Positions 1 to 64,000 of a stretch of 64,000 nt of DNA are shown here, in pieces (positions within the stretch are counted from its first letter, which is position 1; every line of letters starts with the position of its first letter). The DNA is taken from assembly GCA_002269645.1 (NCBI GenBank), contig NIVC01002536.1, forward strand, positions 1 to 64,000, given 5' to 3'. Origin of the DNA: Macrostomum lignano (taxonomy: Eukaryota). A program made the translations under genes and the position numbers. The notes under the pieces were generated by a model. It had not been told where the DNA came from. It saw nothing but the letters and a program-made list of their open reading frames with translations, and searched no databases.

Positions 1-264
1 CAGCTAGGTGAATCCCTAGGTTACACATGTATGCTTGGTGACAAAAAGTAGAATCTTAGTAAGACAGAAGTTAGACCTAGAACAATTGTAATTATAGTCT
101 GTGCTATATTCTATAAAAAACTAGGCCTAAATGCAAAAAAAAACATGTCAAAGTAATTATTCTTTATAATGATAACAATGCACTATTATATAAGCTATCA
201 AATAAACACTGCTAAAGTCAATCACTTTCATAATATATCTACTATTCCAGTAAAATAAAAAGTA

Positions 265-352
265 ATGGCGAAGAATATGGCGAATCTCCCGAAGACTATG
301 GCGAATCTCCCGAAGAATATGGCGAATCTCCCCGAGAATATGACGAATCGCC
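265..352. repeat. 21-bp minisatellite, ~4 copies (TATGGCGAATCTCCCGAAGAA)
   Basis: Unit directly visible; produces the spurious RHILREI repeat in ORF 157..360. Confidence 0.85.
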
Positions 353-375
353 ATGCGCACATTACATACGCTCGT

Positions 376-715
376 ATCTAAGCTAATTTACCTGAGCACA
401 TTGCATATCTAAGCTAATTTACCTGAGCACATTGCATATCTAAGCTAATTTACCTGAGCACATTGCATATCTAAGCTAATTACCTGAGCACATTGCATAT
501 CTAAGCTAATTTACCTGAGCACATTGCATATCTAAGCTAATTTACCTGAGCACATTGCATATCTAAGCTAATTTACCTGAGCACATTGCATATCTAAGCT
601 AATTTACCTGAGCACATTGCATATCTAAGCTAATTTACCTGAGCACATTGCATATCTAAGCTAATTTACCTGAGCACATTGCATATCTAAGCTAATTTAC
701 CTGAGCACATTGCAT
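376..715. repeat. 31-bp minisatellite, 11 copies (ATCTAAGCTAATTTACCTGAGCACATTGCAT)
   Basis: Unit starts at 376, 407 ... 685; near-perfect copies, one with a 1-nt deletion. Confidence 0.95.
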
Positions 716-749
716 CTGGGAAAATCTTTCTGAACAACAGAAAAAATTA

Positions 750-1141
750 TGATATCGGGTCTTGCAGAATCAGCGTCAGGGCGCATCTGTCTGGGCTTGG
801 ACGCGAACGTAGGCCTCGCGCTGACGCGAATCTGGGGCTCCGGGGATCTTGCGGCCTGCCAGCAGGAGTCGCCAGCATCGGAACAGGTCGGCGCGGTGCA
901 TAAGACTACGGTTTTCAGCGTGTTGGCCACCAAGCATGCCGAGCCGCCTTGACGGTTCGCGTCGACCCACGCGTCACCGCAACAGAAGTTCTCGTCGAAG
1001 GAAGAGCAGTTCGCAGCGTACAGTGAAGCACCAGAACGAACCGGAACGGCGCCTAACAAATTCCCTGAAGCACCTCAGAGGATATGTTAGCACAGCAGCC
1101 TTCATAACACGGCACATCGTTTTGGTTGCAGAAAGCAGCTG
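750..1141 (-). CDS. Probable coding exon(s) of an unidentified Cys-rich protein
   Basis: GC-rich island between two arrays. Frame of ORF 697..1059 has strong G/C third positions (AANCSSFDENFCCGDAWVD...CTAPTCSDAGDSCW); a second Cys-rich stretch (FCNQNDVPCYEGCC) follows an AG at ~1142. Family not recognised, splicing unresolved. Confidence 0.3.
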
Positions 1142-1177
1142 CTCTGGTATAATTGAGACATCTGAACAAATCTACAT

Positions 1178-2322
1178 GAGCATATGGCATCTGAGCATAT
1201 GGCATCTGAGCATATGGCATCTGAGCATATGGCATCTGAGCATATGGCATCTGAGCATATGGCATCTGAGCATATGGCATCTAAGCATATGCATCTGAGC
1301 ATATGGCATCTGAGCATATGGCATCTGAGCATATGGCATCTGAGTATATGGCATCTGAGCAAATAGGATCTGAGCATATGGCATCTAAGCATATGGCATC
1401 CGAGCATATGGCATCTGAGCATATGGCATCTGAGCATATGGCATCTGAGCAAATAGGATCTGAGCATATGGCATCTGAGCATATGGTATCTGAGCAAATA
1501 GGATCTGAGCATATGGCATCTGAGCATATGGCATCTGAGCATATGGCATCTGAGCATATGGCATCTGAGCATATGGCATCTGAGCATATGGCATCTGAGC
1601 AAATAGGATCTGAGCATATGGCATCTGAGCAAATAGGATCTGAGCATATGGTATCTGAGCATATGGCATCTGAGCATATGGCATCTGAGCATATGGCATC
1701 TGAGCATATGGCATCTGAGCATATGGCATCTGAGCAAATAGGATCTGAGCATATGGCATCTGAGCAAATAGGATCTGAGCATATGGCATCTGAGCATATG
1801 GCATCTGAGCAAATAGGATCTGAGCATATGGCATCTGAGCATATGGCATCTGAGCAAATAGGATCTGAGCATATGGCATCTGAGCATATGGTATCTGAGC
1901 AAATAGGATCTGAGCATATGGCATCTGAGCATATGGCATCTGAGCATATGGCATCTGAGCATATGGCATCTGAGCATATGGCATCTGAGCATATGGCATC
2001 TGAGCAAATAGGATCTGAGCATATGGCATCTGAGCAAATAGGATCTGAGCATATGGTATCTGAGCATATGGCATCTGAGCATATGGCATCTGAGCATATG
2101 GCATCTGAGCATATGGCATCTGAGCATATGGCATCTGAGCAAATAGGATCTGAGCATATGGCATCTGAGCAAATAGGATCTGAGCATATGGCATCTGAGC
2201 ATATGGCATCTGAGCAAATAGGATCTGAGCATATGGCATCTGAGCATATGGGATCTGAGCATATGGCATCTGAGCATATGGCATCTGAGCATATGGCATC
2301 TGAGCATAAGGCATCTCAGCAT
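1178..2322. repeat. 15-bp minisatellite, ~76 copies (GAGCATATGGCATCT with variant GAGCAAATAGGATCT), 405-bp higher-order period
   Basis: Unit visible; the GTATC marker variant recurs at 1651 and 2056 (27 units apart). Confidence 0.95.
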
Positions 2323-3114
2323 GATACCCGAGAAAACACTAGAGCCAAGCAAGCTTCGTGAGTCTTTAATAGTTGTTGAGTATAGGACAAGTTAAAATTA
2401 TTGACAGAAACGTTATTTTCCAGATTCTTAAAAAATTATTGCATGCAGAACTCAAATTACACGTAGAAGTTAATTAAATGTAGGACCTAGAAAGCATCAT
2501 ATCATTTAAAAAATTGATAAGGATAAGTTGCTCGTAACATGAACTATTGTACTTATTTCTGCAGTGTGTACTACGAACAGCAGAAACTTCAAATGAAAAG
2601 ACAAATGCGTTTTAGATGTTTAAAGAAAAAAACTTCATTGGTGAAGTGAATCAGCTGCCGATCACAATCAAACATCTTGTCAGCAGTGATGCACAACATG
2701 CTTGTTCAGCCAAATCGTTATCTCAAAGCAGCGAACTTGAACTCGACCTGAGGTGTCCAGACAGCCCTCTCCAATCTCAAACTCAACTTTTAGACTTCTA
2801 TAAATGGAATAAACAATTTTAGCGACTCAAACCTTTAGCTATTGTTCTCAAACTACTTGAGAAGCTCAGTGTGTGCTTTCTATAACACATTGCATGCAGG
2901 CGGGCAGGCCAACAAATTCAATTCAAATGCAGTAGTATTCAAGTTCAATGCCCTCAGAGCCTTGGCAATGAGTGGCAAATGGACAATAAAGCTAAAAGAT
3001 GGCTAAGACATACTGTAAGGGTCTAACCATCCAAGAAAAGACGGCAGCACGTGAAGGGGACACAGCGGAGCCCTCGGCATTCCAGCGACCGGAAAAACGT
3101 GCTGATTTCTACAC

Positions 3115-3122
3115 TATAAATA
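3115..3122 (+). promoter_or_regulatory. TATA box (TATAAATA) of the peptide gene
   Basis: Canonical TATAAATA ~100 nt upstream of the ATG at 3222. Confidence 0.5.
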
Positions 3123-3221
3123 CAGGGCCCTTGGATGCCCAGCAGACAACCAAGCAGCCAAGGCTAGATAACTCTACCAGCTTCTCAGCTTCATCAGGCT
3201 ACAGCTCTTAACTTCTTCATC

Positions 3222-3491
3222 ATGAGGTGGCAGTTTGTTCTCGGACTCCTGCTGTGCGCAGCTCTGGCCGCCGCCAGACCCAACAGCCAGGAGAACAGCC
3301 AAGAGGACGCGGAGGCGATGGCGGCGCTGGAGGCTCTGGCCGACATGGACGAGCCGGAGATGACGGACGAGAAGGCCGCCGAGCTGCAGAAGAAGTGGCT
3401 CCTTCGCCGCATCCGCATCAGGTGGAGGAGGGTGCTCCGCGTTGCCAGCAGGGTCTACAGGATCTACCGCTACCTGCCGATAGGCAAGTAG
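3222..3491 (+). CDS. Secreted prepro-peptide, 89 aa; putative cationic antimicrobial peptide precursor
   Basis: Signal peptide (aa 1-18), acidic pro-region (12 D/E in aa 24-54), KK site (57-58), 29-aa mature region with 10 Arg and no acidic residue, C-terminal G-K amidation signal; high GC3; TATA upstream, AATAAA downstream. Confidence 0.8.
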   Translation: MRWQFVLGLLLCAALAAARPNSQENSQEDAEAMAALEALADMDEPEMTDEKAAELQKKWLLRRIRIRWRRVLRVASRVYRIYRYLPIGK

Positions 3492-3646
3492 GTAGACTGC
3501 AGGCAGGTGCTCCGCTGCACCCACTGACCTCGGACACGGACCGGACACCGCCCATGATCGCCGGCCTTTCAACTGTGGGACTCAATCAGATTATTTCTAG
3601 TTGCTAACCATGTACTGTAACTGTATTGTTGACTGAAATATAATTT

Positions 3647-3652
3647 AATAAA
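3647..3652 (+). terminator. Polyadenylation signal AATAAA of the peptide gene
   Basis: First AATAAA downstream of the stop at 3491. Confidence 0.55.
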
Positions 3653-3669
3653 GTATTCCCTACACTGAG

Positions 3670-6600
3670 ACTACTAAGCAACGGCAGATGGCTTGATTTT
3701 GGAGGTGAGGTGGGTGTCAACCCTCCTCGCCTCTCATTGGCTGGCGCCCCGATCACTAGGTGATCGATACCCGTATCGATATCGGCGACTCGAACCCGCG
3801 ACCCTCCCCAGCCGCAGGCGCACCTACCGATATTAGATCCCAATAAATCAATCAGATCCCAAATCAATCAGATCCCAAATCAATCAGATCCCAAGCGCAC
3901 CCTCCCGAGCCGCAGGCGCCCATGCAGCAGGCGCCCATGCCGCAGGCACCCCGAGTGTACACTCTCCCGATATGTGTGTACACCGATATGTAGTCATCGA
4001 TACGGGCCTCTTCCCCTCTCTCACCTACATCTCAACTAGCGAAATCGAACCCAGGTCGCGCCCATACTAGGACACTACACGGTTGTGGGGTATAGGGAGC
4101 GAGAAGTTTCAACCCTAACGCTGACGCAGCCCTGTACAGTGAGAGTGTACGGGCAGAGAGGGGTGGGGCGGACAGAGAACCAGCCACTAGGTTGTTATAC
4201 TGTTGAAGCATAGGGAGCGAGAAGTTTTAACCCCGATGCTGACGCAGCCCTGTACACTGAGCGTGTACGGGCAGAGGGTGGGTGGAAAGAGATGTGAATA
4301 ACACAGCCTGCTGCAGGAGCCGGATAGAGAGGCGCATGCTAGGACAGAGAGGTAGTGTGAGTCACACACACCCCACAGAGAAAGCCATACAGAGGATAGA
4401 GAGCTCCCTCCCCAGTTGCAGGGGACAGAGAGGCAGGCAGGGTATGCAGGGGCATGCGAACCGTCAAGGGGCCACGCGAGGATAGAGTGGAGGAGCAGAG
4501 ATGTGTTTGGACAGAGAGCCAGCCACGTGTGCGTAGTGTGAGGGAACAGAAACATATGGAGCAGGAGGGAGATAGGAAGCAAACGCGCAGGGTAAGGGAG
4601 CCATGCAGCAGGGAGCAGTGTACAGTGAGACACGGGCAGGGGTGGAGCCGTGCGTGGACAGAGCTGAACGGCACGGTCAGCTGCAGGAATAGGATGATAG
4701 AGAGGCGCGGAGGGGGACAGAGAGCAGTGTGCAGGGTAGGCAGCCACGCAGGCTGGGGAACAGAGAGGCGCGTGTCAGCCAGTTACAGCCCGGGACAGAG
4801 AAGTATGAAGGGGGGCCTGGGACAGAGAAGTATGAAGGGGGGCCTGGGACAGAGTTGCGAGCAAGGCACAGAGAGAGGTAGGGTCCGGTAGCTATGTATA
4901 GGCAGGGACCCACGCGAGGGCAGGACAGGGCATGCAAGGCATGCAAATTACATGCAAGGGCAGTGAGGTGTGCGCGGAGGGAGACAGAGAGCAGTGTGTA
5001 GGGGTAGGTAACAGCAAACTTTAGTAGAGGCGCGTGCGGGGACGGAGAAACCAGTCTGAGCGTACAGAGACGTTACAGAGAGGTACACAAACAGAGACCA
5101 AAGCGGGCAGAGCACGTGTAGGGACAGAGACGTGAGGGAGAATAGACCAAAACACGCTATGTATTTTCAAAAGTTGGTTTTAGTGCAGCATATTTAATAG
5201 CGGGTAGTATAATAGTATGTACATAGTAGGTATAATGGTAGTAATAATAGTAAGTATATTAGCCCAAAAGGTAGGCTAAAACAGGCTAAACTGTGTGTAC
5301 GCATCCTCATCACCCCACAAGCCCCCTCTCCCGCCAGACTCACTCTTCCATACCCTCCTGTATTGCTGTATGAAGGAAAATATAGTGTAAAAATACAGAT
5401 CTTAACCGTCAGACCGCTGAAATCAGGGCACACTAGAGGGGTTTCGGGGTCTGCATGCTCTATGTAAGCTGTTTCAATTATGTTTTGAAAAAACTAGGGG
5501 CTTAAATACAACGTTTTATTCAAAAAGTAGGTTATTTTAATGAAATAGCTGACACAATCATTGTCGAGAGTAGAAATTTTTATAAGAAACCAGGCATTTT
5601 AGCAAAAATAAACCTTCAAACCACATAAAATTGAATAAAAAGCAGACATTTTCAATTATAAACCGCAAGTATTTTAATAGAAAAGTAAGCAAACAAGGCA
5701 CAAAACCAGCAAATTTTACCTTTTTATTTTAATGTTACTGATAAGGTAGAGAGTAGAAACTTGTGAGCTGTACGGAGTTAGAAAGTATTAACCATTATGT
5801 ATCGTATGAATTATTAGTTCAGTACCAGCCATTGGTCAAGCGAGCATTTATGAAGTTATTACGAGTGATGAAGGGATAGAGAGCTATATACAGGAAGACA
5901 GTATCCTTCTAAACCACCACGAACAGATTGCTAATAGAGATAAGCTTTGTCTGTGTGCAGTATGAGTAAGCGAAGGCGGGGCAAATACTTTTCCACATGC
6001 CGGACAGAACAGTATTGTGCTAGGATTTCTCTCGAAATCACGGTACGTTACTAGTTTTTATCACACCATCCAGATGCGTCAACTAGTCAGCAGTAGTCAT
6101 TTATATGTTATTAGAACTTACAAACCCAGGTCAAGTAAATATTACAAAGAGTATATTACGTACACACGCCAACTCCGAATACCAAGCCATACTAGTCTAC
6201 TTGCAGTGCTCCTGGAGGGAAGGGACGGCGGGGTGTACATCCGGCAGGGTGGGCGTCCAGCGAGTGTACATCTGACAGGATGGGTGTTCAGCAAGTGTAC
6301 ATCTGACAGGGTGGGCGTTCAGCAAGTGTACCTTCAGCGTCGAGTAGGTGTACACCCGTCAGTGGGGAACTCCACCCCTCCCACCAATGTCGTGTGCATG
6401 CGGTTAGTCAGTATAGTGGTGGGGTAGACGGTGCAGGAAGGAAACCCAGATGCTGACGCTGCCCTGTACAGCGAGCAACCAGCCCCCTGTAGCAGGAGGG
6501 GGACAGAGAGTGCGTGGAGGCAGTAGGAGATAGAGGACGCTACCCGGCATGTCGCAGCACGCGGCGCGGGACAGAGGCAGTGTGTAAGTCACCCCGCGGA

Positions 6601-9600
6601 GAGAGCTCCCCTGGCAGGAGGCGCGGGACAGAGAGGCGGTGAATCACACCCCACGGAGAGAGCCGTACAACGAGCTTCCCCACCCGAGTCCGGTAAATAT
6701 TACAGAGTATTACGTGCACACGCCAGCCCTGAATACCAAGCCATACTAGTCTACCTGCAGTGCTCCCAGAGGGAAGGGATGGTCAGGAGTTACACACCAA
6801 GAATGCATTCATACAAAGAGTACACAACTCGAGCCCAGACACCAAGTCACAGTCTACTTACAGTAGAGATGGTAGATTAATAGCAAGATTATATTACAAT
6901 TAGACCTCCCTAGCACATGAGGAGTGAAATTCAATAATAATTGAATTCAATAATAATACAACATTTAGACGTAGTAATTTAATTACAAAATACCACTAAC
7001 ACTGAGCCAACGAATTGTAGGTTACAAAGGAGTTGCCACTCATATGGAAAGCCAGTATAATGCAGGTGTGTATTATTAAAACATAGACAAAAACGATGCA
7101 GACGTATATACACACTATTGATTTTGTACATGTACATTTCGGCATATTACCACACATCGCGGGCACATATTATATATCGGGGGATAGGTTAAAATACACA
7201 CATCGTAGATGTAGAAGCAGACACAATGCAGGAAAATTATGATACGAGTGTACATATTAGTGCGTAAAAGTATCATATTATGACACCCTGTAGCACATAT
7301 TGACATAATGCAGGGGAAAATATTGACAGAAATAGTACACAATTGTAGAGGTAACAACCAGCCAACTAGTAAGGGCATCCAGCACTTGTTCAGGTTTTTT
7401 TTATTTCGAGACGAGTGTCATGCCCCCGCAAGAGATCTTATCAGAAATTTGTTGAACTCCACTGCAACTCTCCCCAGAACCTCCAAATGGGAGTTTTAAC
7501 ACTTGAGGGATCCCGCTCAATGTACAGTGCGGACGGAGAGGGGTAACAGAAAGCGCTGCATCAGACCGCGGAGCTGCATTCCTCCCCCGAGGTAGGCGCG
7601 TCAGCTCCCACTCCTCATTTAACCATCAAGTAAACTAAAGAAGTCAAGCAGAAAGCCTTACAATCACCCGCAACCAGCACAAGTAAGAGTACTTTCCACT
7701 AGAGAGCCATAGTGCAAGATTCGCGAGCCAAGTTGAAGAAGCACACCAAATTACACTAAAGACATATGTATTAAAAAGCATACCGGCACCTCTACAAAAA
7801 CACAGTATGTACCGATTAAAGTTGCTTTTGGTGCAGTGTATTTAATAAAAAGCAGGTACCTAACACAAAAGTAGGCATCAATGCAGTGCACGGGCTAAAC
7901 TGTATTTACAAACGCAGGGCAACGAACTACACACAATGTAGCGCATAGACATAATTGTACACATAAATGTACGCAATTTCCGGTATATAGGACCAAATGT
8001 ACGCAAATGTACACAATGTACACAAACACACACACACTCAGGCGTATTCACAGCAAGAGCTTCCTGCCGATGGCGCCATCGCCTGCGGCGATCGGTGCTG
8101 CAGGATGCGCTGCAGGATGCGCCTGAGTGTGTGTGTGTTTGTGTGCATTGTGTACATTTGCGTACATTTGGTCCTATATACCGGAGATTGCGTACATTTA
8201 TGTGTACAATTATGTCTATGCGCTACATTGTGTGTAGTTCGTTGCCCTGCGTTTGTAAATACAGTTTAGCCCGTGCACTGCATTGATGCCTACTTTTGTG
8301 TTAGGTACCTGCTTTTTATTAAATACACTGCACCAAAAGCAACTTTAATCGGTACATACTGTGTTTTTGTAGAGGTGCCGGTATGCTTTTTAATACATAT
8401 GTCTTTAGTGTAATTTGGTGTGCTTCTTCAACTTGGCTCGCGAATCTTGCACTATGGCTCTCTAGTGGAAAGTACTCTTACTTGTGCTGGTTGCGGGTGA
8501 TTGTAAGGCTTTCTGCTTGACTTCTTTAGTTTACTTGATGGTTAAATGAGGAGTGGGAGCTGACGCGCCTACCTCGGGGGAGGAATGCAGCTCCGCGGTC
8601 TGATGCAGCGCTTTCTGTTACCCCTCTCCGTCCGCACTGTACATTGAGCGGGATCCCCTCAAGTGTTAAAACTCCCATTTGGAGGCTCTGGGGAGAGTTG
8701 CAGTGGAGTTCAACAAATTTCTGATAAGATCTCTTGCGGGGGCATGACACTCGTCTCGAAATAAAAAAAACCTGAACAAGTGCTGGATGCCCTTACTAGT
8801 TGGCTGGTTGTTACCTCTACAATTGTGTACTATTTCTGTCAATATTTTCCCCTGCATTATGTCAATATGTGCTACAGGGTGTCATAATATGATACTTTTA
8901 CGCACTAATATGTACACTCGTATCATAATTTTCCTGCATTGTGTCTGCTTCTACATCTACGATGTGTGTATTTTAACCTATCCCCCGATATATAATATGT
9001 GCCCGCGATGTGTGGTAATATGCCGAAATGTACATGTACAAAATCAATAGTGTGTATATACGTCTGCATCGTTTTTGTCTATGTTTTAATAATACACACC
9101 TGCATTATACTGGCTTTCCATATGAGTGGCAACTCCTTTGTAACCTACAATTCGTTGGCTCAGTGTTAGTGGTATTTTGTAATTAAATTACTACGTCTAA
9201 ATGTTGTATTATTATTGAATTCAATTATTATTGAATTTCACTCCTCATGTGCTAGGGAGGTCTAATTGTAATATAATCTTGCTATTAATCTACCATCTCT
9301 ACTGTAAGTAGACTGTGACTTGGTGTCTGGGCTCGAGTTGTGTACTCTTTGTATGAATGCATTCTTGGTGTGTAACTCCTGACCATCCCTTCCCTCTGGG
9401 AGCACTGCAGGTAGACTAGTATGGCTTGGTATTCAGGGCTGGCGTGTGCACGTAATACTCTGTAATATTTACCGGACTCGGGTGGGGAAGCTCGTTGTAC
9501 GGCTCTCTCCGTGGGGTGTGATTCACCGCCTCTCTGTCCCGCGCCTCCTGCCAGGGAGCTCTCTCCGCGGGGTGACTTACACACTGCCTCTGTCCCGCGC

Positions 9601-12494
9601 CGCGTGCTGCGACATGCCGGGTAGCGTCCTCTATCTCCTACTGCCTCCACGCACTCTCTGTCCCCCTCCTGCTACAGGGGGCTGGTTGCTCGCTGTACAG
9701 GGCAGCGTCAGCATCTGGGTTTCCTTCCTGCACCGTCTACCCCACCACTATACTGACTAACCGCATGCACACGACATTGGTGGGAGGGGTGGAGTTCCCC
9801 ACTGACGGGTGTACACCTACTCGACGCTGAAGGTACACTTGCTGAACGCCCACCCTGTCAGATGTACACTTGCTGAACACCCATCCTGTCAGATGTACAC
9901 TCGCTGGACGCCCACCCTGCCGGATGTACACCCCGCCGTCCCTTCCCTCCAGGAGCACTGCAAGTAGACTAGTATGGCTTGGTATTCGGAGTTGGCGTGT
10001 GTACGTAATATACTCTTTGTAATATTTACTTGACCTGGGTTTGTAAGTTCTAATAACATATAAATGACTACTGCTGACTAGTTGACGCATCTGGATGGTG
10101 TGATAAAAACTAGTAACGTACCGTGATTTCGAGAGAAATCCTAGCACAATACTGTTCTGTCCGGCATGTGGAAAAGTATTTGCCCCGCCTTCGCTTACTC
10201 ATACTGCACACAGACAAAGCTTATCTCTATTAGCAATCTGTTCGTGGTGGTTTAGAAGGATACTGTCTTCCTGTATATAGCTCTCTATCCCTTCATCACT
10301 CGTAATAACTTCATAAATGCTCGCTTGACCAATGGCTGGTACTGAACTAATAATTCATACGATACATAATGGTTAATACTTTCTAACTCCGTACAGCTCA
10401 CAAGTTTCTACTCTCTACCTTATCAGTAACATTAAAATAAAAAGGTAAAATTTGCTGGTTTTGTGCCTTGTTTGCTTACTTTTCTATTAAAATACTTGCG
10501 GTTTATAATTGAAAATGTCTGCTTTTTATTCAATTTTATGTGGTTTGAAGGTTTATTTTTGCTAAAATGCCTGGTTTCTTATAAAAATTTCTACTCTCGA
10601 CAATGATTGTGTCAGCTATTTCATTAAAATAACCTACTTTTTGAATAAAACGTTGTATTTAAGCCCCTAGTTTTTTCAAAACATAATTGAAACAGCTTAC
10701 ATAGAGCATGCAGACCCCGAAACCCCTCTAGTGTGCCCTGATTTCAGCGGTCTGACGGTTAAGATCTGTATTTTTACACTATATTTTCCTTCATACAGCA
10801 ATACAGGAGGGTATGGAAGAGTGAGTCTGGCGGGAGAGGGGGCTTGTGGGGTGATGAGGATGCGTACACACAGTTTAGCCTGTTTTAGCCTACCTTTTGG
10901 GCTAATATACTTACTATTATTACTACCATTATACCTACTATGTACATACTATTATACTACCCGCTATTAAATATGCTGCACTAAAACCAACTTTTGAAAA
11001 TACATAGCGTGTTTTGGTCTATTCTCCCTCACGTCTCTGTCCCTACACGTGCTCTGCCCGCTTTGGTCTCTGTTTGTGTACCTCTCTGTAACGTCTCTGT
11101 ACGCTCAGACTGGTTTCTCCGTCCCCGCACGCGCCTCTACTAAAGTTTGCTGTTACCTACCCCTACACACTGCTCTCTGTCTCCCTCCGCGCACACCTCA
11201 CTGCCCTTGTATGTAATTTGCATGCCTTGCATGCCCTGTCCTGCCCTCGCGTGGGTCCCTGCCTATACATAGCTACCGGACCCTACCTCTCTCTGTGCCT
11301 TGCTCGCAACTCTGTCCCAGGCCCCCCTTCATACTTCTCTGTCCCAGGCCCCCCTTCATACTTCTCTGTCCCGGGCTGTAACTGGCTGACACGCGCCTCT
11401 CTGTTCCCCAGCCTGCGTGGCTGCCTACCCTGCACACTGCTCTCTGTCCCCCTCCGCGCCTCTCTATCATCCTATTCCTGCAGCTGACCGTGCCGTTCAG
11501 CTCTGTCCACGCACGGCTCCACCCCTGCCCGTGTCTCACTGTACACTGCTCCCTGCTGCATGGCTCCCTTACCCTGCGCGTTTGCTTCCTATCTCCCTCC
11601 TGCTCCATATGTTTCTGTTCCCTCACACTACGCACACGTGGCTGGCTCTCTGTCCAAACACATCTCTGCTCCTCCACTCTATCCTCGCGTGGCCCCTTGA
11701 CGGTTCGCATGCCCCTGCATACCCTGCCTGCCCCTCTGTCCCCTGCAACTGGGGAGGGAGCTCTCTATCCTCTGTATGGCTTTCTCTGTGGGGTGTGTGT
11801 GACTCACACTACCTCTCTGTCCTAGCATGCGCCTCTCTATCCGGCTCCTGCAGCAGGCTGTGTTATTCACATCTCTTTCCACCCACCCTCTGCCCGTACA
11901 CGCTCAGTGTACAGGGCTGCGTCAGCATCGGGGTTAAAACTTCTCGCTCCCTATGCTTCAACAGTATAACAACCTAGTGGCTGGTTCTCTGTCCGCCCCA
12001 CCCCTCTCTGCCCGTACACTCTCACTGTACAGGGCTGCGTCAGCGTTAGGGTTGAAACTTCTCGCTCCCTATACCCCACAACCGTGTAGTGTCCTAGTAT
12101 GGGCGCGACCTGGGTTCGATTTCGCTAGTTGAGATGTAGGTGAGAGAGGGGAAGAGGCCCGTATCGATGACTACATATCGGTGTACACACATATCGGGAG
12201 AGTGTACACTCGGGGTGCCTGCGGCATGGGCGCCTGCTGCATGGGCGCCTGCGGCTCGGGAGGGTGCGCTTGGGATCTGATTGATTTGGGATCTGATTGA
12301 TTTGGGATCTGATTGATTTATTGGGATCTAATATCGGTAGGTGCGCCTGCGGCTGGGGAGGGTCGCGGGTTCGAGTCGCCGATATCGATACGGGTATCGA
12401 TCACCTAGTGATCGGGGCGCCAGCCAATGAGAGGCGAGGAGGGTTGACACCCACCTCACCTCCAAAATCAAGCCATCTGCCGTTGCTTAGTAGT
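3670..12494. mobile_element. 8.8-kb foldback (palindromic) element with 6-bp TSD; Maverick/Polinton-like non-autonomous derivative
   Basis: Arms 3670-8044 and 8120-12494 are reverse complements (coordinate sum 16164/16165; mirrored ORFs such as 4187..4747 and 11417..11977). Ends ACTACT...AGTAGT; ACTGAG at 3664-3669 and 12495-12500. The structure is directly seen; the family assignment is inference. Confidence 0.85.
3845..3893. repeat. 16-bp tandem x3 (AAATCAATCAGATCCC) in the left arm; mirrored at ~12271-12319
   Basis: Directly visible in both arms. Confidence 0.85.
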
Positions 12495-13118
12495 ACTGAG
12501 ATTAATTTTGTACTGGATTTAATTAGTTCGGGCAAAAACTTATAATCTGTTTGGAGTTTCGTGTTCAACATTATTTAATTGATTAGCATTTAGTCTGCAG
12601 ACCCGCACATTGATTAATAAATTCAAGGGTTTAATTGCAATTTACTCAGGTTTTTAAATACTCATTTACACAGGCAAATCATTTAGCAGCAGTAAGCAAC
12701 AAAAAGTGTATATTTAATTTTTTATGACACCAGAGCAACATGAGCAGACCTACTCGACTTACTCAAAAATCCATGGCTCATTTTAGGCACTGGAAGCGGC
12801 CAGTCATAAAATGACGTAGTAAAAATAATGAGCTAATGTAAAAACTACCTAATAACAATTTGTAACAGTAGGTGAAGTCTGGCTAGCTGGGATTTATAAA
12901 ACATGATCGAAAAATTCAAATTTACAATGCATTTGGATTAGATTAATATATGCCAATTGACTTAATTAGTAACTGGTAGATGAAAAATGACTAAGTGTCG
13001 GGTCATGATTAAAACTTATATTATACAAAACAGATGGAAATGCACATTGCATTGATACCGATTTCTTCCTAACACGGATTAATAACGTTCACCAGTTAGT
13101 TATTGGATTGGAAGTAAT

Positions 13119-15732
13119 CCCGACCGAAAATATTTGTCCTTTCAAAAACAGTAAGTGTGCCAGTTGTGCCACAAATATGCCCTTTGACAGAGTTATAAAT
13201 GTCTTTGTATGTCATATTTGGCACACTTGATACAATTGTACCAATTGTGCCGTAGCTATGCCATTTGGCACAGTTTGTAAATGTCGATGTATGTCCTATT
13301 TGGCACACTTGACACAAATAGTATTTTTACTGCTAATTGGCCAATGAAACCAATTGGCACACTTAACACACTTGCTACAATTGTGCCAGTTGTGCCACAG
13401 CCATAACATTTAGCACAGTTATAAATGTCTTTGTACGTCCCATTTGGCACACCTGGCACAAATAACATTTTTATAGCTAATTCCCCTTGGAAACCATTTG
13501 GCACACTTGGCGCACTTACTACAAGTGTACCAGTTGTGCCACAGCTATACTATTTGACACAGTTATATATGTCTTGGACTGTCCTTCTTGGCACACTTGG
13601 CACGAATATCCTTTTTATAGCTAATTGGTTATTAAAACAGACTGGCACACTTGGCCCACTTGCTACAATTGTACCAGTTGTGCCACAGCTATGACATAAT
13701 TGGCACAGTTATATGTCTTTGTCCTTCTTGGCACACTTGGCTCAAATAACCTTTTTTATTGCTAATTACTAACAAAACTATTTGGCACACACCTGGTGCA
13801 ACTTGCACTGAGGCTGCGACGTCAGTAGCTTCGATTTCGGCAGATGACCGGCAGGTTTTCACTCCCAACTTGCGGCATGATCTGCTCAGACGCTCGAAAA
13901 TGGCGCAACCGCGTTTGATTGACGCCATTACAAAAGAACTAAAGCAGCAGATCACGCAGCATTTCGCCGTCCATCTAGATCAGCTCGTGGACCCAGCCGT
14001 CACAGTTGATAACATGCTGGTCGACGACAATGGAAAGAAATTATACCACGGTAAGAAATTAATAGTCCTTCATTTATGATCGCGCAAATATCCTATTGTT
14101 ACTCTCAAACGCTCTTCAATCCTTAAAAAAACACCTCTGCAGCCAATCGGTTTCGCCTTTACGTCCAACGTCGCTCGGACCAGGGTCACGGCCAGTAAGG
14201 ATATATCAAGAACCAACGACTCCGGCCAACCTCAATGCACTTCTCCGCGAGATGGTGCGGGGGTGCTTCAGCGACGACGAGATTTTGGTAACGTCGTTGA
14301 GCGGTCGCGCTACTGAGCCTGGTCGGCCACGCCTGCTACCTGGCTGGAATCGACATCCCAACCAATGAATGCGATTGAAAAGGTCACGTCCGATGCTCCA
14401 TCACCGTCAGTCGGCGTGAAAAGCAATCCGGACGTTTGCCTGTAAAGAAACTTCGTCAAGGTGCGGCTAATGCACTCGCGAGGACTGAGCGCCGGATGTC
14501 TGCTGTTGCATCTAGCAAAACTAAACTTGTTTGGCAGATGCGGGACCCGTCTAGCTTGGCCTGTCTCCCTCATGTTTCTGGTTTTGTTTTCCCCTGGAAA
14601 TATGCTCTTTCCCACATAAAGTAACGAACTACATTACTATAGTTAGTTCCAGACTCGTAAATTACAATAGCACCAGGAATCAGACTTGTTGTCTAACTAG
14701 AAAAGTATAGGGGAACAGAGGTATTGGAGTTGGTTTCACTAATTGCTTGTTTTTTTATCTAGTTGTTTGTTTGTGCTTTTTAAATTAATACATTAGATGT
14801 ATACATGTTGCTACATTAAAATCCTGTGCCACGTGTAGTCGACTCAGTAGTTAATTTGTTACATTGCATGTTTTAGTTTCAAATGTATTAGAAGTGTAAA
14901 CTCTTTGGCTGGCACCACAATTTTCATGCACCGCGCTTTTTAATTACGTTGTTTTTTGTTTCCTGTCCAATGTCCGCTGTCTGTTATGTTTCTTTCCGTT
15001 AACTTCTAGTATGCATTTTTTAATTCCGCAGCCTCCCCTTTTTCCTGTTTTATACATGTTTTTTGTCCTATTTGCTACTTCCCATTAAATATATACGTAC
15101 CTGGTATTTATGCAACATCCCTTTTTCCAACTGTTTCAATCTGTTTATGTTCGCGCTCAACATTTTAAAGTTAAATTTACATTAACAACTCTTTTCAATT
15201 TGTCTTCCCTCATTTAAACATGAGAAGGACTTCTCGCAAAATCTTAGCTACTTCATACATACGCTTCATAACTCGTAGTTGACTAACGGGTCAACTATAA
15301 CAGCATCAGATAGCATATTATGCGCTTAGTTCAACTGCTTTAAACTGCAAATTCACTCGTCTGGAGAATTTACGCCAAATGGCACAGTACGCGCTAGTTT
15401 AACTGCTTCAAGCTGCACATTTACTCGTATTGTGCCAAATGGTACATTTATGGCACAGTTGTGCACAATTATAAGCACTCAAAAATAGCTGAGACAACTG
15501 GCACAGTTGTGGCACAGTTGTGGCACAGCAGTGCACAATTAAAAATTTGATTCTTAATTGTGTCACATGTGCCAATTGGCACAGCTTGGCACAGTTAAAT
15601 TTGTGCCAAGCTGTGCCACCAATTGTCGATTCTCACAAATTTCGTGTCGTTTCGACAGTTATTTTGGGATTCCCCCCAATTCATTTTTATGTGCTATTTG
15701 ACGCATTTAAAGAACAATTATTTCCGGTCGGG
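13119..15732. mobile_element. CMC/EnSpm(CACTA)-like non-autonomous DNA transposon, 2.6 kb
   Basis: Imperfect ~26-bp TIRs (CCCGACCGAAAATATTTGTCCTTT vs reverse complement of right end CCCGACCGGAAATAATTGTTCTTT); AT on both sides (13117-8, 15733-4); dense subterminal GGCAC/GTGCC repeats at both ends (144-bp period on the left). Confidence 0.7.
13900..14624 (+). pseudogene. Decayed BEN-domain gene inside the TIR element
   Basis: 14231-14335 encodes LNALLREMVRGCFSDDEILVTSLSGRATEPGRPRL, matching the BEN pattern L..lF+.eEL...s.sG.....p.L. GT-AG intron 14051-14142; pieces lie in different frames. Confidence 0.5.
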
Positions 15733-15755
15733 ATATCAAATTTAAGTAGTGGGGT

Positions 15756-16113
15756 GGCAGATTCAAGGACACTGAGGAAGCGGAGAGGCAGATTCAAGGA
15801 CACTGAGGGAGCGGAGAGGCAGGTTCAAGGACACAGATGGGAGCGGAGAGGCAGATTCAAGGACACTGAGGGGAGCGGAGAGGCAGATTCAAGGACACTA
15901 AGGGGAGCGGAGAGGCAGATTCAAGGACACAGATGGGAGCGGAGAGGCAGATTCAAGGACACTAAGGGGAGCGGAGAGGCAGATTCAAGGACACAGATGG
16001 GAGCGGAGAGGCAGATTCAAGGACACTAAGGGGAGCGGAGAGGCAGATTCAAGGACACAGATGGGAGCGGAGAGGCAGATTCAAGGACACTAAGGGGAGC
16101 AGAGAGGCAGATT
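15756..16113. repeat. ~32-bp minisatellite, ~11 copies, alternating variants (GCAGATTCAAGGACAC[TAAGGG/AGATGG]GAGCGGAGAG)
   Basis: Directly visible just 3' of the SLC25 gene. Confidence 0.9.
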
Positions 16114-16226
16114 TGAATTACTTAAGGCTGGGTAGCAGGAAACGGGTAGTAGTATGAATAATTAAAGTTGTAGGAGTATTTCATCAGCACATGTCTACTA
16201 CAAGTAGGCAAGTTCATATCCAAGGC

Positions 16227-18220
16227 CTAGCCTCGCAATCCTAATTCGGAGACTTTCCGTTGAGCAAACTGCATAACAACCATTGAAGTGCCGTTAGCTA
16301 AGAAGCTGCGAATGGTGCCCGGCAGCAGGCCGCGATAAAGTCCGAAGAAGCCGCCTCGCTGCTTAATAGTGAGCCTGAGCCTGGCAAGGGTTGGCATGGG
16401 CTGGCCATACTGGCCCTGCACCTGGCTCTTCATGTACTCCAGCGGCCACACGAGCCACCAGGCGGCTGTCGCAGCCATTCCCGATGCCAAGAACGGTCCA
16501 GCAACTGAACGGGCAAAAAAGTCCGGAAAATGTCTCCGACCGGAGTCAATTAAAACAAAGTAAGTAGTCATTAGGCCGAGGGTTCGAACCCAGGTGACGC
16601 TGAAACCGCTGTAGAGTCCGCCTAGGGTCCAAGTTTGGCCAGTTTGGCGACGGATTTTCGCCACTTCAAGCGGGCACTCGATTATGGCGCGAGCGGTGGA
16701 GGCCAGAATGCCGCCTAAGATGACCCGCCTGCGGCGATGGGGAGAGCGCTGATGCTGAAACGCTGATGGGGAGAGCACTGTATCAGCCATGGAGTGCTGT
16801 GGGCTTATAGTCCTCATCTGATACAGTGCTGTGGGGCTTATAGTCCTCATCTGATACAGTGCTGTGGGGCTTATAGTCCTCATCTGATACAGTGCTGTGG
16901 GGCTTATAGTCCTCATCTGATACAGTGCTGTGGGGCTTATAGTCCTCATCTGATACAGTGCTGTGGGGCTTATAGTCCTCATCTGATACAGTGCTGCGGG
17001 GCTTATAGTCCTCATCTGCTACAGTGCTGTGGGGCTTATAGTCCTCATCTGATACAGTGCTGTGGGCTTATAGTCCTCATCTGATACAGTGCTGTGGGCT
17101 TATAGTCCTCATCTGATACAGTGCTGTGGGCTTATAGTCCTCATCTGATACAGTGCTGTGGGCTTATAGTCCTCATCTGATACAGTGCTGTGGGGCTTAT
17201 AGTCCTCATCTGATACAGTGCTGTGGGGCTTATAGTCCTCATCTGATACAGTGCTGTGGGCTTATAGTCCTCATCTGATACAGTGCTGTGGGCTTATAGT
17301 CCTCATCTGATACAGTGCTGTGGGCTTATAGTCCTCATCGGATACAGTGCTGTGGGGCTTATAGTCCTCATTTGATACAGTGCTGTGGGGCTTATAGTCC
17401 TCATTTGATACAGTGCTGTGGGGCTTATAGTCCTCATCTGATACAGTGCTGTGGGGCTTATAGTCCTCATTTGATACAGTGCTGTGGGGCTTATAGTCCT
17501 CATCTGATACAGTGCTGTGAGCTTATAGTCCTCATCTGATACAGTGCTGTGGGGCTTATAGTCCTCATTTGATACAGTGCTGTGGGGCTTATAGTCCTCA
17601 TTTGATACAGTGCTGTGGGCTTATAGTCCTCATCTGATACAGTGCTGTGGGCTTATAGTCCTCATCTGATACAGTGCTGTGGGTCCTCAGATGGGGTGGT
17701 GGTGGCTGAGTCTCGCTGCTGGGGTTAAGGTGGCAAATCAATATTGAAGATTGAAACGCTACAATCGTTGGGATTGATAGCACTCACCCTTGCACTCCGC
17801 CGGTGAAGGGGATGGGCTCAATAAACAGACTAGAGCTCAAGCCGGTGTAGACACTTTCGAACACGGCAAATTGGGTTGAACGAAAAATTCCAGAGCCCCA
17901 CAGAGGCGGAATGCAACCCCTAGGATGTATAAAAGGCAGGGAATTAATTTATATTGAACTTCGTGTCTTCTTGGTGAATCAAATGTAGACAGCGGCATTT
18001 AGACTTACCGATATAATCCAATAACTCCTTCAGCACGCCAAGTTTTGTTAAAAGCTTTCAGCATTCCGCCAGTGTCAAAGCCTTGCTGGGCCTGCATTTT
18101 GGTCTTCATAGTGTCAAATGGGTGGCCAACAACCACATTTGTGACACCATAGAGGATGCCAACGCCTAGACCTATGCCCCCTTCCTTAAGCCAATGAGCT
18201 CGTTTCTCATTGTGCGTCAT
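16227..18220 (-). CDS. Mitochondrial carrier (SLC25 family), ~281 aa, 3 exons
   Basis: Exons 18220-18009, 17919-17788, 16728-16227; GT-AG, phases 2/2 consistent; three carrier signatures (PFDTMKTKMQ, PLEVAKIRRQ, PLEYMKSQVQ). Subfamily not assigned. Confidence 0.92.
16793..17682. repeat. 33/32-bp intronic minisatellite, ~27 copies
   Basis: ATAGTCCTCATCTGATACAGTGCTGTGG(G)GCTT fills SLC25 intron 2. Confidence 0.95.
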
Positions 18221-18619
18221 GGCACCTATGGCAACACTGAAAAAGTATAGTTAATACAAAGTAACAAACATTTTATTTAGGTTGTCAATATGCAAAAATA
18301 ATCGATTAACTATTGTTTCACAATGATAAATGCTGAAATTTTAAGAAAACCAATTAAATTGTATATATAGTAGTTGACGATTTTATGATACAACTCAAAC
18401 TCAAACTCAAACAACAGTTTTGCACTACATGTACATTTATGATTGAGATGGTGGGGGATTAAGTTAGGATGAATGAAGCCAATGGGGAAGCCATCCAGCA
18501 TTTGCCACTATCAAAGAAGGCTAGATTGCAAAGGAGGGCCTTCTTGGAAACCAATCCTTGATAAGTAGGCCATGGCCCTCAGAAGATCTTGAATGGTAAG
18601 AATTAAAGAAAACACGTCA

Positions 18620-18728
18620 GGAGAGGAGAGAAGGGAGAGAGGAGAGAGGGAGAAAAGAGAGAGAAAGGGAAAATAAGAGGGGAGAGGGGAGGAGAGGGGA
18701 GAGAGGAGAGAAAATGGGACAGAAGAGA
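18620..18728. repeat. AG-rich polypurine tract
   Basis: Degenerate (GA)n/(GGA)n. Confidence 0.7.
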
Positions 18729-21248
18729 ATCTCGCCATTCGCCCTTGGCCTTGCCTGCATGATCCCTACAGCTTGAGTTCATGCAGCAGCTTAGGACAGA
18801 GGGTCTAAGACTTTTGGTCTGTTATAATTGGCTCCCTCGCCATCTGTTGATTGGTTTTCATGTCATGTCTTATTAAGGCTATTGGATAATTGTGATAAAG
18901 GGACAAATTAATTTTTAAAACATTCTTGTCTTTGCTTACTTTTAGTAGTGTACAGTTGATAAAATTTAATATAATTCTTGCAACCAAAGAGCAATTTTCT
19001 AAAACTTTGTTTTAAACCATTGAAATAATTTGTTAAAGTTGATCAACTTTGCCCAACCAATGATATTTCACTTGATTTTATTGGTACTATATAAGCAGTG
19101 ACACCTAGAAGAAATAAACTCTAACTTTTGGCTTCTAGAGAACCATTCTAACTTTTATGCTCTGAATTTGCAGTTTGCCAATTAGCCATCCAAATAGGCT
19201 TTAAATTCAAGTTTTCCCTGAAGTTTTAATTCTTTTAGTTAAGCAAGATTGTAAAGACCCTAAGAAATGTTCAGGGCAAAAGGCTGTAAAGGCTCAGGGA
19301 AAAGCCGTAAAAGCCCCAGAGAAAGCTAGAAAAGCTTAGTAAATATCAAGCCATAAATGCTCTAACTAGGAAATCAAGCTGTGAAGGCTAAAATTAGGCA
19401 CTAGGATCAGGTGATTAGACAGTAGGTTAGTAAACATTAGACATTAGGCATTAGGCATTAACAAAAACTATGGTGTTAATAGATTAATGGCTGATACTAG
19501 AAACCTTTGATCCTTGGAAAATGCAATAATTTCAGACTTGTTTTAAATTTAGTAGTCTTAGCGTACCACTTAGGCACTCATAGCTACCATTAGATTTCTA
19601 AGAAATCAAGTGAATTAAGATATTTTCTTATAAAGCTGTTGGATGGAATAGTAGTCACGTGATTGCTCTCAGCCAATAGCAACTTACATGTGTATGTTGC
19701 CAATAGAAACAGCTAGGTGAATCCCTAGGTTGCTGGTTGCACAGATATGCTTGGTGACAAAAAGTATAATCTTAGTAAGACAGAAGTTAGCTATAATAAT
19801 AGAGATAATAGTTATACTTTGTTTTTATGCTCAATTAGGTGCTTAATTATGCACTAAGAACTGTTTTTTTATTAATAACAATGACAATATTTTGCTAATA
19901 TTATAAAATAATATTAAAATGTAAATATTTATATATTTTTAGATGCAGCTAAAAACAATAACAATTTATATTCTAAATAAAGGCCCCAAAAAGTCTAACA
20001 CTCTAATATAAGGTATATTTAATATATCATTATCAAGCATGCAGAAAAAAATGACCAAGAAATATGTGCAGAACAGTGAATTTTTGTCAGAATTTAGATG
20101 AGTGCACATATTGTTGGATTTAAATGTGCATTATCATAGCATAGTGGGATAGTGCTATAGCATAGATGTGCATCATAATATTTTTGTATTTTTATTAAAG
20201 TTTTACATGCACACGAATTTATTTTTTTAATTTCTGCCCAGAATGTGCTATTTGTTTTTGGGATGAATTCTACCCTAGAATCTAAGGAGAATTAGGGTCA
20301 TGTTGCAAGGTCTAATACATTGCATATATTGCATATATTGCATTGCATACAGGATACAGCATTATTCTACTAGGTAGGTACTAGCCAAGCCTGCCAAGGT
20401 ACTTTAATAGTCAAAGGACCAATATTTAAGATAGAAAACTTGCAGAAAAAATGCAATGCATTTTGCAATTGAGCTAAAAATGCACTTATGCAACAAAAAA
20501 TTAAGATTACCTTAGGTAATCAGGTAGAGGTTATTTCGTTTCTTGTAAAATTCGAGCATTAAAAATTAGGATCCTTTATAACACAGCATACGTATTAGTT
20601 TTTAGTTTAAAAAAAAATTTTTAAATTCAATTGTTTCAAATTTTTATAATTACTGTATATATAATCCTGTGGGCAGCAGTTTTTTTTAATTTTCAAACAG
20701 TTTTCATATTTTAATTTCGACTAATTATCGCACAATTATTTTCCAAGACAGTCAATGATTAGAGTAGGTGGTTAGCCTTAGACTATCGGCTTAGACTATC
20801 AACAATAAGTAGGCCTAGGCGTGAATAAAACTGCGAAAATTATACTCAAAAGTCTATTCTACGCAATCATTTAATTTAATACGCTTATAATTTTCGTTGC
20901 ATTTCTTTTATACCTGATACATTTATTACTAGTCAACTAAAGTTTTGTGTTCTGTCATATTTGTTCTTAAACTCGTATTCATTGCGAATCCTGTAGAGTT
21001 GTATTTTTTCTGTCATTAGTTATCTGGACCTGTTTTCAGTTGTCTCTATATGATAAGCTTTAAGTTCTTCATTCAAACTGATTCTTAAACTTCTTAAAAG
21101 CAAAACAGGAACAAGGAATTTAAGTTTGTTGGATGGGCTTTAGCAGAAGGTTTCTTATTTTTCATTCCATTGGAATTAAGCTAATGCAAATGGCATAGAC
21201 ATAAACCCATATTTTGACAATTGCTATATTGAACATTAATAATCAATA

Positions 21249-24200
21249 ATGCAAAGAAGCACAAGTGTTCCCCTGAATTCATTGAAACTAAAAGAATCAG
21301 TATTGAACTCCATCAATATAGATGATAGTGAGAAAAGAGAAAATGTTGAAAATTGCAGCAAAGAATTAATAGAGGAATCCAATGAACCCTATAGTAGTAA
21401 TGGGTTATATATTTCTGATGATAAACTAGATAGAGCTTCAAGACCAAAAGAATATGCTCCAGCATCTAATCAAGATATAGGTAAGTTTTATAATTATAGT
21501 TTTGTTTTTAAATATTTTCCAAAAATTAAAATCTACATGCAAAAAGGTAATATATTATACTAAAAACTTGTTGTTTTTGGTAGATAGGTGGGTATGCATT
21601 AAATCATGAGTCTAGTTCTTATATATTTTGAACATTTGTCATAGCCTATAAAATAAGAGGCCCTGAAGTATTAAAAAAGATATTTTGCAATATAAAAAGT
21701 TAGAAGTTGTTTGAATTTGACTGTTTTTAGATTATTTTTAATAATAAAAAATAATATTAATAATTGTAAAAAGAATGTAATATGCATTTAAATTTTTTTC
21801 TAAGTATATACCCTTGCTTGAGATTCACCCATATAAGTTTAAAATTGCATTGCTGATAATTCTAGTGAATTTGACACCTTTATTAGAATAAATTTATTCT
21901 ATAGATAGGAAATAGATTAGTGCAGGTCTCGGCTAAAGAACATATGGCAAATTCAAACAGTTATGATAAGCAAATTAGAGTAACAAATTTCAATATGACG
22001 AAGCATCATTGCCTATTAAAGAGTGCATTGTTACTCTCACCGATTACCTATTTTCATCAGGCAGGAACACCCGCAGCTGCTCTGTGCATGCGATCAGCGC
22101 TGCAGCAGCTCAACAGCAGCAGCCTCTGCCATTGCAAGCTTTGCCAGCCAAAATTCGGGCCAGCAGCAGCCGTTTAGCCAGTCTTGGCCGATTATTCAAG
22201 CCATGGAAATGGCGCAAACGACGGGACAAAGATCCACCCGGTGAGGTCCCCTGCGGTGAGTGAGTTCATCGTGCCTGATTAGATCGAATTTCACACTCAT
22301 CTGGAATCAGTCTGATCTTTCCCAATTCCCATTGGCAACTGTAACCCGATAATGACATCCAATGGCCACGCCCTCAAATCATCTTTATTTCGGTTCCACC
22401 CACATCGTCTGTTTTCCCATCCCAGTTTGGCAGATATAAATTTTCTATTTGACTTAATTGTGCTTGGAAGTAAAGTATTTCTTCTACTTTAAGTAGCAGA
22501 GAAAGCTGATTGTTGCGCGATTTGTTTTAAATAAAGTTTACAACAAGCAGTTTCTGCCTGATGCAATTGGTAATTCTGTATACGACACACAATCCAACTC
22601 CAGTCGGGGACATATGCTGTTATTTTGAACTGAGGCCAGCTATGAAAATGCGCACAATATCCCACATCCCATTCCTTGGCTAACATGCAATCCTGACCCG
22701 GATTGTCTATCTCTCCACCCCCTGTAAGTAGTATGTTAGAGTTTTTTTCTATTATTTAATTGCGCATAATTAAAGCATTGGTTCTACTTGAAGTAGCAGA
22801 CAGCGCTGATTGTTGCGCGATTTAAAAAAAATTCTATACAGTAGGTAAGTATAACAACCAACTTAGATGGCGAGTTATTGACTAGTTTCGATACAGATAT
22901 ATTTACTCTCGCCTTATACTCGATTGTGTGAGTGTAACTGATAGGAGATGTTGGCATTTTACACTTAATTTTGAATTTCTTGACTCGTTACCATTCCTAG
23001 ATTCGATGGATAATTAGTGGGTGGATAATAGCCGTCTCACCAGTTCAATTCTCTACTTCACTTTCTGTACTCTGATTCTGTATGTAGATACCCACGCACA
23101 CGCAACACAGATACATACATTTCCGTTGTCTCAGCTGTCCTGTCCCTGTTCGCGCACACGTGGGTGGGGTTAGCTACCGGGACAGATCGATATAGCCAGA
23201 GAAGAGACCCGTACTACTGTAGGACAGAGCTACGTTTATGCTACATTATGATCGGCGCCTCGGCACACGTGTTATCTGTGCAATGCTGCCCTGCTTCTTA
23301 CCCAATGCCCGATCTGAACACAACAGCCTTTTTCATAGGCAAAATCTGTACTGCCGCATGCATAGCAAAATGGTGCAAGAGTACATTGTAAAATACCGAA
23401 CACCCACCCACTCACCCACCTTTACCTAGATGTCTTCCCCTGCTCTCTCTTTCTCTCTCTCTCTCTGCTCTTGAGCAAATCCTTAGTTTTATATACCTTT
23501 GGATTATTTTCTCAACCCCAGCCCTAAACCCCCCTGTCCGTTTTATATTGATCTTGAATCGCTGGAGTTCCCTCCTTAACGAATCCACCCACAATCCCCA
23601 TATAAGTATTATTCACCCAAATTCTGTAGCTCTGCCTCCTCCGCATTTCGCTTTCATTTCGCCTCAAGCATTATAATGTGATTTTTATTTAGTAAAGCAC
23701 CTCCAAAGGAAAGATTCCCAAAGCAGAAATGCTCAAATAGGTATCAATCCAGCTCTTAGTGGCTAATGCTGAAATTCTTCAGAAATCTTTTCCCAAGCCT
23801 GGCCAAGTCCAAAAGTTTCGAACAGCTGCTGAATCTTGATGTCGGTATGATAATGCATAATTCGCTAGTATTGTTTATTTATTCGTTATAAACACCTTAT
23901 GCCTACTGGGTTTGGCTGCTTAGTAGTATTCAAGTGTTTATATACATGTATGTGATTTGTTATAGAAAAGCAAGGTTTGCAACAAAGTTTTACTGATTTG
24001 CTTTGGCACCTTTGTCAGGTCTATAGCTAATTTGCTTTGTTCCAAACCCATATGTCTGACACCTAATCCCATAGTTCTTGTGACTTCATGACCCAATCCC
24101 ATAGTTCTTGTGACTTCATGACCCAATCCCATGATTCTTGTGACTTCATGACCCAATCCCATGATTCTTGTGACTTCATGACCCAATCCCATGATTCTTG

Positions 24201-27200
24201 TGACTTCATGACCCAATCCCATGATTCTTGTGACTTCATGACCCAATCCCATGATTCTTGTGACTTCATGACCCAATCCCATGATTCTTGTGACTTCATG
24301 ACCCAATCCCATGGTTCTTGTGACTTCATGACCCAATCCCATGATTCTTGTGACTTCATGACCCAATCCCATGATTCTTGTGACTTCATGACCCAATCCC
24401 ATGGTTCTTGTGACTTCATGACCCAATCCCATAGTTCTTGTGACTTCATGGCCCAATCCCATGGTTCTTGTGACTTCATGACCCAATCCCATGATTCTTG
24501 TGACTTCATGACCCAATCCCATGATTCTTGTGACTTCATGACCCAATCCCATGGTTCTTGTGACTTCATGGCCCAATCCCATGGTTCTTGTGACTTTATG
24601 ACTCAATCCCATGGTTCTTGTGACTTCATGACCCAATCCCATGATTCTTGTGACTTCACGACCCAATCCCATGATTCTTGTGACTTCATGACCCAATCCC
24701 ATGATTCTTGTGACTTCATGACCCAATCCCATGATTCTTGTCACTTCATGACCCAATCCCATGATTCTTGTGACTTCATGACCCAATCCCATGATTCTTG
24801 TGACTTTATGACTCAATCCCATGGTTCTTGTGACTTCATGACCCAATCCCATGATTCTTGTGACTTCATGACCCAATCCCATGGTTCTTGTGACTTCATG
24901 GCCCAATCCCATGGTTCTTGTGACTTCATGACCCAATCCCATGATTCTTGTGACTTCATGACCCAATCCCATGATTCTTGTGACTTCATGACCCAATCCC
25001 ATGGTTCTTGTGACTTCATGGCCCAATCCCATGGTTCTTGTGACTTCATGACCCAATCCCATGATTCTTGTGACTTTATGACTCAATCCCATGATTCTTG
25101 TGACTTCATGACCCAATCCCATGGTTCTTGTGACTTTCTGACCCAATCCCATGATTCTTGTGACTTCATGACCCAATCCCATGGTTCTTGTGACTTTCTG
25201 ACCCAATCCCATGATTCTTGTGACTTTATGACTCAATCCCATGGTTCTTGTGACTTCATGATCCAATGATCCAGCTGACACAATCCCATGGCTGACACAT
25301 GACCCTGACCCAATCCCATAGCTGACACATGACCCTGACCCAATCCCATAGCTGAAACATGACCCTGACCGAATCCCATAGCTGACACATGACCCTGACC
25401 CAATCCCATAGCTGACACATGACCCTGACCCAATCCCATAGCTGACACATTACCCTGACCCAATCCCATAGCTGAAACATGACCCTGACCCAATCCCATA
25501 GCTGAAACATGACCCTGACCGAATCCCATAGCTGACACATGACCCTGACCCAATTCCATAGCTGACACATGACCCTGACCCAATCCCATAGCTGACACAT
25601 GACCCTGACCCAATCCTATAGCTGACACATGACCCTGACCCAATCTTATAGCTGACACATGACCCTGACCCAATCCCATAGCTGACACATGACCCTGACC
25701 CAATCCTATAGCTGACACATGACCCTGACCCAATCCCATAGCTGACACATGACCCTGACCCAATCCCATAGCTGACACATGACCCTGACCCAATCCCATA
25801 GCTGACACATGACCCTGACCCAATCCCATAGCTGACACATTACCCTGACCCAATCCCATAGCTGAAACATGACCCTGACCCAATCCCATAGCTGAAACAT
25901 GACCCTGACCGAATCCCATAGCTGACACATGACCCTGACCCAATTCCATAGCTGACACATGACCCTGACCCAATCCCATAGCTGACACATGACCCTGACC
26001 CAATCCCATAGCTGACACCGTAAGCAAAGATCTGTATAATTTTACGCTAAATGTTATCACAAACTATTTTTGCAAGGTTTTGGATAGTTGATAAAAATAT
26101 AAAACCAACGCGTACTCGTGCCCTGGGACTGACGAGTCCGAACTCAGCATCTGCACTGTTGCTTAAGAATGCTCTCTTTAAGTACATTCTGATCTGATAT
26201 GAAGCTCTTGTAAGTAAAATTTCCATGCAGCTACTCCAACTGTAAATATGATTTATCCGTTCGGAACCGTTTTGCCGCTTCCCACCAACAGTTTCATATG
26301 GTTTTCTGGTTTCAATAATTTCTACTAATTCATCAGCTGTTTGAACTGCTAATCGAAGTAGTAAATCATCTGTTAATTTTTTTACTGCCCCACCCTGTTG
26401 TGCCAGAAGAAGCAACAGCGGCAGCGAACCCTGTCGGCACAGATTCTGCAGACTCCGAGCGGCCCAGTGGAGGCCAGACAGAAGCAGACGGGATTGCTTC
26501 TGATAATTTAGCAGAATCTGCAACTTCTACGCCTGATACGGCCACGAAGCTGCAGCAGCAGCAGGCTATAAGTGAGCAAATAGATATGTCGCAGACAGGT
26601 TTGTTTTCGATTTTTTGCTTTTTCTGAGTCCAATTTACTAACAAAGATGTCAACCTTTTTGTAACTGTTGGGCTGTTAAATTCTGCTTTCAGAGCCTGTG
26701 CCAAAGCAGCCGGTGCTGCAACATCCGGCAAAAGCCTTTGGCGGCGTGGCCGTCTTGCCGCCGCTGCCGCCACCTAAGCCTCGAACTACGGGAACTGGTG
26801 AGAGGATTTGGGATCAAGAAGGATCTGGGATCAAGAAGGATCTGGGATCAAGAAGGATCTGGGATCAAGAAGGATCTGGGACCAAGAAGGATCTGGGATC
26901 AAGAAGGATCTGTAAAAACTGAAATCCCTGGGGACTGCAAGTAACAAGAATGAACCTGGCTCAGTGTTTCCAAACCTTCTCTCCAACTGTTTCGTCAGCT
27001 GCAGCAGCAAAAGCAGAAGCAGCATCAGCAGTTTCTGCCACTGCCAATCTACAAGCCGAACTCGCGTCTCGAATCAGGCCTTCGCCGTCGCCTCCCGCGA
27101 CAAAAGCGCCGGAAACGAAATCCGATTCAGCAGTTGTCGCCGCCGTTGCCGTCGACACGACGAATGCCGATGCAAACGTCGATCCGGGCAGCGGCGATCG

Positions 27201-29305
27201 GTTCTACGACGATGTACCCAACGAGGACGAAGCATCGAAGCCGGCAGCGGCGGCGGCGGCTTCCCCGGCGTCACGACGGCAGTCTCAGCCAGCGCCGCCA
27301 CCAACTGCCGCCGCTGTCCCCGCAGCAGTTGTCGGCCGCTACGAACGGGTGCCAGCCAAGGAGCCGGCCGACCCCAGCTGCCGGCCCGCCCGCGGCATCA
27401 TCAGGCGACCCGGCGGCGGTGGCCCCGCGCGGCCCGTCACCGTGAGGCACCGACCACCGACGCCGCCGACCTCAGACGAGGAGGAGGAGGGGCTGCCCGA
27501 ACGCAGAGACGCCGCAGCATCATCAGACCTGGCCGCCAGAGTTCGTCGACGCGATTCGATGGCTCGTTTCTTAGAAAACAAACAGCGGGAGCGCCAGCAG
27601 ACCCTGTCGCTGCGTCGGGTGCCGTCAGATCAGAGGAAAGAGGAGCGCACGAAGATTGGCAACGCGTTGGAGCGGCGGCTGAGCCTGCGGCCGAGTCCGA
27701 CCGACCTGCAGGACCGCAATATTCTGCACGACAAGTCCGAGGCGGCGTTGGAGACTGAGAAGCAACAGAAGATCCGATTTCTAACTAGAAAGCTGAGCTT
27801 CAGGCCGACTGTGCAGGAGTTGCGCGAGAAACGAATCATAAGGTTTAACGACTACGTTGAGGTTACCAATACTGAGGAGTACGACAGAGTCATTGACAAG
27901 CCGTGGACCCGGCTGTCGGGCACTGACAAGGTTTGTACTGTCTGCTCTGGACTGTCTCATCTCACGTGCTGTGTCTCACTTGATAATTTCATCTCACCTG
28001 CCTGTTTCTCACTTGATAATTTCATCTCACCTGCCTGTTTCTCACTTGATAATTTCATCTCACCTGCCTGTTTCTCACTTGATAATTTCATCTCACCTGC
28101 CTGTTTCTCACTTGATAATTTCATCTCACCTGTTTGTTTCTCGCTTGATAATTTCATCTCACCTCTGCCTGTTTCCCGCTTGATAATCTCATCTAACCTG
28201 TTTGTTTCTCATCTGATAATCGCATCTCACACCTGCTTGTTTCTCACTTGATAATCTCATCTCACCTGCCTGTTTCACACTTGATAATCTCATCTCAAAC
28301 CTGCCTGTTTCATACTTGATAATCTCATCTCACACCTGTCTGTTTCTTACTCGATAATCTCATCTCACACCTTGCTTGTTTCTCACTTGATAATCTCATC
28401 TCAAACCTGCCTGTTTCACACTTGATAATCTGATCTCACACCTGTCTGTATCTTACTCGATAATCTCATCTCAGACCTGCTTCTTTCACACTTGATAATC
28501 TCATCTCACATCTGTCTGTTTCTTACTCGATAATCTAATCTCAGACCTGCTTCTTTCACACTTGATAATCTCATCTCACATCTGTCTGTTTCTTACTCGA
28601 TAATCTCATCTCAGACCTGCTTCTTTCACACTTGATAATCTCATCTCACATCTCTCTGTTTCTTACTCGATAATCTCATCTCAGACCCGCTTCTTTCACA
28701 CTTGATAATCTCATCTCACATCTGTCTGTTTCTTACTCGATAATCTCATCTCAGACCTGCTTCTTTCACACTAGATAATCTCATCTCACATCTGTCTGTT
28801 TCTTACTCGATAATCTCATCTCAGACCCGCTTCTTTCACACTTGATAATCTCATCTCACATCTGTCTGTTTCTTACTCGATAATCTCATCTCAGACCCGC
28901 TTCTTTCACACTTGATAATCTCATCTCACATCTGTCTGTTTCTTACTCGATAATCTTATCTCAGACCCGCTTCTTTCACACTTGATAATCTCATCTCACA
29001 TCTGTCTGTTTCTTACTCGATAATCTCATCTCAGACCCGCTTCTTTCACACTTGATAATCTCATCTCACATCTGTCTGTTTCTTACTCGATAATCTCATC
29101 TCAGACCTGCTTCTTTCACACTTGATAATCTCATCTCACATCTGTCTGTTTCTTACTCGATAATCTCATCTCAGACCTGCTTCTTTCACACTTGATAATC
29201 TGCACCCCGCAGGCCCGCATTCGGAAGGAGCTGAATGACTTCAAAGCAAACGAGATGCCGGTGCACGAGGAAAGCAAACGATTCACGCGCTTTCACAAGC
29301 CCTGA
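21249..29305 (+). CDS. PHACTR: Phosphatase and actin regulator (RPEL-repeat protein), 6 exons
   Basis: Exons 21249-21480 (less certain), 22061-22240, 26407-26598, 26693-26797, 26999-27930, 29213-29305; phases 1/1/1/1/0 fit. Motifs LGRLFKPWKWRK, RPEL repeats (LERRLSLRPSPTDLQDRNIL, LTRKLSFRPTVQELREKRII), C-terminus IRKELNDFKANEMPVHEESKRFTRFHKP. Confidence 0.92.
24063..25265. repeat. 30-bp minisatellite A, ~40 copies (ACCCAATCCCATGATTCTTGTGACTTCATG)
   Basis: PHACTR intron 2; directly visible. Confidence 0.95.
25285..26017. repeat. 30-bp minisatellite B, ~24 copies (GCTGACACATGACCCTGACCCAATCCCATA)
   Basis: Abuts array A; variant CAATTCCATA recurs at 25551 and 25941 (390-bp higher-order duplication). 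Confidence 0.95.
26808..26912. repeat. 17-bp minisatellite x6 (GGGATCAAGAAGGATCT)
   Basis: PHACTR intron 4. Confidence 0.9.
27975..29200. repeat. 33-bp minisatellite grading into a 70-bp dimeric unit
   Basis: PHACTR last intron; monomer CTTGATAATTTCATCTCACCTGCCTGTTTCTCA, then 70-bp period (e.g. 28561, 28631). Confidence 0.9.
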
Positions 29306-30670
29306 TCCGCAATGGCTATTCAAATACGGAGAGAAGTTAACACGCTACTAACTTTACTACTGCACAAGTAGCGTATGTAGCATATTGCGCTTGTTGAGTA
29401 TTACATTTTTATCTATTAAAATTTTCCCATTTGTTCCGTTTAATAAAATTCCACGGATTTCCAAGAAACCAACTTTTTTGTTCTCCCAATTGGAGCTTTT
29501 CTTTGTCTCCTAGGTAACCGCGATTACGATAACAAATTGATAAAGTATTGCATTATGGTTTTGGCTTGTGCGTGTACCTTTTACTAAACTTTTGCTTGGA
29601 TTTTTTCAACTCTGTTGCAGAAGCAGAATTTATTTGGGACTCGATTAAAAGAATAAGAAGTACAATTTTGTGTTGGCTGTGCTTTTTGTTGTGCAATGAT
29701 AAATTTCCATGTTGGCTGCGTGCTTTTCTGTAAGTAGAGTTGGATAACCATTTATGAAACAATTAATTTTTGCAGAGCCTTTCGAACTCTTAACAGTTGC
29801 TGTGGTTTATTTTTGTTCATACGCATACATTTGCTCTAGTCATTGCTACCCATGTACTAATATAGTTTTTTTAGATTTACACATATATATCATAAAATGT
29901 ATACTAAAATCATGCTAACTACTAAGTAAGTAGCAAGATTTGTGCTTTAATTTTTTTTCAATTTCTGCGCCCATGCACGACTGTCTGGATCTGGATTCAA
30001 AACCGAAAGCTTGTTTAAAAATTTTACTCTCTAGTCCTGGCGCCTAAACAATTGCTTTTTTACAACTGACAAAGCTGTTCTCTCGAGTAATTACAGACTG
30101 ACTCATTAACGTAAAATATGCTATTTTATCGTGTGCTTTCTTAAATAAAGAAACTATATCGGCACTTGTATTAAACTGGTCGTTTACATTATATTATTAT
30201 TATTAATTCAATTAATTATTAAAGAATTATTCAACCCCTCTAATCCAACTTCTGAGGTTGACCTATATTTCAAGTGTTGTATTGTTCTTTCCTACCAAAA
30301 CGACTCGTACAATTTAAATAAATTTAACCATTACTAAAATTGACCACTTTTTGGATAGAAATTGACTTTGAAATGACACATACTGATGTGTCTAATTTAC
30401 TACATTTATCAGTATAACAAATTTGCTCATAATTTATTGCCACTCGCTATGCAAAATAAAGCAAGGGAAACAAGCAAAGGTTAATTAGAAGAGCCAACAG
30501 ATCAAATTGGTTTGCATGTATTGCAGTGCATCTGATGGCACATCTAGGAACACTGGTAGCTCATAAGCGCAATAATTTCAATTTACGAGATAAATAATTG
30601 AAGCTCAAATTTGGCTTTCTCTAGTTAGCACAAAGTTGGTGATGTGATTGAGAGTTGGGGTTTACTCAAG

Positions 30671-31812
30671 GTTAGGGATTGGGTTACGGCTACGGTTATG
30701 GCTAGGGCTACGGTTACGGCTAGGGCTAGGGCTATGGCTACGGCTAGGGCTACGACTAGGGATAATGGCGGCTAGGGCTACGACTAGGGCTACGACTAGG
30801 GATAAATTTCTATCCAAAGGCGGCCCAAGCCCGCGGCTCTCCCCTTGCTGCCGCGACATACTGCGCATCTTGGGACGCCTCCCGCCTGGCCATCACGTGA
30901 CCCTGCAATGGATCCCGGGCCACTGCGACCTTCGTCGCAACGATCTCGCCGATGCCACTGCCCGCGCTGCTGCCACCCTTGATCAGACCAACGCACCCCT
31001 GGATCACCGCAGCGCACGCTCTGCCATTCTGGCGACGGCCCACAACGACTTCATCCGATCGTATGAGACAAACGAGCACTGCAGCATCCACCGCACCTGC
31101 ATCAACGGCCGACGACCCAAACAGCAAACCTCCATGAACCGTAAGGACAGAGTCCTGCTAGCCCAACTACGCTCTGGCCACTGCCCGATACTCCGACAGT
31201 ATCGGCACCGCATCGGGCTGGAACCGGAGGCCACCTGCCCGGCCTGCGGGGAGGCCCCGGAGGACCTCAAACACCTGCTCCTGGAATGTCGCGCCACGAC
31301 CGAGACCAGACGACAAATTCTGGGCGAGAACCCGACGCTGGCCATCCTCCACGACGACGGCCCGCGCGCACTGCACTTCCTCCAGGCGGTAGGGGCGCAA
31401 ACCCGCCCCCCGGATATTAACCCGGCCGGGAATTAACAACAACAACAACTAGGGATAATGCTATGGATACGGCTAGGGCTAGGGTTACGGCTAGGGCTAC
31501 GGCTATGGTTACGGCTAGGGCTAGTGTTACGGCTAGGGATAATGCTATGGATACGGCTAGGGCTAGGGTTACGGCTAGGGCTACGGCTAGGCCTGTGATT
31601 ACGGCTAGGGTTCCAGCTAGGGCTAGGGCTAAGGTTACGGCTAAGGTTCCGGCTAGGACTATGGTTACGGCTAGGGCTAGGGCTAGGGCTAAGGTTACGG
31701 CTAAGGTTCCGGCTAGGACTATGGTTACGGCTAGGGCTAGGGCTAGGGCTAAGGTTACGGCTAAGGTTCCGGCTAGGACTATGGTTACGGCTAGGGCTAC
31801 GACTAAAGTTAG
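30671..31812. repeat. Degenerate telomere-like hexamer array (GGCTAG/GGTTAC/GGCTAC) split by a LINE; 60-bp higher-order unit x3 in the right part
   Basis: Hexamer periodicity at 30671-30805 and 31448-31812; lines starting 31621, 31681, 31741 nearly identical. Confidence 0.85.
30806..31447 (+). mobile_element. 5'-truncated non-LTR retrotransposon (RNase H + CCHC C-terminus; I/R1-group-like)
   Basis: LQWIPGHCDLRRNDLADATAR (RNase H C-terminal motif), LAQLRSGH...CPACGEAPEDLKHLLLEC (zinc finger), stop at 31434-6 followed by (AAC)5; TSD ACTAGGGATAA at 30795-30805 and 31448-31458. Confidence 0.9.
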
Positions 31813-31941
31813 GGAGAGCAATTCGCCGAGAAACACTTGGAACTAAGAAAGGGAGACACTCCTTTAGAAAAGATTCTGTCACGTGACAATTGTTTCGCCC
31901 AATAGCGACTTATAGCATGCGCCAATTGCCACAGTTGCACC

Positions 31942-34900
31942 CTAATCCAACTCAATCCGGACACGTTCGGACAGCTGGCCGGACAGTTCAGCCAATGCGG
32001 CGGCCTCCTCGGCCAGAGGATTGCCGGTCAGGCGCAAAACGCGAAGACGCCGACACGCGGCCAGAGGTCGGCAGGCGTCTGCGTCGGCCAGCCGATTCCG
32101 GCGGGCGTCCAGAGTTTGCAAGAGCTGCAGGCCGGCCACCTGGCCGGGCAGACGGGTCAGGCGGTTGTCGGACAGGTCCAGCTCGGACACGAAAGCAAAC
32201 TCGTGCATTAGTGGCAGAGCTGTGAGGCCCAGACCGGCCAGACTCAGCGTCTCTGGCTCGGACTTGGCCTCCTGTAGGCGAGCTCGGACAGCGAGGCGGC
32301 TGCGGGCGTGACCGTAGGCCCCCGAGCGGGTGGGGTCCAGCTGCGCCAGCCGATCCAGCAGCGGCAAAGCCTCGGCCGGCGTCGGCAGCAGGGCGGCCTC
32401 GGTCAGCAGACCCTGTCGAGAGTCGCCGGCCAACTCGTTGAGCTGACGAATCAAATTGAGCTGCTCGGATCGAAGCGCTTCGTCGACTGCCGACGGCTGT
32501 GTCGGCGACGGCAGCAATCGAAGTCTGCCAGGCGCCGCGGTCGACACAGTCGAACTCATCAGCGTCGAATCGGCGCCGACTGAGACGCGAATAACTTCGA
32601 CGCCGTCAGCGGCCTTGATCGGCAGGCGCCAGAGATGAGCAGCCGGATTGGCGGAGCCGCAGCCGGACACGGCGGCCACAGGCACCGGATCCTCGGCCTC
32701 AAGTCTGCAACCGTCGCCATTATTGCCAGCTGGTAACAGTCGAATGTCGAGCAGCTTAGCTAGCCAGGCCTTAGTAACTGGCCGGCTGAGACACATCAGA
32801 ACGCAGCTGGAAACATTTTCGTCATTGTCCCAGTCTGTATTGTCGGATTTATCGTTTCTCGATAAATAGCGCAGCCACAGAAGCCGCTGGGGCTCGCTAG
32901 GCGGCGACATCAGCCAGCGGTAGTAGGCCCAGGGCGCCGTGTCCGCCGGGTCGCTGAACATCGCCGAGAGAGCCGTGTCCAGCTCGCGCCTGTCGGGTGT
33001 GCACGGATATAGCGAATCAGCGGGTTTAGTTGCTAGGGGTGGAAACAGTTCTAGTAGGACCTTGTCAAATACATCTAAGTCAACATGACCTACCCATCAG
33101 ATACATACGGTCAACAGCAGCCCCTATTAGATTGGTGGGTCAACAGCAGCCACTATTAGATTGGTGGGTCAACAGCAGTCCCTATTAGATTGGTGGGTCA
33201 ACAGCAGCCACTATTAGATTGGTGGGTCAACAGCAGCCACTATTAGATTGGTGGGTCAACAGCAGCCACTATTAGATTGGTGGGTCAACAGCAGCCACTA
33301 TTAGATTGGTGGGTCAACAGCAGCCACTATTAGATTAGTCATTAGTGGGTCAACAGCGAGTCAGGTGCTACATAGAACTCTTCAAATTGCTTCAATTTCT
33401 GCGTCTAAACGGGCCCCTCCTTGCTTTCTGGTCTGGGCAGTCAGTCCTCCATCAGTCTGGGCCAGCAGCAGCCTGGATCGATAATGCCAGGCGCTGAAGT
33501 TGCCCATATTGGCTGTCAGCAGTTTATCCGAGAACGCCAGCTCTTCGCTAGCCGGCACGCCGCCAAGGCGACACACGTGACGCCTGTGATCCCAGCAGTG
33601 GAAATTGCGCTCGTCTCGCTGCAGAAACTGCCTAGTGAGTCGCAGCTCCCCTGCTAAGTCGGCCCGGCTGACTCCCAGACGGTCCAGCGTCCAGGCTCGG
33701 TGATGCCAGGCACCGTAGGATTTGGGATTCTGCATCAGACAGGCGGCGGTTAATTGCAGCTCGTTGCTTAATTGGGCAACAATTGCTTCGTCTGATTGCT
33801 GCTGCTGTTGCTGCTTCTGTTGTTCTTGCTGCTTCTGTTGTTCTTGCTGCTTCTGTTGTTCTTGCTGCTGCTGTTGTTCTTGCTGCTGCTGTTGTTCTTG
33901 CTGCTTCTGTTGTTCTTGCTGCTTCTGTTGTTCTTGCTGCTGCTGTTGTTCTTGCTGCTGCTGTTGTTGCTGTTGTTCTATCTGCTGCAGTGTCTCCCGT
34001 CTGGCCGCCCACAGGGTGCCAATGTCCGGGTTGGCCTGACAGTAAATACGTAGGGAGGCACGAGTTTACATGTAGGCGGCAAATCTTGGAGCAGCAAATC
34101 AATTTGGAATGAGATCGAGAGTTAGGATAATCTGATCTCTTTGAAGCGAGATTTATAGAGTTAGAGGAATCTCACAGTTAATTGAGTGAGATATACAAGA
34201 AAATCACAGTTGGTTGAGTAAGATCTACAATAATCTCACAGATAGTTGAGTAACTTGAGTGCGATCTACATTTTTTTTTATTAGAGGCAGGGGGGTTGTG
34301 TGCACCCTGGCGCACTTTAAGCGACATTGTCACACAACCGGCGAGAGGCATTACTGCCCATTCCGCCGACTCCCCTGAGCAGGCATACAAGCGCGCGGAT
34401 ACGTACGCAGGCACACACTCACACAGGATTGTACAGCGGCCCTAACTTTATTTTATCGTTAGGCATGTACACTTCACTGCGCCTTGGGGGGTTGGCCCTC
34501 AAGGCCGTTAATTGCACGAGCAGAGCCAAGCCGAGATTCCAATTCAGCCCCAAATTAATGTGACTGCACTTGGAATCGAGCCTGGGTCGCTGGCACACCA
34601 GAGCAGCTGCGCTACCGCTGGGCTACGGCCCCCTGAGTGCAATCTACAAGAATCTCACAGTTAGTTGAGTAACTTGAGTAAGATCTACAAGAATCTCACA
34701 GTTAGTTGAGTAACTTGAGTAAGATCTACAAGAATCTCACAGTTAGTTGAGTAACTTGAGTAAGATCTACAAGAATCTCACAGTTAGTTGAGTAACTTGA
34801 GTAAGATCTACAAGAATCTCACAGTTAGTTGAGTGAGATCTACAAGAATCACCCTTTCAAAAAAACAAGATTCTCGCTCTGAATGGAGCAACTCCCATCT

Positions 34901-35338
34901 CTTTTAAGTGAGAGTTAGGACAACCGCACTTAGTTGTTGAGAGATCTTCGAAAAACGACGAAAAAGTGATATGTGAGAAACACATCTATCTATGAGAATC
35001 TCACCCAATCGGGAGTGAGGATTAGGATAGGTAAATCTCACCTCAGTAGCGAGAATCACAAGATGACAAAGTGAATTTCTACTAGCTCACATTTAACTTC
35101 AATACAGCTGGATAAGAAAATTGAATACCTGAAGTAGAGCCTGTGTCACTCGCAGAAGTTGTTCCCGATTTTTGCGCCTTTCATCTGCTTCTAAGCCGGC
35201 CAGAGAATCTTGGCACAACTGTCTCAGCCGCATTGCATCATCCATAGCTGCTCGATATTCAATCACTTTGGCTGCACGCTCTTTAGCCTTAGCGGCTCGT
35301 TGCTCTTCTGTTGTGCGAACTCGGGGTCTGCCATGCAT
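31942..35338 (-). CDS. RABGGTA: Rab geranylgeranyltransferase alpha subunit, 3 exons, ~620 aa
   Basis: Exons 35338-35129 (MHGRPRVRT...), 34035-33425 (ANPDIGTLW, NPKSYGAWHHR, DERNFHCWDHRR, NFSAWHYRSRLL), 32989-31942 (FSDPADTAPWAYYRWL, Ig-like insert, C-terminal LRRs). Exon 2/3 junction requires a GC donor. Confidence 0.93.
33109..33357. repeat. 29-bp intronic minisatellite, ~8 copies
   Basis: GGTCAACAGCAGCCACTATTAGATTGGTG in RABGGTA intron 2. Confidence 0.9.
34271..34633 (-). mobile_element. tRNA-derived SINE, 363 bp, with poly(A) tail and 15-bp TSD
   Basis: Minus-strand head GGGGGCCGTAGCCCAGCGGTAGCG...GGCTCGATTCC (A and B boxes), tail AATAAAAAAAAAA; TSD TGAGTGC(G/A)ATCTACA at 34256-34270 and 34634-34648. 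Confidence 0.85.
34634..34850. repeat. 41-bp intronic minisatellite, ~5 copies, plus a displaced copy at 34205-34270
   Basis: AAGAATCTCACAGTTAGTTGAGTAACTTGAGTAAGATCTAC; period 41 (34651, 34692). Confidence 0.9.
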
Positions 35339-37494
35339 GGCTGGTCTGAAATCATTGACAAATATCTGCCCTTAAAATACTTAGGACCTGGACATTTAGG
35401 CAATGGAAACAAGCATACTCAGTAACATGTTGAAGTTTCCACGCTAAAACCAGTGGCTAACAAGTGACAGTGTTAATTCAACTCTAGATATAACTCTTTA
35501 CTCTCTCTTCACCAGCCTAAGCTGGCATGGGGCCTTGTGATTCAAATTGCATTACCTACAGTTGAAAAATTTACAAGTAATGGTATGAATTATGAGTATA
35601 TCAGTTGGTGCTAAGATCTAAATATATTAAATGCTCAGCTATATTGCATTTTCTTAGTAATAGGATGGGATTCATTCTTTTTCATTTTGGGCAATATTAT
35701 AACCTTTAATTATAATTATCGAGATGGAGCTTTGGGATCAAATAATATTGGGATCTTATTCAAACATTACCTAGTATAGTTATTTTATAACCTTAATCCT
35801 CCAATGGCATATTTTGTTATTCTTGTTTAATTATATTAATAATTATAGGTAAGGTGTTTTCCCTTATTAAAGCTAAATATACATTATGAAATATCAGTAA
35901 CTAGGTAGCTATATATCATTATATGTATGCCTATATTATATAGATTTATATCTTTAAAATAACTGTCTCAAAAAATTATCTACTATATAGGTAATAGGCC
36001 TACATATATTAGTATTAGTAAAGGCCTTAGTGATCGTGTAATTTAAAGACTATAAGTTTAAGATTAGTTAATAAATTAAAATAGAGCATGGTGCATACAT
36101 TTTAGGCCTACTATTACTTGAAACAAAAAAATTAGTTAAACTTATATTTTGATATATTAAAAGGCCTGAGCCTATAACATTGGCCTACTATAATATAGGC
36201 CTAGCCTTAGAATAAGTCATAGTGTATGGCTCTATGAGCCTATACTCTACAGTCTACTCCCACTCACAGTGCAAGCAGGCACATAGCTAGCCAGGAAGCC
36301 AGGCCCATACTTTAAAAAACTGGAAAAACTTCAAAAGGAATTTCTTGACTCAGCAGCTACTGAGCTACTAGATACAGCATTGGAGTAGTCTAGACATAGA
36401 CACACTACAAAATAACTAATCTACCTGGCTACCTCGACTATAAAAATATAGTTTCAACCTCAGTGAATCACTAGTGAGATCGTGATGTGATTTATGTCTC
36501 TGATTTATGGATTTTTCTCTATTCTCAGAAAATATACAAATTAAATTCAATCCACTAATGCAAAAGAATAAATCAAACCATTGCTTTCTTAGAACTTAGA
36601 TAAATTGATTGATTTCTAATAATTTAATTGCTTTCTTTAACTAATTCTATGAATATCAAAAAGAAAGAGTTAAACATATGAAAACGTAATTTTTCTATTT
36701 CTTCCTTTTAGGGTATACTTTCTTAGATATCGTTACCCCCATCCACGCAGCCTATAGCGCGCGCGTGCGTGAAGCGATCTTTCTGGCCGTGGCAATTTTG
36801 CAATCAAGCTATTTACGCTTAGAAAAGAAATAGCAATCGCGCCTTTAGCGGCTGATTAGAAAATAAAACACGTGGCTTATGTGGCATTATAACCTAATAA
36901 GAATTTGGTCGTGTCTTGACTATGCCTTAAATAATTATAAATCACTGGGCTAAGTAAATGAAACAAAGCCTATCAAATTAACACACCCACGTTGTGATTA
37001 GGCCTATTAGGCTATAAATGGGCTCTAGTCTAGGTTTGCGGCGTTTGTCTTAGTTTTTTTCGACCTTTTTTGTGCATTCAGTTAAAAGATTTTGTTGAGC
37101 TGATGATTCTGAAATCTAAATTATCTAATATAATAGGCCTAGGTAGTTTAGTATTACCAAAGGAGCATATTTTGTTCAACTAGGCCTATATATATTTTAC
37201 TGATTTATGTCTGATTTATGTTTATATTCACTTTATAGAAAATTGAATGCTAAATCCAATCCAAAAAGTGTTCTATTTTGAGCATAGGCTAAGTGGCACA
37301 TGACATGACTAAGACTGCCACACACCAAGACCTTTGGCCTGGGCAAGGAGAGACAGCATTTCTCGCGTAGCAAAGATGATGTGCCGATAACCATATTAAG
37401 ATTTGCAGAATGTGGGACAGTGTGACAGTGAGAAACTAGCTAAATATCAATAAAAATGATAATCCTCTGAGAGACAGAGTGTGAGATTAGAGGG

Positions 37495-37600
37495 AAAGAG
37501 AAAGAGAGAGAGAGAGAAAGAAAGAGAGAGAAAGAGAGAGATATATAGAGAGAGAAAGGGAACAGATAGAGATTAAGAGAGAAGAAAGACGGAGAAATGA
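37495..37600. repeat. (GA)n-type microsatellite
   Basis: Directly visible. Confidence 0.75.
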
Positions 37601-39012
37601 AAATGTTCTTGAAATGAACAAGAACATCTAAACATTGTACATGTACAAGTGTGTAATGTATTCAGTATACCAGTATTTTTTTAGAACAAAATAATTGCAA
37701 TGCTTTCTATTATAATGCGTAAAAAACTTGGTGCTATAAATTTGTTATTCTTGCATTTGTTTTTCATTGCTTTCTTTTTTATTTTAGGCGTTACCAGGTT
37801 TACTGCTTATGCAATATATGTTTGTTGCCAAAGTAATCTAAATGTGTCACCGAAGTGACTGTCGCTGAAGTGACTTGTCGCCGCCAAAGTGACTGTTGCC
37901 GAAGTGACCTGTCGCCAAAGTGATTAGTGACCCAATTGATAATGTCCATTTTTCTTTTGTAAAGCCTATCTATTTATTATTGAATAGGCCTTTATTGTTA
38001 ATCTTTAATTTCATGTTTAGATAAGAATTTTTTTATTTTTTAATGATAGGGCCTAGGTCTAGGCCTACTTTTGTAGCCTGGCCCCCCCCCCCCTAACAGC
38101 AACATAGGGCCTATCTCATTGTATAGGCCTAGGCCTATTAAATTTTAAAACTTAAAAGGCCTACAATATTTTCCTAGTCTTAGGCCCATTAGTATTAATT
38201 AGGCCTAGTATTAGCCTATTAGGCTAAGCCTAGGTCTATTATTTATCTGCTTAGGCCTATAAAAGTTAATACTTGTAGTATTGCAAGAAAAGCCCAGGCC
38301 TAGACTAGACCTAGCCCTAGGCCTAGCTTAGCTTTCAGTTTCATTTAAGCTTTTACTTTGGTGATAAAACAAGGTGACCACAAGCCACACTCTGAATCAT
38401 ATAGTATATGCCCAAAATTTGGGTGTGCATTGGCCATGTATGCCAAAAGTAGACATGCACAGTTGGCATGCATCACTCCTAAGAAAATAGTGTATGTGCA
38501 TACCTGGCATGCACTTATAGAATCATGCAGAATTATTTGTGAAGTAGAAAAAAAGATGAAGAAAGTTAATAAGAAAAGATTCAGCTTTTTCTGATCTTTA
38601 GCCTTTTAAAAATTTTGCTAAGCTTATTTTATATAAGGACATAGATATTCTCCTAGTTATAAATTTTCTTTGTCCTTTACCTTTATTATTCAAATGCCAT
38701 AATTTGCTTTTTAGCCTTAATTTTTTAGCAAAAAGGGGACCCAAGAAGACCAAATAAAGTGATCTAACAAGATTCTTAATGTCTTAAATTTCAAGATCTT
38801 ACAAAGTCCAAAATGTTTTCTTTTTTGAGTCTGAGACAGTCTGGAATTGGTAAAATAGGATAAAAGTAGTGTGATTTAATGGGTGTACCAGAGGCAATTA
38901 TAATAGCTGTAAAATGTAATTCCAATCCTAAAATCTTTGATCTCATCTGACATCTATGTTTAATTATAGACAATGCTCATAAAAGTTCTCATAGTGACAC
39001 TAAAATGCACTG

Positions 39013-40497
39013 ATGCTTGAAGTCATGACGCGACCTCCATCAAAGCAGAAAAACAAAAAGCCAACCGCCAAGCGCGTCATTCTATTCGACGAGGCTAAAC
39101 GAGCCGAATACCTGACCGGATTTCACAAGCGCAAAGTGGAACGGCGCAAGCTGGCCCTGCGCAAGGCGGCGGACGAGTTAAAAGAGGAGAAACGGTTGCT
39201 GAAGGAGCGGCACGAGGCGCTGGTGCTGCAGCGGGCGGGAGTTCTGGCACCGGATATGCAGATGATTGAGTGCCAGCCAGTGACTGAGGAGCTGCCTGAG
39301 CACACTGTCACGGTTACTGAGCTGGACCTGCAGCCTACCGCTACTGTGAGCTTGCTGTGCTGTTCTTTATAGCAAATTAACTCTTTAATAAGTCGTTTTT
39401 TAAATTTGAAAATCAGACCCAATGAGAATTTGCCCTCCAACCCCTTAAGAATCGCCCTCCAACCCACTAAAGAATCGCCCTCCAACCCCTTAAGAATCGC
39501 CCTCCAACCCCTTAAGAATCACCCTCCAACCCACTTAAGAATCGCCCTCCAACCCCTTAAGAATCGCCCTCCAACCCCTTAAGAATCACCCTCCAACCCA
39601 CTTAAGAATCGCCCTCCAACCCCTTAAGAATCGCCCTCCAACCCCTTAAGAATCGCCCTCCAACCCCTTAACAATCGCCCTCCAACCCCTTAAGAATCGC
39701 CCTCCAACCCACTGAAGAATCGCCCTCCAACTCACTTAAAAATCGCCCTCCAACACACTGAAGAATCGCCCTCCAGCCCATTAAAAAATCGCCCTTCCAT
39801 TTTTAAAGAATCGCCCTCCCATTTTTAAAGAATCGCCCTCCCATTTTTAAAGAATCGCCCTCCAACCCACTAAAAAATCGCCCTCCAACCCCTAAAGAAT
39901 CGCCCTCCCATTTTTAAAGAATCGCCCTCCAACCCACTAAAAAATCGCCCTCCAACCCACTAAAAAATCGCCCTCTCATTTTTAAAGAATCGCCCTCCAA
40001 CCCACTAAAAAATCGCCCTCTCATTTTTAAAGAATCGCCCTCCAACCCACTAAAAAATCGCCCTCCCATTTTTAAAGAATCGCCCTCCAACCCCTAAAGA
40101 ATCGCCCTCCAACTCACTGGAGAATTCTCATGTGAAACTTAAAAAGAAGTTTATAATACGGTTAGTATACACATCTGGTAAGTGGCATGAAAAGTCATTT
40201 AATTATTGCCAGTATATATTTTGTTTTCTATTTTAGCCGGCACAACAGTCAGGTCCTTCTCAGCCACTACCAGCAATGTGAGCTTGTCAATGCATACTAT
40301 TTTAAATTTTCCTTAACATACTACTTTCCAGTAGGCAGTGCGAGAAACTGATCATTGCTCTCGCGTCTCCGGTCCGCAGATCAAAGAAGAGCTTCAACAA
40401 GAAGTTGAAAGACGAATTGAAGATGAAGCCAAACAAGCGAAAGTTTCAAAGAAAATCCAAGAAGAAGACTAAAGGCAAGAAAAGGTCTAAGAGATAA
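39013..40497 (+). CDS. NOL12: Nucleolar protein 12 (Rrp17 family), 3 exons
   Basis: Exons 39013-39345, 40237-40277, 40335-40497; phases 0/2 fit; hallmark FDEAKRAEYLTGFHKRKVERRK; Lys-rich C-terminus. Start may be the ATG at 39025. Confidence 0.88.
39430..40115. repeat. 22-23-bp intronic minisatellite (AAGAATCGCCCTCCAACCCCTT and variants)
   Basis: NOL12 intron 1. Confidence 0.9.
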
Positions 40498-40820
40498 GCG
40501 ATGTACTTTTACTTTTATTAATCACTGCCTTTATCGAGGTTTTGTTATCTCAAGCATTTTCTTACCTGCTGTCATTGAAGTTTGTAGTATTGTCACCTGT
40601 AAATTTTTAAGCCGAAATATAAAGCAAAACTGAACGCGAGATCATTGCGTGTCTGCTGTGTTGTCAGTGATAAAAAGTTTTCGATTGTAAATGAGCTGAA
40701 TGAAACAATTTTAGTAATAAAAATACGTAAGTGTACGAGTATTTGTAATTTTGACAGAGATTACGTAAACTCATGATATTGGTACATTATTTTCATTTGA
40801 CTTTCGAGACTTTGTTGCGT

Positions 40821-41620
40821 CCCTCCCAGCTCATTGGGTCTTGGTTGCCTCCCAGCTCATTGGGTCTTGGTTGCCTCCCTCCCAGCTCATTAGGTCTTGG
40901 TTGCCTCCCAGCTCATTGGGTCTTGGTTGCCTCCCTCCCAGCTCATTGGGGCTTGGTTGCCTCCCAGCTCATTGGGTCTTGGTTGCCTCCCAGCTCATTG
41001 AGGCTTGGTTGCCTCCCAGCTCATTGTGTCTTGGTTGCCTCCCTCCCAGCTCATTGGGGCTTGGTTGCCTCCCAGCTCATTGGGGCTTGGTTGCCTCCCA
41101 GCTCATTGGGGCTTGGTTGCCTCCCAGCTCATTGGGTCTTGGTTGCCTCCCAGCTCATTGTGTCTTGGTTGCCTCCCTCCCAGCTCATTGGGTCTTGGTT
41201 GCCTCCCAGCTCATTGGGGCTTGGTTGCCTCCCAGCTCATTGGGTCTTGGTTGCCTCCCAGCTCATTGGGTCTTGGTTGCCTCCCAGCTCATTGGGTCTT
41301 GGTTGCCTCCCTCCCAGCTCATTGGGTCTTGGTTGCCTCCCTCCCAGCTCATTGGGTCTTGGTTGTCTCCCTCCCAGCCCATTGGGTATTGGTTGCCTCC
41401 CTCCTAGCCCATTGGGTCTTGGTTGCCTCTCTCTCTCTCTCCCAGCCTATTGGGTCTTGGTTGCCTCTCTCCCAGCCCATTGGGGCTTGGTTGCCTCCCT
41501 CCCAGCCCATTGGGTCTTGGTTGCCTCTCTCTCTCTTTCCCAGCCTATTGGCTCTTGGTTGCCTCTCTCTCTCCCAGCCCATTGGGTCTTGGTTGCCTCC
41601 CTTCCAGCTCATTGGGTCTT
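40821..41620. repeat. 26/30-bp minisatellite (CCTCCCAGCTCATTGGGTCTTGGTTG)
   Basis: Directly visible; source of ORFs 40773..41663 and neighbours. Confidence 0.9.
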
Positions 41621-41844
41621 GATTAACCAATTAAACCAATTAAATGGTTTTCGAATGATCTAGAACTACAAGCTAATTAATTAGGTGTTAGCGGATAAAC
41701 TTATTTATTACTATCCGACAATGCTGGCCACATTTCTGCTAAAATTCAATAACTTTTTCGCTTGTTTTAGCGGAATGCCGCCATTTTTTTTTCACAAATT
41801 TACCACTAAATTTAAAGTTCCGCTAATTTTGACTCGGTTTTTAA

Positions 41845-42146
41845 TAATAATTATTATTATTGATTGCACCCGCCCTAATAGCAAGCAACCGACAGCTCAG
41901 CCGCAGCTATTGCGCGGTGCATCTGAAGGCTGCGTACGGCTGTTCAGTCCAAGGACTGGGGGGTCGCCACACACCCTCAATTATTACCCCAGCTAATGCT
42001 GGCACCCATTTTACAGCTGGGTGAACTGAAGCAATGCAGAGTTAAGTGTCTTGCTTAAGGACACAAATTGTTCCGAGTGGGATTGGGAATCGAACCCCCG
42101 ACCTTCAAGTTCTAAGTCCGACGCTCTAATCACTAGGCTACAGCCC
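41845..42146 (-). mobile_element. CORE-type (MIR-like) tRNA SINE, copy 1
   Basis: Minus-strand tRNA head (TAGCCTAGTG...GGTTCGATTCCC); CORE-like block CCCATTTTACAGCTGGGTGAACTGAAGCAATGCAGAGTTAAGTGTCTTGC; (AAT)n tail. Confidence 0.75.
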
Positions 42147-43053
42147 TCTAGAGACTATAAAAATCGATGAAAATTCAATAAAACAGTTATAATACGAGTA
42201 GTTAAAAGATGAGAAAACTGCATTAGGAATTCTTTAGAAAAAAACGGTTTTCGCTTGCACAAAAACCGTGACGCTGATAAAATGAATATAATTGAATAAT
42301 AAACAGCTTCAATAAAATTCAATAAACAATTGAAATTCTGTTAAGAGCCGTGGAGATGGGGAAAATTGTGTCGGTTGTCTTGAACATGAAAACAAACGGC
42401 GGAAATTACATAGCAAATTCAAGCTGAACAAATAGTTAGGCACTCTGCAGTGTTGCTGTGCTTCTGGCTTGAGCTGGCTTCTAGTGGGCAACTCCGAGGA
42501 ATGAGGATAGAGTGAAGCAGCAGATGCAACAATTGATGCTTTATCTGTCAGTCAGTCGATCAGCGTTTTTTAAATAACCTAATTTTAACTTGGAAATTGT
42601 CTTGAAGTTCTACCTGATACCATTAAAAGGCTTATAAAATGCCAAATACCTTTGACAAGAACACGAGTACTTAATTCTTAAGGCTCCTCTTAGAAGAATA
42701 TCTTTACGGATGTTTTACACTATTAAGACAGAAAAGTTTATTCATAGCGTGCAGATAGCGTCGGCTTTAACTTAAATGATCGAATATGATTTTTTAAATC
42801 TCTTAAAATTTCTACAGGTACAGGTGGAATTTATAATCGAAAAGATTGTTTGAATGCATTTATTTCAATTATCACCTCAGTTATACTCGCGTAGGCAACC
42901 AGAGGCAACCGATTATATGTAGTTGACAACCTGACTAAAATCGGACAAATGTACCAGCGATTAACAGCAAGTTTCGAGGAGATTTTGGGTCAATCAAGTA
43001 GTTTTTTCCAAGTTTTACCGTGCCGCTTCAGATGGTCATCAACTGCTACTCAG

Positions 43054-43723
43054 TCAGCCGTCTAACTGCACCATTATGCGGGTTTCCCGCAGCGATACGA
43101 ATTCTCCGTCAATGTAGTACCAGTTCAGGTACTTTGTCTGCTTCCACACCTCCGTGTTAGAGTACTCTCCATTAGGATTGGCCCTGAAGCAGGCTCCGAA
43201 CCACCAGCCTCCGCCGCCTCCGTAGCTGTCAGAGCAGTCTGCGCTGTGCTGGTCATTGTCCTGGTCGGTAGTGGAGAATTTCATGCCCCGACTGCGTTCT
43301 TGCAGCGAATCCATGGTGATGTTAGACCTCTCACTTGCGTACCTGCAAGGCAGAGGTTGATTAGCTAATTGCTATCGATTGCTAACGTTTTCTGTTTGTT
43401 CCTTTACACGATGGTGAAGGCAAGCTGCTCTATAGGATTATACCCTTGCAATCACAGATGCTGTATTACCTAGATGTGTCACTCCAGCATTCGCTAATGT
43501 ACATTAGAGCATTTAGCAGCTGTCTCCGAGACTCCGAAAACCCCGGGGTTAGGGCCACAGACGCCAGCTGCTGCTCCTTATTCTTGCATGAGAGCAGCAG
43601 AAGCTACAGTCCATGGTCTTCCCCGGGGTTAGGGCCACAGACACCAGCTGCTGCTGCTGCTGATGCTTGAGAGCAGCAGAGGCTACAGTCTGGTCTTCCC
43701 CGGGGTTAGGGCCACAGACACCA

Positions 43724-43759
<36 letters not shown>

Positions 43760-43909
43760 AATGCTTGAGAGCAGCAGAGGCTACAGTCTGGTCTTCCCCG
43801 GGGTTAGGGCCACAGACACCAGCTGCTGCTGCTGCTGCTGCTGCTAATGCTTGAGAGCAGCAGAGGCTACAGTCCATGGTCTTCCCCGGGGTTAGTGCCA
43901 CAGACACCA

Positions 43910-43945
<36 letters not shown>

Positions 43946-46900
43946 AATGCTTGAGAGCAGCAGAGGCTACAGTCTGGTCTTCACCCGGGGTTAGGGCCAC
44001 AGACACCAGCTGCTGCTGCTGCTGCTGCTAATGCTTGAGAGCAGCAGAGGCTACAGTCTGGTCTTCACCCGGGGTTAGGGCCACAGACACCAGCTGCTGC
44101 TGCTGCTGCTGCTGCTAATGCTTGAAAGCAGCAGAGGCTACAGTCTGGTCTTAAACCCTGGGGTTTTCACACTGCGGCCAGGCGGCTGGAGTGGCCCATC
44201 TAGCTAGGCGTGAATCTGTGATTGCAACTATCAAGCCTCAGTGTTCTGCTTATCACAGTCTTAAACTACCAAAGGGAACCCAGCAGTGCCACATACTAAA
44301 ACTACCAAAGAAACTTCAGGAATAGAAGAGTGCGGTATAGTACGTGCTCAGCAACACCTAAATCCACCCCACTAGCGGGAAGTACGATGGACGAAACTTG
44401 CATTCTCGAAGTTCCTTCACGCGTTACTGCATATTGCATAACCAATATGACATGGCTCAACTTCAGACAGCCCGACGGCATGAGTTAGTGGGTTTGGGTT
44501 TAGCTCAAAGATTAAGCAACCATTTTTCACCTGGAGTAGTCCATCGTGTACTTCGAAGTCTCGTCGCCAATTGTAAAGCCGTCGTATTCGCAGTGATACT
44601 GACTCCCGTTGAATTTGGTGAACTCGAATCGAACGGTACCGGGTGTCAGAGAGCGAAACGTCTTCAGGCCTGTATTGTTGAGGCAGTCTATTTTTAAGCC
44701 TCATTTATTTAAATATTAAGGCTTAGGCAACAAATTACTACTCTAGGCTGGAATCCTAATCTCCCACTATCATTCACTCACCATGCAGGCCCGTATTGCA
44801 GTCTTCTATTCCTATCTCATCGCTGATTGGCTGAAACATAGTCACTATGAGAGGCAGTCCTGTAATCTTCTATCCCTATCTAATTGCTGATTGGCTGGGA
44901 CATCTGTAAACTATGCGAGCCCGTTCTATAATTTTCTATCCCTATCTCATTGCTGATTGGCTGGGACTGCATACTAGCTAAGGAGCCTGTCCTATTGTCT
45001 TTTACGCTTGTATCATGTCGTAGCTGATTGGCTGAAACAATTCTCAAACTGCCATTTCCCTCGGCTCCCCCTTTCAATCTCTCTTCTATCTCTCCTGTCT
45101 CACCAATCCAGAAGTTGTCTGCATCACCGAATCCGTTCTCGTACTCGGTCCAAGATCGAACGAAGCTGACGCTGCCAGAAATTCTCTGCTGCATCAGGCA
45201 GAACCTGCGGTCGCCAACCCAGCGCTCGATGCATGACTCGAAGCGGGCCACTGCGCAATGGAAATTCGAGGATTTTGTGTACCTTTGAGAAATAGCTTCA
45301 GAGATAAAATCGATAAAATAATAGAACCAATTCTAGGAAGCCGTTCTTCTAGGTAAGCAAAAATATTTTAGCACTTAAAAACAAAAAAACTACTCTTACT
45401 ACTGCCGATAGTAGTATGGATTTGAAATAATAAATATCCCTATTAAATCAGAAAGCCGATAAAATTATAAGCCGTGGGAAAATATTGAATTTGTTCAATA
45501 TTTATAAGCTCAAGAATGGAGTCACTGAGCTACAACAACAGACTTCCCCATGAAATAATTGGATATTAAATCTCGTCTCCAAGTATTCCCCCCACTTCTT
45601 GTGTGTTTGGGTTTGGGGAAAGTTGAGGGTAGCACTCTGTAGCTTCCAGTATGCGGATCCACCTGCATATCGCGTCCATATCTAATAGGGGTTCATTGGT
45701 CTCGCATGGCATAGATGTGGGGGGACAAAATTTCCAGCAGCGATCAATACAGCTTTTATAGCTATTTATATACTAGCAGCTAGTGCTGCAGGCTAACGCA
45801 CAGCTTGAATGATAACCCATAGGCCGGCTCTGCCATCCCCATGGACTAAACTTGACACTCAAAGAGTCTCCCAATGCCTCTGCACTTCAATCAGGGCCTG
45901 GCACTGCGGTTCCTCCCGGCTCGCAGCACACAGCTTCTTCATTCCTTTGCTTCCAAGCCTCCCAGTACCCAGCTGCCTCATCCCAGACTCCTTACCCAGC
46001 TTCCTCATCACGGGCAGCTGGCAGCCGGAGGGCGGGAACGGCGGTCCCCAGTTCCAGTACAGAACGCAGTCGTCCTTCGGACAGAAGGCGAAGGCCCGGC
46101 AGTGGAACATCCGGCCGCAGGCGGCGGCGCACTCGGTGCTGCCGAATCCGGGCGCCGTGCTGAACCGCAGCTGGCGGAGCTCCGAGCTGGCGGTCTGCGG
46201 CGGCGCCAGCAGAGACGAGTTCTGGACAGGTCGGAACCGGTAGCGCCCTGCGGAGTTGCCATGCAGGGATCGGTTTGACTGGGCTGAGACTGCAATCTGA
46301 ATTGTTCTGGGGATCTGAGAGGCTGACTCTCTCTGAGACTGCAATCTGAGAGGCTGAGGACCAGCCTCTCAGATCCCAATTGCTGGGCCAGCCTCTCAGA
46401 TCCCAGTTGCTTGCAGACTGTTCTGAATATTGCAGGATAATAAATTCGTTGAGCGTTATATAGAAAATTGATTCACCCCGCCCCAATGTCCAGATGTGCA
46501 ACCCACAGCTCAGCCGCTGGTGGGTCGCCATATATTTTTAATTACCCCAGCTAATGCTGGCACCCATTTTACAGCTGAGTGAACTGAAGCAATGCGGAGT
46601 TAAGTGTCTTGCTCAAAGACACAAATTGTTCCGAGTGGGTCGAGAATCGAACCCCCGACCTTTCAGTCGTAAGTCCGACACTCTAACTACTAGACTACAA
46701 TGCATGCAGCCCTAAGAGTTTATCAACAGATTATTAACTGGTTATCAGGACGCCATGCAGGGCTAGTAGATGGGGGGACGTCGTTTGCCCAGCCAGCTAG
46801 CAAAAGTACATGGCTAACCCTCCTTACAGATCATAGCCCAAATTGTTTCACCTTTGGGACACACCCCTCCGGTATGGATTGAAAAATCCTGGTGGCTAAG

Positions 46901-47042
46901 CTATACCGTAGGCATGATAATCGACTGCAGTTGTAGAGAAATACCAGCGAATTGTCTTACAGTTATCGCAGCTCAGGACCAGCGCCAGATGCAGACAAAT
47001 GAAACAGAAAATCCACAATAGCAGTGCGGCGATGCGCTTCAT
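43054..47042 (-). CDS. Secreted PAN/apple-like + fibrinogen C-terminal domain (FReD) protein
   Basis: Exons 46296-45996 (ECAAACGRMFHCRAFAFCPKDDCVLY), 45295-45104 (MQQRISGSVSFVRSWTEYENGFGDADNFWIG), 44669-44531, 43342-43054 (GMKFSTTDQDND, GGWWFGACFRANPNG); phases 1/1/2 fit. Probable signal-peptide exon 47042-46961 (MKRIAALLLWIFCFICL...), whose junction phase is unresolved. Confidence 0.8.
43541..44152. repeat. Compound minisatellite x7 with embedded variable (CTG)n
   Basis: CCCCGGGGTTAGGGCCACAGACACCAG(CTG)n...GAGAGCAGCAGAGGCTACAGTC; n about 2,5,11,7,11,6,7. Confidence 0.9.
46466..46700 (-). mobile_element. CORE-type tRNA SINE, copy 2
   Basis: Highly similar to 41845-42146 over head and core (ATTACCCCAGCTAATGCTGGCACCCATTTTACAGCTG...AATCGAACCCCCGACCTT). 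Confidence 0.75.
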
Positions 47043-47459
47043 GGCTTGCTTGAATTGTCAGCAAAAAATTAGATGCCGTTTCATAGCTGCCTTGAAGCAG
47101 AGCGATTTCAAATATTTTTAGCTAAGCCTCCCCTGTGAGGTGGCGCCTTGGCAACCAAATGATAAATAGAACATAGAAATACTGCTGCAAGCCCACTGAG
47201 TTCAAAACATGACCAATGAGCAGTCTACGTATCAGCACAGGGATAGAAGATTTCCAGTACTATGTTCATCCCAAGTAGAATGCATCAAATTACAGAGTAC
47301 TCAGCTTATTGAATTGGTAAGAACTATCCAGTGCTGCTCAAAAAAAAGTAGCTTATGCTCAACTATGCTGAACACTAAGCGTACGCTCGCGCCTTTCAGG
47401 CAGGTAATCCGAAACAAACTGATCCGGACCTGGAACTGCAGTTGCTCAATCCTCAGTTG

Positions 47460-47930
47460 ATCCCTCACAGATCCCAGTTGCTGGGCCAGCCTCCCAGATC
47501 CCCAGTTGCTGGGCCAGCCTTCCAGATCCCCAGTTGCTGGGCCAGCCTCTCAGATCCTCAGTTGCTGGGCCAGCCTCCCAGATCCCCAGTTGCTGGGCCA
47601 GCCTTCCAGATCCCCAGTTGCTGGGCCAGCCTTCCAGATCCCCAGTTGCTGGGCCAGCCTTTCAGATCCCCAGTTGCTGGGCCAGCCTCTCAGATTCTCA
47701 GTTGCTGGGCCAGCATCCCAGTTGCGGGCCAGCCTCCAAAATCCTCAGTTTCTGGGCCAGCCTCTCAGATCCCCAGTTGCTGGGCCAGCCTCCCAGATCT
47801 GTCGCTGGGCCAGCCTTCCAGATCCCCAGTTGCTGGGCTAGCCTTCCAGATCCCCAGTTGCTGGGCCAGCCTCCCAGATCTCAGTCGCTGGGCCAGCCTT
47901 CCAGATCCCCAGTTGCTGGGCCAGCCTCTC
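47460..47930. repeat. 28-bp minisatellite (CTGGGCCAGCCTCCCAGATCCCCAGTTG); related copies at ~46350-46410
   Basis: Directly visible. Confidence 0.9.
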
Positions 47931-48186
47931 GGCTGTTGGCCCCCTGCCGCCCTCTCCCAGATCCACAGGCTTTATAAGGCTTATAGAAGTAAAAAAATGT
48001 ACAAGAGGCTTCTAAACCGCCGTCACCAGATTTTCTCTCCATCAGTCAATAGCGCAAAACTAAAGACACGCCAAAAACGACTTATCATAAAGACTTGGTA
48101 TATTTCTTTTCAAAAGTTCATAGCGCACTTTTGCACAACGGCTCCGACAGTTGTCCTGTTATCTCAGACAGTTATTGGATGCAGGC

Positions 48187-49448
48187 CTAGCTGGCCATGC
48201 GCATAGCGGCCTGCACCTGCTTCCAGTTGTCCAGCGGCCCGTGCTCCGGCAGGTACTTGCAGCCGACGCCGTCAGGCTGCAGGCGGCCCTCGGCGCGCAT
48301 CCGCTCGTAGTCGGCTCTGTCCCACTTCGTGAAGCCCCAGCGACGGCTGACGGCGATCTTCTGCCTGCCGGGGAACTTCATCTTGGATCGGCGGAAAGCC
48401 TCCACCATGGAGTTCACGTTGTTTTCCTTGCCGCGCACCGACATGATCACCTGGGGCGGGCAATTCCATTCGCTAGTTGTCAGTTATGACAAGGATTGGC
48501 AAAGCCAGTTATCATCAGACTACCGGCTTATAAGCGGGGATTCCCAAGGCAGTTATGAGGAGATTCCCAAGGCAGTTATGAGGGGATTCCCAAGGCAGTT
48601 ATGAGGGGATTCCCAAGGCAGTTATGAGGGGATTCCCAAGGCAGTTATGAGGGGATTCCCAGCCACGAGGGATTCGCAGGGGCTGTAGTGCAGTTACAGG
48701 GGAATTCCCAGAGGCTGTAGTGCAGTTACAGGGGAATTCCCAGGGCTGTAGTGCAGTTACAGGGGAATTCCCAGAGGCTGTAGTGCAGTTACAGGGGAAT
48801 TCCCAGAGGCTGTAGTGCAGTTACAGGGGAATTCTCAGAGGCTGTAGTGCAGTTACAGGGGAACTCCCAGAGGCTGTAGTGCAGTTACAGGGGAATTCCC
48901 AGGGCTGTAGTGCAGTTACAGGGTAATTCCCAGGGCTGTAGTGCAGTTACAGGGGAATTCCCAGAGGCTGTAGTGCAGTTACAGGGGAATTCCCAGGGCT
49001 GTAGTGCAGTTACAGGGGAATTCCCAGGGCTGTAGTACAGCTGACAAACCTGGCCGATGTTGACGCGGGCCACCAGGCCGTTCGGCTTGCCAAAGGCGCC
49101 GCGCATGCCAGTCTGCAGTCGATCGGCGCCGGCGCAGGACAACATCTTGTTGATGCGGGTCACGTGGAACGGGTGCAGCCGGACTCGCAGGTGGAAGGAG
49201 TCCTTGCCGCAGCTCTTCACCAGGTACTTGTTGGCGGCGATGCGGGCAGCTTCCAGAGCCTCTGCGGACAGCTGCTCATACTCGTCCGAGATCATGTGGA
49301 CGCACTGCGGGAAGTCGTCCACTCGGGCCTTCTTCTTGCCCAGATCGTAGATTCGAATCTTGGGATCGGGGACGCCGCGGCAGAAGCGCGACTTGGGGTA
49401 CGGCTTGTTCTTGCAGTAGCGGTAGCAGCGGGCGGGGCGGCGACCCAT
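48187..49448 (-). CDS. RPL10: 60S ribosomal protein L10 (uL16), 220 aa, 2 exons
   Basis: Exons 49448-49050 and 48450-48187, phase 0; [37 protein letters not shown]...GMRGAFGKP...KFPGRQKI. Confidence 0.98.
48536..49040. repeat. Two adjacent intronic minisatellites (24-bp x5; 31-32-bp x~11)
   Basis: GATTCCCAAGGCAGTTATGAGGG, then GCTGTAGTGCAGTTACAGGGGAATTCCCAG(A)G; both share ATTCCCA and GCAGTTA. Confidence 0.9.
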
Positions 49449-49549
49449 TCTGAGCGATGGAGCATGCAGTTGAGCGATAAGGAGAATCAACTGGGTTAGC
49501 CATCAGACAGTTTTTGAGCCAGATTTATAGAGATAAAGTGCCTTGTGCG

Positions 49550-51170
49550 ATTCTCAGGGTGGTGATGGGGCGAATCTCAGGGTGATAATGGAGCGAATCT
49601 CACGATGATGATGGGGCGAAGCTCAGGGTGATAATGGAGCGAATCTCACGATGATGATGGGGCGAAGCTCAGGGTGATAATGGAGCGAATCTCACGATGA
49701 TGATGGGGCGAAGCTCAGGGTGATAATGGAGCGAATCTCACGATGATGATGGGGCGAAGCTCAGGGTGATAATGGAGCGAATCTCACGATGATGATGGGG
49801 CGAATCTCAGGGTGATAATGGAGCGAATCTCACGATGATGATGGGGCGAAGCTCAGGGTGATAATGGAGCGAATCTCACGATGATGATGGGGCGAAGCTC
49901 AGGGTGATAATGGAGCGAATCTCACGATGATGATGGGGCGAATCTCAGGGTGATAATGGAGCGAATATCACGATGATGATGGGGCGAATCTCAGGGCGGT
50001 GATGGAGCGAATCTCAGGGTGGTGATGGAGCGAATCTCAGGACGGTGATGGAGCAAATCTCAGGGTGGTGATGGAGTGAATCTCACGATGATGATGGGCG
50101 AATCTCAGGGTGATAATGGAGCGAATCTCATGGCGGTGATGGAGCAAATCTCAGGGTGGTGATGGAGTGAATCTCAGGGTGATAATGGAGCGAATCTCAC
50201 GATGATGATGGGGCGAATCTCAGGGTGATAATGGAGCGAATCTTACGATGATGATGGGGCGAAGGTCAGGGTGATAATGGAGCGAATCTCACGATGATGA
50301 TGGGGCGAATCTCAGGGTGATAATGGAGCGAATCTCACGATGATGATGGGGCGAAGCTCAGGGTGATAATGGAGCGAATCTCACGATGATGATGGGGCGA
50401 ATCTCAGGGTGATAATGGAGCGAATCTCACGATGATGATGGGGCGAAGCTCAGGGTGATAATGGAGCGAATCTCACGATGATGATGGGGCGAAGCTCAGG
50501 GTGATAATGGAGCGAATCTTACGATGATGATGGGGCGAAGCTCAGTGTGATAATGGAGCGAATCTCACGATGATGATGGGGCGAAGCTCAGGGTGATAAT
50601 GGAGCGAATCTCACGATTATGATGGGGCGAAGCTCAGGGTGATAATGGAGTGAATCTCACGATGATGATGGGGCGAATCTCAGGGTGATAATGGAGCGAA
50701 TCTCACGATGATGATGGGGCGAATCTCAGGGCGGTGATAGAGCGAATCTCAGGGTGGTGATGGAGCGAATCTCAGGGCGGTGATGGAGCGAATCTCAGGG
50801 TGGTGATGGAGTGAATCTCACGATGATGATGGGGCGAATCTCAGGGTGATAATGGAGTGAATCTCAGGGCGGTGATTGAGCAAATCTCAGGGTGGTGATG
50901 GAGTGAATCTCACGATGATGATGGGGCGAATCTCAGGGTGATAATGGAGCGAATCTCACGATGATGATGGGGCGAATCTCAGGGCGGTGATGGAGCGAAT
51001 CTCAGGGTGGTGGTGGGGTGAATCTCACGATTGTGATAGGGCGAATCTCAGGGTGGTGATAGGGCGGATCTCACGATTCTGATAGGGCGAATCTCGGGAC
51101 GCAGATGGGGCGAATATCAGGGTGGTGATGGAGCGAATCTCAGGACGATGAAGCGATTCTCAGGATGTCG
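49550..51170. repeat. 23+23-bp dimeric minisatellite, 1.6 kb, immediately upstream of RPL10
   Basis: GGGGCGAAGCTCAGGGTGATAAT / GGAGCGAATCTCACGATGATGAT alternate. Confidence 0.9.
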
Positions 51171-52004
51171 AGAGCGACTTTCCCACGAAGATTTATGAGG
51201 AATGAAAGGGCAGTTTAGCAGATTTACAAGTGCTACCAACTAAGCAAAGCACAACAAACAGACCATCTGCTCAACAAAAAGTCTACCTCAAAAAACTGAT
51301 GTAGTATATATTTCCAACTGTTTAACACGTCAAAGGTAACAAGCAATACTAATTGAATATACAGACACAGCTGAATAACAATAGACAGTTAATAGCCAGT
51401 AGGTAAGAGAGACGGGGTAAAGAGGCAAACAAATATGCATGAAAAATAAAACGAGATGGAACTCCAAACTTAGTTTTTGTCCATAGTGTAAATAAAAAAA
51501 TGAAAATAGACATCAATTTTAATGGAATGATTTTGATAAGTTTCTATTCTTGAAAATTTAATTGGTCAGTTTTCGTTGAAACGCAAAAAACCAGGTTAAA
51601 ACAAAAACATGAAAACAAAATGGGTGACCGCAGGCAAAACAGCTTCCGTTTAAACTGACGAAAGACGCAACAATTTTGAGTCAAATCCCCAGTTAGAAAA
51701 GCTCTGTTAGGTTACTGGGATTAAGCGTTGTTATAAATGATAGATCCGTTATTCAAGGCTGTTCCCAGGTGCGGACAGGTTAGTTATTCATATCACACTG
51801 TAAATATTGACGAGACGGCTGTTGTTCCAACCGAGCTGCAATGTTAGGCGTGTTAATTTGGCTTATAAATATAGGTTATGATTAGAGTGGATTTAAGTTA
51901 GAATCACTACAAAACAATATGTTAGATAAATATGCTGATAAAAGATGTGTACTCTTCTCTGCTGCTGCACCCGAACAGAATTTTTCCTTGTGTGCATTGC
52001 TGGC

Positions 52005-52740
52005 ACAGTGGGGGGCCGCAACCCCCCTCCCTGTGTTTTCTACCGCAGCTCAGCTGGCACAGTGGGGGGCGCAACCCCCCTCCCTGTGTTTTCTACCGCA
52101 GCTCAGCTGGCACAGTGGGGGGCGCAACCCCCCTCCCTGTGTTTTCTACCGCAGCTCAGCTGGCACAGTGGGGGGCCGCAACCCCCCTCCCTGTGTTTTC
52201 TACCGCAGCTCAGCTGGCACAGTGGGGGGCCGCAACCCCTCTTCCAGTGTTTTTACCGCAGCTCAGCTGGCACAGTGGGGGGCCGCAACCCCTCTTCCAG
52301 TGTTTTTACCGCAGCTCAGCTGGCACAGTGGGGGGCCGCAACCCCTCTTCCAGTGTTTTTACCGCAGCTCAGCTGGCACAGTGGGGGGCCGCAACCCCTC
52401 TTCCAGTGTTTTTACCGCAGCTCAGCTGGCACAGTGGGGGGCCGCAACCCCTCTTCCAGTGTTTTTACCGCAGCTCAGCTGGCACAGTGGGGGCGCAACC
52501 CCTCTTCCAGTGTTTTTACCGCAGCTCAGCTGGCACAGTGGGGGGCCGCAACCCCTCTTCCAGTGTTTTTACCGCAGCTCAGCTGGCACAGTGGGGGCCG
52601 CAACCCCTCTTCCAGTGTTTTTACCGCAGCTCAGCTGGCACAGTGGGGGGCCGCAACCCCCCTCCCAGTGTTTTTACCGCAGCTCAGCTGGCACAGTGGG
52701 GGGCCGCAACCCCCCTCCCTGTGTTTTCTACCGCAGCTCA
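52005..52740. repeat. ~53-55-bp minisatellite, ~13 copies
   Basis: GCAGCTCAGCTGGCACAGTGGGGGGCCGCAACCCCTCTTCCAGTGTTTTTACC. Confidence 0.92.
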
Positions 52741-52900
52741 GCATAATCAGCTCTATTCGGGTGCAGAGAAGTTTAATGACTTACTATGTAAATAGAATTA
52801 GATGTGTTAGTTTTAACCTGTCGAACATATAGTGATACTATAAAATAGCAACCACACAATATAGTTCTAAAAGCAAAAGCTAAAATAGTTAACAAAATAA

Positions 52901-63764
<10,864 letters not shown>

Positions 63765-64000
63765 TCCAAGAGGCAGAGGAAATCACCAGAAACACATCCA
63801 GCTTAAAGTACTAAAGATACCTAGGCCTACTGTTAAAAGATAAACTCCAAAATCGTGCTAAAATAGCCAGGGTTAGAAGTTAAATGAAACAATATAAAAC
63901 TGTTGTTGTCGGCCGTCCGACCATGATGCAGATCCGAAGAGCGCCAGTTGCTCACAGTTAAATGGCACTGTACGTACACACGAAACACAATCAAATTCAT

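Follow-up and report, generated by a model that had tools for sequence, protein, structure and literature searches.

The window analysed here is the first 64 kb (64,000 nucleotides) of contig NIVC01002536.1 from the Macrostomum lignano assembly Mlig_3_7. Positions 3222 to 3491 of its forward strand hold an 89-aa ORF with the translation MRWQFVLGLLLCAALAAARPNSQENSQEDAEAMAALEALADMDEPEMTDEKAAELQKKWLLRRIRIRWRRVLRVASRVYRIYRYLPIGK, in which an 18-residue hydrophobic leader is followed by a 40-residue propiece, a 29-residue tail and the ending Gly-Lys-stop. The leader (MRWQFVLGLLLCAALAAA, codons 1 to 18, 3222 to 3275) is a signal peptide with a predicted cleavage between AAA and RP. The propiece (codons 19 to 58, 3276 to 3395) is acidic, with 12 Asp/Glu and 4 Lys/Arg residues, and closes with a Lys-Lys processing site (residues 57 and 58, 3390 to 3395). 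The 29 residues after this site (WLLRRIRIRWRRVLRVASRVYRIYRYLPI, 3396 to 3482) include 10 Arg, two Trp and four Tyr, with no acidic residue and no Cys, and constitute a putative mature peptide or the source of shorter fragments. The last two codons and the stop (3483 to 3491) add Gly88, a putative amide donor, and Lys89.

On the same strand, a TATA box (TATAAATA, 3115 to 3122) lies 107 nt before the ATG, and a conserved upstream promoter element with an E-box-like ACGTG core (CGGAAAAACGTGC, 3090 to 3102) is found 13 nt before the TATA box. With the start site placed from the position of the TATA box, the 5′ UTR would extend from 3147 to 3221; it contains a conserved block of 26 nt (CAGCTTCTCAGCTTCATCAGGCTACA, 3178 to 3203) that is identical across all long-tail copies of the family described below. 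The initiator has an A at −3, and no other ATG was present between it and the expected start site. The 3′ UTR (3492 to 3669) starts right after the stop codon with a block common to paralogues, and carries AATAAA at 3647 to 3652, 156 nt after the stop. All the parts described in the initial annotation, namely an intronless 89-aa ORF with a signal peptide, a propiece with 12 D/E, KK, a Cys-free tail with 10 Arg and a GK-stop ending, together with a TATA box upstream and AATAAA downstream, were thus located.

The GC content by codon position was 0.63, 0.44 and 0.88 in the ORF, compared with 0.45 to 0.48 in the flanks, a periodicity typical of translated frames. In the GenBank annotation of the region the ORF is a single-exon CDS. 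The only source for the annotation of Mlig_3_7 was a set of RNA-seq transcript assemblies, guided by the genome and with ends defined by experiment (PMC5730564); since the annotation is purely transcript derived, the gene model implies transcript support. The predicted mRNA, of about 520 nt, compares well with a 501-nt transcript of a paralogue. We conclude that the ORF is a functional, intronless, TATA-driven M. lignano gene, belonging to a prepropeptide family that is tandemly amplified. Two other frames over the same DNA were rejected. The antisense strand carries a stop-free stretch of 132 aa that opens with TTG and lacks an ATG start, and both flanking signals, TATA box and AATAAA, are on the plus strand; longer antisense open frames of this sort are left as by-products by the high GC3 of the coding frame. 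For its part, an ORF in frame +1 (126 aa, GTG start) that overlaps the gene showed no conservation in the paralogues.

Two contigs of the assembly, NIVC01002536.1 and a second one, have this same protein in their annotation. The second contig is 99.8% identical to positions 1 to 13488 of the window, in keeping with the high redundancy reported for Mlig_3_7 (PMC5730564). An 8.8-kb foldback element lies 17 nt downstream of the AATAAA in the window copy, and the same insertion is present on both contigs. No second copy of the gene was found within the 64-kb window by tblastn and blastn; weak matches at 266 to 349 and at 54.3 to 55.7 kb were rejected as family copies, being chance matches to translated minisatellites.

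Structure and processing of the predicted precursor

The propiece carries a charge of about −8 and the 29-mer tail one of +10, Arg making up 34% of the tail, which is also rich in I, L, V, W and Y residues. The helical moment of the 29-mer (μH at 100 degrees) was 0.57 (p = 0.032 by comparison with 2000 shuffles), and windows of 11 residues reached 1.03. The beta-type moment of the whole 29-mer gave p = 0.47, and was locally high in the RIRIRWRR stretch (11-residue windows up to 1.24). AlphaFold2, with an alignment of 16 members, placed helices at residues 3 to 17 (signal), 26 to 42 (propiece, with low confidence) and 49 to 84; the mean pLDDT was 69.8, with values of 84 to 87 over residues 61 to 80. 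The tail is accordingly modelled as an amphipathic helix, a predicted structure.

By inspection, the signal peptide shows an n-region (MR), a hydrophobic core and an A-x-A motif before Arg, and paralogues that differ from it by one signal residue passed SignalP 4.1 in the flatworm screen of Irvine et al. (PMC10414684). The features needed for a secreted, convertase-processed and amidated precursor, that is, a signal peptide, a basic site and a C-terminal Gly followed by a basic residue, are all present. The precursor architecture is well supported at the level of sequence, and the final length of the peptide is uncertain. Within the tail are two RR pairs and five RXXR motifs, at which convertases could release shorter products, such as a putative 17-mer, VLRVASRVYRIYRYLPI-NH2. 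In the same screen, the cut placed by ProP in the equivalent region of a paralogue left a 17-mer (PMC10414684). The monoisotopic masses computed for the 29-mer amide and the 17-mer amide were 3896.386 and 2135.284 Da, respectively. The initial annotation had predicted a 29-aa, roughly +10, C-amidated product; the 29-mer and its Gly-Lys end are indeed encoded, and the RR and RXXR sites, together with the 17-mer cut by ProP in a paralogue, leave its release in one piece uncertain. A protamine-like sperm nuclear basic protein, which would be nuclear and lack a signal peptide, with a very high share of Arg and few hydrophobic residues, was also considered and rejected, given that the signal peptide, the hydrophobic content, the KK site and the Gly-Lys end point to a secretory route.

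A tandemly amplified family in M. lignano

In the first search, two M. lignano "hypothetical proteins" were found at 74 to 77% identity. Profile searches brought the family to 55 distinct sequences, which group into 26 clusters at 90% identity, so that the paralogues sharing the pre-pro region, for which the initial annotation had proposed a tBLASTn search, do exist. Fifty-four of these sequences are from M. lignano, and the remaining one is on a 929-bp Logan contig (SRR31628392; P0006/L005). The family is demonstrated for M. lignano, and the copy on the Logan contig does not by itself extend its occurrence beyond this species. That contig aside, profile searches of 1.84 and 5.8 billion proteins rendered no homologues outside Macrostomum, and no orthologue in other flatworms was found among 1.84 billion representative proteins. 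The window protein matched no Pfam family at E ≤ 10, and a search of the PDB gave a single chance match (E = 0.87).

The genes are arranged in tandem. In the L003 cluster, five copies are found in about 27 kb; three are intact and two are pseudogenes. In one of the pseudogenes the start is lost and the frame is broken by a stop and a frameshift; the second has a 1-bp deletion. One of the two proteins found by the first search, a 139-aa annotated model spanning 27 kb, proved, by tblastn of the fetched loci, to be a chimera across the tandem cluster. Short-tail genes are also in tandem, in arrays of four genes in 10 to 13 kb. Tandem clusters and pseudogenes together indicate birth-and-death evolution.

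Such turnover raises the question of whether the window copy is itself a non-functional or silenced duplicate in a family that is otherwise real. Pseudogenes account for two of the five copies in the L003 cluster, the redundancy of the assembly is high (PMC5730564), and the 8.8-kb foldback insertion 17 nt past the AATAAA could impair 3′ end formation of this copy. However, the ORF, the promoter, the ATG context and the AATAAA are all intact, the same protein stands on two contigs that both carry the insertion, and the gene model was annotated from transcript evidence. A silent duplicate is therefore, in our opinion, extremely improbable.

The signal motif M[KR]WQ[FLI][AV]LGLLLC is nearly invariant across the family, whose members have in common a signal peptide, an acidic spacer and a boundary Lys. 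Lys58 was invariant in 16 diverse members. The window gene also has the ALEAL-type spacer motif, and carries all five family features: the promoter cassette, the signal motif, the acidic spacer, the Lys site and a variable basic tail. By comparison with the scaffold, the tail is hypervariable, 6 to 46 aa long, diverse in sequence and with many indels. Its C terminus is Gly, Gly-Lys or Gly-Lys-Arg in 22 of the 28 distinct tails. The precursor layout that had been read from the window gene alone is therefore the conserved design of the whole family.

Several types of tail were distinguished. Some are 28- to 34-residue Arg/Trp/Tyr tails like that of the window, one member has a Pro-Arg repeat, a Tyr/Arg/His-rich subfamily is represented by HYFVYHSRRRYYRRR..., and another type contains two Cys. 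Many more are strictly alternating tails of 6 to 10 residues before the Gly, for example FVRVRVRL, IFRVRVRI, WLRVRARVRI, FIHIHF and GFHVHFH. Tails of this last type, with their strict alternation of hydrophobic and basic residues, would suit a self-assembling structural peptide (of eggshell, secretory granule matrix or adhesive), in which Arg/Tyr/His-rich tails formed beta-sheets or coacervates. The Tyr/Arg/His-rich subfamily fits the same idea, as do the four Tyr and the RIRIR stretch of high beta-type moment in the window tail, and Macrostomum oocytes make their own eggshell material. Taken over the whole length of the window peptide, however, it is the helical moment that stands out (p = 0.03; p = 0.47 for the beta-type moment), the predicted structure is helical as well, and the peptides are very short for structural proteins, with neither repeats nor Gly-rich blocks. 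A structural role is thus improbable.

The conservation of the family extends to non-coding DNA. A shared promoter cassette consists of CGGAAAnACGTGC, a spacer and ATAAAT, and its upstream element is kept in all long-tail copies and in the Logan contig. In the short-tail clusters L006 and L007 the cassette takes the form CGGAAACACGTGCC, spacer, GCATAAAT, and was found before every short-tail gene examined. At the same spacing, (C/T)ATAAAT was present in nearly every copy examined, the pseudogene L003b having CATGAAT instead. In the alignment of the long-tail copies, similarity sets in sharply at CGGAAAAACGTGC, some 25 nt ahead of the TATA box, and spans the TATA box, the 5′ UTR block, the coding sequence of the pre-pro region and roughly 50 nt of the 3′ UTR. 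The last part includes the block GGTGCTCCGCTGCACC.AC.GAC.T.GGACACGGA.CGGAC, common to the window, its second contig (L001), L004, L003a and L003e. Further upstream the clades are unrelated, the sequence beyond the core promoter in the clade of the window and L004 being unlike that in the L003 clade. Since similarity is confined to these limits, the duplicated and conserved unit is a compact one, about 0.55 kb long from promoter to poly(A).

To compare the parts of the protein, dN/dS was calculated by the Nei-Gojobori method among the five intact long-tail copies. Values for the pre-pro region ranged from 0.17 to 0.47 (Fisher p of 0.016 to 0.08 per pair), and those for the acidic propiece from 0.17 to 0.42. 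The tail gave 0.35 to 1.1, mostly below 1, with more indels and a higher dS than the pre-pro region; among intact paralogues the indels were all in frame. The low dN/dS in the pre-pro region and the higher values in the tail indicate that the scaffold is constrained and the tail relaxed or diversifying. With the few sites available, the tail showed no clear signal of positive selection, and none is claimed.

Expression of a paralogue and its bearing on function

Evidence on expression came from the paralogue L003a. In Table S11 of Brand et al. 2020 (PMC7336406; source Ramm et al. 2019), transcript RNA815_1838.3, of 501 nt, is listed with a 364-nt in situ hybridization (ISH) probe and the pattern "gonads", and maps to Mlig001477.g4. 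The table separates gonads from testes, ovaries, prostate, antrum, gut and pharyngeal glands (PMC7336406). Both ISH primers match L003a exactly, the forward one in the equivalent 5′ UTR, and lie 364 bp apart in the genome. The length of the probe equals this genomic distance, and therefore the L003a transcript is collinear with the DNA and has no intron. Intronless structure, claimed by the initial annotation, is in this way borne out in a paralogue as well as by the single-exon CDS of the window gene.

L003a and the window copy share 78% protein identity and about 82% DNA identity. The gonad pattern, which is unlike that of an epithelial, gut or wound-response gene, is evidence for the subfamily and not proof for the window copy. 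The window gene may have a different site of expression, given that the probe is about 82% identical to it and that the two clades differ upstream of the core promoter. Other published data sets added little. No family members were found in the prostate and seminal-fluid supplements of Weber 2018; the supplements of Grudniewska 2018 contained only the unrelated Mlig024774.g6, a PRPF19 homologue; twelve further family IDs had no match in the Brand 2020 supplements; and no mention of the gene IDs or peptide strings was found in main-text literature.

The gonad signal gives weight to a reproductive peptide without a primary antimicrobial role, which would follow the same processing route and act in gamete maturation, in sperm-egg or sperm-tract interaction or in sexual conflict in this hermaphrodite. 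The family would then be a fast-evolving set of cationic peptides secreted by the germline or gonads. The ISH pattern of L003a comes from a screen for socially sensitive genes (Ramm et al. 2019, in Table S11 of PMC7336406), and the family is lineage restricted and tandemly amplified, with a fast-diverging mature region, a profile that Brand et al. report for reproduction-related genes in Macrostomum. On the other side, "gonads" denotes the testis and ovary regions together and no sex-specific organ, no family member is among the prostate and seminal-fluid candidates of Weber 2018, and extreme charge, amphipathicity and an amide signal are hallmarks of membrane-active peptides. Reproductive antimicrobial peptides (AMPs) are also a known category, and the two readings are compatible with each other. 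We consider a purely reproductive role the main rival to host defence, and a serious one, although on balance unlikely.

A neuropeptide or peptide hormone signalling via a receptor would also be expected to come from a secretory precursor that has a Gly amide donor and a basic site for cleavage, and some relatives would give short RF-amide-like peptides (IFRVHVRF-G and FVRVHVRF-G). Flatworm FMRFamide-like peptides and NPF are defined by a C-terminal RF-amide or GRPRF-amide motif, and also by being conserved across flatworms and expressed in neurons. The window peptide was not assigned to them: its tail ends in LPI-Gly, the family had no relatives outside Macrostomum in the searches described above, and the paralogue is expressed in the gonads. 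An amidated LPI end instead of RF or RPRF and a charge of +10 are atypical of neuropeptides in general, and hypervariable tails are ill suited to ligands constrained by a receptor. Likewise, more than 50 copies with pseudogenes, and the lack of an orthologue in other flatworms among the 1.84 billion representative proteins, argue against signalling, as does an ISH signal of the paralogue in gonads and not in the nervous system. A neuropeptide precursor is very unlikely.

Similarly, a multigene and hypervariable family could encode toxins or chemical-defence peptides against prey or predators, and cationic, amphipathic, amidated peptides are common in cytolytic venoms. To our knowledge, M. lignano is a diatom grazer with no known venom apparatus. 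The paralogue is expressed in gonads and not in pharyngeal, epidermal or rhabdite glands, and no homology to known toxin families was found in Pfam or the PDB. We judge a toxin to be a shade less probable still than a neuropeptide. Both had been named as alternatives in the initial annotation, and both have lost ground, given a family of many hypervariable copies restricted to one lineage and the signal of a paralogue in gonads.

Probable host defence and related precursor systems

A real gene in an existing family of conserved architecture, with one paralogue transcribed and located in the gonads, calls for an account of its product. The one that we favour is host defence, the peptides being putative membrane-active antimicrobials, and we give it a probability of about one half. 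For the window copy we infer the processing, the secretion, the membrane activity and the tissue as follows. The signal peptide would be removed after Ala18 in the endoplasmic reticulum, and the acidic propiece (about −8) would neutralise and chaperone the Arg-rich tail (+10) through the secretory pathway. A subtilisin-like convertase would cut after the invariant Lys58 of the KK site, a carboxypeptidase would take off the terminal Lys, and peptidylglycine alpha-amidating monooxygenase would turn Gly88 into a C-terminal amide. The product released would be a cationic, amphipathic and largely helical peptide, WLLRR...YLPI-NH2 (3896.39 Da if uncut), which most likely would bind and disrupt anionic microbial membranes.

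Membrane-active host defence is a plausible reading, and the most economical one for this chemistry. In its favour are the charge of +10, the amphipathic helix predicted for the tail, the positive calls on paralogue tails by 82 to 100% of the 11 AMP predictors (PMC10414684) and the precedent of Hydra. By analogy with the maternal periculins of Hydra, the peptide would likely act to protect gametes, laid eggs or the reproductive tract, because the closest paralogue with ISH data is expressed in the gonads. Several points weigh against host defence. The internal RR and RXXR sites may fragment the peptide; the dN/dS of the tail (0.35 to 1.1) is without clear positive selection; and expression in the gonads, of a paralogue that was chosen for ISH in work on socially sensitive genes, is equally well compatible with a purely reproductive role. 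Moreover, AMP predictors have high false-positive rates, and 12 of the 20 candidates synthesised by Irvine et al. were inactive (PMC10414684).

Irvine et al. (2023) ran SignalP 4.1, ProP and 11 AMP predictors on every flatworm proteome in WormBase ParaSite (PMC10414684), and the S5 File of that study lists paralogues that belong to the same family as the window gene. These are BOX15_Mlig001477g4 ("Ungrouped 544", 82% of predictors positive), Mlig024774g1/g2 ("Same genome 142", 100%) and Mlig008283g1 with Mlig025063g1 ("Same genome 116", 73 to 91%). The window protein was not among the S5 File entries listed, and the pipeline dropped identical duplicate proteins (PMC10414684). Among the fAMP-LP candidates of that work, the three entries were left unlinked, were removed from the prioritised set as single-genome, were absent from the main text and were not synthesised; cleavage was placed inside the tail, giving 17- to 38-mers. 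The AMP-like nature of some paralogues had thus already been noted computationally, whereas the family as such, with its arrangement in the genome, its promoter and its expression in gonads, had not been brought together before, as far as the literature shows. The novelty proposed in the initial annotation holds in this narrower sense: the family was unrecognised, with no Pfam or PDB match, and some of its members had been AMP-like candidates in the S5 File. The same authors call the cestode peptide fAMP-LP-5 the first AMP identified from a cestode species (PMC10414684).

The closest parallels are in Hydra, where AMPs form taxon-restricted multigene families with a bipartite acidic and basic charge, and where periculins are made in the female germline, deposited on embryos and protect them (PMC10945409). 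Like the window family, arminins and periculins have precursors with an acidic N-terminal and a cationic C-terminal part, encoded by paralogous, lineage-restricted genes, and the germline origin of periculins parallels the "gonads" signal given for L003a. However, there is no sequence homology between them. Periculins and many other Hydra AMPs have cysteine patterns, while the window peptide is Cys free and delimited by Lys-Lys and Gly-Lys. The activity of the Hydra peptides is proven, and that of the Macrostomum peptides is putative.

A second parallel concerns frog skin. Preprodermaseptin-type precursors have a conserved signal and acidic spacer, a dibasic site and a hypervariable, cationic and often Gly-amidated peptide, and are encoded by large multigene families whose genes are split by introns. 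The Macrostomum family has the same design without homology. It differs in its processing site (KK or xK instead of KR), in being intronless, in its Arg-rich and not Lys-rich peptides, and in the expression of a paralogue in gonads and not in skin glands. The family is thus best filed as a Macrostomum-specific one of a known kind, that of secretory precursors with an anionic propiece and a cationic peptide.

The short-tail members recall, in addition, designed beta-sheet cationic amphiphiles such as (IRIK)2-NH2 and (VRVK)2-NH2. They share with these the alternating hydrophobic and basic pattern and the amide, a likeness that serves as a lead only; the window peptide has its RIRIR segment, but is predicted to be helical overall. 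On a more speculative and rather unlikely reading, the family would be a germline arsenal of minimal, self-organising cationic peptides acting in reproduction and not in classical immunity, either by coating gametes or eggs or in sperm-tract or sperm-egg conflict in a hermaphrodite. The long helical peptide of the window would then be one end of a natural series, and amides of 6 to 10 residues, such as FIHIHF-NH2 and IFRVRVRI-NH2, the other. These short amides could form beta-sheet or metal-binding assemblies, and all would be under one conserved E-box and TATA cassette.

We know of no endogenous antimicrobial peptide that has been characterised in any free-living flatworm model. Transgenesis (PMC5730564), RNAi and ISH are available in this tractable worm, and the family has a simple precursor and a promoter that is both compact and conserved, which makes this large orphan family directly testable. 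If the peptides are active, they would constitute, on a single scaffold, a natural library of over 25 amidated, Arg/His-rich sequences that differ greatly from each other, and a case of germline-associated host defence outside Cnidaria, and the short promoter cassette could be of use in transgenes for particular tissues. Should the peptides not be antimicrobial, the family would provide a clear example of fast-diversifying reproductive peptides in a hermaphrodite used for sexual-selection research.

Palindromic element beside the peptide gene and an inferred further gene copy

An 8.8-kb palindrome (window 3670-12494; termini ACTACTAAGCAACGGCAGATGG...), 99.5% self-reverse-complementary, starts 17 nt 3' of the AATAAA of the peptide gene. 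It is flanked by target-site duplications, the 6-bp direct repeat ACTGAG (window 3664-3669 and 12495-12500), whereas the paralogous "empty site" on the second contig, NIVC01002243.1 (L001, positions 140-200), contains a single ACTGAG. Because of this flanking repeat and the single ACTGAG at the empty site, the palindrome looks like the insertion of a foldback-type transposon. The same palindrome insertion also occurs in the near-identical copy carried by NIVC01002243.1.

At the beginning of L001, bases 1-177 match window 3494-3670, the peptide gene's 3' untranslated region (3'UTR); this match joins directly to the equivalent of window 12495 onward, with no foldback element between them (L001 1-800). 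Since the 3'UTR match runs straight into that equivalent, an additional peptide-gene copy lacking the foldback element must lie just upstream of the L001 start on NIVC01002243.1. A unit of approximately 20 kb seems to be tandemly duplicated on this contig.

Other putative coding regions and minisatellites of the window

Several putative coding regions were recognized by eye from ORF translations. Those on the reverse strand comprise a mitochondrial-carrier exon (window 16227-17015), whose L001 equivalent gave a Mito_carr Pfam match, a leucine-rich-repeat protein (31942-32961), ribosomal protein L10 (48885-49490) and P4-type ATPase exons (53619-60145), while the forward strand would encode a PHACTR-like protein (26950-28251) and a reverse-transcriptase/RNase H fragment (30648-31436).

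Large minisatellite arrays occupy window positions 1100-2360, 23940-26060, 40770-41660, 51920-52830, 54280-55700 and 56300-58140, and yield long spurious ORFs in several frames, as exemplified by the 15-nt-period repeats at 1.1 to 2.4 kb and the repeats at 24 to 26 kb. All the weak matches to the Arg-rich tail found elsewhere in the window came from these arrays.

Family copies outside the window

In the tandem cluster of long-tail paralogues (L003), the GenBank model BOX15_Mlig001477g4 (139 amino acids; L003 10001-37330) is a chimera of two family copies, fusing the first exon-like part of one copy to a second copy 27 kb away, with a 5'UTR read through. Its interval includes three intact copies and two pseudogenes, none of them annotated separately. 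Additional 5'UTR-like fragments are located at L003 33495 and 35138.

A 929-bp genomic Logan contig (L005, SRR31628392), on which the conserved family promoter is present, encodes a member whose tail, the Pro-Arg repeat FLRVRLPRVRMPRVRLPRVRLPRLRVRFRWSKK, recalls proline-arginine-rich antimicrobial peptides. Its source may be a congener or M. lignano itself, in which case the copy is unannotated.

Further relatives, from the L006 (NIVC01000181.1) and L007 (NIVC01000619.1) clusters and among proteins P0009-P0012 and P0019-P0032, bear very short, Gly-terminated tails of strictly alternating hydrophobic and basic residues. Their genes are grouped four per 10 to 13 kb, and each is preceded by the promoter CGGAAACACGTGCC...GCATAAAT. 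Before the Gly, these tails read FVRVRVRL, IFRVRVRI, WLRVRARVRI, FVRVHVRF, FIHIHF and GFHVHFH, and are presumably similar to designed cationic amphiphiles that form beta sheets and to metal-binding heptapeptides based on His.

What the first reader, a model, noticed from the sequence alone, without database searches (positions are those of the whole stretch)
3664..12500. 8.8-kb fully palindromic mobile element with a 6-bp TSD: a candidate snap-back Maverick/Polinton-type genome
Seen: arms 3670-8044 and 8120-12494 (4,375 bp each) are reverse complements. I found only four substitutions, all transitions (4431/11733, 4954/11210, 7479/8686, 8019/8145), and two homopolymer indels (~6610, ~7507); this was not an exhaustive alignment. 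The ends are ACTACT...AGTAGT, flanked by the direct repeat ACTGAG (3664-3669, 12495-12500). I recognise no integrase, pPolB, ATPase or capsid ORF. Known: a 6-bp TSD, long TIRs and short terminal reiterations are Maverick/Polinton hallmarks, and terminal reiteration serves slide-back initiation in protein-primed replication (adenovirus CATCAT). Protein-primed and parvoviral replicons make snap-back defective genomes. Inference: this is one long end of such an element copied back on itself and integrated in trans by a helper integrase. That would be a defective-interfering-like parasite of a self-synthesising transposon. Caveat: described Polinton ends are usually AG-starting (e.g. AGTAGT); here they start ACT.
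Basis: partly seen in the sequence, partly recalled or inferred. Interest (0 to 1): 0.92.

Follow-up and report, generated by a model that had tools for sequence, protein, structure and literature searches.

The report
Palindromic foldback-type transposon insertion
An 8.8-kb stretch of animal DNA that reads almost the same on both strands is a real, gene-less "foldback" transposon insertion with a 6-base target duplication; nothing found here ties it to Maverick/Polinton virus-like elements.

Summary
Arms 3670-8044 and 8120-12494 (4,375 nt each) are reverse complements. The arms flank a 75-nt centre, and ACTGAG is directly repeated at both junctions. A 7-nt reading of that repeat is possible.

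The element has no coding capacity. The longest ORF is 186 aa, and a six-frame Pfam scan found nothing. No other copy lies in the window, and its terminal sequences have no exact match in the viral or metagenome collections.

Each arm is modular:
- a unique terminal domain with small palindromes;
- short tandem arrays;
- about 10 single-orientation copies of GGACAGAGA, which occur nowhere else in the window;
- alternating GC-rich and AT-rich blocks.

The centre is a decayed palindrome, and the arm differences crowd toward it. That argues for a real, aged palindrome and against an assembly fold-back.

Best reading: a non-autonomous long-TIR (foldback-type) class II element, moved in trans by an enzyme that makes 6-bp staggered cuts. 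The superfamily is unresolved.

The Maverick snap-back idea rests only on the TSD length and a doubled terminal trinucleotide. Against it:
- the end motif has the opposite polarity to published Maverick ends;
- the arms are three or more times longer than any reported Maverick TIR;
- 4.4 kb of supposed "end" carries no gene remnant.

Interest is modest.

The parts
3664..3669 (.). Left copy of the target-site duplication (ACTGAG)
   Evidence: Read directly. It is identical to 12495-12500. Chance of 6/6 at fixed positions is 2.4e-4.
3670..8044 (+). Left arm (long terminal inverted repeat, 4,375 nt)
   Evidence: Reverse complement of 8120-12494 with 5 transitions and 2 one-base indels. No ORF above 186 aa and no Pfam hit in six frames.
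3670..3834 (+). Unique terminal domain with two small palindromes (about 3750-3766 and 3763-3780); candidate recognition site for the mobilising enzyme (inferred)
   Evidence: Sequence; stem ATCGATAC/GTATCGAT and the hairpin at 3750-3766.
3835..3951 (+). Subterminal tandem arrays (16-mer x3.5 at 3835-3894; 15-mer x2.7 at 3912-3951)
   Evidence: Tandem Repeats Finder and repeat families; mirrored at 12213-12319.
4092..5130 (+). GC-rich domain with 72-nt repeats (4092-4163, 4210-4281), a 27-mer array (4788-4854) and 11 single-orientation copies of GACAGAG
   Evidence: The 9-mer GGACAGAGA occurs 10 times in this arm, always on the + strand, 9 times mirrored in the other arm, and nowhere else in the window.
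5150..6150 (+). AT-rich domain (GC 0.27-0.45), non-coding
   Evidence: Composition in 100-nt bins; dense stop codons in all frames.
6114..6782 (+). Second GC-rich domain: about 115-nt direct repeats (6114-6228, 6672-6782) bracketing a 31-mer x3.2 array (6233-6331) and 3 more GACAGAG copies
   Evidence: Families D1, D6, D12 and D13.
6800..8044 (+). Inner, mostly AT-rich domain ending in a CA-rich run; holds 3 of the 5 arm substitutions
8045..8119 (.). Central 75-nt middle domain: a decayed palindrome centre that includes a 12-mer x2.2 repeat
   Evidence: Not part of the perfect arms. It keeps residual two-fold symmetry: half-against-half score 7 against shuffles at -3.7 +/- 3.2, reached by 1 of 500. 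It folds weakly alone (z -2.0).
8120..12494 (-). Right arm (inverted copy of the left arm)
12495..12500 (.). Right copy of the target-site duplication (ACTGAG)
   Evidence: Read directly.

Best explanation
This is a genuine insertion of a non-coding class II transposon of the foldback type. The element (3670-12494, 8,825 bp) consists of two 4,375-bp inverted arms around a 75-bp middle domain. It sits in an intergenic region of a metazoan genome, with a 6-bp target (ACTGAG) duplicated on each side.

Shown: the palindrome, the exact ends, the flanking duplication, the absence of genes, the modular arms with strand-specific motif arrays, and divergence that rises toward the centre.

Inferred:
(1) The element encodes nothing, so it was moved in trans. 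The enzyme would come from a related autonomous element elsewhere in the genome. It would bind the identical ends (the terminal unique domain and/or the subterminal repeats) and join them to target cuts staggered by 6 bp.
(2) Both ends are the same sequence, so only one kind of end has to be recognised.
(3) The palindromic build arose in one of two ways. Either one half of a progenitor was copied back on itself (fold-back or hairpin copying), or the terminal inverted repeats elongated stepwise. The centre then decayed.
(4) The arms remain 99.84% alike because the element is young, because the arms convert each other, or both.

The superfamily of the mobilising enzyme is not resolved. A 6-bp duplication fits a Polinton-type integrase and hAT6. 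It also fits IS3EU/GingerRoot, whose end motif is not met.
For: Palindrome and ends.
Target duplication: 6/6, P=2.4e-4.
Flanks: unrelated to each other and unique in the window, so this is an insertion and not a local inverted duplication.
Coding capacity: none.
Foldback-style domain structure: a unique terminal domain, tandem arrays, internal repeats and a short non-coding middle domain. This matches the published description of foldback elements (PMC4079207).
Element-specific motif: GGACAGAGA occurs 10 times in the left arm (9 mirrored in the right), in one orientation, and nowhere else in the window.
Decayed centre: residual symmetry reached by 1 of 500 shuffles; 3 of 5 substitutions lie within 570 nt of the centre, P=0.018.
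Against: Only one copy is available, so family status, the range of TSD lengths and a partner element are all unseen. No copy or fragment lies elsewhere in the window. The viral and metagenome collections hold no exact match to 20-24-nt probes from the terminal ~90 nt. Described foldback families make 7-10-bp duplications, not 6. The arms are less dominated by long tandem arrays than classic foldback arms. The role of the motif arrays as binding sites is a guess.
Confidence: 0.7

Rival explanations
1. The element is one long end of a Maverick/Polinton-type element that was copied back on itself during protein-primed replication. A helper integrase then inserted it, making it a defective parasite of a self-synthesising element.
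For: The 6-bp duplication is the characteristic Polinton/Maverick length. The ends are a trinucleotide repeated twice, the same style as the doubled-trinucleotide ends of vertebrate Mavericks. The element is a near-total palindrome with identical ends, as a snap-back copy would be.
Against: The end motif has the opposite polarity to the published one: ACT doubled at the 5' end here, AGT doubled at the 5' end in Mavericks. A doubled trinucleotide has a 1-in-64 chance. The arms are 4,375 bp, against reported TIRs of 46-1,447 bp (mean 402) or 100-1,500 bp. A 4.4-kb end of a coding parent should therefore carry about 3 kb of gene sequence, but no frame hits any Pfam family at E<=1. The window holds no polymerase, integrase, ATPase or capsid gene. 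The terminal 22-mer has no match in viral contigs. A 6-bp TSD is shared with hAT6 and IS3EU/GingerRoot. No non-coding palindromic Polinton derivative turned up in the literature searched.
Confidence: 0.15
2. An ordinary short-TIR element inserted here, and the palindrome formed afterwards in place. Template switching or conversion between its ends lengthened the TIRs inward until they met.
For: TIR elongation is the published route to foldback structure. The process keeps the original ends and TSD, so it fits. The graded divergence toward the centre would fit an inward-moving process.
Against: Nothing distinguishes formation in place from formation in an ancestor copy before transposition. Replacing a whole 4.4-kb half exactly would need a single long event or many steps, and no intermediate is seen. 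This is a variant of the best explanation and not a true alternative.
Confidence: 0.08
3. An assembly or library artefact: a fold-back chimeric long read, or an amplification chimera, built into the contig.
For: Near-perfect palindromes are a known artefact of long-read and amplified libraries (own knowledge). The two indels are run-length differences and all substitutions are transitions, both of which are also common error types.
Against: A fold-back chimera does not return to the original flank, and it does not create an exact 6-bp direct repeat at the precise ends of the inverted repeat. The runs involved are only 3-4 bases long. The centre is a decayed palindrome with graded divergence, not an abrupt turn-around.
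Confidence: 0.05

Closest known systems
Foldback-type transposons (Drosophila FB, Tetris, sea-urchin TU and similar), a structural class
   Same: Very long inverted arms make up nearly the whole element. Arms are modular, with a unique outer domain, tandem-repeat domains and an inner domain. The middle domain is short and non-coding. There are no ORFs, and the element is flanked by a target duplication.
   Different: The duplication is 6 bp (possibly 7), against 8-10 bp for FB/Tetris, which are assigned to the Mutator superfamily. The arms carry only short arrays (2.5-3.5 units), not long tandem arrays. The arms are longer (4.4 kb) and the middle domain shorter (75 bp) than in Tetris, whose TIRs reach 1,735 bp.
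Galileo (foldback-like member of the P superfamily)
   Same: Long TIRs, many non-autonomous copies, and insertion into AT-rich sequence. The 7-nt reading of the junction repeat would match its TSD length.
   Different: The 7-nt reading needs an imperfect TIR. Galileo's palindromic target consensus (GTANTAC type) does not match ACTGAG(A). No P-type transposase is available here for comparison.
Maverick/Polinton elements
   Same: 6-bp target duplication, inverted ends, and a trinucleotide repeated twice at each end.
   Different: No genes, whereas Polintons by definition encode a protein-primed polymerase and an integrase. Size is 8.8 kb against 13-25 kb. Arms are 4.4 kb against at most 1.5 kb. 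The end motif has the opposite polarity.
hAT6 and IS3EU/GingerRoot cut-and-paste elements
   Same: Both make 6-bp target duplications.
   Different: IS3EU/GingerRoot ends are TA..TA, occasionally TG..CA; here they are AC..GT. The usual hAT end pattern (own knowledge) is not evident. Neither group is known for kilobase-long TIRs.
Inverted-duplication derivatives of transposons that yield hairpin RNA (for example maize Mu killer; own knowledge)
   Same: A long inverted duplication of transposon sequence that would form a long hairpin if transcribed.
   Different: No expression or small-RNA data are available here. Mu killer is a rearranged partial copy, not a transposed unit with its own target duplication.

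Membership tests
Maverick/Polinton | Encodes a protein-primed family B polymerase and a retrovirus-like integrase (by definition, PMC5499653) | tested here: not met
   Six-frame Pfam scan of 3670-8121: 0 families at E<=1. Longest ORF is 186 aa. A non-autonomous derivative could lack both genes, so this rules out 'is a Polinton' but not 'derives from one'.
Maverick/Polinton | 6-bp target-site duplication | tested here: met
   ACTGAG on both sides. A 7-nt reading is possible.
Maverick/Polinton | End motif: AGT doubled (or AG tripled) at the 5' end and its complement at the 3' end (PMC8097293, vertebrate elements) | tested here: not met
   The ends are ACT doubled at the 5' end and AGT doubled at the 3' end, the opposite polarity. 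Ends of invertebrate Polintons could not be checked.
Maverick/Polinton | TIRs of about 50-1,500 bp within a 13-25-kb element | tested here: not met
   Arms of 4,375 bp in an 8,825-bp element, against the ranges.
Maverick/Polinton | For a non-autonomous member: same TSD length and the first 11 terminal nt shared with an autonomous member (Repbase rule, PMC4455052) | not testable with these tools
   Neither the source genome nor a repeat library is available. No other copy lies in the window. No exact matches in the public collections.
Foldback-type elements (structural class) | Long inverted arms forming most of the element, with a short non-coding middle domain | tested here: met
   Arms make up 99% of the element; middle domain is 75 nt.
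Foldback-type elements (structural class) | Modular arms containing tandem repeats | tested here: met
   16-, 15-, 27- and 31-nt arrays, 72- and 115-nt repeats and motif arrays. The arrays are short compared with classic FB arms.
Foldback-type elements (structural class) | A dispersed family of copies, each with its own target duplication | not testable with these tools
   Only a 64-kb window is available, with one copy in it.
FB/Tetris (Mutator superfamily) | 8-10-bp target duplication | tested here: not met
   6 nt, or 7 at most.
Galileo (P superfamily) | 7-bp (rarely 8-bp) target duplication with a palindromic consensus | tested here: inconclusive
   A 7-nt direct repeat, ACTGAGA, exists only if the TIR is one base short on one side. 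The sequence does not match the published consensus.
IS3EU/GingerRoot | 6-bp duplication and TA..TA (occasionally TG..CA) termini | tested here: not met
   TSD length is met; the termini are AC..GT.
hAT6 | 6-bp duplication; hAT-type transposase in autonomous members | tested here: inconclusive
   TSD length is met. No transposase or family consensus is available to compare ends.
Dada (own knowledge: 6-7-bp duplication, insertion into small-RNA genes) | Target lies within a tRNA or snRNA gene | tested here: not met
   No tRNA and no Rfam family at gathering score at or near the insertion site.

The most novel reading that the evidence does not exclude
The element is a gene-less hairpin-genome satellite of a Maverick/Polinton-type element. 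One terminal segment was copied back on itself. It depends on a helper's polymerase and integrase, and it uses an end motif of a polarity not yet described for that group. Non-coding palindromic derivatives of such elements did not turn up in the literature searched.
Probability: 0.12. Interest if true: 0.8.

Novelty: new member of a known kind. Interest (0 to 1): 0.3.

Why it matters
If the best explanation is right, this is one more foldback-type non-autonomous transposon. It is of local use for annotating this genome. It is also a likely hotspot for hairpin formation, rearrangement and, if transcribed, hairpin RNA. Two features give it some extra value. First, the 6-bp duplication is not the length seen in the foldback families read about here, which supports the view that the foldback build arises independently in several superfamilies. 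Second, the graded decay toward the centre is a clean natural example of how a long palindrome ages in an animal genome. Only if a Maverick/Polinton partner with the same ends were found would it become a notable case of a defective parasite of a virus-like element.

Tried and rejected
(1) Other copies or fragments in the window: blastn of one arm and of both flanks, the terminal 15-mer with 3 mismatches and a window-wide inverted-repeat search. Nothing lies outside the element.

(2) Relatives in public collections: exact scans with 20-24-nt probes from the first ~90 nt of the arm in viral contigs and metagenome contigs. No matches. The bacterial/archaeal genome, phage, plasmid and E. coli collections were not searched, because the window is metazoan.

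(3) Exact-protein look-ups of one arm ORF and two host ORFs, to find the source assembly. None is on record.

(4) Host identification. An LRR ORF gave no homologue at 1e-10. A flippase exon gave best hits of only about 59% identity, to ticks, flatworms and a shrimp. The RPL10 exon is closest to vertebrate ribosome structures. The host is a metazoan of unknown species. The third protein search was not spent, because arm ORFs are spurious and the host is evidently not in the database.

(5) An apparent tRNA-like stretch near 3780-3800 and 4040-4080, noticed by eye. It is not supported by ARAGORN or Rfam at E<=1, and was dropped.

(6) The Rfam mir-3149 hit at the centre (45 bits against a gathering score of 100, on both strands). 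It reflects the palindrome with its CA/TG run and was rejected as a gene.

(7) CpG deamination as the source of the five transitions. None is in a CpG context.

(8) Two abutting inverted copies of an ordinary element, acting as a composite. Rejected because the inner ends of the arms do not carry the terminal sequence.

(9) Alternative boundary parses (3-bp, 4-bp and 7-bp duplications). All need an imperfect TIR. Only the 7-nt reading is kept as a caveat.
Full report
**Observation**

The repeat search over 3000-13500 returns three abutting inverted-repeat blocks that together span 3670-8047 and 8117-12494 at 99-100% complementarity. A global alignment of the two halves sets the arms at 3670-8044 and 8120-12494, each 4,375 nt. 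The arms differ by five substitutions, all transitions. There are also two one-base run-length differences, C4 vs C3 near 6608 and G3 vs G4 near 7507.

The ends read ACTACTAAGCAACGG... and its reverse complement. ACTGAG lies immediately outside both ends. The inverted repeat cannot be extended outward. The chance of a 6/6 direct repeat at these fixed positions is 2.4e-4.

One caveat applies. The base after each ACTGAG is A, so a 7-nt duplication is possible if the element's first A is really target sequence. That reading needs a TIR one base short on one side. A single copy cannot decide between the two.

**Setting**

The window is metazoan nuclear DNA. Host genes found in it:
- an RPL10 gene, whose first exon is closest to vertebrate ribosome structures;
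- exons of a P4-type flippase ATPase, a mitochondrial carrier, an RPEL-repeat protein, Nop25 and fibrinogen-C domains;
- the tail of a non-LTR retrotransposon.

The window is also very dense in minisatellites. The best database relatives of the flippase exon are only about 59% identical. Three window ORFs are not on record. The species is therefore unknown and evidently absent from the collections.

The element sits between a small ORF with a signal-peptide-like start (3222-3491, +) and the 3' end of the mitochondrial carrier gene (-). It lies about 17 nt past an AATAAA. The two flanks are unrelated to each other and unique in the window.

**Anatomy**

The element carries no genes. The longest ORF in an arm is 186 aa, in a repeat-rich GC-rich stretch. 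All six frames have 56-78 stops per ~1,480 codons. Six-frame translations hit no Pfam family at E<=1. No RNA family reaches threshold. A sub-threshold miRNA-family hit at the exact centre on both strands simply reflects the palindrome.

Each arm is modular:
- a unique terminal domain of about 165 nt with two small palindromes;
- 16-nt and 15-nt tandem arrays;
- a 1-kb GC-rich domain with 72-nt repeats, a 27-nt array and 11 copies of GACAGAG, all in one orientation;
- a 1-kb AT-rich domain;
- a second GC-rich domain, where about 115-nt direct repeats bracket a 31-nt array and three more motif copies;
- an inner, mostly AT-rich domain.

The 9-mer GGACAGAGA occurs 10 times in the left arm on one strand, 9 times mirrored in the right arm, and nowhere else in the 64 kb.

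**The centre**

The 75-nt middle domain is not a random spacer. Its two halves keep residual complementarity, with an alignment score of 7 against -3.7 +/- 3.2 for shuffles; only 1 of 500 shuffles reaches it. It contains a small 12-nt tandem duplication.

The arm substitutions lie 3613, 3090, 565, 66 and 25 nt from the inner end. Three of the five therefore fall in the innermost 13% of the arm (P=0.018). None is at a CpG.

Divergence thus rises steadily toward the symmetry centre. This is what is expected of a real palindrome whose centre is the fragile, error-prone part (own knowledge of palindrome centre instability). It is not what an abrupt fold-back chimera in an assembly would look like. 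Together with the exact target duplication and the return to an unrelated flank, this makes an artefact unlikely. I put it at about 5%.

**What it is**

The structure matches the published description of foldback-type transposons: long TIRs built of an outer unique domain, tandem-repeat domains and an inner domain, around a short non-coding middle domain, with no ORFs and a flanking target duplication (PMC4079207). [quoted passage not shown]

The best explanation is therefore a non-autonomous foldback-type class II element. It was inserted by an enzyme supplied in trans that makes 6-bp staggered target cuts. Which enzyme is open. FB/Tetris (Mutator) make 8-10-bp duplications and Galileo (P) makes 7 bp. 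A 6-bp duplication is reported for three groups:
- Polinton/Maverick;
- hAT6;
- IS3EU/GingerRoot, which has TA..TA ends, not met here.

The palindrome itself most likely arose either by copying one half back on itself (a fold-back or hairpin intermediate) or by inward TIR elongation. This may have happened in an ancestor copy or at this site. That step is inference.

**The Maverick/Polinton reading**

The evidence in its favour is the TSD length and a trinucleotide repeated twice at each end. Five points count against it:
- Published vertebrate Maverick ends are AGT doubled at the 5' end and ACT doubled at the 3' end. Here the polarity is reversed, and a snap-back copy would keep its parent's end polarity.
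- Reported TIRs are 46-1,447 bp (mean 402) or 100-1,500 bp. A 4.4-kb copy of one end of a coding parent should therefore hold about 3 kb of gene sequence, yet nothing is detectable.
- Polintons by definition encode a protein-primed polymerase and an integrase. Neither gene occurs anywhere in the window.
- The terminal 22-mer has no exact match in the viral contig collection, and two probes (the terminal 20-mer and a 24-mer about 65 nt in) have none in the metagenome collection.
- No non-coding palindromic Polinton derivative appeared in the literature searched.

The reading is not excluded, since no partner element could be looked for. I give it about 0.12-0.15.

**Verdict**

- Observation: confirmed, with two small corrections (a fifth transition and a possible 7-nt duplication).
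- Interpretation: partly supported. A trans-mobilised, gene-less palindromic mobile element is supported; a Maverick snap-back is not.
- Novelty: a new member of a known structural kind. Its unusual points are the 6-bp duplication, the near-total palindromy and the graded central decay.
- Interest: 0.3.
- Decisive evidence: the descriptive evidence that would settle the matter is a whole-genome census of copies, their duplications and any coding partner with the same ends; spanning long reads; and an allele without the insertion.
- Out of scope: a functional mobility test lies outside what this report may propose.

Noticed in passing
window 3168-3652: An 89-aa ORF from an ATG near 3222 to the stop at 3489-3491 (+) has a signal-peptide-like start followed by acidic and then basic stretches. 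AATAAA lies at 3647-3652, so the element sits about 17 nt past a possible poly(A) signal. No Pfam hit.
   Followed up: partly
window 3664-3670 and 12495-12501: The junction direct repeat can be read as 7 nt (ACTGAGA) instead of 6 if the first base of the element is counted as target.
   Followed up: yes
window 8020-8144: Sub-threshold Rfam hit to the mir-3149 family on both strands (45 bits against a gathering score of 100). It reflects the palindrome centre with its CA/TG run, not a credible miRNA gene.
   Followed up: yes
window 1177-2322, 16793-17683, 24061-26018, 27955-29201, 39432-41621, 47463-47928, 48672-51144, 51999-52742, 53128-56968, 60206-60666: Very high density of minisatellites (periods 15-70 nt, up to 76 copies), several of them inside introns of the flippase and RPL10 genes. 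They produce long spurious ORFs in several frames.
   Followed up: partly
window 30648-31436 (+): Tail of a non-LTR retrotransposon (weak RNase H and zf-RVT matches), followed by a degenerate 30-nt array at 31449-31805. It is the only other transposon-derived coding sequence seen in the window.
   Followed up: partly
window 48190-49490 (-), 53619-61125 (-), 16227-17015 (-), 26950-28251 (+), 39004-39369 (+), 43057-45332 (-): Host gene pieces: RPL10, a P4-type flippase ATPase (ATP9-like), a mitochondrial carrier, an RPEL-repeat protein, Nop25 and fibrinogen-C domain exons. The best database identity for the flippase exon is only about 59%, so the host lineage is poorly represented in the collections.
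   Followed up: partly
window 31942-32961 (-): A 339-aa ORF with C-terminal leucine-rich repeats (Pfam) found no homologue at E<=1e-10 in the large protein database.
   Followed up: no
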